Virus record (IMG/VR): IMGVR_UViG_3300036453_000006
Span: 1,022 to 65,021 of that record
DNA length: 64,000 nucleotides
Source of the DNA: a virus
Lineage: Duplodnaviria; Caudoviricetes
Reading direction: 5' to 3' (one strand)
Part shown: piece after piece, positions 1 to 64,000 of the stretch
How the letters are laid out: the number at the start of each line of letters is the position of its first letter
Numbering within the stretch: the first letter of the stretch is position 1
Program-made: the position numbers and the translations under genes
Notes under the pieces: generated by a model
The model's database searches: none
What the model was told of the DNA's origin: nothing
What the model saw: only the letters and a program-made list of their open reading frames with translations

Positions 1-89
1 TACTGACTTGGAGACAAACCATCCAGTAGCAAAACTGATAGCAACTCCAGCCAAACCCATTCCGATTGATGCAATATCTGATTTGTTCA

Positions 90-269
90 TTAGTTGGTCT
101 GCTTTCCGTTGCTGGTTTTGATCTGAGTCTTGATGTTCCTAAACGGGTGATCCATCAAGTGCTCCTTGCGTACGTACGGCATCTTTACCGCAGGTATGGA
201 CTCTTCTACAGTCGGATAGATTGGAACCAACTTAGAAACCGGGGGCTGGGGCTTGGGTAGAGCATTCAT
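90..269 (-). CDS. hypothetical protein (59 aa)
   Basis: Read manually: AGGAG RBS, ATG at 269, TAA at 92-90 overlapping the next ATG (88-90), whose ORF runs off the left edge. Confidence 0.55.
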   Translation of the reverse strand: MNALPKPQPPVSKLVPIYPTVEESIPAVKMPYVRKEHLMDHPFRNIKTQIKTSNGKQTN

Positions 270-298
270 CAGTTTCTCCTAATAATTTGGGGATTACA

Positions 299-337
299 GG
301 TGGCGCTTGACAGTTATATATAGTCAAGCGCCACCTT
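299..337. terminator. perfect 14-bp inverted repeat, terminator-like
   Basis: aggtggcgcttgac...gtcaagcgccacct directly downstream of the 350..1267 stop. Confidence 0.65.
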
Positions 338-349
338 ATATTCGAGCTG

Positions 350-1267
350 TTAGGTCAGTTTGTCGACGATCACGCCGTCAACGTTGAAGTCCAGGAAGAT
401 TCCAGGAGCACTCCCGTTGATGAATCGACGCCCACCTTCGCTATCGAAGTCGTAGATGCCGAAGTCGACATAGCAGTCACCACTGTCCTTACCGTGACGG
501 TTCTTGTCGATGTACCAACCAACAACCTGACCGGCCTGCGAGCGCTCGATTCCAAGCGAATCATAGACATCATTCAAGAAGAGATATCCCTGGATCTGAA
601 GCTTCTGATTGGCGTATTCCTGCTGGGCACGAAGCGTCATCAGGTTGTACTCGGGAAGCTTTTCCCAAACCGACGAGTTAACTTGATCGAACCAGCGACC
701 ATAAGGCGAGGCACCCTTGATTCGATCCAGCTCGGTGGTTACCTTGACGTTCTTGCCGTCCTCCTTGATCGATTCAGTTCGGAGACCTGAGCGGTATTCG
801 AGGTCTTTCTCCTCGCCATATTCCTCGACAACACGCTCCCGGTAGTTTGCGAACGACTTCTCGATGACCTGGTATGCAGCCACAAGTGCCACATTTCGAC
901 GACGCAGAATACCGTGAGCCGATACGATGCATACTGCAGAACCGACACCGAGTGCAATGGTCGGCGCATAGATCTTACTGATGGAACCCATTGCGTGAGT
1001 GTAAACGCGAATCTTGTCGCGCTTGGTCTCGGCTTCTGGGTGATTGCACTGAATCTCCTTGATACGAGTTAAGTCGTCGTTGAGCTTGTCTACGACCGGT
1101 TCGAGCTTCAGTGTGGCCTTAGCACCCATGACTGCCGTAACCACAAAGCCGGCGATGCCAACGGATGTAAGGATCTCAGGTGCATATTTTCTAGCAAGAT
1201 AGACACCCTTGAAGAGTGTACGGGAGGTGGCGAGCTTGAGCCCAGCACCAGCAATTGCGATTGTCAT
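350..1267 (-). CDS. conserved phage membrane-anchored protein (DUF6353-like), paralog 1
   Basis: 305 aa; PEILT-x-GIAGFVVTAV hydrophobic N-terminus, second TM segment, ALVAAY..IEKSFANYRERV motif; similar to 4719..5543. Confidence 0.65.
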   Translation of the reverse strand: MTIAIAGAGLKLATSRTLFKGVYLARKYAPEILTSVGIAGFVVTAVMGAKATLKLEPVVDKLNDDLTRIKEIQCNHPEAETKRDKIRVYTHAMGSISKIYAPTIALGVGSAVCIVSAHGILRRRNVALVAAYQVIEKSFANYRERVVEEYGEEKDLEYRSGLRTESIKEDGKNVKVTTELDRIKGASPYGRWFDQVNSSVWEKLPEYNLMTLRAQQEYANQKLQIQGYLFLNDVYDSLGIERSQAGQVVGWYIDKNRHGKDSGDCYVDFGIYDFDSEGGRRFINGSAPGIFLDFNVDGVIVDKLT

Positions 1268-1410
1268 TTTTTCTCCTTGTTAAACGCGCCCTCATTGAGT
1301 TTGCGTGTATAAATTGCTGTAACTTGCCGATCAGACATCTTCTCGACCTTACCTGCCCATGAGGGGCCATACAGCCTTGACAGTAGTCTTTGCATTTCGT
1401 GTATAGGCAA
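1264..1410 (-). CDS. small conserved phage protein (48 aa, W..KV..M.D.QV.AIY motif)
   Basis: Manual translation from TTG at 1410; TGA overlaps the next ATG (ATGA). Confidence 0.5.
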   Translation of the reverse strand: MPIHEMQRLLSRLYGPSWAGKVEKMSDRQVTAIYTRKLNEGAFNKEKK

Positions 1411-1428
1411 TATGGCCCCCTAGTTCTG

Positions 1429-1650
1429 TTATTCTGCTTCGATGATGGGGCCCGTTTCCAGACCCTCGTTTACTGCCCGAAGAATCGCCATCAGAATACG
1501 ATCGTAAACTGTCTGGGGATTACCGGTTTCTTGCTGGGTTTTAACAAATTCGTTCCAGACCATCTTGACTGCGGCAGCGTCAACTTCAACGCCAGAAGGA
1601 ATTACGGTAGGCACGGGAATAACTACAGTTTTAACGCCCGGAAATGCCAT
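1429..1650 (-). CDS. hypothetical protein
   Basis: 73-aa ORF with AGGAG RBS in the minus-strand operon. Confidence 0.6.
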   Translation of the reverse strand: MAFPGVKTVVIPVPTVIPSGVEVDAAAVKMVWNEFVKTQQETGNPQTVYDRILMAILRAVNEGLETGPIIEAE

Positions 1651-1662
1651 ATTTAATACTCC

Positions 1663-2328
1663 TTAATCGAGTTGAGTGGTTCGGGGAAGAACGAGGAGAT
1701 AACCTCCACGGACGGCGTCAACTCGAGAACCTCGAATGTCAGTCCAACCCCACTTATTATCTGTATATGCGGGGGTGACGCCAATCATCGAGTACAGATC
1801 TGCAACGGCAGCCTGGTCATAGTCATTAACCAAGTCCTGAAGACGCTCGAGAACTTCCTCGGCTTCTCCCCGATTGGCAAGGATCACGTCGTCGAAGTTG
1901 TGTTCAGAACGCTCACGGCTTGAAAGTTCACGGCGGTCGTCCCTAGAGCTTCGGCTGTCAGTGTTACCGTTGTACATCTTCTGATAACTGGTTCCTCTTC
2001 CGCCAGACATGCGGTCACGTCCGAGCTTGCTACGTCCGTGGGAATCCCCATAGAGTGAACGCTCAAGACCTTGTGTGAACATGTCCAGAATAAGAGACTT
2101 GGCCGATGGAATCACCACGTCGAAGAGGATATACGAACCCACCGATTGCGCGTCATCACCCATGAACGACTCTTTAATCTTTCGACCAAGAGGCTTCTTA
2201 CGAGTGACACCCATCGAGGTGATCTTTACGATCTCGGGACGCTCTTTCGGAGCAGGGGCCTTGTCCTTATTACTATTGCTTGGAAGGCCGTACGGATTGG
2301 TAGGCTTCTTTGGAGCTTCTTCAGGCAT
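1663..2328 (-). CDS. conserved hypothetical phage protein
   Basis: 221 aa, AAGGA RBS; C-terminal VADLY...YTDNKWGWTD motif. Confidence 0.7.
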   Translation of the reverse strand: MPEEAPKKPTNPYGLPSNSNKDKAPAPKERPEIVKITSMGVTRKKPLGRKIKESFMGDDAQSVGSYILFDVVIPSAKSLILDMFTQGLERSLYGDSHGRSKLGRDRMSGGRGTSYQKMYNGNTDSRSSRDDRRELSSRERSEHNFDDVILANRGEAEEVLERLQDLVNDYDQAAVADLYSMIGVTPAYTDNKWGWTDIRGSRVDAVRGGYLLVLPRTTQLD

Positions 2329-2448
2329 ATTACTTTCCTTCGAGTTTATCTAATTCGGCTGTAAAATGAAGCACGTCATTCCAAAAACCGAGCCTACGAG
2401 CAGATACGATCAGCGTCTTAAGTTCGTCAACGCGTCGCTGGGGCTCCA

Positions 2449-2805
2449 TCAGATATCTTTTACCACGGGCTTTTTGGCAGCAGGCTTACGCTTGGGCTTC
2501 ATTGCTTCTTCATTGACGGCCTTGATGTTTTCAAGAAGCTGATTCTGATTTTTGATCTCAGCTTCAGCTTCATCAATGCTGGTTTGGATACCCGTAGCCA
2601 TGTTGTCCATGCCGTCAGTGATCTTTTTAGCAGCCATATTACTCAGAAGTGAGCCGATGACGAGAGTTCCAACTCGCATACCGAGCTTAGGAAGGAACGT
2701 GAGGTCCGCTGGAGTGTTCTTAACAATGACCGTGGTCAGCACAAGTCCGACACTTGCCGAAACAACGCCTTCGACGGCACTTTTGAAGTTTTCGTACATA
2801 CTCAT
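2449..2805 (-). CDS. membrane protein with coiled-coil tail
   Basis: 118 aa, two hydrophobic segments, AAAGGA RBS. Confidence 0.6.
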   Translation of the reverse strand: MSMYENFKSAVEGVVSASVGLVLTTVIVKNTPADLTFLPKLGMRVGTLVIGSLLSNMAAKKITDGMDNMATGIQTSIDEAEAEIKNQNQLLENIKAVNEEAMKPKRKPAAKKPVVKDI

Positions 2806-2850
2806 GTTTAGTCCTTTTCTGAGAATTGAGTGGTGCTTGAGTGGGGCTGT

Positions 2851-3411
2851 TTACTGCTGCGGGTTTCCCTGATTAAAGGTACCCTGCTCGAAGTTCATAG
2901 CTTCACGACGCGAGGTGTAGTTTTCGTGCGAAGCAGCTGGTGCTTGGAACTGCTGAGCCTGAGCAATGGATTCGGAGGGCTTGTTATAGCCCTGCATGTT
3001 TGCTTCAGAGTTGGCTCGAGCAGTCTCAGGGTTCTTGGCTGCCTCAGGATTCTGAGGAAGGCCGTCAGCCATATCTGCAGGAATAAGTTCCCGAATGAAT
3101 GCTGCAGCGTAGACGTCATCCGTAACAAGCTGCATAAAGATCTTCGAATATGCATTACTTGCTACGAATTCGTGCCAATCCTGATCGGTCTTGATAAACC
3201 GTGCACCACCAGCAAGACGAACGCCGTAAGCTGCCCGTAGAATACGCTTGAACGTATCCATGAGTCGGTTCGCATTTCCAGAGTTACCTACGGCCCGCAA
3301 GTCCTCTCGGATATTCAGCTCGGTTGCTTCAGCCGGCGTGAGGTTGAAGTAGAACGTGTCTTCTACGTCCTGGTTGTTGAAGTCTTTGTAGGTGATAGTC
3401 TTTCCGAGCAT
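2851..3411 (-). CDS. conserved hypothetical phage protein (KTITY.DFN...E.FYFNL)
   Basis: RBS TAAGGA precedes ATG at 3411; ORF-track start at 3459 is probably too long. Confidence 0.65.
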   Translation of the reverse strand: MLGKTITYKDFNNQDVEDTFYFNLTPAEATELNIREDLRAVGNSGNANRLMDTFKRILRAAYGVRLAGGARFIKTDQDWHEFVASNAYSKIFMQLVTDDVYAAAFIRELIPADMADGLPQNPEAAKNPETARANSEANMQGYNKPSESIAQAQQFQAPAASHENYTSRREAMNFEQGTFNQGNPQQ

Positions 3412-3422
3412 GTTTAAAATCC

Positions 3423-3623
3423 TTACTTGTCGAACTGCTGGTAGGTCGAGTTGGTCCAAATCCGGCCATTGGTGGCGAGGATATGCTTTGCGCGGTTTAC
3501 TGCTGAGTAGCCATAAACCATGGCAGTCTTACTTGCAAATGCGACGATTGCAATATGAGCAATAGTTACTACCGCAAATGACGTTGTGTTGGAGAGTTTT
3601 TCTCCGAAACCGATCTTGTTCAT
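3423..3623 (-). CDS. small membrane protein
   Basis: 66 aa, AAAGGAG RBS, one TM segment. Confidence 0.55.
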   Translation of the reverse strand: MNKIGFGEKLSNTTSFAVVTIAHIAIVAFASKTAMVYGYSAVNRAKHILATNGRIWTNSTYQQFDK

Positions 3624-3708
3624 GGGGTTCTCCTTTCAAGAGAATTAAAAAGGGAAGCACATGTAGTTATTAGTTACATGGGCTTCCCGTTGATGACTGT
3701 CCGCTTAC

Positions 3709-3948
3709 TTATTCGGCGGTGGTTGATTCCAGGGTCGAGTCCTTGGGAACTTCGACGACGATGTAGTCAACATCAGGGTTTTCATCAAAGTCACCTGAAT
3801 CGACCTTCTTCAGCAGAACAGCGGCGGCGATGAGGCCGAGGGCAGTTCCGCCAATGACGGCGATTCGAGTAATGATGACCTTTTTGTTGGCCTTAATCTT
3901 CTCGATGAGGGTAGGGGCTTCGACGGTGGTGGGTGTGGTTTCATCCAT
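3709..3948 (-). CDS. cassette gene: small single-pass membrane protein
   Basis: 79 aa; preceded by promoter motif 3975-4005, followed by hairpin at about 3653-3690. Confidence 0.7.
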   Translation of the reverse strand: MDETTPTTVEAPTLIEKIKANKKVIITRIAVIGGTALGLIAAAVLLKKVDSGDFDENPDVDYIVVEVPKDSTLESTTAE

Positions 3949-4189
3949 TTTGGTGTTCCTTTATGAGGGGGACAGGGGTCATTATATACCCTGTAATTTT
4001 TGCGAGCTTATACGATTTTGTGAAGGGTCATCATGCGTCCGAAGAAACCGGCACGATTGATTTTGCGAGCGGCACCTTTGGCTGTCCAGAAACGGCGACC
4101 GCGGAAGCATACAAATCCAGTAATATCGTTTTTGACAAAGTATTTACGACGCATGATAGGCTCCTAGATTCTGAACAGCTTATGGGTGG

Positions 4190-4651
4190 TTAGGCGGGAA
4201 CTGTCGTGGTCAACAATTCAGTAGGGGCTTCATTAAACTTCACGTTGCTGATGAACCGTTCTTCAAGTTCACGACGAGCCAGGGTTGCTGCCTGAGAGTC
4301 AGCCGACGGATATCCTGCGGCCTTGGCTGCTGCTTTGGCGTCTTCGAATTCTTCATCGATAACGGCCTTAAGCAGAACCAGATACGTCAGGTGGTCCGTG
4401 ATCTTTTCATCCCACTTTTCAACAGCATGTGTACCAGTCTGATCGCCGATCATGTCGTAGATTGAGACGGTGTGTTTGATCATCATGCCGGCCAGAGCAT
4501 CTCGAGGAGACAGCTTCTGAAGTGCCGCAGCTTGCTTGAAGTTATGCAGACGGTCTCGGTCGGTGGCGTACTCCGTACCCTTACTAACCAACATAGACTC
4601 GATCTGACCAAGCTGGGTCTGGACAATGTTGTTAAAGCGTTCGTTGTTCAT
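4190..4651 (-). CDS. nucleotide-modification-associated / MazG-like all-alpha domain protein (DUF1599-like)
   Basis: K..EYA...DRLHNFK...KH...I.D...W.EKI.D.L.YL.LL pattern; start reset to ATG 4651 (GGAG RBS). Confidence 0.5.
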   Translation of the reverse strand: MNNERFNNIVQTQLGQIESMLVSKGTEYATDRDRLHNFKQAAALQKLSPRDALAGMMIKHTVSIYDMIGDQTGTHAVEKWDEKITDHLTYLVLLKAVIDEEFEDAKAAAKAAGYPSADSQAATLARRELEERFISNVKFNEAPTELLTTTVPA

Positions 4652-4718
4652 CAATTTCTCCTTGTTATATACAGTCGTACAGGTCTTCATCAGCGACAAA
4701 GACCATGGGTATTTCTTT

Positions 4719-5543
4719 TCAGCCCCACACTCGGGTGTATTTAATGGTGGGCTGCTTTCGATATTCGAGTGCCATGACTGGTTTGCCGTCACTCAGAACC
4801 GCACTGAATTGAATTTCAAGTACGTTATCGGTGGTCCATCCAACTTCTTCGCCAACGGCAACCTGGGGCAGCCCGATCAGTCGATAGAAATCATTCTGGC
4901 TGGCGTACATATCGTTAATGCACTGCCGATTGATGTCATTTTCAGCCTTTCGAATATCTTCTACTGTGGATTCGAAGTATCGTCCGGTAAACGTATCAAA
5001 GCATGGGATATTACCCGAGCCAATGATCGTCGTAGATGGACCCGCGGCAATTACCCGATCTTGGGCAATCTCATCCCGAACCCGGGCTTCTTTGTTCGCT
5101 CCAAGGGTATGCACTACCTTTTCTTTATATTCACCGTAGGCACGCTCAGTTAACGTGTAGAGGCTGATGAGAGCCGCATTACGACGAGTGTGGATCGAGT
5201 TTACACTGATGATACACATGGCCGTACCTACACCAACCATGGCCGCTGGGATATAGTGTCGCCAACCGAGCTGAATGATGGTTTTGGGCTCATCCCACGG
5301 CTCGGCGAACTCATAGGGCTCAAAGTCGCGTTCGCCAGACTGCCAGCGCTCGCTATGGTTGACAGTGATCTCTGCCCGTCGATCAGCCTCATGATTGATG
5401 TCTCTAACGGCTCCTGGTGTAGCTCTAACTGCAAGCACAGCGGTAGCTAGAAGCCCTGAAACACCCAATCCGGTCAAAATTGTCGGGGTGTTGTTTTTGA
5501 GGAGGCTATGCGCCGATTTAGTCAACATTCCGAATTTGCTCAC
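4719..5543 (-). CDS. conserved phage membrane-anchored protein (DUF6353-like), paralog 2
   Basis: 274 aa; NTPTILTGLGVSG, RRNAALISLY..TERAYGEYKEKV, parallel to 350..1267. Confidence 0.65.
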   Translation of the reverse strand: MSKFGMLTKSAHSLLKNNTPTILTGLGVSGLLATAVLAVRATPGAVRDINHEADRRAEITVNHSERWQSGERDFEPYEFAEPWDEPKTIIQLGWRHYIPAAMVGVGTAMCIISVNSIHTRRNAALISLYTLTERAYGEYKEKVVHTLGANKEARVRDEIAQDRVIAAGPSTTIIGSGNIPCFDTFTGRYFESTVEDIRKAENDINRQCINDMYASQNDFYRLIGLPQVAVGEEVGWTTDNVLEIQFSAVLSDGKPVMALEYRKQPTIKYTRVWG

Positions 5544-5579
5544 AGCGGTTCCTTACTTTGCGTTTTCGTGGTGGGTAGT

Positions 5580-5699
5580 CTAGCGGCGAGATTCTCGCAC
5601 AAAGACTCGGATGAGCCATAGCCCTCCAGTGAGCAATGTGAGGATTGCGTCAAACAAGAAGCTGCCAAGACCATACCGATTGCTGCGACGACGAGCCAT
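5580..5699 (-). CDS. 39-aa basic membrane peptide (MARRRSNRYGLGSFLFDAILTLLTGGLWLIRVFVRESRR)
   Basis: Manual translation; strong GAAAGGA RBS; below the ORF-track length cutoff. Confidence 0.7.
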   Translation of the reverse strand: MARRRSNRYGLGSFLFDAILTLLTGGLWLIRVFVRESRR

Positions 5700-5754
5700 T
5701 AGAATTTCCTTTCAAGAAATTAAAAATAAGAAATCCGGTTGGATAACTTATTGA

Positions 5755-5814
5755 GAGAAAAAGAAGAGGGCTCGAACACGGCAGTGTACTAGCATAGACT
5801 TTCGTCTACTCTTC
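5755..5814 (-). ncRNA. candidate promoter-driven small RNA (three-way junction plus U-tract)
   Basis: Follows promoter motif 5811-5840; AGAAGAG/CTCTTCT closing stem, TAGAC-GAAA-GTCTA hairpin, ACAC-TGCC-GTGT hairpin, then TTTT; no ORF. Confidence 0.4.
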
Positions 5815-6004
5815 TATTATAAAGCGTGTAAATTTCGCGAGGGTCAGTTCTTTTTATAGCGCTTTCGATATTTAAAACCTTTAAGCAACATCCCATACAA
5901 AGCCGACCGTCTATAGAGGTGCACTTCGAGACAAGTGGTACATGCAAATAGCATAGTTTTTTTTGTAGCTGACGGACCCATAATTCTCAAACGATGCTTA
6001 TGCA

Positions 6005-6445
6005 TTACTCTCCCGGGGTTTTTTCGAGATTTGCAATTTCTTTATCGATTTCGACTATTTTAATTGCGAGTATATTTTTTCGGTTAATTAACAGCTTTAT
6101 ACGTCGATTAGTTTTTAACTCTGAGGAATCGCTACAGATAGCGTATACTGTGCGGTGAGATATTTCGTACTTGTTTGCTATTTCAAGAACTGACAAGCGA
6201 CCTTCTTGAAAGTCTGCTCGAATTTTGTTATAATTCTTGTTTTTAGGACGACCCTGATAATTATATACATTGTTTGCTTTTCGGGCAATAGCTCGAGCAG
6301 CCATGTCTACATTATTCTTTTTAGCCACGGTATAGATAAAGGGCGCAACTACCTGATTTCGATTTGCAATGTCTCGTGTAGAATATCTCAAATCTTGGAG
6401 GTCGTTTAACACATCAGTGTATTTCTTGTCCGATAGTTTACGCAT
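6005..6445 (-). CDS. helix-turn-helix DNA-binding protein
   Basis: 146 aa from ATG 6445; two HTH-like segments (YSTRDIANRNQV, LSVLEIANKYEISHRTVYAI); AT-rich. Confidence 0.65.
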   Translation of the reverse strand: MRKLSDKKYTDVLNDLQDLRYSTRDIANRNQVVAPFIYTVAKKNNVDMAARAIARKANNVYNYQGRPKNKNYNKIRADFQEGRLSVLEIANKYEISHRTVYAICSDSSELKTNRRIKLLINRKNILAIKIVEIDKEIANLEKTPGE

Positions 6446-6674
6446 TAGTTTTCCTTTAGGTTTCGTGACAAATACAAGGACACTGATCGATACAGTCAAG
6501 CTCGAGGTTCCAACCCTCACCTTTACAGTTCTCGTGCTTACCTGTAGCACAATCTGGATCTGGTAATATCGCGGACTCACTCATCTTTCAGTACCCGACG
6601 CCAATAGATTACGAGACCTACCAATATAAGCAAGCTGATTCCGTCTGCAATTATGAATATGGTTAATGGATCCA

Positions 6675-6869
6675 TCAGTTGACTGCCTCTCGAACGTTTT
6701 GGAGTAACTTGGTTGTGGCTTTTTCGAGGGCTAAGTTTCCGTATTCGTTGCTATCTAACCCTGCATCAAGGATAACTGAGACCTCTACGCTAAACGATAC
6801 TGAATATATAACCTGTGAGGATTTACCGTTTGTGGTTTTAGTTACGTGAACATTTGGTGGGAGTTTCAT
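6675..6869 (-). CDS. hypothetical protein
   Basis: 64-aa ORF with AAGGTG RBS. Confidence 0.5.
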   Translation of the reverse strand: MKLPPNVHVTKTTNGKSSQVIYSVSFSVEVSVILDAGLDSNEYGNLALEKATTKLLQNVREAVN

Positions 6870-7034
6870 AGTGCACCTTTAATGTTGATTACCAGATTAC
6901 TACTTCTTTTGAAACCAGACCGTCATAGGGTGACCACTCAATACCAACGTCTTTTGATAACGATCCGTCGTTGTTCACCACAATGATTGCTTCTGGGGGG
7001 AATGTCTTCAACTTCTCGATTGCTTCAGCAACAG

Positions 7035-7763
7035 TCATGGTGCTACCCGTCCGTTCTTGACGAACGCTGCATGAGTCGCAGGCATAAGAGACTCAAATAT
7101 AGTCTCCACAGCTTCGGCAGCCATGTGAATCTCTCGCTGAGGATATGACCGTACAATACTGTCGTCAGACTCTACTCGAAGGGACAGGAAGTTCATCAAC
7201 GAACGGGCATTGACTGTCCAGTACATTTGCGAGTAGGTATTGAGTGGTAGAACCATACGAGCTACCTCGTTGGCAATACCGTTCTCAAGTGCCTTTTGAT
7301 ATCTCATCCAACATTCAAATGAGTTGTCAGCCAGGTCTCTAGAGAATGCATTCCAACGACCGTTGGGGTTGATCATGGCATTTTCACAATATTCTTCGAA
7401 GGATATAAAGTCGGGCTTCATCTTGGTTCCTGCATTGAACATCTTTCGATCAGAACCGGGAATATAGAACTCGGGAGGCAGTTCAGTGTATCGACCACTC
7501 ATCTCATTGAAACTCGACATGCGATGACGCTGCCACTCCCTGAACACAAAGAGGGGTGTCTTTACAAAGAACGTGAACGATGTGTGCTCGAATGGAGAGC
7601 CGTGTCGACCCTTCATCAAAGCGTTAATCAAGCGTACAGGATCAGTATCCGGGTTGTTCTCACCTATAGCTGACACTTGTGCTGCCTGTATAACATAATC
7701 GTCATGAGCCTGATGGCGTACGAGCTTTACAGTCATCTCACTTGAGAATTTGATATCAGTCAT
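7035..7763 (-). CDS. thyX: FAD-dependent thymidylate synthase
   Basis: RHGSPFEH, REWQRHRMSSFNEMSGRY (RHRxxSxxxxSxR signature), EVARMVLP, NARSLMNFLSLR. Confidence 0.95.
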   Translation of the reverse strand: MTDIKFSSEMTVKLVRHQAHDDYVIQAAQVSAIGENNPDTDPVRLINALMKGRHGSPFEHTSFTFFVKTPLFVFREWQRHRMSSFNEMSGRYTELPPEFYIPGSDRKMFNAGTKMKPDFISFEEYCENAMINPNGRWNAFSRDLADNSFECWMRYQKALENGIANEVARMVLPLNTYSQMYWTVNARSLMNFLSLRVESDDSIVRSYPQREIHMAAEAVETIFESLMPATHAAFVKNGRVAP

Positions 7764-8708
7764 TAGTTTACCTCTTCGATAGTTTTGATAAGCTCAAGAA
7801 TATGGTCAGCTAGAGCTTGATAATGCCCATCTTCGAGGATCTTTTTGTCTAGATATCCAGGATACTTATCGCTAATAATGGTCAACGCGAGAGCCATACG
7901 AATTTTCTCTTTAACACGATCTGAAATATCTGATCTATCGGCATACACCATTCGGTGAGCACGACCTTGATCTACTGCGTTATGAAACTGTACGTACGTG
8001 GTTGTAACTTCGGGAAGATATATTCCCCCGCCTTCTTGCACATGTGCGATGTATGATATGTGAGTTTTAGACTTATTATCACTAAACCATTCATACCAAC
8101 CGGGAGCTAATTCTTCTTTTTTAATCTCGGTCATGAGGTTACTTCCTTAAGAATCTTGGTTTCGGTTGCAGTCCTATAAAGTGTTTGCTCGCCAGGAATC
8201 TGACTAACTATTTCTTGAAGCAGCGGTTTAAGGGTAATTACGTACACGTTTCGTTGAGTATCAGGTTCATACAACGCTTCTATATCAACCCCAGGAACTT
8301 TTAGAAACTCGATAGTGTTTATCGAGGTTGCGTCTTCAATGATTAGTTTGACGTTGACGTATTTCGGATCAGTCATTATTTACCCAACAATTCTTCTCGA
8401 AGTTTAGCTCTGGTCACTTGACCTTGGTCTTGACAACGGGTGCAGTAGAAATATAAGATTAGGTTTGAGTCCGAGGGCTCAATGAATTTAAATCGGTGCT
8501 TGTGTTTAGGCGGTGACTTCTTGAAGTTGTGGTCTTCTTGAGTAACCCGAATATACGCAGCAATACCATTTGTAACGCCGAGAGACCATTTATCAAAGTC
8601 CGGCTCACTGAATTCATGCGGGGGCTCGACTTCAATGTGGACTACGCCGTCATCAAATAGTAAATCTAATACAAAATATTTATCGCTCATGAAGGTTGGT
8701 ATTCGCAT
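7763..8708 (-). CDS. three translationally coupled hypothetical genes (7763..8134, 8131..8376, 8376..8708; the last has a CxxC)
   Basis: Abutting or overlapping start and stop codons in the ORF track. Confidence 0.6.
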
Positions 8709-8965
8709 TCAAAAGCTGTGTCTGAGATACAATCAAAAAAGCCTTCGCTGTCTCTAGTAATATAATTACCCATAAAGACTCGAGTGTGGGGCAGGTCGAT
8801 TGCAATTGTGAGGTCTATATTGGTCATGATCGATGGCAACACTATAATCTTACCGCCACACCAATTGGTCAGAAAGAATATGTTGTCTTTATTTAACTGA
8901 ATAGCTTCAATCTTTAATGGTACTTTCTTAATATACTGTCTACCTACGATGTCGGACATAGTCAC
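8687..8965 (-). CDS. phage protein of the 'Y.KKP..IEA.Q' family, paralog 1
   Basis: QYIKKVPLKIEAIQ...GNYI...F..EYQP. Confidence 0.65.
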   Translation of the reverse strand: MTMSDIVGRQYIKKVPLKIEAIQLNKDNIFFLTNWCGGKIIVLPSIMTNIDLTIAIDLPHTRVFMGNYITRDSEGFFDCISDTAFECEYQPS

Positions 8966-9049
8966 AATGTGAGCCTTTCAAAAGTGTGTATAGATAAAAC
9001 GCAGGAGCCAAAGGCTTCTTACGACCTTTGGCTCCTGGTCAAACGAGTA

Positions 9050-9475
9050 CTACTTGATCTTCTTGATCAACAGAGGATCGGCGAATCGTGCAGTTCGTCC
9101 GGGGCCAGTACGATTAAGGGCCACGGTATTTCCCTGATGTCCCGAGACGGTCCACACGGTCTTACCTTTACCGATCGTGACTTTCATATCAACCGGGAAG
9201 TCGATCTTGAGCTGCTTTGCCCGTTCGATGTTGGATCCTAGATTGGGCTTAACTGTGAAGTCCGGGGTCAACGGTTCGAACTGCGCTTCTACCACAACCC
9301 GGGTGCCTTGAGGTTTTTCCAACTCGTCAATCATCAGGAAGAGCTTTTTGAAATCTTCTCTCCAAACTGAATCGTAGGCAATGCCATCGGTAACTAAGAC
9401 TCGAGTACGACTTACGACCTCAGCTTTGAGTGTGGCAAGCAGGAATTTCGGATCTTCGATGTTGATATATGACAT
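9050..9475 (-). CDS. hypothetical protein with C-terminal SH3/KOW-like segment
   Basis: Start reset to ATG 9475 (AAAGGAG RBS). Confidence 0.55.
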   Translation of the reverse strand: MSYINIEDPKFLLATLKAEVVSRTRVLVTDGIAYDSVWREDFKKLFLMIDELEKPQGTRVVVEAQFEPLTPDFTVKPNLGSNIERAKQLKIDFPVDMKVTIGKGKTVWTVSGHQGNTVALNRTGPGRTARFADPLLIKKIK

Positions 9476-9506
9476 GGTGCGTTCTCCTTTCGAGAGAGTT
9501 GAGGAC

Positions 9507-9869
9507 TTAGTACAAGTTTTCGCGGTTGTAGATCGTGTCATGAAGTCGGAGATCAATCAGCGGCTCTACTTCTTGGGGTTCGTACTTATTCTCAAATACC
9601 CCAGGCCCTTTGACGCTAAATCCGGTTAGAGGAGATCGAATAACCCAATGGCCAAGTCGAACGAGCTTTTCTTCGCTGAGACTTTTAATATGGATCAAGC
9701 CCGACGGATGAATGGTAACCCCACACTTGCCGCTGTCGGGTGCTACTGAGCCAATATATGATTCAACCCACTGATAGATTTCAAGAGCTTCTGCGTCTGT
9801 AGGTTCAAACGGCATCTGCATAGCCTCAATGGGTGTGGGCTTTGTTTGATATTTGAGTGGTTGGGTCAT
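9507..9869 (-). CDS. phage protein of the 'Y.KKP..IEA.Q' family, paralog 2
   Basis: KYQTKPTPIEAMQ...GHWVIRS...FENKYEP; start at ATG 9869 after AGGAG. Confidence 0.65.
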   Translation of the reverse strand: MTQPLKYQTKPTPIEAMQMPFEPTDAEALEIYQWVESYIGSVAPDSGKCGVTIHPSGLIHIKSLSEEKLVRLGHWVIRSPLTGFSVKGPGVFENKYEPQEVEPLIDLRLHDTIYNRENLY

Positions 9870-10230
9870 GGTATAACTCCTAATAAAAAGATTCCTAAAA
9901 AGCAAAGGCTATAGAATGTAACTATAACAATCCAGTATCGTTCGCTCATCACAGCGCCCACATCTTACCACAGTCACACCTAACTAATATACCCTTGCTC
10001 TCGTCAAACATACCAACGGTGACTTTGCGGTGAATTTGTGGATGCTTGAGAACTTTCTCGTGAAACCACACTATAATTTTGGTAATCATTAGCTATTACG
10101 CGTACCCATCTTCAAAGAGAAATCCGGTACATATCGCGGACAGTTACAGATGCCACAGTCACCGAGCATATGGAGCCCAATAGCGTGGTTACAGGTAACG
10201 CAAAGTTCTTTCATTAGAATATAACGTCCT

Positions 10231-10422
10231 TTACTTGTCAATGTCTCTAAGGCCCGCCACGATCTCCGTAAACTCAAGATCTGTAACATATTTAGTAACG
10301 CTGTTGGCCAAATCTTCAACCGCGGATATGAGTAGCTGGTTATCCTTGTGCACCTTAATCGTATAGAGCGTCAGGGTCGTAATTGAGACAATCCCAAGGG
10401 ATATGGCAAGCTTCTTAAACAT
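10231..10422 (-). CDS. small single-pass membrane protein
   Basis: 63 aa; N-terminal TM segment; GAAAGG RBS. Confidence 0.6.
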   Translation of the reverse strand: MFKKLAISLGIVSITTLTLYTIKVHKDNQLLISAVEDLANSVTKYVTDLEFTEIVAGLRDIDK

Positions 10423-10480
10423 GACGACCTTTCGATTTGAGAAAAGGAAAGACCGGGTTAGAGTCTTCCTTATTGGTGAT

Positions 10481-10660
10481 TTAGGTAAAATGGGCGATGA
10501 TTAATCTCGCTAGTAGGCCGAAGCTTGCTGCGATAATTGATCCGATAGCTATGATCTTAACGACGACTTTCATTAGGGAGGTCAAGTCGTCTTGGGAGTT
10601 AGCTGATGAATCAACCTCTGCTTTTAGCGGTGGGGCTAGAGCGCGAGTGGGGGTATTCAT
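10481..10660 (-). CDS. cassette gene: 59-aa membrane protein
   Basis: Manual translation MNTPTRALAPP...KVVVKIIAIGSIIAASFGLLARLIIAHFT; AAAGGAG RBS. Confidence 0.7.
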   Translation of the reverse strand: MNTPTRALAPPLKAEVDSSANSQDDLTSLMKVVVKIIAIGSIIAASFGLLARLIIAHFT

Positions 10661-10705
10661 AAGTCTCCTTTACGGGGGTCATTATATACCCTGTATAATC
10701 CGCGA

Positions 10706-10924
10706 CTAGATCTGATTGTAGATAATAAACATAACAGATCGTTCTACAAACAAAGTAATACTCCTTGATGGAAGCATGGATACGGGATATGCTTGGATCT
10801 TTACTTCGTTCGTGTCTTTAGACTTTTTGACTCGGGCAATGCGGTACAGTTGACCCGCAACCAGAATATAATCGTCTTGTAGAAGCTTTTTGGCTTTTAC
10901 AGCTTGCTCTTTCATTTTATCCAT
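10706..10924 (-). CDS. small beta-barrel-like protein
   Basis: 72 aa; A..L..DD.I..AG..Y pattern resembles 53949..54155. Confidence 0.55.
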   Translation of the reverse strand: MDKMKEQAVKAKKLLQDDYILVAGQLYRIARVKKSKDTNEVKIQAYPVSMLPSRSITLFVERSVMFIIYNQI

Positions 10925-11157
10925 CAGTTGTTACAACCTCAATCCAGGTTTCATGGGTCTCGTCCCTACAGCCGTTGGCATGAGCAATAGCACTCAATGC
11001 GTCATCGAGAAGCAGCAGTTTATGCGCAGCTTCAAAATCTTGACATTCGGTCTTACAAGCAATCCAAACTTGAAACTGCATAATATACCCCTTAGAAAGG
11101 CTATCAAAAAATGAAAAACCTTAAGCCCGTGTTAGGGGGCTGTTTGGCTTTTGAACT

Positions 11158-11421
11158 TTACTTCTCGTCGGGGGTTTCTTCGACGGGTGCTTCGGTCTCG
11201 GGGGTGAGAATCGTGAGTTTCTTGGCACGGCGGCGAGCACGCAGGGCGCTGATTCCACTCCAGATGCTTGCACCGACAACGTAGAGGAGGACGGGCGCGA
11301 GAGCGGCTCCGATTCCAATACCTGCCTGTACGAGTTGATCTTTGGTGGAGGGCGTCTGGTACTCGACCAGGATGTGGTCAGGGAACTCGACGGGGGTCTC
11401 GTTTGAGATGTTGGTGTCCAT
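11158..11421 (-). CDS. cassette gene: 87-aa membrane protein
   Basis: TM segment followed by basic RARRRAKK; own promoter and hairpin. Confidence 0.75.
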   Translation of the reverse strand: MDTNISNETPVEFPDHILVEYQTPSTKDQLVQAGIGIGAALAPVLLYVVGASIWSGISALRARRRAKKLTILTPETEAPVEETPDEK

Positions 11422-11654
11422 TTCTGGATTCCTTTCGTGAGGGGTTAGGGTTCACTATATACCTTGTAAATCTCGCGACTACTTGTTCGGATTGAACGAG
11501 CTGCGGGTCAAGGTCTCTTCCGACTCGTCAGGGTGATCCACCATATACGAGCTAACTAATCTAGCGATCACTTTATTCAAGTTATCGTACAATTCAATAC
11601 TCTTCGACGAGGACGTGAACTCGATCTTGATCATTTTATTTTCCTTAGAAAAGA

Positions 11655-11837
11655 TTAAATATAATCGGTCGTGGTCTTAAGTGTTCCGCTTGCAGGACTA
11701 AAGGTTCCAGTCACAGTTACGTCTGCGGTAACTTCGTGATCGAAACGGTGATCTTTCAAAGCATCCTGAATAGCGGTCCATACGAATTCAAACATTTCGT
11801 TATTCGTAGAATTTGAGACGAGTTCGATCTTAAACAT
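11655..11837 (-). CDS. hypothetical protein (60 aa)
   Basis: AAGGAG RBS; lies downstream of hairpin 11869-11885 and has no own class I promoter. Confidence 0.6.
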   Translation of the reverse strand: MFKIELVSNSTNNEMFEFVWTAIQDALKDHRFDHEVTADVTVTGTFSPASGTLKTTTDYI

Positions 11838-11896
11838 AATTGCTCCTTAGAAAAAAACAAAAACCTTAAGCCCGTGTAAGGGGCTGTTGGTTGGGT

Positions 11897-12016
11897 TTAG
11901 AGGGATTCGATGCTTTTGTACTGCTCTTTGTTGTACTGCACAGCGAAGACACTGACGATCACGATGGTGATGACAGATGCTGCGGTGGCAATGATAACTT
12001 TGAGGTTCTTGGACAT
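11897..12016 (-). CDS. cassette gene: 39-aa membrane peptide
   Basis: MSKNLKVIIATAASVITIVIVSVFAVQYNKEQYKSIESL; start reset to ATG 12016 after AAAGGA. Confidence 0.7.
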   Translation of the reverse strand: MSKNLKVIIATAASVITIVIVSVFAVQYNKEQYKSIESL

Positions 12017-12105
12017 ATTAATGTTCCTTTCTAAGGGGTCATTATATGCGTTGTAATTTTCGCGAAAGCGTAAGCCCGTGTTAGGGGCTGTGGCTTTGAC
12101 TGGCG

Positions 12106-12360
12106 TTAAACTAGAGGTCGTACTGATGTGTAGGCTGTGTGGCTTAAAGCACCATGCGGTAGTCTTACGGTAATTCGATAAGTACCATTCAGCGTTACTG
12201 GGCCATGTCGTTTTTCGTGTCTTGCGGCTGTACCTACGAGTAGGATACGGTGCCACAAATTATAACGTTTCGATGATTGCCAGGTAGCTGTAGTGAATGA
12301 TTTATCTTCGAATAGTTCGTAGTATAAAACATAGGCTTCAAGTATTTTTTGCTTGAACAT
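12106..12360 (-). CDS. cassette gene, paralog A (84 aa)
   Basis: Own promoter, RBS and hairpin; clearly homologous to 12448..12690. Confidence 0.8.
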   Translation of the reverse strand: MFKQKILEAYVLYYELFEDKSFTTATWQSSKRYNLWHRILLVGTAARHEKRHGPVTLNGTYRITVRLPHGALSHTAYTSVRPLV

Positions 12361-12447
12361 ATAGTTTCCTTTGTTTGTGAGGGGTCATTATATGCCATGT
12401 AGAAACTGCGAAAACCTAAAGCCCGGGTTAGGGGCTATGGCTTTGAT

Positions 12448-12690
12448 TTACAAACCTTTCTCAATGCGAACGTTGGTGTACTTAAAGAATTGCATTTTTA
12501 CGCGGACGGTATAGATAGAGTTCTTCTCAATGGGGCCTCGGCGCTTTTCATAGATCGAAGCTGATCCTCCGAGTATTAGTCGGTGGAGGAGTTTTTGATT
12601 TTTTGTTGAGCGCCATACGGCGATTGGGAACGACTCGTATTCAAATACGTCATGGTATAATACAAGAGCTTTTAGGTTCAGAGTTTTCAT
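12448..12690 (-). CDS. cassette gene, paralog B (80 aa)
   Basis: Shares VLY..FE..SF..A.W.S.K...L.HR..L.G.A...EKR.GP...N..Y with 12106..12360. Confidence 0.8.
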   Translation of the reverse strand: MKTLNLKALVLYHDVFEYESFPIAVWRSTKNQKLLHRLILGGSASIYEKRRGPIEKNSIYTVRVKMQFFKYTNVRIEKGL

Positions 12691-12776
12691 AATGATCCTT
12701 TGTTTGTGAGGGGTCATTATAAGCCCTGTAGAAACTGCGAAAACCTAAAGCCCGTGTTAGGGGCTGTTGGCTTGAC

Positions 12777-13043
12777 TTACTTATCTTTTGATAGGGAGTG
12801 TAGGTAAAATTCCATATCTCGGACGGACATGCTTACTGCTTGATCGATGGTAGTTCGCTGAAGCTGCTCGATGTTCAGCATTGCGGTCTCGAATTCCTTA
12901 CGCATAGCGGTGAGAGCTACCTGCTGCTTTTTGAGCTTGAGGTATTTCTTTGCAACGGTTCGGAGGAGTGCAACGCTGATCGAGAAGCCAACAAAGGCGC
13001 CAATGATCAGAACAATAAGAACGATGGTCAGAATGGTATTCAT
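12777..13043 (-). CDS. cassette gene: membrane protein with coiled coil (88 aa)
   Basis: N-terminal TM segment, AAAGGA RBS. Confidence 0.75.
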   Translation of the reverse strand: MNTILTIVLIVLIIGAFVGFSISVALLRTVAKKYLKLKKQQVALTAMRKEFETAMLNIEQLQRTTIDQAVSMSVRDMEFYLHSLSKDK

Positions 13044-13103
13044 GATAATCCTTTTTGTAGGTGAGGGGTCATTATATACCGTGTAGGAATCGCGATTGAA
13101 TAC

Positions 13104-13295
13104 CTACGGTTTGGGTTTTTTATTCTCTAGACGCTCGGCACGCATCTCGGCACCAATTCTTTTCCAGACTTTCCTGGAGACCACGATTGCATTCCAAATA
13201 CTTTTTCGGATCATGAATATGATGATCGCAAAGAATAATAGAATGACACTTCCGACGATTATAAGTGTTTGACCGATGAGTTGTAAAACGTCCAT
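13104..13295 (-). CDS. small membrane protein (63 aa)
   Basis: TM segment plus basic tail; no own class I promoter. Confidence 0.6.
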   Translation of the reverse strand: MDVLQLIGQTLIIVGSVILLFFAIIIFMIRKSIWNAIVVSRKVWKRIGAEMRAERLENKKPKP

Positions 13296-13365
13296 AATAT
13301 AAAACTCTCTTTAGTGGTTTACGAAATTGAAAAACCTAAAGCCCGTGTTAGGGGCTGTTGGCTTC

Positions 13366-13512
13366 TTAGGCCTGCTTGATGGCAGCCAGTTCGGCTTCAA
13401 GAACTTCGGTCTTCTTGTTCTGCTTTTGGACGATGAGCTGCTTCTGGGTGGAGGCGGCCTTTTCGACCTTGGCGAGAACAATCTGAGCGCGGAGCTTCTG
13501 ATTCTTGAACAT
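13366..13512 (-). CDS. cassette gene: 48-aa basic coiled-coil peptide
   Basis: Manual translation MFKNQKLRAQIVLAKVEKAASTQKQLIVQKQNKKTEVLEAELAAIKQA; AAAGGA RBS. Confidence 0.75.
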   Translation of the reverse strand: MFKNQKLRAQIVLAKVEKAASTQKQLIVQKQNKKTEVLEAELAAIKQA

Positions 13513-13601
13513 GGTGTTCCTTTCAATTAGGTGTTTAGGGGTCATTATATACCATGTAATTTTCGCGAAAACCTAAGCCCATGTTAGGGGCTGTTGGGTT
13601 C

Positions 13602-13757
13602 TTAATCTTTTTGAATTTGAACTTTTGGATTATAATGGGGGATACGGGTTTGAAGAATATGTTCTACGGCATTCTTAGCACTTTCCGGTGTGTGGAATAT
13701 GCCTGGGGTGTAGTCCAGTTCAACTTCAACAATCAGTATTACCGTTTTGTGGTCCAT
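13602..13757 (-). CDS. cassette gene (51 aa)
   Basis: Manual translation MDHKTVILIVEVELDYTPG...KVQIQKD; AAAGGA RBS. Confidence 0.7.
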   Translation of the reverse strand: MDHKTVILIVEVELDYTPGIFHTPESAKNAVEHILQTRIPHYNPKVQIQKD

Positions 13758-13837
13758 GATGTTCCTTTCAAGGGGTCATTATATACCATGTAGAAAACGC
13801 GAAAAAGAAAGCCTGGTTAGGGCTTCCTTCTTTGAAC

Positions 13838-14017
13838 TTACTTGTCGAGAAGCTTTTTCTTGAGCTGCTTGGCGCGTCCGAGCATCGTTCGATCGACCTG
13901 TCGTGCAATCTTGCGCTTGGTGGATACGAATACGAGTTCGTATACGAGGCCAATGAGCGAGAGTGCACTGACAGCTGCGACGACGATGGTCCAGGTGGCG
14001 CCTAGTTTCTTAAACAT
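13838..14017 (-). CDS. cassette gene: 59-aa membrane protein
   Basis: MFKKLGATWTIVVAAVSALSLIGLVYELVFV plus basic tail; AAAGGAG RBS. Confidence 0.75.
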   Translation of the reverse strand: MFKKLGATWTIVVAAVSALSLIGLVYELVFVSTKRKIARQVDRTMLGRAKQLKKKLLDK

Positions 14018-14110
14018 AGTTTCTCCTTTGTAGTGGGTTCTATTATAGGCCTTGTAAAAACTGCGAAAAAAAGAAAGCCGGGTTAGGGCTCCCTTTTGAT
14101 CCGTTAAGGA

Positions 14111-14203
14111 TCACATTGGTCGATTAAATCTCGATCGGGCGAGGAGGAGTACGACTGCGAGGAACAGTACGAGTCCTCCAAAGAACGATATGAATGACAT
14201 CAT
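14111..14203 (-). CDS. cassette gene: 30-aa membrane peptide
   Basis: MMSFISFFGGLVLFLAVVLLLARSRFNRPM; AAAGGA RBS. Confidence 0.65.
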   Translation of the reverse strand: MMSFISFFGGLVLFLAVVLLLARSRFNRPM

Positions 14204-14287
14204 AGCGATTCCTTTCTGGGGGTCATTATATGCCATGTAGAACTCGCGAAACGAAAAACGTAAGCCCGTGTTAGGGGCTGTGGTTTT

Positions 14288-14560
14288 TTACTTGATACGG
14301 GTGAGGATGTCGTTGGCTTCGAGGTACTCATCAGTACATGGGATCGAACCACCATGATTCGCAATGTAGGCGTTCAACTTTGTTGCTGCGCGATCATATG
14401 CACGCATGTCGATTTCGTCGGCGTTGATTTGGGCATGGCCAGTTTCAACGTCGAGGTTATAGACACGGAGATTGTTGATTGCATAAGCTTCAATAGTTGA
14501 AAGCCTAACAGTGTGTTTGGGGTCCGATCCATACTGATAGGTATTCTTACGATTAAACAT
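14288..14560 (-). CDS. cassette gene (90 aa)
   Basis: Start reset to MFNRKN at 14560 after AAAGGA. Confidence 0.75.
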   Translation of the reverse strand: MFNRKNTYQYGSDPKHTVRLSTIEAYAINNLRVYNLDVETGHAQINADEIDMRAYDRAATKLNAYIANHGGSIPCTDEYLEANDILTRIK

Positions 14561-14638
14561 AATGTTCCTTTCAAGAGGGGTCATTATAAGCACTGTAGAA
14601 CTCGCGAAAAGAAAAAGGCCTTGTTAGGGCCTCATTCT

Positions 14639-14827
14639 TTAGTCTTCAGGTAGGTAGTATTCGTCATACAGATCTTTTTCGACGAGGAATCCGTTCAGTG
14701 ACTTGATGCCTTGTCTCTGGAGCACTACGCTGGCAATACTGGTTAGAGTAACGACAATTGTAGTGATCAGGATTTGGCGTTCGTGGTCAACGATGAACTT
14801 CTTCGTTCGAGCGGTAATTTTCTTCAT
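14639..14827 (-). CDS. cassette gene: 62-aa membrane protein
   Basis: MKKITART... with central TM segment. Confidence 0.7.
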   Translation of the reverse strand: MKKITARTKKFIVDHERQILITTIVVTLTSIASVVLQRQGIKSLNGFLVEKDLYDEYYLPED

Positions 14828-14922
14828 TAGATAATGCCTTTCGTGAGGGGTCATTATAAGGCATGTAGAAACCGCGAAAAACTATAACCTTTGTGATATT
14901 ATCGTGAGGTTACAGATTTGGG

Positions 14923-15159
14923 TTAGATCCGATCGGCGATGACGATATCTGTGGATATGGCTCTTACGTATTTGTAGTGCTTTTCAACGACACTAAGCGG
15001 GACGAAGGACAGCAGGGAGACTGCATCTTCATCGAGATCGACTATGGTGAATCTGTTATTTAACAAAAACTTCCGTAGGGATTCGACGAAGCGGCATCCT
15101 TGCTCTTCTTCAGCCACAATGAGTTGTGTTTCGGTGAGTTGGCTAATAGCGTATGGCAT
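14923..15159 (-). CDS. cassette gene (78 aa)
   Basis: Own promoter 15178-15209 and AAAGGA RBS. Confidence 0.7.
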   Translation of the reverse strand: MPYAISQLTETQLIVAEEEQGCRFVESLRKFLLNNRFTIVDLDEDAVSLLSFVPLSVVEKHYKYVRAISTDIVIADRI

Positions 15160-15245
15160 TAGATTTCCTTTCGTGTAGGGGTCTATTATATGCCATGTAG
15201 AAACCGCGAAAACATAAACCCGTGTTAGGGGTTGTTTGTTTTTGA

Positions 15246-15461
15246 TTACTTCTTTCGGTTCCAGAACTTACGGTTAAGTAGTTCAGTACGCTGGTGTCGA
15301 GCATGTGATGCAGCTCCGGCAACGAAGTTGTAGTTCTTCTGTAAGAGTTCGAAGGTCTCGAATGAGACTTCGTCCTTTAAACAAGACTGCAACAGTTCGC
15401 GGGCGAGGTTGATGGCATTGTGCTCTTGAACGGTGTACGGAGCAATTTTGTGCTTGAACAT
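15246..15461 (-). CDS. cassette gene (71 aa)
   Basis: Own promoter 15476-15506, RBS, hairpin 15217-15233. Confidence 0.75.
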   Translation of the reverse strand: MFKHKIAPYTVQEHNAINLARELLQSCLKDEVSFETFELLQKNYNFVAGAASHARHQRTELLNRKFWNRKK

Positions 15462-15545
15462 GGGGTCCTTTCAGAGGGGTCATTATATACCATGTAAAAG
15501 CTGCGAAAACATAAACCCGTGTTAGGGGTTGTTTGTTTTTATAGG

Positions 15546-15725
15546 TTAGTCGATAGTGGTATTCTGTTTAAACCAGGCCTCAAGTTCTTCACGGATAGGT
15601 CGCTCTACTACTTCAAGTTGTTCGAGGGCGTCTGGAGCAGATGCTTTTTGGTCATCAGCCCAGAAGTCATTTATTATCTTGTCATAGTCAGCGCGAATTT
15701 CGCTCATGGTACGTGGGGTGGTCAT
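15546..15725 (-). CDS. cassette gene: 59-aa acidic protein
   Basis: Manual translation MTTPRTMSEIRADYDKIINDFWADD...WFKQNTTID; AAAGGA RBS. Confidence 0.7.
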   Translation of the reverse strand: MTTPRTMSEIRADYDKIINDFWADDQKASAPDALEQLEVVERPIREELEAWFKQNTTID

Positions 15726-15887
15726 TATAGATTCCTTTCTAAGGGGTCATTATATACCCTGTAAAACTAGCGACCTTTTGACCTAAAACTCCACCCGGGA
15801 AAATTTTAAGAATCGTTGTAGGACTTGCGAAAACATAGAAGCCGTGCTACTTTTTGGGTATTAGTAACACGGCTTCGCGGTTTTGGC

Positions 15888-16199
15888 CTATTTGATGATA
15901 GGGCCTGATTTGAGATTAGGTTTGATCACAAATCCGATTGCCTTGGAGGTTATGACGTTGAACTTCTCGAATCCCAGGATCATTCCCAGTCCGAAGACAT
16001 GCGCGCCGGCGTTAAGCAGTGCGTCACCCGTGAACTTACTTTTCTTCCGAGTGGAAGACCAGAGTTTGTAGAGGATATCGTACTGCTTGACGGCGGCTTC
16101 GTATTCTTTGGACGTGGAGCTGAGGCCTGAGAGTTCGTCGAGAACTCGGTCAAGTTCCTCTTTGAGTGTATCGGTTATGAGCTGCTTTTTCTTAAACAA
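15888..16199 (-). CDS. coiled-coil protein with C-terminal membrane segment, downstream of holin
   Basis: 103 aa, TTG start after AAAGGA; own class I promoter 16218-16248. Confidence 0.7.
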   Translation of the reverse strand: MFKKKQLITDTLKEELDRVLDELSGLSSTSKEYEAAVKQYDILYKLWSSTRKKSKFTGDALLNAGAHVFGLGMILGFEKFNVITSKAIGFVIKPNLKSGPIIK

Positions 16200-16249
16200 G
16201 CGCGTTTCCTTTCAAGAGGGGTCATTATAAGCGTTGTTTTTGTTGCGAA

Positions 16250-16537
16250 CTAATTCAAATGCTGGTTATTTACCTCTACCGCAGCGGCACTTTTATTGTA
16301 CGATACGTTACTAAGGCCCAGAATAGCCGCAAGGAACACGGTTACGAGCGAGATCGTACCTACAACCTGAGTGCCAAACGGGAAGATCCACAGTACTGAC
16401 AGGCCTGCATACAACGTGGCTGCAGCCGGCATGACGTATTGCACAAGGAACTTCAGCCGGTCATAGACCCCGGTCGTCAGGAACGACGTGGGGCTGTCTG
16501 CGTGGGCAGGGCCACTGTTATTCGTAGACATATTCAT
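16250..16537 (-). CDS. holin (Dp-1-type)
   Basis: YDRLKFLVQYVMPAAATLYAGLSVLW.FPFGTQVVGTI...FLAAILGLS, two TM segments, at the end of the tail module. Confidence 0.8.
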   Translation of the reverse strand: MNMSTNNSGPAHADSPTSFLTTGVYDRLKFLVQYVMPAAATLYAGLSVLWIFPFGTQVVGTISLVTVFLAAILGLSNVSYNKSAAAVEVNNQHLN

Positions 16538-16564
16538 CCTTCTTCATTTATTTAGGTTAGTATT

Positions 16565-17380
16565 CTAAGTTGGCTTCTTATAGACGCCAGATATCTTGAC
16601 ATATGGCAGTGCTATCTTATAAACACCTGAGAGTTTTACATACGGGACAGCATAAGAATAGGCACCATTGACTTTAAGTCTTGCTGGAGCCATGGTAGCA
16701 ACTACGAGTAGCCCCGAGGCATTCGAATATCCATTATTATCAGCAGAGCCATTGTGGGCATATACACGCCAAGAATAAGTCTTTCCTGGAGTCAGGCCAC
16801 TAATTACACGAGCTGTATTATTAGCCGTCGTATCGGTATATCCCCCAGTTCCGTCGGCCGTCTCGTACCTACGAAGTAGATAGTGGTCGATACCCGATCC
16901 AGCATTATCCGCCGAACCAGTCCAAGATAGCTTCATACTCTGCGGAAGGATCTCACTAGCTACAGGGGTTCCTGGGGACGAGGGCCTTTTCGGGATACGG
17001 GGTGGTGCGGGCAGAATTGCAGTATCGTTGAAGCTTACCCAACCCGACAACACTTGTCGAACAGTTCTGTCGCCAAGATATCCGTTAACATCATGTCCCA
17101 CGTCAAATGCCCAGGCGCCGTCATACCAACGAGTACCATTTGTCGGAACTCCTGACGGCAGTGTGCCGCTGTGACTGCCTGATCCTATACCGTCAACTTG
17201 ACCTGTCTGTGTGCCCTGGTTGTTATTAAACGAACCAGTGCTACCACGGTTAACAGCTTTAATATAAATATGAAGTGTCGAATAGTTTCCAGCCTGGTTT
17301 TGACTTACCCAGTCACACTCTGTATAGAAGTCCGTAGTTGGGGCTGAACCCGAACCTCTAGCGATTCTAGTAGTACCCAT
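16565..17380 (-). CDS. minor tail protein with fibronectin type III domain
   Basis: PSSPGTP...LSWT...I.HY.LRR...GLTPGKTYSWRVYAHN FN3 pattern; C-terminal PYVK.SGVYK repeat. Confidence 0.75.
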   Translation of the reverse strand: MGTTRIARGSGSAPTTDFYTECDWVSQNQAGNYSTLHIYIKAVNRGSTGSFNNNQGTQTGQVDGIGSGSHSGTLPSGVPTNGTRWYDGAWAFDVGHDVNGYLGDRTVRQVLSGWVSFNDTAILPAPPRIPKRPSSPGTPVASEILPQSMKLSWTGSADNAGSGIDHYLLRRYETADGTGGYTDTTANNTARVISGLTPGKTYSWRVYAHNGSADNNGYSNASGLLVVATMAPARLKVNGAYSYAVPYVKLSGVYKIALPYVKISGVYKKPT

Positions 17381-17388
17381 TATATGAC

Positions 17389-17634
17389 CTAGATAATCTT
17401 AAAGTAGATAGTTCCGTTGGGTTTCCCGTCAGAATTAACTGGGTCCGACGTACCGGATGTGATTCCGGATGAGTTCTGAAAACCCGTTATACCAACTGGA
17501 ATCAACTTCTTAACTAGGGCAATAATATCTCGAGTACGGTTAAGTTCACGAGCACCCCATCGAACACGTCCTTCTTCACCTGTATCCGGTACAAGTGGAT
17601 ATCCAGCTTGTGTTGCATCGTCTCCGATGGCCAT
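17389..17634 (-). CDS. minor tail protein
   Basis: 81 aa; GTSDP...G..IYFKI tail motif. Confidence 0.6.
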   Translation of the reverse strand: MAIGDDATQAGYPLVPDTGEEGRVRWGARELNRTRDIIALVKKLIPVGITGFQNSSGITSGTSDPVNSDGKPNGTIYFKII

Positions 17635-17655
17635 CAGTCAACCTCCTTATATGTA

Positions 17656-19053
17656 TTAAGCTTCAACCCAAGTACCTACAACGTTCTCCCAGACCTGGTT
17701 GTAGTCCCAAGCAAACCAGGAACCAGGCGTAATAAATAGATCGATAGCTAGTGTTGGATATGATCGGTCACCAGCGGTGTCAGATACAAAGATCTGTTCA
17801 GTGACACGCATATTGTTTGTGACGCCATCCTGATTTCGCATCTCTACAAGATCGCCTAGCTCGTAATGCTGCGTATATCGATATGATCCTGTCTGTGGAA
17901 TCTCTCCGTCAAAAGCTGAGATAGAACGCCACTTGGCTAGTTCAACTGTTCCTCGTTGTTTCAGGGTTACAATCATAGCAGTCGTCTCATCAGCATTAAG
18001 TGCAAGAGACGCATCTCGAGCTGCATAAATATCTGCAACCTCGGTACCAACCCAAGTGTTTCTAGTAACAACCGTATTGATTTTAGCTGGATCTACGGAC
18101 CACAAACGTTCTTGTCGAACAAGTCGATTCAAAGCATCTTTTTCAGCTGCCAGTGCATTATCCAAACCAATAGCTTTGTTAATAGCCGTTTCCTGACCAT
18201 TGGTTAATGTCTTAGCCCGCTCAGGATATGTGATATCACTAGCATCGACAAGTAACACTCGCCTCTGAAAGCCTGAAGTATTTGCATCTGCACCGTCAAC
18301 ATAGACAATTGTCGACTCAACCGGTGAAAATACGTACGCAATATTTCGGTACGAATCAATCGATGTTAATTCCGAAACGTCAGTAAGGTTATCTAGTTCT
18401 GGACTGAACACTACTGGTGGGAGAATACTCTGTAGTGTAGTGTGATCGTTACCTGAATATACGTCAAACATTAGCTGCGACTTATCCATATTACGAACTA
18501 TTCGAAAGCCTAGACTATACGCCTCGCAGATATCTTTGATCGATTCATATACACTTCCAAACTCAAGGTATACTGTAATAATATCCTCGGGCTCTGTAAT
18601 GGTACTCTTTGGGTATAACGATCCGGCAACCAAGAACGGAATGTTATCTCCAGGTTGAGCGGTATTGGTTCTACAAATTGTGTCAAATATCTGACGAACA
18701 ATATTGGCCGGGGTTCCGACTAACCGCCACTTAGCTCCAGATATCCCGCTAGCCAGCCCATGCCGATTTATACGCTCGAGCAACAATGCCTCTAGCGATC
18801 GACCGGTAATTTTGAGCATGGTTTTACCCTCAGAGTCTAATGTATCCTCCACGGTCTCGATTGTCATCACGCGATTTGATTCGGTAATAGCCAATCGTGT
18901 TCCCGCGGTGAGTAGGCTTCGCATGGCAAAGGTAGAGAAAATGTTAAGTTCGAAATCCCCAAAAGCTGAAAGTCGCTCTGTCCAGATACAGGTTTCAAAG
19001 GTGTCCACTACTCGTGTACGACGAAGTACGCTGTCAAGCGTGTACACCTCCAT
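17656..19053 (-). CDS. baseplate hub / Tal-like minor tail protein (ReqiPepy6 gp37-like)
   Basis: Position after Dit; IWTER...GDFEL, YELGDLV.M motifs. Confidence 0.8.
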   Translation of the reverse strand: MEVYTLDSVLRRTRVVDTFETCIWTERLSAFGDFELNIFSTFAMRSLLTAGTRLAITESNRVMTIETVEDTLDSEGKTMLKITGRSLEALLLERINRHGLASGISGAKWRLVGTPANIVRQIFDTICRTNTAQPGDNIPFLVAGSLYPKSTITEPEDIITVYLEFGSVYESIKDICEAYSLGFRIVRNMDKSQLMFDVYSGNDHTTLQSILPPVVFSPELDNLTDVSELTSIDSYRNIAYVFSPVESTIVYVDGADANTSGFQRRVLLVDASDITYPERAKTLTNGQETAINKAIGLDNALAAEKDALNRLVRQERLWSVDPAKINTVVTRNTWVGTEVADIYAARDASLALNADETTAMIVTLKQRGTVELAKWRSISAFDGEIPQTGSYRYTQHYELGDLVEMRNQDGVTNNMRVTEQIFVSDTAGDRSYPTLAIDLFITPGSWFAWDYNQVWENVVGTWVEA

Positions 19054-19875
19054 TTATAATCCTCCGTATTTAGTCGTGTATTCGATCGTGTATGGAATCG
19101 CTGCTCCAGCAACAACTACTCGAATATTATTTACTCCGGGTAGCATTTCAATCCAGTTAGAATATGGCGAGACGCCATACAAGATTGACGTAGCAACGCC
19201 CGATCGGATTAGAGTTGCACCCTTGAACCCTGCGGATGTATCAATCTCAACCACGTCTCCGGCAATGAGTGACGTTAGAAACTCAAGAGATCGAATAGCG
19301 TTATCGGCTGATCGGTTGAAGATTGTAAAACCTACAATGCTACGGTTTACATTGATTCGGAATTTAATACCCGATTCAACAGTGCCGTCGTAATCAACGG
19401 CCTTCTCGATACTGCCTGTAGTTGTAGATGTACTAATTACTACCGGGGTTGAGTCATAAAAATCCGGATTGAAGCATAAGAGTGACATCTTCGCTTCCGG
19501 TTCTTTGGCAAACAATGGTGCCTCAAATGACTCAACCCGGCCCGAAATATCTACAGTTGGGAAATCATCGCTGAAGAACCGAAAATCGACATTCGACTTT
19601 GGCATAAAATGACCGTATAGACGACTTCTTAGTGCCTTAACAGACTGTGCGACATAGTCGGGCTCAAGACCCAGTGTAAATATCAAATTTCGTTTCTCTC
19701 TGCGAGATGACTGATATTGCTCGCCATCCAGATTTGCAAAGCTTGAAGAAACGAGTGTTGCTTTCACTGGGTCCAAGCCCTCGATATCCTGAATGATAAA
19801 TCCTTCAGAAACATCCATCAGGGGGAGTGTCAACAGTACTCCCTGGTCGTTACGAGCCTCAACTTTAGTTAGCAC
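19054..19875 (-). CDS. distal tail protein (Dit)
   Basis: Directly after tape measure; IEGLDPVKA...DG..YQSSRREKRN, C.NPDFY, LPGVNNI. Confidence 0.8.
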   Translation of the reverse strand: MLTKVEARNDQGVLLTLPLMDVSEGFIIQDIEGLDPVKATLVSSSFANLDGEQYQSSRREKRNLIFTLGLEPDYVAQSVKALRSRLYGHFMPKSNVDFRFFSDDFPTVDISGRVESFEAPLFAKEPEAKMSLLCFNPDFYDSTPVVISTSTTTGSIEKAVDYDGTVESGIKFRINVNRSIVGFTIFNRSADNAIRSLEFLTSLIAGDVVEIDTSAGFKGATLIRSGVATSILYGVSPYSNWIEMLPGVNNIRVVVAGAAIPYTIEYTTKYGGL

Positions 19876-22800
19876 TAGTTGTCAATCCCTTCTTAACTGT
19901 AGATAGTTGGTTCTTAGTGTTTCGATATACGTCCGCAGCATTAATTGCCTTAGGCGAGTTGTTATACTGAGTGTAGTTAACCGTTGTTCCAGAAGAGGTT
20001 TCTTCTGTAGTTTTCGGCGCAGTTTCCTGCTGCTCTTGTGCCAGAACCGTAGCCCGGGCATAAGAACCTTGTACATCCAGTGTCGGTGGAGTAAGCAGTC
20101 CTGAAATGAGTGCTGCGTTTTCTTGGATCTTTGACAGGTCCAATACTGGAGTAATCGTGGGGTTGAAGTCCATGTTATCCGAAAGGATACCACTTGCTCC
20201 AGACATAGCCTTTGATAGCGCACTAAGTGCAGCCTTGGCCACAGTTGTTGACGCATCCTCTACCACATTCATGTGATCGAGTTGACCGTTAGCCATACCC
20301 TCGTCGTTCCAGACACCAATCTTGTAGTACTCCTTTGACGGAGACGCAACTCCAAGAGCCTTCTTAGACGCAGAAAGCGCCTGTTGTGCAACGGTTCTAG
20401 CAGCACTAGTAACCAAGTAGCTGCCGTCGTTTAGTCCATTACGCATACCAACCACAATTGCGGTACCAATACTATGTCCTGAAGACTTCATGGCACCTTG
20501 ACCGGAAGAAAGTCCCCCGGCAACTGTACCAATTATTGCGGACACAACTTGCGATGCAGCTTGCTTAATGGGATCAACCGAGTTAACTACTCCCATTTTG
20601 AAGGTATTCATACTTGTAGCTGAGGTTGATGCCATGGTAGCAAATGCTTGAGGAACCAGCATTATAACCGCGATCATCTGAGCTATGATGGTAGAAGTAA
20701 TCTGCATAACCTTAGCAAATGTAGCAAGAGAACTACTCGCTGTAGTTGCTGAGCCTGAAAGCTTGTTGAGACCCGAAGCTGTGCTGTTAACTCCTTCGCC
20801 CGCCTGTCCGGCTGAGCCTGCCAGCTTAGTAATAGCACTAGCAATGGAGTTCATCTCACCAACGTGTGCCGACAGCTTTGTAACGGCCTTAGCCATAACG
20901 GTCATGGCTAGTGATCCGAGGGTTGCCCCGGCAGCAAGCAGTAGGAGTGCCATACCGACGCTCATAAGTCCCACGCCGGCCAGTAGTGCACCGACACCGA
21001 GGACCGTTAGGCCACCGCCGAGCACTAGGAACGCGGCACCGAGGATGCCCATACCGATCGCCTTACCGATAAGTTTCATCAAAGCGTTGACGACTGCAAT
21101 AGTAGCCGTTGCTCCGATGATACCTACCGCACCGATCAATGTCAGGGCTACACCGAGCAGCAATAGTCCGGCAGCAAGAACGAGAATTCCAGCGCCAGCA
21201 ATTGCCGCACCAATACCAAACACCAATAGTCCGGCACCGACCAATAGGAATTCAGGAACCAGATCACTAACTACCTTGATCGCATCACCAAGAATCTTAA
21301 GTCCACCCGCGGCAAGTACTGCTGCAGGACCAAAGAGTGCGAGTCCGATCGAGAATACAACCATCGCTGCAGCCATAAGCATAATGCCAACACCCGCGGC
21401 TGCCAGTGCTATACCCACAAGGAACATGAGCGGAATAAGCGGTGTAAGGATCAACGTGATTACAGCCATCGTTAGAATAGCCGCAACAAGTGCTACTAGA
21501 CCCTGAACCACCATGTCAAATGGCATACTCCCAAGAATGAATACCGCTGCTGATAGGATAATCAATGCTGCGGCCACAATGAGTGTTGCTGCTGCTCCGA
21601 CCAACGTTCCAGTCATGAGATACATTGTTCCTGCTAGAACTGCAAGCATGATAGTGATCGCAGCCAAACCCTGAACCAATACGTCAATAGGTAGCATACC
21701 CAGTGCTACAACAGCAGTTACTAGGATATTCATAGCGACTGCCATAGCCAATAGCGCAGCTGCGGCAGCAAACGTTGCGGCGTTGTTGACTGACATCAGT
21801 AGGATTGCTCCAACCAATAGACCCAACATAATAGCCATTACTGAGATACCCTGGATAAGAACCGGTAGTGGTACTAGTCCCAGGATCATAACTGCCCCAA
21901 CAAGCACGGATATAGCTGCAGCGATTGCTACAAGGGCTGCGGCTGCGGCGAATGTTGCTGCGTTGTTAATCGATAGAAGCATAATCGCGCCAACGAGTCC
22001 CGCAAGAATCAACCCCATACCCCAAAGACCCTGAATCATCTGATCCATAGGCATATTACCCAGAATAAGAACCGCAGTAGCCATAGTCAAGAGTGCCAGG
22101 GCCAAGGATGTAATAACCAATGAAACCATCGGTAGGTCATCCTTGATCTTTGACAGAAGCATTGCTGCTCCGACCAGAGAATATAGCATTACAATGAGCG
22201 CACCAGTACTTGCCGCCATCTTATCCATGTCCAGTGCAGCCAATTTAGCAACCGCTGAGGCCATGATAAGTAGTGCGACAGATAGGACTACCAGGATTAC
22301 CGAGAGCTTTGCAATCTTGCCTGTTTCGTCATCATCAATGAATTTCTCCATCAACTTCAACGCTCCAACCAAGGCCACAACTGTCGACGCCATAGCAGCA
22401 ACCGCGGGTCCAAGATTGTTAGGATTAACCTGTGATAGAGCTACCAAAGCAATTGCCAACAGACCAATGGCGATAGCAATCTTAATAAGCGCTCCAGCCT
22501 TTACATCCTGCTGGAAAGCCTTGAATACACCTCCTAGTTCGCCAAACATGTCAGTAAAGGTTTCAAGGAAGCCTGATGCCTGATCAAAGTATTTCTTGAT
22601 CGATAGAATAATCAGTGCGAGGAATCCGGTGTTAATACCTGCGATGACTGCGTTCCAGTCAATCTCACCGAAGCCCTTTTCAATACCCTTACCCAGACCT
22701 TTAAGTCCGTCACCCATACCCTTGACCAGTGGGGCTACAAACTCCCAAACCTTCTTGAAGAAGTCTACAACTCTACCCCAGACATCGGCAGCGTTGTCAC

Positions 22801-24469
22801 CCATACCAATAAGACCACTAAACGCGCCTCGAGCCTTACTGGCCCACTCTGACGGATCACCCTTCATGAGTTTAGCAAATGCGTCAGACAACCAATTGAT
22901 TCCGGCAATCAGAGGATCAATAGCATACGTTGTCAACCATGCTAGAACTGAGGTAAGATCAAAGAATTTACCGGTAGATTTTGCGGCGGCGTCATCACCA
23001 AGAGTTAGTGCTGAGATAAAGTCAATGATCGGACCCAACAACCCAAGGAATGCGCCTCCTATTTTGAAGATCGTTCCAACTAGAAAAGCTCCGACTTCAA
23101 CTAGTGTACTAATTACATCGAAGACTACCTTAAGTACAGTGAACACAATCTTGGAAACGTCGTGAAGTCGCTGTTGACCATCGGCAGATAGAATCAACCC
23201 GGCCGTAAAGTCACGAATTGCACCAGAGATCTTGGCCAGAGTTGCGCCCAGTGTTGGTGGGAATACTTCGCCCCATGCTTGCTTGATTGGGTTGAGTACA
23301 CCATCAAGCGCATCGAAGACGTTTACTAATGACTGGACAATCGCATCACGACCACCCATGTCCTTCCAGATTTGCAATTGAGCATTTCGGGATTCGTTGG
23401 ACTGGTCTGTAAACTTACCAACGCGGTTAGTAAGCATAGTAAAGAGAGACGTTGCTTCGGTAACATTACCCAACATCAGCTCAAACGAGTCAGTCCATCC
23501 GGTACCCGCACCGGCCGCAAGCGTCTCCATCATCATAGGGAGGCTCTTAACGTTCTGTGCGGCGGCTAGCGCTTTCTTACCAATCTCGGTAGTAGCATCA
23601 CCATAGTCACCCATTACTCCAAGGATGACATCCGACGATGCCCAACCCTCAGAGAGGTTCTCGTTAAATAGCTGAGCCATGTTGGACGCAGTTCCGGCTT
23701 TCATACCAACAACGTGATATGCTCCACCGCCGACGTCCTCAAGCGTACCAGCAGCTACACCCGCAGCCACCATGTTGTTCTTCCACTCCTCCGTAGCTAC
23801 GTTCGCAAGGTTTAGCGACTTGTAGTCTGTGGTGGTGAGGAAGCCTCCCGCAATACTCTGAGAGAGGTTGTACATGGCAATACCGGCAGCATCGGCACCC
23901 TGACCAGCGAGAGCCACCATGTTGGCGATACCCTGAATGGCTGGTACTGACTTATCCATGTCCACGCCGGCGTTAGTGAACTTCGCAAACGCCCCTGTCA
24001 TGTCTGTCAGGTTGAATACAGTCTTGTCCGCATAGGTGTCAAGGGTCTTGAAATAGCCGTTAACCGTAGCAATGTCTGCACCCGTGGCATTCATGATGGT
24101 TTGGACAGAACCCAACTTCAGGTTGTAGTCCGAGAAGCCGTCACGAAGCGCTGAAGTAGCACTGGCTCCAAGCTTCTGACCAATGTTAATGGCTAGCGCA
24201 GTGACCTGTGTACCAATAGCGGCAAGTGCACCAAGAGCCACAGCCTGCATACCAGAGAATCGTGTAGCGAGATTATCAACCGAGTTAGACAAACCACCGA
24301 GGTTGAAGTTCTTTCCCGCGTCGTCAAGACCTTGAAGTCCCTTTGTAACCCCATCCAGATTAAGCGCAGACTTCAGTTTATCGAGTGAGGATATAGAATC
24401 GGCTGTGCCTTTTGCAAACTGATTATTGTCAAACTTCATTTCGACGACGCGTTCGTCAATACTACTCAT
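19865..24469 (-). CDS. tape measure protein
   Basis: About 1534 aa from MSSIDERVVEMKFDN; long Ala/Gly/hydrophobic helical repeats. Confidence 0.92.
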   Translation of the reverse strand: MSSIDERVVEMKFDNNQFAKGTADSISSLDKLKSALNLDGVTKGLQGLDDAGKNFNLGGLSNSVDNLATRFSGMQAVALGALAAIGTQVTALAINIGQKLGASATSALRDGFSDYNLKLGSVQTIMNATGADIATVNGYFKTLDTYADKTVFNLTDMTGAFAKFTNAGVDMDKSVPAIQGIANMVALAGQGADAAGIAMYNLSQSIAGGFLTTTDYKSLNLANVATEEWKNNMVAAGVAAGTLEDVGGGAYHVVGMKAGTASNMAQLFNENLSEGWASSDVILGVMGDYGDATTEIGKKALAAAQNVKSLPMMMETLAAGAGTGWTDSFELMLGNVTEATSLFTMLTNRVGKFTDQSNESRNAQLQIWKDMGGRDAIVQSLVNVFDALDGVLNPIKQAWGEVFPPTLGATLAKISGAIRDFTAGLILSADGQQRLHDVSKIVFTVLKVVFDVISTLVEVGAFLVGTIFKIGGAFLGLLGPIIDFISALTLGDDAAAKSTGKFFDLTSVLAWLTTYAIDPLIAGINWLSDAFAKLMKGDPSEWASKARGAFSGLIGMGDNAADVWGRVVDFFKKVWEFVAPLVKGMGDGLKGLGKGIEKGFGEIDWNAVIAGINTGFLALIILSIKKYFDQASGFLETFTDMFGELGGVFKAFQQDVKAGALIKIAIAIGLLAIALVALSQVNPNNLGPAVAAMASTVVALVGALKLMEKFIDDDETGKIAKLSVILVVLSVALLIMASAVAKLAALDMDKMAASTGALIVMLYSLVGAAMLLSKIKDDLPMVSLVITSLALALLTMATAVLILGNMPMDQMIQGLWGMGLILAGLVGAIMLLSINNAATFAAAAALVAIAAAISVLVGAVMILGLVPLPVLIQGISVMAIMLGLLVGAILLMSVNNAATFAAAAALLAMAVAMNILVTAVVALGMLPIDVLVQGLAAITIMLAVLAGTMYLMTGTLVGAAATLIVAAALIILSAAVFILGSMPFDMVVQGLVALVAAILTMAVITLILTPLIPLMFLVGIALAAAGVGIMLMAAAMVVFSIGLALFGPAAVLAAGGLKILGDAIKVVSDLVPEFLLVGAGLLVFGIGAAIAGAGILVLAAGLLLLGVALTLIGAVGIIGATATIAVVNALMKLIGKAIGMGILGAAFLVLGGGLTVLGVGALLAGVGLMSVGMALLLLAAGATLGSLAMTVMAKAVTKLSAHVGEMNSIASAITKLAGSAGQAGEGVNSTASGLNKLSGSATTASSSLATFAKVMQITSTIIAQMIAVIMLVPQAFATMASTSATSMNTFKMGVVNSVDPIKQAASQVVSAIIGTVAGGLSSGQGAMKSSGHSIGTAIVVGMRNGLNDGSYLVTSAARTVAQQALSASKKALGVASPSKEYYKIGVWNDEGMANGQLDHMNVVEDASTTVAKAALSALSKAMSGASGILSDNMDFNPTITPVLDLSKIQENAALISGLLTPPTLDVQGSYARATVLAQEQQETAPKTTEETSSGTTVNYTQYNNSPKAINAADVYRNTKNQLSTVKKGLTTSAN

Positions 24470-24843
24470 GCTGAAGTCACCGCCTTCCATACTTGATCTG
24501 CAATTTTAGCGAATGTGGGTTTTAATGCTGGGTTGATATAGTCGCGACCTTGAATATAACCACCGGTTCCGGTTCCGTGACCGTACTGCAATATAATGGC
24601 AATAGGTACACCGTTAACAACATGAGTGTTAGTCCAGGTAATTGTGGTTACTGAATTCTTTTGAGTTATGTCGTAACTCCAAGATCTGGCAGTTTCGCCA
24701 GAGTCAATAGGGGTAGCTGCCGATAGAGCTGCAACACCTACTCGAGCCCAAGAATCAAGGGTTCCGTAAAGATTTCCTTTATTTAGAAAGGAGAGGAACT
24801 TTTCGGTCTTATCAAAGGAGCCTTTTTGTTTAAACGTGATCAT
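24466..24843 (-). CDS. HK97 gp10-like tail component
   Basis: ATPIDSGETARSW...YGHGT..GG...GRDYINPAL. Confidence 0.75.
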   Translation of the reverse strand: MITFKQKGSFDKTEKFLSFLNKGNLYGTLDSWARVGVAALSAATPIDSGETARSWSYDITQKNSVTTITWTNTHVVNGVPIAIILQYGHGTGTGGYIQGRDYINPALKPTFAKIADQVWKAVTSA

Positions 24844-24863
24844 GAAAGCTCCTCTCCTTTAGT

Positions 24864-25133
24864 TTATGCAGGTGTTGGTTCTACAGGTGTTGGTTCTACT
24901 ACTGGTTCTTTAGGGACCGGTATAGGTGCTTCGACCGTTGTTGGGACCGGCTCGACTATGGGTTCTACTTCACCTAACGGTGTGTCGTTATACGTGAGGT
25001 AGAAATCTGCCAAACTCATAACCGCACAGACCATACCGTATGGTGCAGTTCGAACCTCAACCATCCCAGCAAGCGTAGGATCTTCGTCCAGGGGTATCAT
25101 TCGAGCTTCAAACCGCTCAGTTGACGAATACAT
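24864..25133 (-). CDS. small tail-module protein with Pro/Glu-rich tail
   Basis: 89-aa ORF, AAGGAG RBS. Confidence 0.55.
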   Translation of the reverse strand: MYSSTERFEARMIPLDEDPTLAGMVEVRTAPYGMVCAVMSLADFYLTYNDTPLGEVEPIVEPVPTTVEAPIPVPKEPVVEPTPVEPTPA

Positions 25134-25142
25134 TACTGCTCC

Positions 25143-26915
25143 TTACATTTGTGGGTTAAACATGATGTTATCAATTGAGAACCATGACGTGCTACCAATC
25201 GTAGGTATTACGTCACCGGTATACAGGATATCCAAACGGCCTAGTACGTCACCACTGAGTGATGGTAGAAGCAATCGCTGATTTGGTCTAACGCCGGCCG
25301 GTAATCTAAAGGCAATTGTACCCATGCCACCACCCACGATTAGTCCTCGAAGTTGCACTAAACCATCAGGTCGAAGCGCCCATTGTGCGGTTGGGAATGC
25401 GCCACCATAGTTACCCCAACCGTTCATAAAGCTGGTTATGGTATTCCATTCCAGGGTGTTACCTGCAGATGCATATTTGATTCCCGAGAGAACTACGCCA
25501 TTAGGTGAAACTCTAGGTCGGGTAGTGCCCGTTACTGCTGCGTTTACGACATAACCAATGCCGCCGCCGTAGCCCGTACCCAGTAGATGGCTTTCTGAAC
25601 CAGATGCACCCATTCCTGTATATCCAGCGGGCGCAGTCCAGGCGTTAGTGTTTAGGGTTCCTCCGTTAACCACTCCACTCAACGACACGATACCGTAAGC
25701 ATCTTTAGCGTATGATGCGGGCCCAAAAGCTCCCTGATCCGGGCTAACCCAAGGCGACACAAGCGACATTGGAATATACGAAAGATTCACATTGAACATG
25801 ATGCTACCAAACGTAACCCAGTTGCCGCCTCCTGCGATTGCACTACCGATGATGGTCACGACGCCGTTAGGAAAGACCTGCAATATAACGTTTGGTGACG
25901 ATGCTACTGCTGTAAAAAACATTTTGTATGGTGGTCGAAATCCAACTGGAAGTGTTGCCACGACCGTGTTCAATGCGCCATTACCACCACCAAACATACC
26001 AGCTGCTACAACCCAACCAGCGCTACTTTTTGTAACCGTTACAGGAGAATATGAGTCTATATCTGAGCTTTGTCGACTGTCATATCGCGTCCAGCCGTTT
26101 TGACCAGCCACCGGAATTTGTCTAAGATACTTTGGTTCTGAATTCTTGACGGCGATAATAGTCCATATATCGCCTGGAGTTCTAGATAGGATGACTGTGG
26201 CACCCTCAACAATATCAACATCATTTGCCGGAAGATATGCTGAAACGACACGGCCATCGGATAGCGTTACTTGGGGTCGTCCGAATGTCCAACCTGGAGC
26301 TACGGTACCTTCCCAGCTACGTGACTCGTTGATATCGATGTCCGTGGCAAGTCGATTCAATGTCACGGGGACGAGGTTGGCAGGCTTCGTCGTAGTTGCG
26401 CTATCAATATTAACCGTAGCGTTATTTCTAGCCAGAACAGTCATACCTTGAGTAAATACATACGAGGCGTAAAGCCCCCAGACCTCAAAGTGGTAAGTTC
26501 CTAACTGTCGAGTAAACAGGGATAGTGGCATATAAGAATCTTCAAGACCCATTCCCCAAGCGCGTACTGAAATATTATTATCGCCTCGTTGTGCCGCGTG
26601 AACTACGACTGTGGCACGTCGTTGAGTACCATAACCCCCGAGACCGCTGAGTATAAATTCAATATCAGCTCCGGCAAGTGCCGAGCGACCGTCTAGAATT
26701 GCCAGCCGTGAATAATGCGCGGTTCCTCCGGGAAAGCTACCAACCGGATATACTGGACTAGCCCCAGTAGGTCCAACGACGTTACCTGCGTCAATCTTGG
26801 TTCCATCACGCTTTGTGAGCTGCAGTCGCCCATTAACGTCTACTGCACCACTAGTTACAGTAGAGTTCTCAATGTCTAGCATTCGTTCTTTAGTTAAGCC
26901 GTTGACAATAGCCAT
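25143..26915 (-). CDS. tail fibre / receptor-binding protein
   Basis: 590 aa; about three C-terminal repeats of the W..Y...G.V.L.G...G...(LP.G.RP) module. Confidence 0.8.
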   Translation of the reverse strand: MAIVNGLTKERMLDIENSTVTSGAVDVNGRLQLTKRDGTKIDAGNVVGPTGASPVYPVGSFPGGTAHYSRLAILDGRSALAGADIEFILSGLGGYGTQRRATVVVHAAQRGDNNISVRAWGMGLEDSYMPLSLFTRQLGTYHFEVWGLYASYVFTQGMTVLARNNATVNIDSATTTKPANLVPVTLNRLATDIDINESRSWEGTVAPGWTFGRPQVTLSDGRVVSAYLPANDVDIVEGATVILSRTPGDIWTIIAVKNSEPKYLRQIPVAGQNGWTRYDSRQSSDIDSYSPVTVTKSSAGWVVAAGMFGGGNGALNTVVATLPVGFRPPYKMFFTAVASSPNVILQVFPNGVVTIIGSAIAGGGNWVTFGSIMFNVNLSYIPMSLVSPWVSPDQGAFGPASYAKDAYGIVSLSGVVNGGTLNTNAWTAPAGYTGMGASGSESHLLGTGYGGGIGYVVNAAVTGTTRPRVSPNGVVLSGIKYASAGNTLEWNTITSFMNGWGNYGGAFPTAQWALRPDGLVQLRGLIVGGGMGTIAFRLPAGVRPNQRLLLPSLSGDVLGRLDILYTGDVIPTIGSTSWFSIDNIMFNPQM

Positions 26916-26929
26916 GAGACCTCCTAGTT

Positions 26930-27703
26930 TTATAGTGATTTAATGGAATATGACGTTGAGTCAATATAGTTAGCTGACGGCCAGTCAATCTGGAAGGTTG
27001 TAGCGTCTAACATCTGAATTATAGAAGATGGACCTTCCGCAGACCAGGTACCATCCCCATAGTCAGTAATCTTTAATATAGCTGTATCTTCAAATATCTT
27101 AAGTAGCTCGATTACCGTTGGAAATTTAGGCTCCGTGGTATCTGTCCCGTATAACACGTCCTCTACTAGGGCTACTGACGTAAGATAAGCCTTAGCTGTA
27201 TCGATTACAAAGTGTGATGCGGGTTTAGCATCTGGGACTGGGTTTGGCGTAGTAGATATAGACCATGTAAACTCTTCAGCGCTTGACAAGCCATCTATAC
27301 TTAAATGATCTCGACTTGTAGGTTTTGCTAATGCGTTATACACTAGGTGGATCTTATAGTTATTATCGTTTAGGTCATTACTGGATCGTGTGCAATATGC
27401 TAGATTAAAAGTTTTTGGGGTTTGAGACCGTATTTGTAAATCGGAATAACCATCATAATCCTCGAACTCGACAGGATATGTGAATGCTGAAAGTTCAGCT
27501 AAATACACACCTAATTGGAGTTGAGTGTGAGCCTTCTGGCCGTCAATATAGGTTATACTCTGACTAGATTCATCTGTAGCTTCGTTGATCGAAACTATAC
27601 CGCTCCACGAGACACCGGGACCGACTTTAGGATATAGAACCCCTCGGTCGACCCCGGATTCATAGAAGCGAGAGCCAATGTCATCCCAACTAAGTTTTGT
27701 CAT
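26930..27703 (-). CDS. major-tail-protein paralog 3
   Basis: MTKLSWD..G.RFYESGVDRGVLY...YKIHLVYNA. Confidence 0.8.
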   Translation of the reverse strand: MTKLSWDDIGSRFYESGVDRGVLYPKVGPGVSWSGIVSINEATDESSQSITYIDGQKAHTQLQLGVYLAELSAFTYPVEFEDYDGYSDLQIRSQTPKTFNLAYCTRSSNDLNDNNYKIHLVYNALAKPTSRDHLSIDGLSSAEEFTWSISTTPNPVPDAKPASHFVIDTAKAYLTSVALVEDVLYGTDTTEPKFPTVIELLKIFEDTAILKITDYGDGTWSAEGPSSIIQMLDATTFQIDWPSANYIDSTSYSIKSL

Positions 27704-27732
27704 TGTATACCCTCTCCTATATAATATCTACG

Positions 27733-30237
27733 CTATATACCCAAGGGTATTAAACCCTTATTTTGCCAAACGCCGTCAACAAAGACCCATAGCTCATTAG
27801 ACATCAAGTTAGCGTCTCCGTTTTGACTGTTTGCAGATAGTTCAGTGAAATGTTTGAACGATGAAGTTGACTGATGTGGTGTACCATCCCAGACAGTTTG
27901 GACTACCTGGTTTTTATAAATTACATCCTCAGCACCGTCAAAATATCCAGTAGTGTAGTCGCCCTCAACAAGCATAAGCTTATCCCACCAAATATCAACA
28001 CTACCTTCTACCCCTCCATGATATAGTCGTATAACATTGTATCCAGCAAGTGAATCCAGTGTGGTGAATTTGAAGCTGAGTTCGTATACGCCTGCAGCAT
28101 TGGGTGCTTGAGCACTAAACGGTCGTGCTTGGGAGATACCGTTTAGATGTACAAATATAGATCGGGCCTGACCACTGAGGGTACCCGTCTGTTCAGCAAT
28201 TAGTCGAGCGGTAGCTAAGATCGTATATGTAGTGTTTAACTTAAGGGTTGCTCGAATAGCTTCGCTACTAAATATGTCAACTCTGCTGTCACTACTAGCT
28301 TGATTGGCTTTTAGTCGAATAGACGAATATCCGTTAACGCTCCAATCTACGGATCTAAGTACCGCGGTATTCCCACTTAAAGTACTAAATGGCATTAGCG
28401 TATACTGCAGACTTATGCTAGCATTTGAAAGCCCTCCCCATAGATTAAAAACATCGTTTCCAGCTATGGTGGTGCCATCAAAATATGGACCTGGTAAAAT
28501 ACCAATTGCAAATACTTCTTTGGCAAAAGCTTCTGTGATCATGATGCCTGTTGACCCAGCTGGTAATTGCATACCAAAGGCCATACTAGTACCACCTGTA
28601 CCCACACTGGCTTTAGCTTGGAGTACAATTTCGCCACTAGACGGTATGACGCCGCTAGCTGAGCCTGCAAAAGCGCCTACTACGTTATCGGTATTTCCTA
28701 ACGAAACCGTGACGCCAACGGGACCTCGTACTCGCATCCCAATAGAATAGAATCTACCAACAACGCCTGGAAATTGAGCATAGGTGTGTGTGCCACCAGG
28801 CGCGTTTACCCACCATTTACCGTTAGCCTCAGTACGAGTCATAGCCACGCCAGACACCCAACCTGTAGTGTCTACACTAACATTAGGGTTTGTGACTATG
28901 TTTCTACGAACCTCAGCAATTGCAGCCTTAGCAGTTGATGTTGAAGTACCTATCGCGGCGGTCCAGCCATAGTCGAAACCCAAAGAGTCTAGGATGGAGC
29001 CGTCGAAATATCCACCAATCGGATCTAGGGTTTTTTCAACAACACAACCGGTGACTAATACCCCATCAGAGGTAAGCGCCATACTACCATCAATTTTAGT
29101 TACCTCTAGAGTACCATACTCTAATGCTGCTAGACCAGAGCCTGTAGTTCTAATATAGGTCCAAACCCCACTAAATAATACAGTTTCGGCAAGATGTCCG
29201 TAGGTTGAAACCTTAAATCCGTCTTGTTCGGCCAGCACCCAAACACCTAAATGTCTTTGCGGTCCAGTGTTAGCCAAGGTGTCAATGTTATAAAAGCTAG
29301 CAATAGATGATTTACTTTGACCGTCTTGTAGGCTACTTCGCAAAGCACTAGTAATACCTAAAGGATGTGTTGGTATTCCACTAGTTAAAAATGTATCTTT
29401 GTGTATAGCGCCGTTATTTCGAAACCACCCATTACCGGCTAAAGCTCTTGGATTTGTGCTTAGATTAGTTCTAACAATGGTGGTACCTGGGTTGACTGAC
29501 TCAAAACTTGGATTTACAGCCTCATTAGTAATGGTGGTAAAGGCGCTTGCAAGCGACCCTATAAAATTGAGCGGCTCAACTAGGGCTAGTGACTTCCAGG
29601 TAGTAAACTGGGATATAATCTGCGCGGGCGTTGGGAGACTTGGAAGTAGTCCATTAGCGCCGTACAAATATCCTTCGAGAACCGCAAGGAGATCCGGATC
29701 TACTTTTCGGGAGTCTATAACCAGATGTGCTGTGGGCTTATAACCAAATGCAGCAGCTGGTGGGCGAGTTGAAATATCCCAACTAAGCTCTAGTGGATCT
29801 AGTGACTGAGTCATAGTGCTATTATCGCGGCCGGCAGGTGCTGCCAATGCGTTGTAGACTAGGTGGATTTTATACCCAAGACCAAGTCCTGTGAGGTCGT
29901 CGCCGATAAGCGTACGGTATGACAGACCAAAAGATTTTCGAGGCTGCTGAGTGACAAAAAGTCCTACCGCTAGCTGGACAGTACCATCACAGACCGAAAA
30001 CTCGGAAGGGCTAGAGAAAGCCTCAATTGATGCCTGAAATTCTTCAGCTGATGCAATATTGACATACTTAAACCCGTCGATGTAGTAGGGCTTAGGTTCT
30101 CCACCAGTGGGTGCCTCTTTAACAGCCTTAAGACCGTTCCATGAGACACCGGCTAGACCGGGAACATAAAGGACACCGCGATCTACGCCGGCCTCGAAGA
30201 AACGTTCTCCAGCGGCACCCCAAGTAAGCTTAGTCAT
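27733..30237 (-). CDS. major-tail-protein paralog 2 with long carbohydrate-binding-like extension
   Basis: MTKLTWGAAGERFFEAGVDRGVLY...YKIHLVYNA then about 600 aa with three NP...YFDG...W modules. Confidence 0.8.
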   Translation of the reverse strand: MTKLTWGAAGERFFEAGVDRGVLYVPGLAGVSWNGLKAVKEAPTGGEPKPYYIDGFKYVNIASAEEFQASIEAFSSPSEFSVCDGTVQLAVGLFVTQQPRKSFGLSYRTLIGDDLTGLGLGYKIHLVYNALAAPAGRDNSTMTQSLDPLELSWDISTRPPAAAFGYKPTAHLVIDSRKVDPDLLAVLEGYLYGANGLLPSLPTPAQIISQFTTWKSLALVEPLNFIGSLASAFTTITNEAVNPSFESVNPGTTIVRTNLSTNPRALAGNGWFRNNGAIHKDTFLTSGIPTHPLGITSALRSSLQDGQSKSSIASFYNIDTLANTGPQRHLGVWVLAEQDGFKVSTYGHLAETVLFSGVWTYIRTTGSGLAALEYGTLEVTKIDGSMALTSDGVLVTGCVVEKTLDPIGGYFDGSILDSLGFDYGWTAAIGTSTSTAKAAIAEVRRNIVTNPNVSVDTTGWVSGVAMTRTEANGKWWVNAPGGTHTYAQFPGVVGRFYSIGMRVRGPVGVTVSLGNTDNVVGAFAGSASGVIPSSGEIVLQAKASVGTGGTSMAFGMQLPAGSTGIMITEAFAKEVFAIGILPGPYFDGTTIAGNDVFNLWGGLSNASISLQYTLMPFSTLSGNTAVLRSVDWSVNGYSSIRLKANQASSDSRVDIFSSEAIRATLKLNTTYTILATARLIAEQTGTLSGQARSIFVHLNGISQARPFSAQAPNAAGVYELSFKFTTLDSLAGYNVIRLYHGGVEGSVDIWWDKLMLVEGDYTTGYFDGAEDVIYKNQVVQTVWDGTPHQSTSSFKHFTELSANSQNGDANLMSNELWVFVDGVWQNKGLIPLGI

Positions 30238-30248
30238 TAGATTCCCTC

Positions 30249-30791
30249 CTAGCCTGTAGTATTGTTAGACGCCATACGTTCGGCATTCAGTCTGCGCTGT
30301 TGCGCAAGTTGTTCACCCTTGCCCATCTTCTTGGCAGGGGAATTCTTTTGATTCGTGACCTTGATAAGTGTGAATAGGCGATTAAGATTCCATACTTCAC
30401 ACTCAAAGGGGATATTTAGGGCAGTCATCCAGTAATAGATGATTTCTGACGTAATAATTTCGCGACTCTTAGACGATCCCGGAACTTCCGTAAACCAAGT
30501 CGCAGACATTTTAGCGCCAATATATGTGTTAATCTGGGTAATTACCTCCGGGGGCATTCTCCAGAAAACTTCAGGGGAGACGTTCGGTGTCAAAGTCATA
30601 GCTCTGAGGTAGCCTGACGTCTCCGCTGGTGTTTTGTCTTCTTTGCTGAGAAACGGCTTTTCAAATTCCGCCTCCCATTTTGATAGGGAGACCAGAGAGT
30701 GCTCCATGTCGATCTTTACTTCAGGTCTCGTTAGGAATTCACTCGATGTCTCATTAAAGAATTCGCTCGATGGGATGATAATCTTAAGCAT
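30249..30791 (-). CDS. tail assembly chaperone-like protein
   Basis: Start reset to MLKIIIP (30791); HSLVSLSKWE..F.KPFL, TSE.IYYWM...IPFE...W.LNRL. Confidence 0.7.
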   Translation of the reverse strand: MLKIIIPSSEFFNETSSEFLTRPEVKIDMEHSLVSLSKWEAEFEKPFLSKEDKTPAETSGYLRAMTLTPNVSPEVFWRMPPEVITQINTYIGAKMSATWFTEVPGSSKSREIITSEIIYYWMTALNIPFECEVWNLNRLFTLIKVTNQKNSPAKKMGKGEQLAQQRRLNAERMASNNTTG

Positions 30792-30819
30792 TCTCTGGTC
30801 TCCTTTCTCAATTGTTGGA

Positions 30820-31707
30820 TTAGACCGTTCGGGTGAAGACCCAGTCGTCGTCCGAGTTCGCAGTGAACATGTATCCAGCAGCCGGAGTTGCCGTAATGAC
30901 CAAGGACGAACCGATTGCCCCAGGAATCTGCACAGTAGCAGAGCTGTTGACAATGGCAAGGGTGTCTGCACGACGGTAGACCACACCGGTAACTGCCGGG
31001 ATGGTGATAACACCAGCTGCGGTAGCCGTCGGGGCGACAGTCGTTACGGCGGTGAGGGTCGTTGCAAACATCGCAATGACTTCATCGGGCAACGGAAGAC
31101 GCGGTGACGCGGCGGCCGTACCATAGAGGGCATTCGTGAGAGCCGTAAGGCCCGACGCGGATACCTTGGTCGAGTCAATCGTCAGGATAGCAGTAGGCTT
31201 GAAGCCAGCTACCGGTACGGGAATGGTCGTAACCTCCCACGAGAACGTGATTGCCTCGGGGCTGTCGTTAACCGTCGCGTAAGCCTTTTCCGTCGGAGCA
31301 GCAGTTGCACCGTAGACCAGGTGGATCTTGTATCCGAAGTCCGTAGCAACCAAGTCGTTGCCGAGAAGTGTCTGGTACGAGAATCCGAAGGACTTGCGAG
31401 CCTGCTGACCAATGACCACGCCAGCCGACGGCGAAACTGAACCATCGAACTGCGCGAATTCGGGAGGATACGTGTAGGCCTCGATCGTAGCACCGAAGTC
31501 CTCAGCAGAGATGAGGTTCAGGTACTTGATGTTGTCTGCGTACTGTGCAGTTGCCTCGGCGCCGGAAGGAGCTTCGGTAACAGCCGTGAGACCGTTCCAA
31601 GCTACACCAGTGTCGTAGACGCCCAACGTTGGGATGTAGAGGACACCCTTGCTAACGCCAGTTTCATAGTGGCGCTGCCCGGAGCCATCCCATGTGAGTA
31701 CAGTCAT
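30820..31707 (-). CDS. major tail protein
   Basis: LTWDGSGQRHYETGVSKGVLY...YADNIKYLNL.SAE.F; high-GC3 codons typical of a highly expressed gene. Confidence 0.88.
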   Translation of the reverse strand: MTVLTWDGSGQRHYETGVSKGVLYIPTLGVYDTGVAWNGLTAVTEAPSGAEATAQYADNIKYLNLISAEDFGATIEAYTYPPEFAQFDGSVSPSAGVVIGQQARKSFGFSYQTLLGNDLVATDFGYKIHLVYGATAAPTEKAYATVNDSPEAITFSWEVTTIPVPVAGFKPTAILTIDSTKVSASGLTALTNALYGTAAASPRLPLPDEVIAMFATTLTAVTTVAPTATAAGVITIPAVTGVVYRRADTLAIVNSSATVQIPGAIGSSLVITATPAAGYMFTANSDDDWVFTRTV

Positions 31708-31719
31708 GGTAATGCCTTT

Positions 31720-32025
31720 CTAAAAATAAAGATTGATGATGTCGTGATTAAGTTGAGCAACCGTAAAATGCCTCACGAACTTAGACATTGGAAGGCCTGT
31801 AAGTTTATCGGGAACCCCTGAATCGGGATTCTGATCGATACACGTAACCATGTAGCGTTTACGCCGGTTATAGGGACTGTTATCTGCGCTTAGAGATTCT
31901 TCGTAGTCTCGATTGTACACAATTGCCGGATACGACATTCTAAAGTCTTCGGGCGGTTGGAAATATACATTTCGACTACCAAGAATTTCTTCAAGCAGGG
32001 ACTGGAGCTGCAGGCGTTGGCCCAT
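31720..32025 (-). CDS. tail terminator / completion protein
   Basis: NVYFQPPE...M.YPAIVY; position before the major tail protein. Confidence 0.7.
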   Translation of the reverse strand: MGQRLQLQSLLEEILGSRNVYFQPPEDFRMSYPAIVYNRDYEESLSADNSPYNRRKRYMVTCIDQNPDSGVPDKLTGLPMSKFVRHFTVAQLNHDIINLYF

Positions 32026-32335
32026 TATACACACCCCCGAGTCTTAAGATAAGGCGGGGGCTCTTGACGTCAACTTTAGTGACAATCCATAGAGCCCCCG
32101 CCCACTTAACATATCGGATGTTATGAAAATGGTTATTAGCGTAAGCGTCGGCCATGACGTTGATGGAGTTACCCACCGAAATATCACTATTGACCTTCAT
32201 CTCAGCTGCATTTATCCGTACGCTATTGCTTTCAACTTCACCGTAGAGTTTTCGCTCAACGAGAATATTGACCCAGACACCAGGCACAGTCTCTGATGGT
32301 ACGGCATAACCTACCATGTCACAGAACTTTGCCAT
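31991..32335 (-). CDS. head-tail stopper/adaptor
   Basis: MAKF...VGY...E..PGVW; IRYV.W.G..W.V..V....PRL; directly after the capsid gene. Confidence 0.7.
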   Translation of the reverse strand: MAKFCDMVGYAVPSETVPGVWVNILVERKLYGEVESNSVRINAAEMKVNSDISVGNSINVMADAYANNHFHNIRYVKWAGALWIVTKVDVKSPRLILRLGGVYNGPTPAAPVPA

Positions 32336-32348
32336 AATGCATCCTTAC

Positions 32349-34340
32349 TTAGACGCGGGTGAAGCTCCAGTCAGTGTCAAGACCGTGCACGAAGGAGTAA
32401 CCCGCGGTTGCAACGGCTTCAACAATGATGGATGCGCCGCTGACAATGGCCGGCTGTGCGCCAGCTGCCAGAACCACGTTGGTCAGACCGTTGAGGTACG
32501 ATACGCCAGTCTGAGTCGGGATGGTCAGGACACCGGTGCTGTTAACGAACGTCGGTGCATTAACCGTGGTCAGGACGATACCCGGGTTGCTGCGGATCGT
32601 GATGGAGGACTTCGGCTTGGTCAGGGCACCCGAGATGCGAGTCTCGATCAGGTACTTGTTCTGGTTGTAGTCGATGTCGAAGTCGTCGAAGAAGTTGATT
32701 TCTCCGCCCTTGTCGGCACCCACGGTGTAGTCAATGAGGTTGACGATGACGGCAACGACGTCTGCTGCACGAGACATGGCCTCGACAACGACGATCTCGC
32801 TGACACCAAGGGCCGCGGCGAGTTCAGACTTCGTGGCGTAGTAACGACGACCGAGGGTGTCCTTGTCCAGGAGCAGGTCGGTGAGCTTCGACTGAGTCGT
32901 GTACATTGCCGGTGCGCCCGAGCCCTTGTAGTTGTCAAGGGAGCGGATGATTGCTTCGGTGGTCTCAGCCGGCGTGGGGGTGCCGTCGAGGTAGACCGTG
33001 GTGTTGTACATGTCAACGTCGTACGCGATCGGACGGAGGTGGTCCTCATCGATCTTGTCTTCGTCGTCAGACTCGCGACCGTCACCCACGAGGATTGCCG
33101 CAGCAACTTCCTCATCGAGCATGATACGCATTTCCATTTTGAGCCAGGTCACCACGTCGATGTCGGTGATGTCGATGATGTCATCCCGGTCCAGCTTCTG
33201 CTTCTTGTAGATGGTCTTGGGCTGAGTCACGCGCTTGAGCAGCTTGATGACTTCATCCTTCTTCAGGCTACCCTTGACGTAACCCTTTGCACGCGCCTCG
33301 TCAGCGGTGATGTCGGCCACGATGGACTTGACTCGCGAGATGGGGCTCTTACGAACACCCCCGAGAACCTTGGTGACCCATTCCATACGACGGCTGATAA
33401 ACTCCGGGGTGTTGGAGAGGGTCTTTGCGTCGGGGAAGAGGAATTCGATGTCGTCGATACCATACTCGCCGGCGTGGGCGATGAACGAGTCGGACAGCTT
33501 GCCGTACTTGTTACCGTCGTTGACGATGGTGGTCATCTGAGAGTGAGAAAGCGAGGGACGCTTGTCCTTGACAGTCTCGTTCTCTTCGAAAGCGTTGCGG
33601 GTCATGTTCTGGAAACCTTCCTTGATGGATTTATCGACGTGCTGAATGACATCGTCGGTGATTGTGGTTGTGATGGTTGCAGAATCCAACGCACTTTGCT
33701 GGAGTTCTTCGCCCTCGGTTGCTTCTGGGACAGTCTCGAGAGCTTCAGCAATGATTGCCGAAACGACGGTTGACTGCTCTTCGGTCAAGGTATCCCAGAC
33801 TTCCTTAACCGTTTTGGGGGTATCTTCGGCGTGGATAACGGTATTCGTTGTCACGTCGTCTCCTTCTTTAGTGTCGGCGTGCTCAAAGCTGAGCCCGGTG
33901 TAGATAATAGCTTCATCTTCGATATCGGTGCCGTCGCTGTGTGCGAGGTTAACGCTATCGATGAACGCTCCAGGATTGGCACCAGCTAGGACGAGACTGA
34001 CTTCCTTGATGTCGCCGTGGAAGACCTGTTTACCCTTCTGCTGAAGATTATTGGCATAGATAGAGAGCGCGGTAATGTCTCCGTGTCGAACGGATTCCTT
34101 AGCGATCTTGGCAACATCGGTATCGTTAAAAAATCCATAGGTGTACACACCGTCGGGACGATTTTCGAGAAGCGCATGTCCGAGAATATTCACCGGTTCG
34201 TTGTGCAGATGCTGCCAAACGAGGGGAACCCTCATGGTATCGTTATGCTTGAATGCATCAGTCATGATCGTTCGACCATCTGAACACATGAGTCCATTCT
34301 TTGTGGCGTAGCCACTAAAGTCGGGAATTTTGTCTCCCAT
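32349..34340 (-). CDS. prohead protease - major capsid protein fusion
   Basis: N-terminal HK97-type protease (DFSGYAT, VPLVWQH.H, EVSLVLAGANPGAFI), acidic linker, HK97-fold capsid domain. Confidence 0.9.
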   Translation of the reverse strand: MGDKIPDFSGYATKNGLMCSDGRTIMTDAFKHNDTMRVPLVWQHLHNEPVNILGHALLENRPDGVYTYGFFNDTDVAKIAKESVRHGDITALSIYANNLQQKGKQVFHGDIKEVSLVLAGANPGAFIDSVNLAHSDGTDIEDEAIIYTGLSFEHADTKEGDDVTTNTVIHAEDTPKTVKEVWDTLTEEQSTVVSAIIAEALETVPEATEGEELQQSALDSATITTTITDDVIQHVDKSIKEGFQNMTRNAFEENETVKDKRPSLSHSQMTTIVNDGNKYGKLSDSFIAHAGEYGIDDIEFLFPDAKTLSNTPEFISRRMEWVTKVLGGVRKSPISRVKSIVADITADEARAKGYVKGSLKKDEVIKLLKRVTQPKTIYKKQKLDRDDIIDITDIDVVTWLKMEMRIMLDEEVAAAILVGDGRESDDEDKIDEDHLRPIAYDVDMYNTTVYLDGTPTPAETTEAIIRSLDNYKGSGAPAMYTTQSKLTDLLLDKDTLGRRYYATKSELAAALGVSEIVVVEAMSRAADVVAVIVNLIDYTVGADKGGEINFFDDFDIDYNQNKYLIETRISGALTKPKSSITIRSNPGIVLTTVNAPTFVNSTGVLTIPTQTGVSYLNGLTNVVLAAGAQPAIVSGASIIVEAVATAGYSFVHGLDTDWSFTRV

Positions 34341-34392
34341 TTTGAAGATCTCCTTTCTTAAATCGGATAGTAATTAAGTTGAGAATCTAAAG

Positions 34393-34686
34393 TCAGATCT
34401 TCCGAGCTGGCTGTTTAAAGGCTTCAGTCATAAATCTAGCAAACCGGTCCAGTCGAATGGCTCGTTTTGGATCAGTCTGAGATTGGGTATCGACCTTAGA
34501 TTCAGGTTTGGGGGTATTGTTTGAGCTGCCGGTACTTCTTGAATTAGTCGAACGACGGGTCTTAGGATCTTCGACTCCGACTTTACGATCACCCAGGTGG
34601 TCAACCGGGGGTGGGATTGACCCGTTTCTTCGACGCATACCCTTAACCCCATAATGGGCCAAAAACTTATCAGTAGCGGTACTCAC
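34393..34686 (-). CDS. HYG-leader protein (FLAHYGVKGM)
   Basis: 97 aa, GTG start, between portal and capsid. Confidence 0.65.
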   Translation of the reverse strand: MSTATDKFLAHYGVKGMRRRNGSIPPPVDHLGDRKVGVEDPKTRRSTNSRSTGSSNNTPKPESKVDTQSQTDPKRAIRLDRFARFMTEAFKQPARKI

Positions 34687-35991
34687 TTAACGCCCCAACA
34701 CCTGTTTAAGTTCATCAGGGGTTAACGGTGAGTCAGTACCTTTTGATCCAACTATAGGCTCTAGTTCAGGCGTTGGGGCTGAGTCAGGCGGCGGTACTGG
34801 TTCTGGAATGTTCTTGTTTCGAAGTTCGTCAGCTGCCGGATCTACCGATGGCTTAAACCCAACAAGACCTCGAACTTCGTTGGATGAGAAGATCGCATTA
34901 CGAGTAAACTTATCGGCAATTTCTGCCAGATCCTTTACAGACACCAGTTTAAACGGATCGCGATAATACTCAACCGACTGCCGCTGAGTTCTAGCGGTTT
35001 TGGTTAGAAATGATCGCCTTAACGCTTCGGCAACCGCCCCTAGAATCGGCTCAACTGTACGGTTGTGATAGTTAAGCATAGTTGCCTCGTCGGCAGTCCC
35101 ATTAAAGACCGTCTCAGTAAGGCCCAGCTGTCCATAAAGCATGGTCGTCAAATACTGGATTTGCGCAAGCATGTTGTTCTCTGCTGGACGGTTTAGCTGC
35201 GTGACCTTTTCGGTAGAATCCAAATAAGCAATACCGTGTGATGCACCTCTAAGCTGCTGCAAGATGTCGTTCTGGCGTTGTTCTGCCTGCTGCTTACGAG
35301 CTTCCGATTTGAGCGCATATGGTAACTGAATAAGGATGTCGAGTTTTCCGGAACTTGAGGCCTCATCGACAGCATCGAGAAGATTAAGTTTTCGGACTAG
35401 ACGTTGGAGCGTCGAGTTTGGCTCGTTCATAATTGAATATAGCGGGTTTTCGATGATCGCAACCATATCCTTGGGAAGCGTAAGTTCACGTTTTCTACCC
35501 TGTCCGGGTCGATCATCGTAGACACGAACCTTAACGTGTCGTGGATGCCAGGATATAATCTCACCAATACGCATGGTGTTGATGTCGTATCCACCAGTCT
35601 GAATTGGGTTCAGTGTGGTATCAATCGGCACTACAGCAATAACTCCGTGTTCAAACATGGACATCACTAGATCTTGTCGAAAATGACGTGCCGCCTGGTC
35701 AATATTGGCTTCGATAGTCAAACAGTTATTTAGCCCGCTGTTAATACCCTCAACAAACCGATCGTTGTCGTCAAGTCGAACGTGTTTAATATCAATTGTT
35801 GCAACGTCCATTGCAATATGCGTAAGAATCGCAGAAACGATTGAGCGTTCGTTAGACGATGAACTACGTCGTCGATCGGGGCGTGAACTATAGTTATTAC
35901 CATAGTCAACTGTACGATTAACGTACTCAATATCCTGGTTGTCGTTAAATGCGTTCCAACCATGTTTAAGTTTGTTCATAAGTGATGCCAT
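34687..35991 (-). CDS. portal protein
   Basis: 434 aa directly after TerL; ...TPNEVR-like FSSNEVR.L.G C-terminal motif. Confidence 0.88.
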   Translation of the reverse strand: MASLMNKLKHGWNAFNDNQDIEYVNRTVDYGNNYSSRPDRRRSSSSNERSIVSAILTHIAMDVATIDIKHVRLDDNDRFVEGINSGLNNCLTIEANIDQAARHFRQDLVMSMFEHGVIAVVPIDTTLNPIQTGGYDINTMRIGEIISWHPRHVKVRVYDDRPGQGRKRELTLPKDMVAIIENPLYSIMNEPNSTLQRLVRKLNLLDAVDEASSSGKLDILIQLPYALKSEARKQQAEQRQNDILQQLRGASHGIAYLDSTEKVTQLNRPAENNMLAQIQYLTTMLYGQLGLTETVFNGTADEATMLNYHNRTVEPILGAVAEALRRSFLTKTARTQRQSVEYYRDPFKLVSVKDLAEIADKFTRNAIFSSNEVRGLVGFKPSVDPAADELRNKNIPEPVPPPDSAPTPELEPIVGSKGTDSPLTPDELKQVLGR

Positions 35992-36017
35992 AAGCCACCT
36001 CCCTTCCGTAATGTTGA

Positions 36018-37769
36018 TTAGTCAAATGAATCCTTATTTGCTTTGTATGCAACGTACGCGTCCATCATTGCTGCAACATTATCGATCTTTGCGTCTTGAC
36101 GTTTTTTCATGAGTTTGCGGTTACCATTAGTATCTTCCATGGTTACAGCATTACCCATAGCAAACGACATTAGATCCTGATCAAAAATCAGCATGCGTAC
36201 TTCACTCAGTTTTTTAAGTTCGCCAAGTGGAACGGACTCAGTGCGAGCACCCTGAATAACCTTTTCGATTCCGTATGGACCGTTCTCTAGCTCGTAACGA
36301 GTTACAAACTCTTTAGCGTTATACGGGTCGAAACCAAATGCTCGAACATCATACTCATTAGTCTCTATGTATCGGTCGACATCTTCATAAACCTCCATCA
36401 TGTCAAGAACAGTTCCCTCAAGAACTTGAAGGCTTCCCTCATCTATGAATTCTTGATACTTCATTCGCATAGCGCCAGGCAGTTTCATCAATGTATTATT
36501 AGTGATGTAGCTAAGCGTCTTCACGCCAAACGAACCACTCGAAAGTGGGAACAAGAATGTGAAAGCACAGAAGTCGTCACCCTGAGAAAGGTCGGCGCCC
36601 ATAGCACAAGGCATCCGCCAGAACTTAACCGGACGGTGTACTTCGGTTTCCTCGTAAGTAAAGAAGTATGTATAGCCCTCCATGGGCAGGCCGAATCGCT
36701 TTGCCAGAATATCATTACGAGAAGCTGGCGCCTTTTCAGCTCGCTCAACATCTAGAGCGTAGGTCTCATACGTAACAGTCTTACCTAGATTAGGTTGAGC
36801 CTTTGGCCACATCTCAGGCTGGTTTACTTCCTCAACATTGTCGAGTTTGTAGTGCCAGATAGAAACGTGTGGCGCAATATAGTCACCTCGAAGGATGTCC
36901 ATCAGTTCCATTTTGATAGTGTCGCCACTACCATTTCGAACAGTTCCTTCTGAGCTAATTGCTATGATCAAATAGTCGTCTAGCTTAGAAGCTCCCTGCT
37001 CAATGGCGCCAACAACGTCTTCTCTAATGTCTCCAGAGAGCCACTCATCAATTGTTGAGATCTTTGGCCGCAGACCCTGAAGCTTATCGATTCGCATCGG
37101 TCGAACTTCAAGTAGCGATCCAGTAAGGAAGTTCTCAATGCCCTTTTTGGTCGATGCAAGTTTAAGTCGATTGGCTTTTGATCCAGTAGTGTTCTGTAGT
37201 GATCCCTCCGTGAGGAACTGGAACAGAGGACCACGGGATCTGGTGATGGCTGTCCTGAATGGAGACATAACCTCGTCGGCCTGCTTCATTGTCGGTGCCG
37301 TCGTGATCTGATGCGTGGTCGATGTGTCAACATTTAGGAAGTATGCTTGAATTGCTTCGGCATACATAGACTTAGCCGCACCTCGAGCAACAATCAAGTA
37401 TTGTTTCTTGATTAGTCGCTTTTTAACCATCTTTCGGACAAATCGTCCACCATGATTGTCTGGACCTGGCTCGTATACACTTCGTTCTTCGAAATGATAC
37501 CAACCAAAGATTGCCTCGGACCAAAGTTTAAACGTGTCGAGTAGATGTAGATCTGTTCCGTCAGTAAGTGTTAGTTCATTTTCGCAGAACGCAATGAATC
37601 CATTTACTGCAAGGTCGTCATAGTAGAAATTCGGGTTAGCGATGAGTTCATCGATCCGATTCATCTCCAGTGAGACTTCCAAGTTTACAGGAATGTTTCC
37701 CCGACGAACTTGCTCACGGAATTCACCGTAATAGATCGGTGTTGCTGTATTAGATAGACTCACCGCCAA
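36018..37769 (-). CDS. terL: terminase large subunit
   Basis: Walker A ARGAAKS, Walker B STIDEW, nuclease GADLS..DDF, FDPYNA, KIDNVAA.MDA. Confidence 0.93.
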   Translation of the reverse strand: MAVSLSNTATPIYYGEFREQVRRGNIPVNLEVSLEMNRIDELIANPNFYYDDLAVNGFIAFCENELTLTDGTDLHLLDTFKLWSEAIFGWYHFEERSVYEPGPDNHGGRFVRKMVKKRLIKKQYLIVARGAAKSMYAEAIQAYFLNVDTSTTHQITTAPTMKQADEVMSPFRTAITRSRGPLFQFLTEGSLQNTTGSKANRLKLASTKKGIENFLTGSLLEVRPMRIDKLQGLRPKISTIDEWLSGDIREDVVGAIEQGASKLDDYLIIAISSEGTVRNGSGDTIKMELMDILRGDYIAPHVSIWHYKLDNVEEVNQPEMWPKAQPNLGKTVTYETYALDVERAEKAPASRNDILAKRFGLPMEGYTYFFTYEETEVHRPVKFWRMPCAMGADLSQGDDFCAFTFLFPLSSGSFGVKTLSYITNNTLMKLPGAMRMKYQEFIDEGSLQVLEGTVLDMMEVYEDVDRYIETNEYDVRAFGFDPYNAKEFVTRYELENGPYGIEKVIQGARTESVPLGELKKLSEVRMLIFDQDLMSFAMGNAVTMEDTNGNRKLMKKRQDAKIDNVAAMMDAYVAYKANKDSFD

Positions 37770-37779
37770 CTCCTAAATC

Positions 37780-38145
37780 CTACTTGATGTTTTTAATAAC
37801 TGCCGCGGCGATGGCCTTGTCTAGACCTTTGATCGCGTATTCGCTAGCATACTTACTAGCAACTTTCTTACCCGAGTCCGCTAGAACGCTACTAACAAAC
37901 TTCTGACCAGCTTTAGGTGCAGGCTTAGTCAATGCACTATAGTCGTTTTCGAGCCGCATTCTAGAAATTCGCGTTTGAAGCTGCGCGTTACTAAGATGCA
38001 CGGTATTGGATCGAGTACTTCGAACTTCACCTTGGCCGTCAGGTTCGGTAGTGACAAAGCTACGTCCGCCTCGGCTTTTGCGTTTGCCCCACTTCATTCC
38101 GGGGATGCCAAAGTGTTTAAAGAAGTCTTCTGTTTGGTCGGACAT
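37780..38145 (-). CDS. HYG-leader protein (FFKHFGIPGMKWGKRK)
   Basis: 121 aa from ATG 38145; LSNAQLQ.RISR.RLE.DY motif. Confidence 0.75.
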   Translation of the reverse strand: MSDQTEDFFKHFGIPGMKWGKRKSRGGRSFVTTEPDGQGEVRSTRSNTVHLSNAQLQTRISRMRLENDYSALTKPAPKAGQKFVSSVLADSGKKVASKYASEYAIKGLDKAIAAAVIKNIK

Positions 38146-38179
38146 GTGTACTCCTCTCATGTTGTATTAATATGTAATA

Positions 38180-38533
38180 TTAGACCGGTCGTAATATGTT
38201 TTCCATAACTACATTTAGTCTAAACTCAAGCTCTTTTGCCATATTTTCCATTGATGTTATAGCAAAAGATGTTGCCGGCGGATCAAATGCCAACCGGACT
38301 TTAAAGTAGATATACGACTTAACCGAATTAATGTTAAGTTGACCTTCGATAAACTCAGTCCAGGTAGACGTGGCATCTACAATGTAGAGACTGTTTGTCG
38401 GCCCAACTGCTAGCTGATGAAGTGTCGCAAACGCCGAGTTAATATGCATGACAATGTCAACATCGAATTCAGTATAATCCGCTGCTAAACCAAGCAATTT
38501 TTTTGTAGATGTTAGAATACTCTCAGTGGCCAT
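38180..38533 (-). CDS. head-tail connector-like protein
   Basis: SILTSTKKLLG...FD.DI.MHINS.F..L.QL.VGP...VRL.FDPP. Confidence 0.65.
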   Translation of the reverse strand: MATESILTSTKKLLGLAADYTEFDVDIVMHINSAFATLHQLAVGPTNSLYIVDATSTWTEFIEGQLNINSVKSYIYFKVRLAFDPPATSFAITSMENMAKELEFRLNVVMENILRPV

Positions 38534-38558
38534 GTCAGCCTCCTTTCATGGTTAGGTA

Positions 38559-38972
38559 TCAACCCCAGAGCTTAGTGTCTCCAGCTCTACGAGCGACAAA
38601 CGGTTGTCGGATCATATTTCGATCACCATAGTGAATGGCTTGATGTGTGCGATGTGTAACCGCCACAAGAAATTCTGGGTCGAGAATCACAGCATTAGCA
38701 TCGACAATGTCGCTCAACTTCATAGGGTTCATATGATGAATCAAGATCTTATCATGGATCTCGTATCCATCAATGCCTAAGTCGCAACCTTCATCTCGAG
38801 CGATAACGCGATCTCGCATTTGCTTCCATTGAACTGATCGATAGAACTCTTGGTTCACATAACGGTCATATCCAAAGGTTGACTCTCCAACTCGACCTCG
38901 AAGTGATAGATAATCAAATCGCTCTTCGAACGTGTGTAGTCTACGCATTTCGGTATACGATCTAATCGTCAT
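38559..38972 (-). CDS. HNH endonuclease (packaging-associated)
   Basis: VIARD.GCDL...IHHMNP...H.A.HYG; start reset to 38972. Confidence 0.75.
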   Translation of the reverse strand: MTIRSYTEMRRLHTFEERFDYLSLRGRVGESTFGYDRYVNQEFYRSVQWKQMRDRVIARDEGCDLGIDGYEIHDKILIHHMNPMKLSDIVDANAVILDPEFLVAVTHRTHQAIHYGDRNMIRQPFVARRAGDTKLWG

Positions 38973-39303
38973 AGTCAGCCTCAACTTCTTGTCCGGAGTA
39001 CATTCGCATAGCGTTAATGGCATTACCATAAAGCTCTTGAATATCCTTACCCGCAGCAAGGTTCTCGATTCGAGCTTTGAGCAGTTCGTTTTCCTGTTCG
39101 ATCTTCTCACGTTCGAGCTTTTCACGACCACTTCCGATTTTTAGAAAGTGAGTAATGACTTGGGCTGAAGCGTTACCTTCTCGAATTTGCCGTTCTGCGA
39201 GATCCATAGCGTCAGCAACTAATTGTCGCTCTCGGGCTTCGGGGGTTGTCGCTGGAGGGCGCTTACTTAAGCTAGACTCTTGTGTCTGGCGGCGTACTGC
39301 CAT
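38962..39303 (-). CDS. probable terminase small subunit
   Basis: 113 aa, PPA.TPEARE.QL...A.DLAE.Q...G.AS.QVI.HFLK; upstream of HNH and TerL. Confidence 0.55.
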   Translation of the reverse strand: MAVRRQTQESSLSKRPPATTPEARERQLVADAMDLAERQIREGNASAQVITHFLKIGSGREKLEREKIEQENELLKARIENLAAGKDIQELYGNAINAMRMYSGQEVEADYDD

Positions 39304-39354
39304 AGATCATCACCTCCGAGGATATGAACTAGTATTGGTTGGGACTTACTGAAG

Positions 39355-39535
39355 GAACACTGGATCTCCGAGTGCAACCCGACAGGATTACACCTCTTGA
39401 AAGGAGAATAGGCTGATGACACCTGTTTTTTTTTTTGGAAATCCAGTATTCCATCAGCAAAGTCCCAGCTTTGTGAAAAAGGAAAGGCGTGCGGGGTAGT
39501 CGGGATCCATATCGAGACTACCCCGCACGTAGCGG
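39355..39535. other. structured intergenic region (14-bp perfect stem, multi-stem domain, T11 tract)
   Basis: cgtgcggggtagtc/gactaccccgcacg at about 39488-39529; actggat/atccagt closure; T11 at 39426-39436. Confidence 0.5.
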
Positions 39536-39588
39536 TACTTACTTAGTGAAAGCCCTACCTCCACGGGGTGAAGTTAACCCACGTAATG

Positions 39589-40492
39589 TTAAATATCGTT
39601 ATGTTCCTGTCGCGTCTTTACAAATTCGTAGTCACTAGCTGTACGTAATTTGTGTGGATGCCACTTTCGAACAATGAGTAGAATGGCAAGGCTTGTAATC
39701 GTAAACGCTACATACGCGTATCCAACTAGTCTTACCGTAGGTCGCCAAAAGGCTGTATCTTGAGGATACATAGACCACGTGTTGTTGGCTATAGGATCAA
39801 CGAATAGGCTAATGAAAACCAGTCCAATTACCGCGATAAGAGAAATAAAGAACCGAAAGATGTAACGACCAGCAGTTGTTACTTTTGGATTAAACAGTAC
39901 ATAATACCCGGTAACAAATACTACCAACATGACAGCGATATATGCGATTAATAGGTTGGTGCTAACCCATGCAACCGTGTTCCAATTAAACATTATTTTA
40001 GTAATCCAGTCTTCATTCATTATGATTCCCTAGGACGAAGTGTGTATTCGAAATCCGTTCCAAAACCATTTTGTTCTTTTCTACGTGCAAGCCACGCAGA
40101 GGTTGTAGTAACTAATATTCTTTGAGATTTTAGTTGTTCAGCTGCATCGTCCGCCGATTTATGGGCATCTTTGATTTCAACCTGATTCTTCTTTCTAAAA
40201 AAGTTCATTATAGCCCTCCACTCTTCGGTGTCGTAGCCTCAAAGAAGTGTTTCGTAATATCTGCCGTGACGAGCAGAGTACGGTTCTGAGCCATAGCTTC
40301 ATCTAGAGTTTTGGCCTGAGCTTTATACATCCAGCCCGGAACCCACCAACCCTTAAATGAACCAATAACTACAGTGAGAACTAGACCTATAAACAGCGAC
40401 CAACCACCAACGGCAGCCCAGTCGCGAGCAATCAATGCTGTAATAGGATCCTCGGATGCTACCATGGCTTTGATTAATATTGACGTAAACAT
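39589..40492 (-). CDS. three coupled lysis-associated membrane/basic proteins (40208..40492, 40020..40208, 39589..40020)
   Basis: Directly follow the endolysin with overlapping stop/start codons; TM segments (four in 39589..40020). Confidence 0.65.
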
Positions 40493-41764
40493 CTAGCCAA
40501 CTAAACCTTCGGCAAAGCATAGCCAAGAGAATACGCCAAGACGACCGTCACGAAGTCCACCTCGAGCAATATAGCTAGCAAATCGGTTTCCGTAATCCTG
40601 GACACCAAATGCGCCACCACGCTCAAGCTTGCCATCGTTAGATCCAGTGAAGACCTTTGAAACGTTCAAAGTTTCTTGGACTGCTGCTTCGAATGCACGC
40701 TGCGGATCGCCATCGTTGTTGTAGTTGGCTGGGAGACGACCCTTCTTGATAAGCTCACGACAAATGCGCTTAGCAAGTTCTCCTTGGGGAAGACTGATTG
40801 ACCAGTCGCTACCTGAGCGAATGACGGGACCTACCGAATATGGAGATGCTTGCTTCGGAGCAGCCAAGACCGGAGCCATAGATGCAGCCCATTTCTCAAG
40901 TGCTGCAGAAACGTTTGCTCCGGGAAGCCCAATGTGGGATCCGGTATAACCGTATTTATCGGCGAGGTCATGGAGAGCTTCACCATAGACTCCACCAGGT
41001 TTACCATCGACCAAATATCCAGCCGGAAGGTATCCCGAATCCTTGAGCCACTGCTGCATACTAATGACTGACATGGAACCGAAGTCGCCATCCTGAAGTC
41101 CAGTGTAACGTTTAAGGCGGGTAAGTGCCTGCTGCATTGCAAGCTGGGCAGCCTTAGTCAAACCGTATGCGAAGTTAACAGCAGTCGGGACGTTATATCT
41201 TGGCACTGCCGATACGCTAGAGCTTGGAGCCATGGGGATGCCTGCAGGAGCAGCACCGCCACCGCGAAGCATTTGTGCGCGAGACGTTACGAGATCAGCA
41301 TTGACTCCACCAGCACAGGCGGTTGCATACGATGCGCCGTGAATGGTGTAGACTTCACTGTGGGTGATAACCGTCCAGGTGTTGCGAGGGCCATCACGGT
41401 GAGGCCACCAGCCTTCGATCTCCGACCAATATGCGACAGCCTTTGCCATTGCCCAGTGAGTCTCATCGGAAACCGTCCAGCCAATAACCGATTCGTTACA
41501 GGCTTCGATTGATCGAAGTGCTGAATCCCAAAAGGCGCTTGATAATGACCAAGCTCGGAATGCTTCATCGGGCATCATACGCTCGATGTTATGATCCTTG
41601 ATGATAGCGGTTGATGAGACCTGCTTTGCACCCATCTCAAGACGACGTAGTCCATCAAGGCTCGTCATAGCTGCGTGGTGGAGGCATGCACCTCTACGAG
41701 CAACATCTTGACGAATGGATTTGTTAGGCGTGTTATTGATTGCGGTCCAAGGTGCTGTAGGCAT
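40493..41764 (-). CDS. endolysin (amidase-like domain plus peptidoglycan-binding repeats)
   Basis: CLHHAA...VSS.A.I...RAWS...IEA..E; H.EV...ATAC; Q..L...GY...DG.PG repeats. Confidence 0.8.
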   Translation of the reverse strand: MPTAPWTAINNTPNKSIRQDVARRGACLHHAAMTSLDGLRRLEMGAKQVSSTAIIKDHNIERMMPDEAFRAWSLSSAFWDSALRSIEACNESVIGWTVSDETHWAMAKAVAYWSEIEGWWPHRDGPRNTWTVITHSEVYTIHGASYATACAGGVNADLVTSRAQMLRGGGAAPAGIPMAPSSSVSAVPRYNVPTAVNFAYGLTKAAQLAMQQALTRLKRYTGLQDGDFGSMSVISMQQWLKDSGYLPAGYLVDGKPGGVYGEALHDLADKYGYTGSHIGLPGANVSAALEKWAASMAPVLAAPKQASPYSVGPVIRSGSDWSISLPQGELAKRICRELIKKGRLPANYNNDGDPQRAFEAAVQETLNVSKVFTGSNDGKLERGGAFGVQDYGNRFASYIARGGLRDGRLGVFSWLCFAEGLVG

Positions 41765-41955
41765 TACTTACCCTCAGCAATCTTTTGAGTAACCCGCGCA
41801 AAAGTTTCTGGGTCATGAGATTCAACCCAAGCCAAGGACTCAGGAGAACGATCAGTTCCGTGATGTGCATCATACACATCGTTAGGGTCGAGCAGTCGTG
41901 CAATCAACGCCGAAGTCTCAGCTTCGCGCTCATCTTCAGATTTAGAATCGGGCAT
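41764..41955 (-). CDS. hypothetical protein
   Basis: 63 aa, GAAGGA RBS, coupled to the endolysin. Confidence 0.6.
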   Translation of the reverse strand: MPDSKSEDEREAETSALIARLLDPNDVYDAHHGTDRSPESLAWVESHDPETFARVTQKIAEGK

Positions 41956-42035
41956 GTGGTTCCTTCCTTCGTTGGTTCGTTACCCAGGCTTGGGTAGTTT
42001 TGTTTGTCGAAAAATATAAGGAGTGTTGTTGCTAC

Positions 42036-42440
42036 TTAGACAAAAGTCTGAAGAACCGTCAGACGAATATATGGTGCAACATCGGTTGACGCTACGCCCG
42101 AGAAGTTGCTAACTCGAACTACAACCTGATCCTTAGTTACTGATTTAACAGCCAAGACATATCGAGTTGTTGAACTTACAAGTGCCAGTACCTGAGGTGA
42201 CTGTGTAAATTTTCCAGGGGGAAGCGTGATGGCAACATCAGCACTTGCGTTGTGTGCAAGAGAGGAGGGCGCCAGAGGAACTGCGGTGTAGAATGCTCCG
42301 GCCTGAAGATATGGAATCCAATCTCCACCGAGTTCAGTCTGGATAGCCAGAATATTATCGGACTTACACCAAGCAAGTGCTCCGGCACCAATGTTACTTT
42401 GAATGTCGGCGAACCGATTCACTACTAGATCTACAGACAT
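42036..42440 (-). CDS. virion protein with H-type-lectin/gp53-like beta domain
   Basis: ITLPPGKFTQSPQV.A.V...VTKD...VRV pattern. Confidence 0.5.
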   Translation of the reverse strand: MSVDLVVNRFADIQSNIGAGALAWCKSDNILAIQTELGGDWIPYLQAGAFYTAVPLAPSSLAHNASADVAITLPPGKFTQSPQVLALVSSTTRYVLAVKSVTKDQVVVRVSNFSGVASTDVAPYIRLTVLQTFV

Positions 42441-42558
42441 AAATTTTCCTTTGAAAAGTATAGGGGGTGTTGCAGACTTAGCTTGATGCTAGGATGCCGA
42501 AAAATATAAAGAGTTGTCCCGCCGGGGATTTAATGCAGGTGGTGCGTTGGTTTAAAAG

Positions 42559-42795
42559 TTAGACCGTAACGCCCGAAGCAATGAGTGCTACGCGGATGGC
42601 ATCTACGGCGGTCTTCAGTGAAGCAGCTTCAGCCTGAACGTACGTTGCGCTGGGTGCGGTCGGGGATGCGATGGTCGCGGTACCACGGTCAGCATAGAGA
42701 AGTTCGTCGTTGGCATTCTGCGTTACACGCTCAGCTCGAATCGACTGACCAATAACGCCTTCAACAGCGTCCTGGTGGGGGATGGTATCAGCCAT
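42559..42795 (-). CDS. head fibre / decoration-like protein
   Basis: 78 aa; IASPTAP.ATY.QAEA..LKTAVDAI..AL.A.G pattern; high GC3. Confidence 0.55.
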   Translation of the reverse strand: MADTIPHQDAVEGVIGQSIRAERVTQNANDELLYADRGTATIASPTAPSATYVQAEAASLKTAVDAIRVALIASGVTV

Positions 42796-43004
42796 GATAA
42801 TGCCTTTCATTATTAGGATTAATTATAAAACGTTGGTGCTAAAAGTTTTTCGGCGGAACAACCCGTTAAGGTACTTCGGATTTTTGAAAAGTATAAGGGG
42901 TGTTGCTGCCTGAAACTCAGGACTTGTTAGGTCTTACCTATGGCTTTGACCAGGGTTAATCTAGGAACACTACGGGTTTTTGTCCCCCCGGGGCTTTTTT
43001 AGGG

Positions 43005-43013
43005 AGGGCAGCG
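43005..43013 (-). other. candidate cos site / genome end (CGCTGCCCT)
   Basis: Intergenic, within G/C-run-rich DNA between the last replication-arm gene and the first virion gene; resembles 9-nt CGCCG-type overhangs recalled for related actinophages (unverified). Confidence 0.45.
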
Positions 43014-43059
43014 ATGCGGGAGGGGGGCCTATTTTGCGAGACCCCCCTCCCCCTACCGA

Positions 43060-43347
43060 CTAGCTGTCAGACTTCTCAGTTTCTTGAGATACTTTTCTGT
43101 ACAAACCATTGTCATTCATATCGAGGACGTCATTAATTCCTTGATTAATAGCAATGTCTTGGTCCGGTTCGGACATTTCATCTGAAGTATTTGTAATCCT
43201 AGCCAATAGAGCACTAGAATGGTAACCTTTAGACTCGTCGAACGCATACCATTCGTCCCACTCACTGAAAGGACTGAAAGGATTGTCACTAGTCGTGAGC
43301 ATGTACCTGGTAGGGATGGGTGATGGGGTCGGTGCTGCTTCAGCCAT
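43060..43347 (-). CDS. conserved hypothetical phage protein
   Basis: MLTT.DNPF.PF.EWDEW..FDE.KGY.S. Confidence 0.7.
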   Translation of the reverse strand: MAEAAPTPSPIPTRYMLTTSDNPFSPFSEWDEWYAFDESKGYHSSALLARITNTSDEMSEPDQDIAINQGINDVLDMNDNGLYRKVSQETEKSDS

Positions 43348-43355
43348 GAGTTCTC

Positions 43356-46136
43356 CTATCTACTGATTGCGTCATTGAGTGTACTGGTTGGTATGCCTAG
43401 GGCAGTAGCTACTTCAGCCTGTGTGCGGCCTGCATTAAGCATGGCCTTGGCACGGGCTACTTTAGCATCGGGCATTACTGGTCTGTCACGTGGTGTAGCA
43501 AGCTCCCGTACACGGTCTTGATCAGCGTTCTTTAGTATGTTGTTGAGGCGGTTGTTAGTAATGGCGCCTGCCTGGATGGCAGACCACTCATCATCAGTGA
43601 TGAACACTGCTTGCTTCTTAGCCCCTGTTCTAGCACGGGAGTTGGCTAGAGCTTGAGTTTTAACCTTCTTTAACTCGTCCTTGTCCATCTCAGGGTTGGC
43701 CTGACGCTTGGCTGTGACAGAGGCATTGCCTATTAATTGGGCCTGGCGTTCAAGTGGGGCGTTTCTCAGGGCCACGTTCAACTTAGCAGTGAGGGAGGAC
43801 ACTTCAGACTTGTATGTGACGGCAGCACCCTTATTGTATTTAATAGGGGGGGTCGAAATCATAGACTTCCTAGCAGTGTTAGCTAGGGCCTTCATCTGGT
43901 TGGAGTGTGTAGCATACACAGACTCCATTGGTGTGCCACCCTTAGATACTAGGCTAAAGGCGTCATCTGTAATCTCGCCTTTCTTAACACTAGTGGTTCT
44001 AATGTTAACCTTCTCTGTGACAAGACCGGTCTTTTTACTTACCTTAGTGGTCACATAGGTTGCACCCGTTTCAGTAAAGACCTTCTTACCAGTACGGGGG
44101 TCAATTTTAAATCCACTTTTACGTTCAGCAATACGGGCTTCAGATGACACTTGCGAAATCAAGGTTTTAGCGCCCTTTGTAGGACCGCCCTGATACTTGG
44201 TTTTGAGTGCGGCGATTCCATTGTCTTGAGCAGAACGCTTATAATCGAGATTGTGCTTTTCAGCATCAATAACAACCATTGAGTGCATAACCGCTCTTGC
44301 AATTTCGGAATCAGGGGCGCTCATAATGGTCATATCCGTAATGAGGTTTGAAATCTTCCCCATTTCGGTTTGTTTAGAAACCATTTTTGGCATTCCCGGA
44401 TAGCCCTTATATTTAGACTGGGGATCGAAATCCTTCAGATCTTCAAGAGGGGGCTTATTTCGAACTCGACTATGACCAGAAGCCACATTGGGAATGACCA
44501 ATACCGTGTCACCGTCAAAGTCCGCACCAGAAAGACGAGCTGCAACCGTAGCATTAATTCCAACAGCATCGACCGCATTTTGAAGAAGCCGTTTAGCGTC
44601 TTTATTTCGGTTATTAACTGTCAGTTCTGGGATCTCAAAAATTCCACCATGAGGGTGTCGAATCAGAACAACTCTTTCCCCGTTGTTATATTGGGGGGCA
44701 TAAATCTCGTTGTCTTTCATCGATGAAATCGGCAGAATTACGTGGTTTCGAGTCCGAGGAAGACCTGCAGCTTTTAGATTTACAGCTGAGGCATCCGCAC
44801 CATCAGAGAATTGCTCTAGGAGCTTTCGCTTGACGGCTGGATTGTTGAGCGCCATGATTTCTTCATACTCGGCCAATTTAGAGGCATACGCAAGACCCAA
44901 CTGTTGTTTAGCAAGAATTGGACTCTGCTTAGACAACATCTGAGACGAAAGCGTTCTAGACCAACCATACCAGGCACCCTCTTCACCAGGCGTTTTGTTT
45001 CCGTCTGGATCAGTAGTTCCGACAATGTTTAGTGGAGAAAGTTTCTTCTTACCTGTTGTCGGGTCGATGTAGGTTTTCTGCCGGATGATAGATCCGAATG
45101 GGAGATCAGGATCCACAGCTTTGGTTTCTTGACCGTTTTCTTTTACACGCTTCAGAGGTTTAAGGGCGTCTAGCTTATTGCCCGTGGCGCTCTTATTCGT
45201 GTTGAAGCGCATGTCAACACCGTCAGGAAGATCATCCGCATACATGGCCATACCCTTAAGATAATGGGTATTATTGACCTGGATTCGAACTTGAGCATAA
45301 CGCGAGTCACCCAATGAGATATCGGCAACACCGCGTCGAAGTTCGATTACTCCGTCTTTTTGATCTCCGCCCTCTTCTTTATAGCGAACGGACAGACGTG
45401 AGTCTTTTACCGAGACTGGGGCTTTGATCGCACTAAACGATCGACCATTGTCCTCACTATAATGAGCTACCGTTCCGATTAGGCCTCCGCTTTGAGCAGC
45501 GATGACTTCTTTGTAGTCGGTATCGGGTGCGGACAGAACTTTAATCTTTGTGAACTTACCGGTACCAAGCTGCTGGGTTTTTACCGAGTTGACCTGATAG
45601 CCTTCCTCTTTGAGAATTTCGACTGCGGTATTCAACCGAGTTTGACTCACACCGAGGTAGTTTTCAGTACCCACTCCGATATCAAGGAATCTCTTACCGG
45701 CAACCTCAGTCCGAAGAACGTTGGATGTCGTGAGTAGGATGTCTTCTTTTTCTTGAGTTGCGGGAGCAAGAAGAGATCGAACGGTAGATTCGTTTTTACC
45801 CATCTCCAAACCAATTGCGACGTTGGACATACCCGTCAGTTTTAGCTTGACCGCGGTTGCAGAATCTTCACGACGAACAGTATCGCCAGCAATAGACATC
45901 TTTGCCCGGAATTGAGTACTCTTGAGACCCATACCTTCAGCAATTTGAGGATCGGTCAATCCATCCTTGCGAAGCTTATTGACATGGTCTGCAAACATAC
46001 GGTTGCGCTGTGAGGGATCGCCACCACTGCCCCAAGGATAACGCCCAGACTTCTGGAGTGTACCATAGTGCTGAATGGTACTGTCATCATCGAGGTATTG
46101 GATGTCTCGAGTTACGTCTACTACAGTGTCAAACAT
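43356..46136 (-). CDS. single-subunit two-barrel RNA polymerase-like protein (QDE-1/YonO type) with HTH domains and HYG leader
   Basis: QVRI...LKGM, RHPH, RLSGADFDGD, MGKISNLITD, HSMVVIDAEKH in the order expected for eukaryotic-RdRP-like polymerases; terminal HTH. Confidence 0.8.
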   Translation of the reverse strand: MFDTVVDVTRDIQYLDDDSTIQHYGTLQKSGRYPWGSGGDPSQRNRMFADHVNKLRKDGLTDPQIAEGMGLKSTQFRAKMSIAGDTVRREDSATAVKLKLTGMSNVAIGLEMGKNESTVRSLLAPATQEKEDILLTTSNVLRTEVAGKRFLDIGVGTENYLGVSQTRLNTAVEILKEEGYQVNSVKTQQLGTGKFTKIKVLSAPDTDYKEVIAAQSGGLIGTVAHYSEDNGRSFSAIKAPVSVKDSRLSVRYKEEGGDQKDGVIELRRGVADISLGDSRYAQVRIQVNNTHYLKGMAMYADDLPDGVDMRFNTNKSATGNKLDALKPLKRVKENGQETKAVDPDLPFGSIIRQKTYIDPTTGKKKLSPLNIVGTTDPDGNKTPGEEGAWYGWSRTLSSQMLSKQSPILAKQQLGLAYASKLAEYEEIMALNNPAVKRKLLEQFSDGADASAVNLKAAGLPRTRNHVILPISSMKDNEIYAPQYNNGERVVLIRHPHGGIFEIPELTVNNRNKDAKRLLQNAVDAVGINATVAARLSGADFDGDTVLVIPNVASGHSRVRNKPPLEDLKDFDPQSKYKGYPGMPKMVSKQTEMGKISNLITDMTIMSAPDSEIARAVMHSMVVIDAEKHNLDYKRSAQDNGIAALKTKYQGGPTKGAKTLISQVSSEARIAERKSGFKIDPRTGKKVFTETGATYVTTKVSKKTGLVTEKVNIRTTSVKKGEITDDAFSLVSKGGTPMESVYATHSNQMKALANTARKSMISTPPIKYNKGAAVTYKSEVSSLTAKLNVALRNAPLERQAQLIGNASVTAKRQANPEMDKDELKKVKTQALANSRARTGAKKQAVFITDDEWSAIQAGAITNNRLNNILKNADQDRVRELATPRDRPVMPDAKVARAKAMLNAGRTQAEVATALGIPTSTLNDAISR

Positions 46137-46693
46137 TAGACGTTCTCCAGGCTCCTAGTCGTGATCCGCTTATCGAATCGAATAATCTTGTCCATAATGT
46201 GAGTGATTTCATCAGGATCCCCCTCGAGCACTTCAACTGCATCTGATTGGTAGATGCGAAACTCCATGCCGATCTCTGCCGGCTTGATTCGATACTCTAG
46301 GCAGAACATAGCTGCATAGATTTCTAGCTGTCGGAAACTGGATTTAGAAGTACCAGTCTTCAGGTCGTGAATGCGAAGCAGTTCTTTGCGAAACGAAATT
46401 GAATCGGCTGTGCCGAAACAGTTATACGAGTACATCAATACTTGCTCAGCTGTCATGTGATACCCGAGAGCGTCATTGACATATGAGTTTATAGTTTGGG
46501 CGTTACGAGGTAGCTTCACTTTCATACGAATAAGCTCAGCGGCTAATGCATGGAGATCAGTTCCGCGTTGAGCCAACTGATGAGTAGTTAGATGCGTCTC
46601 AAACTTATCATCATCATAGTTGGTCCAGTGATACTTACTCGCGCTTAGTAGTGCGTGCTTTCCGACTAGATCGAAGTGCGAATTGAAGTTCAT
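46136..46693 (-). CDS. PD-(D/E)XK (Cas4-like) exonuclease
   Basis: RGT.LH..A, FGTADSI...IHDLKTG, QLEIYAA.F. Confidence 0.75.
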   Translation of the reverse strand: MNFNSHFDLVGKHALLSASKYHWTNYDDDKFETHLTTHQLAQRGTDLHALAAELIRMKVKLPRNAQTINSYVNDALGYHMTAEQVLMYSYNCFGTADSISFRKELLRIHDLKTGTSKSSFRQLEIYAAMFCLEYRIKPAEIGMEFRIYQSDAVEVLEGDPDEITHIMDKIIRFDKRITTRSLENV

Positions 46694-46958
46694 CTAGAAT
46701 GACCTTTGCGTTTTCTGGAAAGATGGTCGCGGAGTACGCCATCGTGTTGAGCATGTCAAGGTAGTATTCTTGGTTTGGTCGGTAGGGCTCCGACGCTGAC
46801 CGCTTGACTTCTAGTGCTGCCCAGTTCTTTCGAAAAAGAATGAGGAGATCAGGAAAGCCTTGGATGTAGTTTGGATCATTCTTTAAAACAACACATCCAG
46901 GAAAGACGGCTTTGATCTCTTTAATGAGGTCTGCTTGGAATTCGCTCTCTAGTTTCAT
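46635..46958 (-). CDS. VRR-NUC domain nuclease
   Basis: ESEFQ..LIKEI...G.PDL......ALEVK...RPNQ..Y. Confidence 0.8.
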   Translation of the reverse strand: MKLESEFQADLIKEIKAVFPGCVVLKNDPNYIQGFPDLLILFRKNWAALEVKRSASEPYRPNQEYYLDMLNTMAYSATIFPENAKVILDELQFALRSSRKARTTKRE

Positions 46959-47031
46959 AATTGCTGTCTTTTAGCATAATCACAAAAAAAAGACAGGGTG
47001 TCCCTTCTATTATAAGGCATGTATTAAATGC

Positions 47032-47432
47032 GTGGACAATTACCCTACTCGGTACAAGCTTCGGTCACTCACCCACTTTTGAAGTAAAAATCCCATTACT
47101 TATCTATAAGGTGTTTTTTACCTCAGTGTAGCAAATAGTGATTCAAAAGTGGGTGAGTGACCGAGAGGGGGGTTAAACTGACAAAGTGTGTGGACAATGG
47201 GGTTAGAATGGGCTATTTGTGGACACAAAACGGCCTTTTTAGCCCTTTTTAGCCCCTTTTTCAGAATTCGAATTTTCAAATCTCTGGCCAAATCTGAAAT
47301 CACTTTTGACCGAAAACCCACTTTAGTGACCGAAACGCTCCGACTAGGGTATTTATTGTCCACTTAATTTGGAAATAAGTGGGCGAGTGACCCGTTTATG
47401 GCCAGAGATTTTTCAGTTTTGGCCAGAGATTT
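47032..47432. repeat. candidate replication origin with inverted and direct repeats
   Basis: 23-bp perfect inverted repeat 47061-47083 / 47142-47164; GGCCAGAGATTT x3; GTGGACA x4; AT-rich runs; no credible ORF. Confidence 0.6.
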
Positions 47433-47473
47433 GACAAAAAGAAAGGCCTTGTTAAGGGCCCGTCTTTCTGATA

Positions 47474-47713
47474 CTACTGTGTTAGTGAGTTGAGATGTTC
47501 CAGTTTGGACATTCGTTGCATCCGGTTGTGGAATACTTCGAGGCTGTGTTTGGCGGCATAGTAGTTGTCGACAATCATCTCGTATAGATCAACTCCGATT
47601 GTGTCGGGGTCTTCTTCGAGCTGAATGTCAGCAACTTCCATGAGCTTTTTACAGTACTCAAATTTATTCGAGAGCTTGGAGTGCTGGCGTTTGAATTTTT
47701 TGCTGTTAAACAT
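47474..47713 (-). CDS. isolated cassette gene (79 aa)
   Basis: Promoter 47734-47763, AGGAG RBS, hairpin 47445-47460. Confidence 0.75.
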   Translation of the reverse strand: MFNSKKFKRQHSKLSNKFEYCKKLMEVADIQLEEDPDTIGVDLYEMIVDNYYAAKHSLEVFHNRMQRMSKLEHLNSLTQ

Positions 47714-47916
47714 AATGGTCTCCTGTAGTGGTAGGGGTCATTATATGCAGTGTAAAACTCGCGTCCCTGAACCACTACAGACCAGCCATCACCCGCCAGC
47801 ACCTCCCAGCTACTCCCCGGTTACTTCCGCGGCATCCTCAGATTCCTGAGCTTCCAGACAATCTGAACACCCACAAGGTGGTGGGCCCCAATGACCCGTC
47901 TCATGACTCAATAGAT

Positions 47917-48318
47917 CTACACCAGCGTCTTCTTGAGGGTGATGTCGACCCACTCGTTCTCGAGCGTACCAATGACGATTGCCGACCGGTTGAAATTCTG
48001 GTCCGAGAAGAATCCTTCGATCGCCTCAGACCCGAACCCTACGACCATCCAGTAGCCGATGTGTGGTGCCAACTCGTTCTCTTCCAGATTGCCGAACTCC
48101 CCCTCGAGGCGCTTGTAGTTCTTGTTCGTGATCTTGATTGCTTTAGTTGCCATTAGAAACTTTCCTCGATTGACTTTATCAATTCTCATTCTTTCTCGAC
48201 GAGCATACCAAGCTTCGGAAGCCTTGGCCTCTAGCTCAGTTGCGGTAAGTGACGAACCTATGTATCGGAGTTTGTAGTCGTCATATGATTCCCCATCACG
48301 CATTTCATAGAGAGGCAT
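47917..48318 (-). CDS. hypothetical protein
   Basis: 133-aa ORF coupled to the 2H gene. Confidence 0.55.
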   Translation of the reverse strand: MPLYEMRDGESYDDYKLRYIGSSLTATELEAKASEAWYARRERMRIDKVNRGKFLMATKAIKITNKNYKRLEGEFGNLEENELAPHIGYWMVVGFGSEAIEGFFSDQNFNRSAIVIGTLENEWVDITLKKTLV

Positions 48319-48320
48319 TG

Positions 48321-48869
48321 TTAACTATCCAATCCATAATCCACTTCGGTGATCGGGTAGGTACGACCGTCTAAGATGTAGTCCATACCTCTGAGCCACT
48401 CATCACGGTCAGCAGTACCTTTGATGTAAGCTAGTGTTACGTGCGGCTTGTAGGCACCATAGGTGTCAGTGTGAGGTAGCTGAGTTAGACGCTCACGGCC
48501 TTCGAGAAGATTAGTAGTCTCTAGTACTGTGGCTATGATGACATTGTAATCTTCTCCTTCAACCGATGATGGAAAGTATGTGATACGCTCGAACTCAATT
48601 GGTTCAGGCGTCCATCCATCAAGGGCCTCAGCTACCTCTCGTACGTAACCGGTGCTTGGGTGAATACCAAACAACAAAGTAACGTGAGCATTGCGTTGTC
48701 CAACAAGACCCTGAGCATACTGCAGCTGCGGGTGTTTACCATAGAACAAATCGTGAATGGGTAGATTGCCACCCCACCCTCGTTCCATGTAGGTAAACGG
48801 TTGAATGTTGAGCATCACACACTCAAGGTCTTGTACTGATACCCCTTCGGGCAGTGGGAGGTTTCCCAT
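48321..48869 (-). CDS. 2H phosphoesterase (Acb1 / T4 57B-like)
   Basis: Two HxT motifs: NAHVTLLFG and YKPHVTLAY. Confidence 0.8.
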   Translation of the reverse strand: MGNLPLPEGVSVQDLECVMLNIQPFTYMERGWGGNLPIHDLFYGKHPQLQYAQGLVGQRNAHVTLLFGIHPSTGYVREVAEALDGWTPEPIEFERITYFPSSVEGEDYNVIIATVLETTNLLEGRERLTQLPHTDTYGAYKPHVTLAYIKGTADRDEWLRGMDYILDGRTYPITEVDYGLDS

Positions 48870-49117
48870 TAGTCCTCATTCCTTAGATATTTCCGCAGCT
48901 TTGCATTCAGCTCACTAACGGTGTTGGGTGAGACTTTACCGGGTTTTCCATGGAACGCAATGTCTAATAGACCCTCGCCAAAGAACTCATTTAATAGACC
49001 CAAGAGTTCAGTGCCAATAAGCTGACCTTCGATCTTGCCGTCTTCATCAAATGAGATAACTCCAATTACTCGATTCCCCATTGTGAGAGGAAGCTTTTCG
49101 TTATATGCCATTGCCAT
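48869..49117 (-). CDS. hypothetical protein
   Basis: 82-aa coupled ORF. Confidence 0.55.
   Translation of the reverse strand: MAMAYNEKLPLTMGNRVIGVISFDEDGKIEGQLIGTELLGLLNEFFGEGLLDIAFHGKPGKVSPNTVSELNAKLRKYLRNED

Positions 49118-64000: not shown

Follow-up and report, generated by a model that had tools for sequence, protein, structure and literature searches.

The small-gene region of a 65-kb actinobacterial phage, immediately behind the tail and holin genes, was found to be an array of 16 short units on the - strand of the window (the whole stretch of 64,000 nucleotides analysed), each with a promoter-like box, an open reading frame (ORF) and a hairpin. As the best explanation of the whole, we consider it probable that this is a cassette array read by a phage-encoded RNA polymerase, with junctions at which cassettes recombine. 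On this reading, and with the same confidence, the source is a lytic actinobacterial siphovirus, and the region is its variable accessory-gene region; lysogeny genes are absent from the phage. Its supercluster would include Arthrobacter clusters AM/AU, Microbacterium EL, Gordonia DJ, Rhodococcus CC and Streptomyces BI, with the Lactococcus 1706-like phages and Faecalibacterium phage FP_oengus as farther kin.

A tripartite box heads each unit

Both strands of the window were scanned with the strict pattern [TA]CGC-N6-[TA]ACA-N5-TATA[AG]T, and 200 shuffles of the window served as control. The pattern matched 22 times on the - strand, which is the gene strand, and neither on the + strand nor in any shuffle. 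Sixteen of these matches fall in the array (10681-16248), bearing out the 16 consecutive promoters counted in an earlier note on this DNA. The -10 element is a perfect TATAAT in 21 of the 22 copies. In the array units the box is a rigid 25-nt element, TCGC-N6-TACA-N5-TATAAT, with GACCCC next, and leads into a leader of 20-32 nt containing GAAAGGA. A start codon was present 20-32 nt past the -10 in all 16 cases, and the first ORF of each unit encodes 30-103 aa, as had been claimed. The AAAGGA ribosome-binding site (RBS), claimed for every unit, lies ahead of the start codon in 15 of the 16 units; the one exception, the copy at 14877, has AAAGGC.

The box design is not canonical sigma-70. A scan for TTGACA-16/18-TATAAT returned 11 sites against 13 expected and recovered none of the 16 array boxes, from which a -35 element is absent at every allowed spacing. 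Adjacent array promoters did not resemble each other significantly more than distant ones (permutation p = 0.07).

Boxes of this kind also occur outside the array, all on the - strand. Those at 3981-4005 (same type) and 47740-47764 (an ACGC variant) are followed by an RBS and an ORF, and two tandem cassettes at 53881-54203 have promoters at 54179-54203 and 53881-53905. Two further copies belong to an AGAAG class; one (47009-47033) lies upstream of the exonuclease and polymerase genes described below, and the other (5816-5840), with no RBS downstream, might drive a non-coding RNA or an extended leader.

Organization of the array

The last gene ahead of the array encodes a holin of 95 aa (16250-16537, - strand; phrog_9233 and phrog_881 holin, E about 1e-15), whose homologues occupy the equivalent place in Circum, Scap1 and the AU1 phages. 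The first promoter adjoins its stop codon. Unit 1 (15827-16248; promoter 16224-16248) carries a 103-aa ORF with a TTG start (15888-16199) and a long hairpin (15838-15876). This ORF matches phrog_5818 and is the only array gene conserved supercluster-wide, being the first cassette every time. Unit 1 is followed, at 15782-15831, by a promoter-like box in degenerate form (15803-15831) and by an element resembling a palindrome, TTTTCCCGGG..TTTT (15782-15810); ReqiPoco6, Scap1, the AU1 phages and IMG/VR locus L011 have comparable elements behind their first cassette.

Units 2 (15507-15773; promoter 15749-15773, ORF 15546-15725 of 59 aa, hairpin 15507-15538) and 3 (15210-15506; promoter 15482-15506, ORF 15246-15461 of 71 aa, hairpin 15210-15241) are identical over 38 nt spanning the hairpin and the next TCGC, and their ORFs are unrelated. 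Unit 4 (14878-15209; promoter 15185-15209, ORF 14923-15159 of 78 aa) ends in a non-CTAAC hairpin (14878-14919). The 62-aa ORF of unit 5 (14610-14877; promoter 14853-14877, ORF 14639-14827, hairpin 14610-14638) has a hydrophobic segment and matches phrog_12653. Then follow unit 6 (14255-14607; promoter 14583-14607, ORF 14288-14560 of 90 aa, hairpin 14255-14287), units 7 (14069-14249; promoter 14225-14249, ORF 14111-14203 of 30 aa, hairpin 14069-14097) and 8 (13803-14066; promoter 14042-14066, ORF 13838-14017 of 59 aa, hairpin 13803-13831), both with hydrophobic products, and unit 9 (13569-13802; promoter 13778-13802, ORF 13602-13757 of 51 aa, hairpin 13569-13601). Unit 11 (12741-13095; promoter 13071-13095, hairpin 12741-12773) encodes a hydrophobic protein of 88 aa (12777-13043). 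The ORFs of units 12 (12412-12740; promoter 12716-12740, ORF 12448-12690 of 80 aa, hairpin 12412-12443) and 13 (12066-12411; promoter 12387-12411, ORF 12106-12360 of 84 aa, hairpin 12066-12096) are tandem paralogues with 41% identity over 75 aa.

Seven array ORFs have no promoter of their own, where three (11655, 13104 and 10706) had been listed earlier. They sit downstream of a hairpin and upstream of the next promoter. Unit 10 (13104-13568; promoter 13544-13568, ORF 13366-13512 of 48 aa, hairpin 13331-13365) contains one at 13104-13295 (63 aa, hydrophobic). Unit 14 (11479-12065; promoter 12041-12065, hydrophobic ORF 11897-12016 of 39 aa, hairpin 11862-11892) contains two that are weak paralogues (11655-11837 and 11479-11634). 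Unit 15 (10706-11478; promoter 11454-11478 with TATAGT, hydrophobic ORF 11158-11421 of 87 aa, hairpin 11114-11152) also contains two, of which 10917-11081 has a homologue in phage Qui and the other lies at 10706-10924. Unit 16 (10231-10705; promoter 10681-10705, hydrophobic ORF 10481-10660 of 59 aa, hairpin 10447-10469) ends with one at 10231-10422. In this layout of promoter, ORF, hairpin, further ORF(s) and promoter, four promoters therefore head two to three ORFs. The proposed one-to-one pairing of promoter and hairpin holds as a count (16:16), yet the two elements are physically separable.

In all, the array contains 23 ORFs, nine with a hydrophobic helix. With the phage's own codon table, the best score was that of the ORF's own frame in 23 of 23, in a test that is biased because the alternative frames carry stop codons.

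Among the 16 hairpins, 13 have a 7-nt C-T-A/T-A-C loop and one an 8-nt CCTAACAC loop, those at 15838-15876 and 14878-14919 being of another kind. Terminator-like sites numbered 20 against 7.8±2.8 expected. The cores are short (5 bp), the T tracts interrupted and the stability modest. Hairpins usually 5-15 bp before the next TCGC had been claimed; the inner stems indeed stop about 7-13 nt short of it (0-5 nt when the outer stem is counted in), but four promoters (16248, 13095, 11478 and 10705) adjoin a stop codon with no hairpin between. The earlier inference that the array is modular is supported. The roles of promoter, terminator and early gene that we assign here are inferred from sequence.

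A candidate RNA polymerase gene accompanies the box

The phage encodes a candidate two-barrel (YonO/QDE-1-like) RNA polymerase with terminal HTH domains (43356-46136, - strand; phrog_4291, 1205 bits). The protein contains DFDGD at residues 539-543, a C-terminal HTH_23 match and a weak N-terminal Sigma70_r4_2 match (see also preprint 10.1101/842583), and its homologues are present in 250 phage records; those of 1706 and ReqiPoco6 carry a structural-protein annotation. A Pfam search did not detect an RdRP domain, and a sequence search for a PDB relative found none. The protein is assigned as a candidate polymerase from its PHROG annotation, from DFDGD and from an HHpred result in the literature.

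The cassette design was present in 10 of 11 tested relatives with such a polymerase gene, from hosts of the genera Arthrobacter, Microbacterium, Gordonia, Rhodococcus, Streptomyces, Bifidobacterium and Lactococcus, and FP_oengus has a diverged variant. Boxes, in the forward orientation only, numbered nine each in Circum, Gordon, Count and Secretariat, two in Scap1, 14 in ReqiPoco6, six in BitterVaud1, 24 in Qui and seven in 24 kb of Zeina, with zero control matches in all of these phages, and the box was also found in eight IMG/VR contigs. The consensus of 135 promoters from 17 sources is TCGCa..aattACA.ggc.TATAAT-GA.accc, with an SD-like sequence downstream in 115 of the 135. Conservation across the supercluster is in this respect a direct observation, as are the anatomy and statistics of the array.

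The box changes in step with polymerase divergence. In 1706 it reads YCRC-N6-TACA-N5-TATAGT, P078 and P162 retain only TACA-N5-TATAAT, and in FP_oengus it is CGCG-N6-TRCA-N5-YTTTAT-GG, with no A at the second hexamer position, a base required by factors of the sigma-70 type. Five polymerase-free actinophages (570 kb in total), two Arthrobacter and two Streptomyces phages among them, contained no box. Taken together, these sequence comparisons suggest that the box rather likely serves as promoter for the two-barrel RNA polymerase, flanked by HTH domains, that the phage itself encodes. The polymerase-positive phages form a single lineage, and the co-occurrence could therefore stem from another shared factor.

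Cassette exchange at the junctions in relatives

A search for a close relative of this phage found none, and the recombination events described here therefore come from relatives and none from this array. In the Arthrobacter AU1 phages and in Lactococcus P078/P162, crossovers accompanying cassette gains, losses and one translocation lie within the promoter, leader or hairpin. Among the AU1 phages, the one junction in Gordon is a chimera of both Nightmare junctions around a 322-bp cassette, with the crossover mapping within the 25-nt core; a 305-bp cassette present only in Nightmare is bordered by a 71-nt repeat; and one cassette occupies the second array position in three phages and the fifth in Teacup. 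P162 has two additional cassettes bordered by an 89-nt promoter-leader repeat. As exceptions, the breakpoints of the Nightmare gp45 and P162 gp29 indels coincide with ordinary gene boundaries that carry no junction repeats. The alignment of relatives that the earlier note had proposed thus revealed, in these two groups, breaks at junctions along with some elsewhere, and the gain, loss and shuffling of genes that it had predicted occurs in relatives sharing the design; for the present array it would follow by analogy.

Homologous recombination is a plausible engine of this exchange. The phage encodes a single-strand annealing protein (58659-59348, - strand; phrog_4787, E 4e-50), the candidate engine, and an exonuclease (46136-46693, - strand; phrog_3953, E 3e-77), its possible partner.

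Proposed mechanism and alternatives

We propose that the phage polymerase, possibly delivered with the virion, reads the array boxes; with such delivery the array genes would be early genes. The hairpins would serve as leaky terminators or insulators, and the seven promoter-less ORFs past them would be expressed through read-through. The repeated junctions of 60-100 nt would be substrates for homologous recombination, plausibly by the annealing protein and exonuclease, which would add, delete, duplicate or move entire cassettes.

The boxes might instead be host promoters, with the primary-sigma holoenzyme reading TATAAT as a -10-only promoter and TCGC/TACA tuning its strength or binding a phage HTH regulator, a role that the 926-aa protein might fill as a factor. 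The almost invariant TATAAT is also what bacteria use as -10 hexamer, and a -35 is dispensable in many actinobacterial promoters. The announcement of Gordonia phage Vardy takes the motif as a sigma-70 -10 (PMC9671010), and the promoters of PeSL cassettes in T4-type phages, discussed below, are host-type. We nevertheless regard this explanation as doubtful, although clearly the strongest of the alternatives, in view of the missing -35, the preservation of a rigid 25-nt box and a conserved start region in phages of seven host genera and two phyla, the FP_oengus hexamer, and the lack of the box in the four polymerase-less phages of Arthrobacter and Streptomyces.

Far less probable is that the array forms a single long operon expressed by read-through, with the repeats as elements of translation or stability, comparable to Cluster K mycobacteriophage start-associated sequences, or as miniature selfish repeats. 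Leader and RBS share the conservation of the box, the seven box-less ORFs still score as coding and hairpin stability is modest, but the strict orientation, the fixed 20-32 nt to the starts and the TATAAT core suit a promoter, and in ReqiPoco6, FP_oengus, P078 and P162 the box lies directly upstream of tRNA genes or ORF-less stretches and is therefore not tied to translation. The least probable reading, which extends the integron analogy of the earlier note and is already largely refuted, is an integron-like platform in which a site-specific recombinase captures and excises cassettes at attC-like hairpins. Small, mostly unrelated ORFs with hairpins between them would fit, and the loop CCTAAC agrees with the inverse core RYYYAAC at 6/7 positions. 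The hairpins, however, are stem-loops of 17-39 nt without the paired R''/L''-L'/R' core sites of attC, every cassette has its own promoter with no shared Pc, and a tyrosine recombinase is absent from a record rated 100% complete, in a search whose control was positive in 14/14 genomes; the earlier note had itself seen no integrase. Crossovers in relatives also hit the promoter core or leader besides the hairpins, which is typical of homologous exchange.

Relation to known systems

The cassette concept is not new, its nearest counterpart being the PeSL (promoter-early stem-loop) cassettes of T4-type phages (Arbiol et al. 2010, PMC2839356; Comeau et al. 2014, PMC4122927). There too, composites of terminator hairpin and promoter, all pointing the same way, separate the small and mostly orphan genes of a variable region, and it is within these elements that close relatives show the breakpoints of indels and swaps, which arise by homologous recombination. 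PeSL promoters, however, are of the sigma-70 kind, have both -35 and -10 and are served by the host enzyme, whereas the array box has no -35 and tracks a phage polymerase gene; their carriers are T4-like myoviruses, in contrast to siphovirus-type phages of Gram-positive hosts.

Genes for small membrane proteins, arrayed centrally behind the tail genes, have been described for the actinophages of clusters AM/AU (Klyczek et al. 2017, PMC5513430) and CC/DJ (PMC13313380), and share with the present one the position, the many small proteins with membrane helices and the supercluster hallmark genes. The 50-bp TATAAT motif reported in Vardy (PMC9671010) corresponds to the box and leader of our array. 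As far as the literature could be searched, the tripartite box and its spread over host genera and phyla, the polymerase link, the hairpin pairing and the cassette exchange at junctions are new relative to these papers.

Long, rigid promoters repeated through a phage genome and recognized specifically by a two-barrel polymerase of the phage, as predicted here, recall the T7 class promoters, crAss-like phi14:2 gp66, the Thermus P23-45 virion polymerase and SPbeta YonO (PMC5467207), whose own promoter sequence was reported as not determined. Virion-borne enzymes that transcribe early genes are an established strategy. The present candidate enzyme differs in its HTH domains at both ends. Integrons also combine small unrelated gene cassettes with structured repeats, but our array has no integrase, attI, attC or common Pc promoter, and its exchange looks homologous rather than site-specific. 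Lambdoid morons and the host-takeover module of Bacillus phage SPO1 resemble the array in that one gene, or a few together, come with a dedicated promoter and terminator. Both use host promoters, and morons are scattered and expressed from prophages, whereas the array belongs to a phage without lysogeny genes.

An array of promoter-bearing cassettes past the holin gene

The array lies on the minus strand from position 16248, where its start adjoins the holin stop codon, down to 10231. The window was searched for the strict form of the 25-nt tripartite box, a candidate promoter ([TA]CGC-N6-[TA]ACA-N5-TATA[AG]T). There were 22 matches on the minus strand, none on the plus strand and none in 200 shuffles, and 16 of the 22 fell within 10681-16248. 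GACCCC or a near variant directly follows every array box, AAAGGA is found after 15 of the 16, and the start codon stands 20-32 nt past the -10 hexamer. The first ORF of each unit encodes 30-103 aa, and 16 hairpins were located downstream of array ORFs. The array observed in the earlier note, with 16 promoters each followed by a ribosome-binding site, an ORF of 30-103 aa and a hairpin, is real and far beyond chance.

A 7-nt loop (C-T-A/T-A-C-N-N) was present in 13 of the 16 hairpins, and the stems of these 13 co-vary (AGCCC/GGGCT, AACCC/GGGTT, GAGGCC/GGCCTT, GGAAGCC/GGCTTTC and others). Terminator-like sites numbered 20, compared with 7.8±2.8 expected. When the outer stem is counted, the hairpin ends 0-5 nt ahead of TCGC in 11 junctions, so that the junction (hairpin, next box and leader) is one compact composite element.

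Promoters and hairpins are equal in number, 16 of each, as the one-to-one pairing proposed in the earlier note would have it, but they proved separable. Four array promoters adjoin a stop codon with no hairpin in between, and four head two to three ORFs each. The note had also described three promoter-less ORFs as merely lacking their own hairpin. There are actually seven, each placed after a hairpin and ahead of the next promoter, including those at 13104-13295, 11655-11837, 11479-11634, 10917-11081, 10706-10924 and 10231-10422 (all minus strand). With this layout, the later ORFs of multi-ORF units would be reachable only by read-through of a hairpin.

With the phage codon table, a somewhat biased test, the own frame scored highest for 23 of 23 ORFs in the region. 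A hydrophobic 19-residue window (Kyte-Doolittle mean of at least 2.0) was found in 9 of the 23 array ORFs, and 18 of the 20 ORFs scanned had no clear PHROG family (E below 1e-5). The cassette genes encode mostly very small orphan or membrane proteins, among which functions in host takeover, exclusion or anti-defence might well be sought. Eight of the 23 ORFs begin with M-F-K or M-F-N (starts at 16199, 15461, 14560, 14017, 13512, 12360, 11837 and 10422), and outlying cassette ORFs at 53.9 and 47.7 kb begin with MFD and MFN. Either the similarity of the junctions extends into the first codons, or the ORFs have a common translation-start preference. The first cassette is followed, at 15782-15831, by a promoter-like box of degenerate sequence together with a palindrome-like TTTTCCCGGG..TTTT element. 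Counterparts are found at this position in ReqiPoco6, Scap1, the AU1 phages and IMG/VR locus L011, and a role as operator or as a special kind of terminator is conceivable.

The box was compared with canonical bacterial promoters. A scan of the window for TTGACA-16/18-TATAAT gave 11 sites against 13 expected, which is no enrichment, and found none of the 16 array boxes. Upstream of the TATAAT hexamer lie the TCGC box, at 15 nt, and the TACA box, at 5 nt. At 16-18 nt from TATAAT, where a -35 would be expected, the sequence reads TTTTTC or similar and does not resemble a -35 hexamer. Judged by this architecture, the box differs from canonical bacterial promoters. At 47009-47033 and 5816-5840, boxes are followed by AGAAG and have no ribosome-binding site; boxes of this class, which in relatives stand before tRNA genes and ORF-less units, may head small RNAs or long leaders.

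Spread of the box among phages

A junction used as query matched intergenic DNA of 47 phage records. We counted the box in relatives with one mismatch allowed; hits were forward-only, with zero control matches. Nine copies each were found in Circum, Gordon, Microbacterium phage Count and Gordonia phage Secretariat, 2 in Streptomyces phage Scap1, 14 in Rhodococcus phage ReqiPoco6, 6 in Bifidobacterium phage BitterVaud1, 24 in Arthrobacter phage Qui and 7 in 24 kb of Zeina. The copies were clustered just past the tail genes, and a few others lay close to the right end. In IMG/VR, eight contigs retrieved by means of the box contained 3-8 copies each within a few kb. The consensus of 135 promoters from 17 sources was TCGCa..aattACA.ggc.TATAAT followed by GA.accc, with a Shine-Dalgarno-like sequence after 115 of them and a median distance to the start codon of 25 nt. 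The hairpins ahead of the boxes have CTAAC-type loops in phages of Arthrobacter and Streptomyces and other loops in other lineages. On the basis of these comparisons, we regard the box design as a hallmark of a large phage group, and the array shows how this widespread group, infecting Gram-positive hosts, packages its variable genes.

In some relatives the box stands directly before tRNA genes (at about 2169 in ReqiPoco6 locus L038, at 2910 in FP_oengus and at 1488 in P078 locus L054) or before three ORF-less units in AU1 phages (3004-3270 in Gordon locus L030). These positions indicate that it is a transcription signal and not a translation signal.

Gain, loss and movement of cassettes

Searches of phage records with megablast and blastn returned only junction matches of 59-110 nt and no close relative of the window phage. 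A scan of IMG/VR and metagenome contigs with the minor tail protein found a single relative, 41-49% identical, and the closest polymerase match was 57% identical. As the collections held no close relative, shuffling was examined in relatives with the same design, namely the five AU1 Arthrobacter phages and Lactococcus phages P078 and P162.

The AU1 phages (L030-L034) differ by whole cassettes, and the crossovers of four events were located in the promoter core, leader or hairpin. A 322-bp cassette present in Nightmare, Synepsis and ScienceWizSam is absent from Gordon, whose single promoter at this site is chimeric; its first 15 nt correspond to the left Nightmare promoter and the rest to the right one, placing the crossover inside the 25-nt core. 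This cassette occupies array position 2 in the three phages and position 5 in Teacup, where it carries the upstream half of the resident promoter. A 305-bp cassette found only in Nightmare has a 71-nt hairpin-plus-TCGC repeat on its flanks, and a 283-bp cassette found only in Teacup has its breakpoint in a promoter. P162 differs from P078 by two additional cassettes, which are bounded by an 89-nt promoter-leader repeat. Where the AU1 and P078/P162 arrays lack promoters, indels break at ordinary gene boundaries, and the junctions are therefore not used by every event. The earlier note had proposed a modular array with gain, loss and shuffling at the junctions, to be checked by aligning relatives. 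The alignments of the AU1 phages and of P078 with P162 support modular shuffling by a known kind of mechanism, although some indels lie elsewhere.

In the window, a tandem paralogue pair is 41% identical with junctions 88% identical, and there is a second, weak pair. An identical 38-nt hairpin-TCGC segment stands beside unrelated ORFs at 15217 and 15514, and outlying cassettes are present at 4.0, 47.7 and 53.9-54.2 kb. The paralogue pairs, 38-nt repeats and outlying cassettes would fit as traces of the same shuffling process. Neighbouring promoters in the window array were not significantly more alike than distant ones (p = 0.07). Genes for an annealing protein and for an exonuclease are present in the window.

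Comparison with integrons and PeSL

Behaviour like that of an integron, with no visible integrase, had been suggested for the array. The absence of an integrase was confirmed, as the tyrosine recombinase family PF00589 was not found in the 65-kb record, with the control positive in 14 of 14 genomes. An integron identity was rejected; there is no IntI tyrosine recombinase, and all defining features fail. Integron attC sites have paired core sites, whereas the array hairpins are short with CTAAC in the loop, and integron cassettes are promoterless and expressed from Pc, whereas each cassette here has its own promoter and no Pc is present.

The nearest concept is the PeSL of T4-type phages, terminator-promoter composites in variable regions by which modules are shuffled and which give rise to mini-circles (PMC2839356, PMC4122927). 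As in PeSL, a stem-loop directly adjoins a promoter, in one orientation and between small ORFs, within a variable region whose small genes are for the most part orphans, and where closely related phages of the same design were compared, the elements contained the breakpoints of indels and swaps. Unlike PeSL, the array has no strong sigma-70-like early promoter with -35 and -10 elements, and the phages with this design are siphoviruses of Gram-positive hosts, unrelated to the T4 type. The array works like PeSL but stands outside the PeSL family. The variable genes come as plug-in units in which the signals for expression also serve as handles for recombination, a solution that T4-type phages reached with other signals.

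A phage polymerase as candidate reader of the box

The point of greatest interest is that the box is likely linked to the polymerase which the phage itself encodes. The 926-aa YonO/QDE-1-like protein (43356-46136, minus strand) matched phrog_4291 over its full length. It contains DFDGD at residues 539-543, a C-terminal HTH_23 domain and a weak N-terminal match to sigma-70 region 4. Pfam gave no RdRP domain and a PDB sequence search no match. For the same phage group, an HHpred link to the RdRP family, a DxDGD loop and HTH domains at both ends have been reported (preprint 10.1101/842583). Homologues were found in 250 phage records, and those of 1706 and ReqiPoco6 carry a structural-protein annotation, a hint of a virion-borne enzyme.

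Every box-bearing phage tested has the polymerase gene, including Qui (57% identity). The strict box was present in 10 of 11 polymerase-positive phages tested, FP_oengus carrying a variant, and no box was found in five polymerase-less actinophages (two Arthrobacter, two Streptomyces and one Mycobacterium phage, 570 kb in total). Among the phages tested, the long rigid box is confined to polymerase-encoding genomes, regardless of host. Its sequence varies among lineages. Lactococcus phage 1706 has about 12 copies of YCRC-N6-TACA-N5-TATAGT, beginning right past the tail genes, and P078 and P162 have TTTTA-N-TTTTACA-N5-TATAAT, in which the first box is lost. The TACA-N5-TATAAT pattern had no match in FP_oengus, and a k-mer search revealed 11 copies of CGCG-N6-TRCA-N5-YTTTAT-GG. 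Primary sigma factors need A at position 2 and T at position 6 of the -10 hexamer, and no FP_oengus hexamer has both. It is possible that promoter and polymerase are diverging together across the lineages.

The co-occurrence of gene and box, and the divergence of the box with the enzyme, favour a reading in which the box is read by the phage's own polymerase, and from the sequences we consider this rather probable. As all box-positive phages belong to one lineage, the co-occurrence could also be due to another factor common to that lineage. The conserved box is a concrete candidate promoter for YonO-like phage RNA polymerases. The promoter of YonO itself has been reported as undetermined (PMC5467207), and our literature search on the promoter of this polymerase group found only a 50-bp TATAAT motif in Gordonia phage Vardy (PMC9671010).

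A broader reading, which we put forward tentatively and at somewhat less than even chances, is that the tripartite box serves as a dedicated promoter for a YonO/QDE-1-like single-chain RNA polymerase delivered with the virion, and the array as an early gene bank rebuilt at its junctions. The TCGC and TACA boxes, one helical turn apart, would be read by the two sigma-region-4-like HTH domains of the polymerase. Box and enzyme would have co-diverged in phages of two bacterial phyla, from TATAAT to TATAGT and then YTTTAT. The array would serve as a polymerase-specific early gene bank, continually rebuilt at the junctions by the annealing protein and exonuclease of the phage.

Genome setting

The window covers nearly all of the source record, a 65,021-bp IMG/VR virus record rated 100% complete, in which all genes are on the minus strand. 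Gene order was derived from PHROG matches, reading from high to low coordinates. A primase/polymerase (59709-63584) is followed by an annealing protein (58659-59348), a helicase, an exonuclease (46136-46693) and the 926-aa two-barrel polymerase-like protein. Next come endolysin, terminase, portal and a protease-capsid fusion, and then three major-tail paralogues, tape measure and minor tail proteins (down to 16565), the holin (16250-16537) and the array, after which ThyX and other genes are found. Endolysin before terminase, the protease-capsid fusion, the primase/polymerase and the HTH-flanked polymerase-like protein are hallmarks of supercluster AM/AU/AW/BI/CC/DJ/EL, whose hallmark genes and gene order have been described (PMC5513430, PMC5679793). 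The same architecture is known for Arthrobacter AM/AU phages and their Gordonia, Rhodococcus, Streptomyces and Microbacterium relatives (PMC5513430, PMC5679793, PMC13313380). An array of small membrane-protein genes has already been described for the supercluster (PMC5513430), and the array here likewise consists of small genes past the tail genes, many of whose products have a membrane helix. Of the array genes, that of the first cassette alone is common to the supercluster.

All cultured relatives have the polymerase-like gene as their last gene, at the right physical end. Here it lies mid-record, indicating that the sequence in IMG/VR is a permuted form of the physical genome, whose ends are likely cohesive.

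Rfam identified one tRNA in the window, outside the array (score 51 bits), and no other known RNA family; ARAGORN called it at 56754-56828 with an undetermined anticodon. The three paralogous major tail protein genes (phrog_2645) span 26930-31707, one of them in an extended form of 834 aa. Two genes for HNH endonucleases lie at 38559-39131 and 52847-53335, as likewise reported for AU phages.

Follow-up and report, generated by a model that had tools for sequence, protein, structure and literature searches.

The window, a 64,000-nt stretch of phage DNA, contains on its minus strand an ORF that very probably encodes a single-chain RNA polymerase, at exactly the coordinates given in an earlier note on this DNA (Table 1). 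Two nuclease genes precede it in the same operon, where the start codon of the polymerase gene and the stop codon of the exonuclease gene overlap by 1 nt. The small gene that directly follows occupies a position that, in all relatives looked at, is held by the last gene of the genome. The contig was assembled across the joined genome ends, the physical right end lies at approximately 43005, and the polymerase operon is found about 350 nt from it. This placement at the right end, behind genes for a VRR-Nuc and a Cas4-like nuclease, is that seen in phages of the PHROG 4291 family.

Table 1. Position of the polymerase gene, its parts and related features in the window
Feature	Position	Strand	Remarks
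Single-chain two-barrel RNA polymerase gene, assignment highly probable (P0001)	43356..46136	(-)	926 aa; identified from ORF, family profile and fold
HYG...GRYPWG motif	46029..46079	(-)	Residues 20-36; conserved, predicted disordered (pLDDT ~32)
N-terminal DNA-binding region, predicted	45477..46016	(-)	Residues ~41-220; LuxR/sigma-region-4-like HTHs, then a winged-helix-like domain
Catalytic core, both barrels (model)	43842..45425	(-)	Residues ~238-765; structurally aligned to QDE-1 and RDR2
DFDGD metal-binding loop (D539, D541, D543)	44508..44522	(-)	Residues 539-543; invariant in 54 homologues
C-terminal HTH (HTH_23)	43359..43457	(-)	Residues 894-926; score exactly at the Pfam cut-off
Cas4-like exonuclease	46136-46693	(-)	Upstream gene in the polymerase operon (operon genes span 46136..46958)
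VRR-Nuc-like endonuclease	46635-46958	(-)	Upstream gene in the polymerase operon
Acidic protein (phrog_4303)	43060..43347	(-)	95 aa; directly after the polymerase gene
Hairpin and joined genome-end (cos-like) junction	42990..43059	(-)	Colinear with the right end/left end of Count, Bilo and 1706
Promoter-like motif, copy before the operon	47003..47032	(-)	Immediately precedes the operon of the nuclease and polymerase genes
Promoter-like motif, main array	10680..16250	(-)	Before small genes
Promoter-like motif, other copies	~4004, 5839, 47763, 53904, 54202	coding strand	Part of the total of 22
Head-module protein with N-terminal DUF7211	37780..38160	(-)	126 aa; between connector and terminase
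Head-module protein with N-terminal DUF7211	34393..34686	(-)	97 aa; between portal and protease-capsid fusion

Catalytic core and family

The earlier note had described the protein as a QDE-1/YonO-like polymerase, and the fold, the catalytic loop, the family profile and the synteny concur in this assignment. The match to phrog_4291 is full-length (E = 0, 1205 bits; residues 17-925 against profile positions 8-906 of 909). This family has the polymerase in 250 phage records, and 3,323 clusters formed at 50% identity match it at E <= 1e-3. Its closest counterpart from a cultured phage has 56.5% identity, and the closest metagenomic protein has 88%; judged by its sequence, the polymerase is a new member of a known family.

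The AlphaFold model (pLDDT 79.5) retrieved QDE-1 (E 2e-9), P32 gp64/P74 gp62 and RDR2 as its top matches in Foldseek, followed by beta'/Rpb1 chains. In VIA, residues 238-765 of the model aligned to QDE-1 and RDR2 with Z-scores of 13.3-14.7 over 350-380 residues (rmsd ~4 A), at an identity of only 11-14%, and P23-45 gp64-type chains were among the best fold matches (Z 11.3). Residues 454-655 of the predicted model align to the barrel region of Rpb1/beta' with Z ~11. The comparison with QDE-1 that had been suggested as a check thus came out in favor of the assignment: the core matches QDE-1 best, together with RDR2, and the predicted model contains both barrel domains within one catalytic core. 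Whole-chain TM-scores are low, at about 0.3. Sequence searches of the PDB, for which the polymerase or its profile served as query, returned nothing meaningful, and the Pfam RdRP model PF05183 reached 14.2 bits against a gathering cut-off of 23.8, below family membership, in a local match that covers profile positions 426-483 only and falls on DFDGD. PF05183 is absent from the regular Pfam listing for the polymerase; seven of 54 homologues reach E <= 1e-3.

All motif strings quoted in the earlier note are found in the protein, in the order stated: TIQHYG (residues 20-25), GRYPWG (31-36), YAQVRI (280-285), HYLKGM (291-296), RHPH (493-496), ARLSGADFDGD (533-543), MGKISNLITD (592-601) and HSMVVIDAEKH (618-628). 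In an alignment of 54 homologous sequences with 57-88% identity, Q282, R284, K294, G295, R493, P495, D539-D543, G593, N597, D624 and K627 are invariant, which argues that this set of motifs is not a chance occurrence. The DFDGD segment provides the DxDGD metal-binding loop, and the Q.R...KG block (Q282, R284, K294, G295) lies within the structurally aligned range, a correspondence given for the range and not residue by residue to QDE-1 or the beta subunit. The same alignment holds H23, G25, G31, R32, P34 and G36 of the HYG...GRYPWG region invariant. According to the model, the polymerase is built from a disordered HYG...PWG motif, HTH and winged-helix modules, the DFDGD core and a C-terminal HTH.

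Most of the 250 phage records name the protein "HTH DNA-binding protein" or hypothetical, just as had been anticipated for an annotation blind to the motifs, and only HTH families pass the Pfam thresholds. Such labels would suit a polymerase remnant that has lost catalysis and acts only as an HTH transcription regulator. This is very improbable, since none of the 54 homologues departs from the metal-binding aspartates or the remaining barrel motifs, and thousands of clusters preserve a core of ~530 residues. We are highly confident that the gene encodes a single-chain, two-barrel (double-psi beta-barrel) RNA polymerase of the QDE-1/RDR/YonO-like branch, in phage family PHROG 4291, an identity that corrects the widespread annotation.

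The family itself is not new. It is catalogued in PHROGs, where PHROG 4291 is named "RNA-dependent RNA polymerase", as it is in some GenBank records, and appears in two papers: a listing from 2010 counts the orf75 protein of Lactococcus phage 1706 as one of five YonO-like families, and Koert 2021 describes, for an actinophage supercluster, an "HTH protein / putative RNA polymerase" with HTH modules at both ends. The family is thus predicted on paper, and our literature search turned up no member that had been assayed biochemically.

DNA-binding flanks and a promoter-like motif

The HTH segments that the earlier note had placed at both termini, which are also a feature of the PHROG 4291 family described by Koert 2021, are borne out to different degrees. 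The C-terminal one scores at the Pfam cut-off, and the N-terminal one, a Sigma70_r4_2 match at residues 93-124, is sub-threshold in this polymerase; across the 54 homologues both are clear, with HTH_23 in 52 and Sigma70_r4_2 in 36. With the N-terminal domain as sole query, Foldseek found nothing significant, and the winged-helix and LuxR-type matches from VIA were no better than middling (Z 6-9).

A tripartite motif of 30 nt, CGCR-N5-TACA-N5-TATAAT and usually then GACCCC, occurs in 22 copies on the coding strand versus one on the other strand (shuffles, 0.11). Each of 22 early/middle transcription units has a copy in front of it, the polymerase operon among them. The structural-gene arm has none, and we saw no second conserved promoter class before the structural genes. 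The tripartite architecture is conserved among relatives that infect five host genera: in Count, Bilo, Kenosha, JEGGS and 1706 it is confined to the coding strand, and eight of 18 IMG/VR relatives have it, in each case on the strand of the polymerase gene. The strict actinophage pattern has no copies in 1706, whose version of the motif surfaced only in a de novo repeat search.

The TATAAT element is a perfect sigma-70 -10 hexamer, so that use by the host polymerase is possible. No -35 element is present upstream of it at sigma-70 spacing, and a scan for sigma-70 promoters around the polymerase gene gave no enrichment (11 sites, 16.5 expected). The tripartite motif lacks a -35 and is conserved across host phyla, yet contains a canonical -10 hexamer.

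With respect to the template, the dsDNA phage context and the characterised relatives suggest by analogy that the enzyme is DNA-dependent. We propose that it probably acts as a DNA-dependent RNA polymerase whose own HTH and winged-helix modules would stand in for a sigma factor in recognising the tripartite promoter. An enzyme working mainly on RNA, as a maker of double-stranded or antisense RNA, or else as a replication primase, would agree with the closest solved folds, QDE-1 and RDR2, which are RNA-dependent (QDE-1 has both RNA- and DNA-dependent activities), with the name used in PHROGs and some GenBank records, and with a gene that adjoins nuclease and replication genes. We consider such a role improbable: the bacterial-virus members of this branch whose characterisation was considered here are all DNA-dependent, and four DNA-binding modules together with a co-conserved promoter-like DNA motif fit the reading of DNA. 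The primase variant was set aside because the same phage already encodes a 1,291-aa primase-polymerase, in addition to a helicase.

A second alternative accepts a genuine two-barrel RNA polymerase and differs in its timing. The enzyme would be unpackaged and made after infection, like YonO or T7 RNAP; the host polymerase would start at the TATAAT motif or elsewhere, and the phage enzyme would then take over middle/late transcription, with the HYG motif serving as, say, a partner-binding or processing site. The perfect -10 hexamer speaks for such a scheme. Against it, phages of Actinobacteria and of Lactococcus have both upstream boxes of the motif in conserved form where a host-type -35 is missing, and we saw no second conserved promoter class ahead of the structural genes.

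The HYG motif and possible delivery with the virion

The HYG motif had been taken for a virion-type leader shared with two head-module proteins. Both proteins exist and carry Pfam DUF7211 (PF23847), with 40.9 and 31.3 bits against a gathering cut-off of 27. The N-terminus of the polymerase, also when isolated, does not match the Pfam model, and its motif scores about -1 bit against a DUF7211 model of the lineage. The polymerase and the head-module proteins have no more in common than the acidic-x-L-x-H-Y/F-G segment and a loose G..WG. At the profile level, hhalign relates the motif to DUF7211 with a probability of 81% (P 1.2e-5, 15 columns), and its score of 22.7 was reached by none of 400 shuffles (mean 7.9, maximum 16.7). 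The similarity is confined to the first half; the second half differs. In Kenosha and Bilo, the sole sub-threshold matches to DUF7211 are the N-termini of the polymerases, and a weak N-terminal match of this kind recurs in three of the 18 IMG/VR relatives; these polymerase N-termini score 12.5-17.8 bits.

The two elements occur together almost without exception: DUF7211 was found in 18 of 18 polymerase contigs, and the polymerase in 20 of 21 contigs with DUF7211; the latter sample was built from a 6-row DUF7211 alignment and therefore leans towards the tag in its actinophage form. When longer carriers of DUF7211 were sought by word matching, only nine proteins emerged, none of them a polymerase. 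Carriers include acetyltransferase-type proteins, and the DUF7211 motif can be internal or tandem. In some homologues of the polymerase, the HYG motif is internal, behind a fused Acb1-like 2H phosphoesterase, which makes it a junction motif and not a strict N-terminal leader. In phage 1706, orf75 (the polymerase) and orf7 (a DUF7211 protein) are both labelled "structural protein" in GenBank. Our literature search returned nothing on the letters of the HYG motif, nothing that mentions DUF7211 and no virion proteomics of relatives. In summary, the shared leader stands as a relationship of the first half at profile level, and its virion-type character is favored by the co-occurrence and the 1706 label but weakened by the failed Pfam match and the internal positions.

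Capsid-targeting peptides are known from T4 internal proteins (CTS), from phiKZ (propeptides) and from encapsulin cargo. DUF7211 resembles them in being a short conserved peptide that starts otherwise unrelated proteins encoded among packaging genes. In the delivery that we propose, the HYG motif, as a diverged form of the DUF7211 tag of the head-module proteins, would bring copies of the enzyme into the capsid, and the packaged polymerase would enter the next host with the DNA, which would permit early transcription without the host enzyme. Virion delivery is plausible; for loading through this motif and an entry that spares the host enzyme, the odds appear evenly balanced.

Several observations on packaging bear on the alternative of an enzyme made after infection. 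YonO, which serves late genes and has been studied more closely than any other relative from a bacterial phage, and P23-45 gp64 are both non-virion polymerases, and the HYG motif of this polymerase fails the DUF7211 model. Moreover, if packaging runs left to right in a lambda-like manner, as we presume, the operon is so near the right end that it could enter first as a complete unit. On the other side are the structural label of 1706 orf75, a gene far from the morphogenesis genes, and the tight co-occurrence of DUF7211 and polymerase. We regard an unpackaged enzyme as a rather unlikely though serious alternative, and propose, with a probability of roughly 0.6, that a two-barrel RNA polymerase, a tripartite promoter and capsid delivery together best explain the locus.

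More tentatively, a very large lineage of Gram-positive siphophages might inject a self-contained, sigma-independent polymerase, with the DUF7211/HYG...PWG tag loading it along with other cargo enzymes, such as the acetyltransferase-type proteins and the fused Acb1-like 2H phosphoesterase, and with the polymerase's own modules reading the 30-nt promoter. This would amount to a general system of protein delivery and transcription take-over, masked by the annotation "HTH protein". If the proposed mechanism is true, siphophages from soil, gut and dairy settings rely in their thousands on a minimal single-chain relative of cellular RNA polymerase that brings its own modules for promoter recognition; many of these phages have been cultured through SEA-PHAGES. 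Such an enzyme would offer a compact model of sigma-free promoter finding by two-barrel polymerases and possibly a means of orthogonal transcription in Actinobacteria and Firmicutes, and the DUF7211 tag a possible handle to load chosen proteins into phage heads.

Comparison with known systems

The closest counterparts are the orthologues Count gp132 (Microbacterium phage), Bilo gp57 (Streptomyces), Kenosha gp89 (Gordonia), JEGGS gp99 (Arthrobacter) and 1706 orf75 (Lactococcus), which are 38-57% identical over ~98% of the length. They share the HTH-core-HTH build, and their phages the gene order VRR-Nuc, Cas4-like exonuclease, polymerase, small gene and genome end, the promoter-like motif and the DUF7211 head-module proteins. 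The phage described here differs from them in its unusually large set of motif copies.

QDE-1 of Neurospora and RDR2 of plants, two cellular enzymes of PF05183 with RNA-dependent RNA polymerase activity, are the best fold matches of the core and share DxDGD with it, but are silencing enzymes that act on RNA or single-stranded DNA, with no HTH flanks noted. YonO of the Bacillus prophage SPbeta is, like this polymerase, a single-chain two-barrel phage enzyme, a likeness drawn from its description; it is DNA-dependent and non-virion, and transcribes one late operon.

Virion-packaged phage RNA polymerases include N4 gp50. [quoted passage not shown]

Identity and fold of the polymerase

P0001 (926 aa) is encoded by ORF 43356-46136, at the position given in the earlier note and on the minus strand, and the motif strings quoted there all occur in the protein in the order described. 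In an alignment of 54 homologues (57–88% identity) the residues of these motifs are invariant, including D539, D541 and D543 as well as N-terminal H23, G25, G31, R32, P34 and G36. Pfam recognizes only HTH families in the protein, and PHROGs gives a full-length match to phrog_4291, "RNA-dependent RNA polymerase" (E = 0). The Pfam RdRP model matches locally, exactly on the catalytic-loop region, at a sub-threshold 14.2 bits, and the same search also gives signal in the YonO prophage host, Bacillus subtilis.

The comparison of a predicted structure with known polymerases, proposed in the earlier note, was made using an AlphaFold2 model built from the alignment (mean pLDDT 79.5, with disorder limited to residues 1–31). 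Foldseek against the PDB ranked QDE-1 first (E = 2e-9), followed by P32 gp64 and P74 gp62 (P23-45-type non-virion polymerases), plant RDR2 and cellular beta'/Rpb1 subunits. Realignment with VIA to QDE-1 and RDR2 gave Z scores of 13.3–14.7 over 350–380 aligned residues at an rmsd of about 4 Å, spanning model residues 238–765; when the DFDGD barrel region was compared with Rpb1-type chains, Z was about 11. In a separate model (pLDDT 88), residues 37–240 show LuxR/sigma-4-like helices and, after them, a winged-helix-like domain; the structural matches are middling (Z 6–9). Of the 54 homologues, 52 contain HTH_23 and 36 Sigma70_r4_2. Based on the phrog_4291 match, the likeness of the model to QDE-1 and RDR2, and the invariant DFDGD aspartates, we conclude, in support of the earlier note, that P0001 is an RNA polymerase of the single-chain two-barrel type, flanked on either side by DNA-binding modules, and place the probability of the two-barrel assignment at roughly 0.93. 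A primase role is unlikely, since the phage encodes its own primase-polymerase and helicase elsewhere in the window.

The family is already on record. Ruprich-Robert and Thuriaux (2010) listed the protein of Lactococcus phage 1706 as one of five YonO-like families, and Koert et al. (2021), citing an HHpred match to RdRP, a DxDGD loop and HTHs at the two termini, described as a putative RNA polymerase the "HTH domain-containing protein" found in an actinophage supercluster and in phages of Lactococcus and Faecalibacterium. Among 250 phage records with the polymerase, the name given is mostly HTH DNA-binding protein and in a few cases "RNA-dependent RNA polymerase"; 3,323 clusters (50% identity) match at E <= 1e-3. 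Our literature search found no biochemical test of any member. P0001 adds a new member to a family known from computational prediction.

Operon and genome ends

The Cas4-like exonuclease gene upstream has a stop codon that shares one base with the polymerase start codon, and a conserved 95-aa gene begins 8 bases after the polymerase gene, which is accordingly a member of an operon. The product of the 95-aa gene may be a cofactor or partner of the polymerase; in every relative examined a small gene occupies this position and is the last of the genome. Directly after the copy of the promoter-like motif preceding the operon lies a short GACA..TGTC stem with eight T behind it (46975-47010, minus); it may be an attenuator or a chance occurrence.

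The window, bases 1022-65021 of a 65,021-bp IMG/VR virus record rated complete by CheckV, has all its genes in a single direction. VRR-Nuc and Cas4-like exonuclease genes precede the polymerase and the small gene, beyond which lies the right genome end, an order shared with Microbacterium phage Count, Streptomyces phage Bilo, Gordonia phage Kenosha and Arthrobacter phage JEGGS. Phage 1706 also closes its genome with the polymerase and a small gene. Downstream of the small gene of the window, a 250-base stretch is colinear with the joint of right and left genome ends in Count, Bilo and even 1706, so the contig crosses joined (cohesive) genome ends. This places the physical right end at about 43005, roughly 350 nt beyond the polymerase stop codon, in sequence conserved even in the Lactococcus phage.

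Two further features of the layout were observed. A single 663-aa protein (32349-34340, minus) combines the prohead protease (Peptidase_S78) with the major capsid protein, as in Count, Bilo and 1706, and a separate scaffold gene was not seen. In a 95-kb IMG/VR relative (L113, G019), a 360-aa frame at 16717-17517 matches the N-terminal HTH region alone (positions 43–209 of the polymerase-family profile), in addition to a full-length gene.

A tripartite promoter-like motif

A repeat search yielded a 30-nt element in which a CGCR-like box, TACA and TATAAT follow one another at intervals of five bases, usually with GACCCC behind them. The window holds 22 copies on the coding strand and one on the other, against 0.11 in shuffles, and the copies lie 10–25 nt upstream of ribosome-binding sites. 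In the main array each copy precedes one small gene, and most units close with a hairpin and T-run terminator whose loop is conserved. Copies also occur in the replication region, and none was found in the structural-gene arm of the window.

Coordinates of the features discussed (window positions unless a phage is named)
Feature	Position	Strand	Remark
Main motif array	10680-16250	minus	before small genes after the tail module
Further motif copies	about 4004, 5839, 47763, 53904, 54202	minus	
Motif copy	47032	minus	before the nuclease-polymerase operon
G-rich hairpin and joined genome-end junction	42990-43059	minus	colinearity with Count, Bilo, 1706
Acidic 95-aa protein	43060-43347	minus	phrog_4303; no Pfam match
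Head-module protein, N-terminal DUF7211	34393-34686		Pfam score above cut-off
Head-module protein, N-terminal DUF7211	37780-38160		Pfam score above cut-off
Tandem DUF7211, one N-terminal, one internal	Bilo (L028) 2269-3171		gp6
Tandem DUF7211, one N-terminal, one internal	1706 (L031) 2501-3889		orf7

The architecture is conserved in relatives on five host genera. It recurs on the coding strand only in the Microbacterium, Streptomyces, Gordonia and Arthrobacter phages (reversed control, zero) and, with a different downstream box, in 1706; 8 of 18 IMG/VR relatives carry it, on the polymerase strand every time. Our literature search found no description of the motif. The host polymerase may use it, as it contains a perfect -10 hexamer; no -35 hexamer was found at sigma-70 spacing. 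That the two upstream boxes are conserved in phages of two host phyla speaks for a conserved phage-encoded reader, and the polymerase with its flanking HTHs is the obvious candidate. We lean towards P0001 reading the motif.

The HYG motif and possible packaging

The earlier note described the conserved HYG...GRYPWG stretch (residues 20–36) as a virion-type leader shared with two head-module proteins, a reading that is partly supported. Both of these proteins carry DUF7211 (PF23847), and the first half of the motif (acidic residues, L, x, H-Y-G, hydrophobic) is related to it in a profile-profile comparison (probability 81%, P 1.2e-5), scoring 22.7 against a maximum of 16.7 in 400 column shuffles, none of which reached that value. 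The second halves differ, the polymerase having a longer S-G-R-Y-P-W-G-S-G and DUF7211 G-M-K-W-G; Pfam finds no DUF7211 in the polymerase N-terminus of the window, which scores about -1 bit with a lineage-specific model. With that model the N-terminal HYG is nevertheless the best position in about 900 residues in most homologues. In six-frame searches of the whole Kenosha and Bilo genomes the only extra sub-threshold matches are the polymerase N-termini, and the weak N-terminal match recurs in polymerases of 3 of the 18 IMG/VR relatives.

Nor is the motif tied to the N-terminus. DUF7211 occurs twice in 1706 orf7, in Bilo gp6, which is annotated as an acetyltransferase, and in a JEGGS protein; orf7 and gp6 suggest modular cargo proteins, each module opening with the motif. 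In some polymerase homologues the HYG motif lies at residues 169–186, behind a fused 2H phosphoesterase domain. Since it occurs in tandem and internally, we read it as a putative linear motif for docking or processing, placed where modules join, and not as a classical leader. The fused domain (directly before the motif in homologues P0046, P0050, P0067, P0078, P0089, P0100 and P0117) is similar to a free-standing 2H phosphoesterase in the window (2'-5' RNA ligase superfamily; 48321-48869, minus), weakly like anti-CBASS Acb1, and might serve as an anti-defence enzyme that is delivered along with the polymerase.

DUF7211 and the polymerase co-occur: each of the five cultured relatives tested carries the tag, as do 18/18 IMG/VR contigs of 41 kb or more that bear the polymerase. 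Conversely, of 21 contigs of 40 kb or more with DUF7211, 20 have the polymerase (11/11 of those at least 90% complete), in a sample that is biased because the tag's actinophage form was used to draw it. The best hint for packaging comes from the GenBank record of 1706, which labels both orf75 (the polymerase) and the double-DUF7211 protein orf7 "structural protein". The label looks empirical, because it also falls on dispersed genes (orf62, orf71) that are not in the morphogenesis block; virion proteins of 1706 were reportedly identified by mass spectrometry.

Two-barrel phage enzymes are known both from virions, where phi14:2 gp66 and P23-45 gp96 serve the first genes, and as non-virion enzymes of later genes (YonO, P23-45 gp64). 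The weak likeness of HYG to DUF7211 and the -10 hexamer in the promoter-like motif keep alive the view that P0001 would act as YonO and P23-45 gp64 do; the 1706 annotation, the co-occurrence of tag and polymerase, and the early/middle placing of the motif copies favour the virion scheme. We judge the chances of packaging to be about even.
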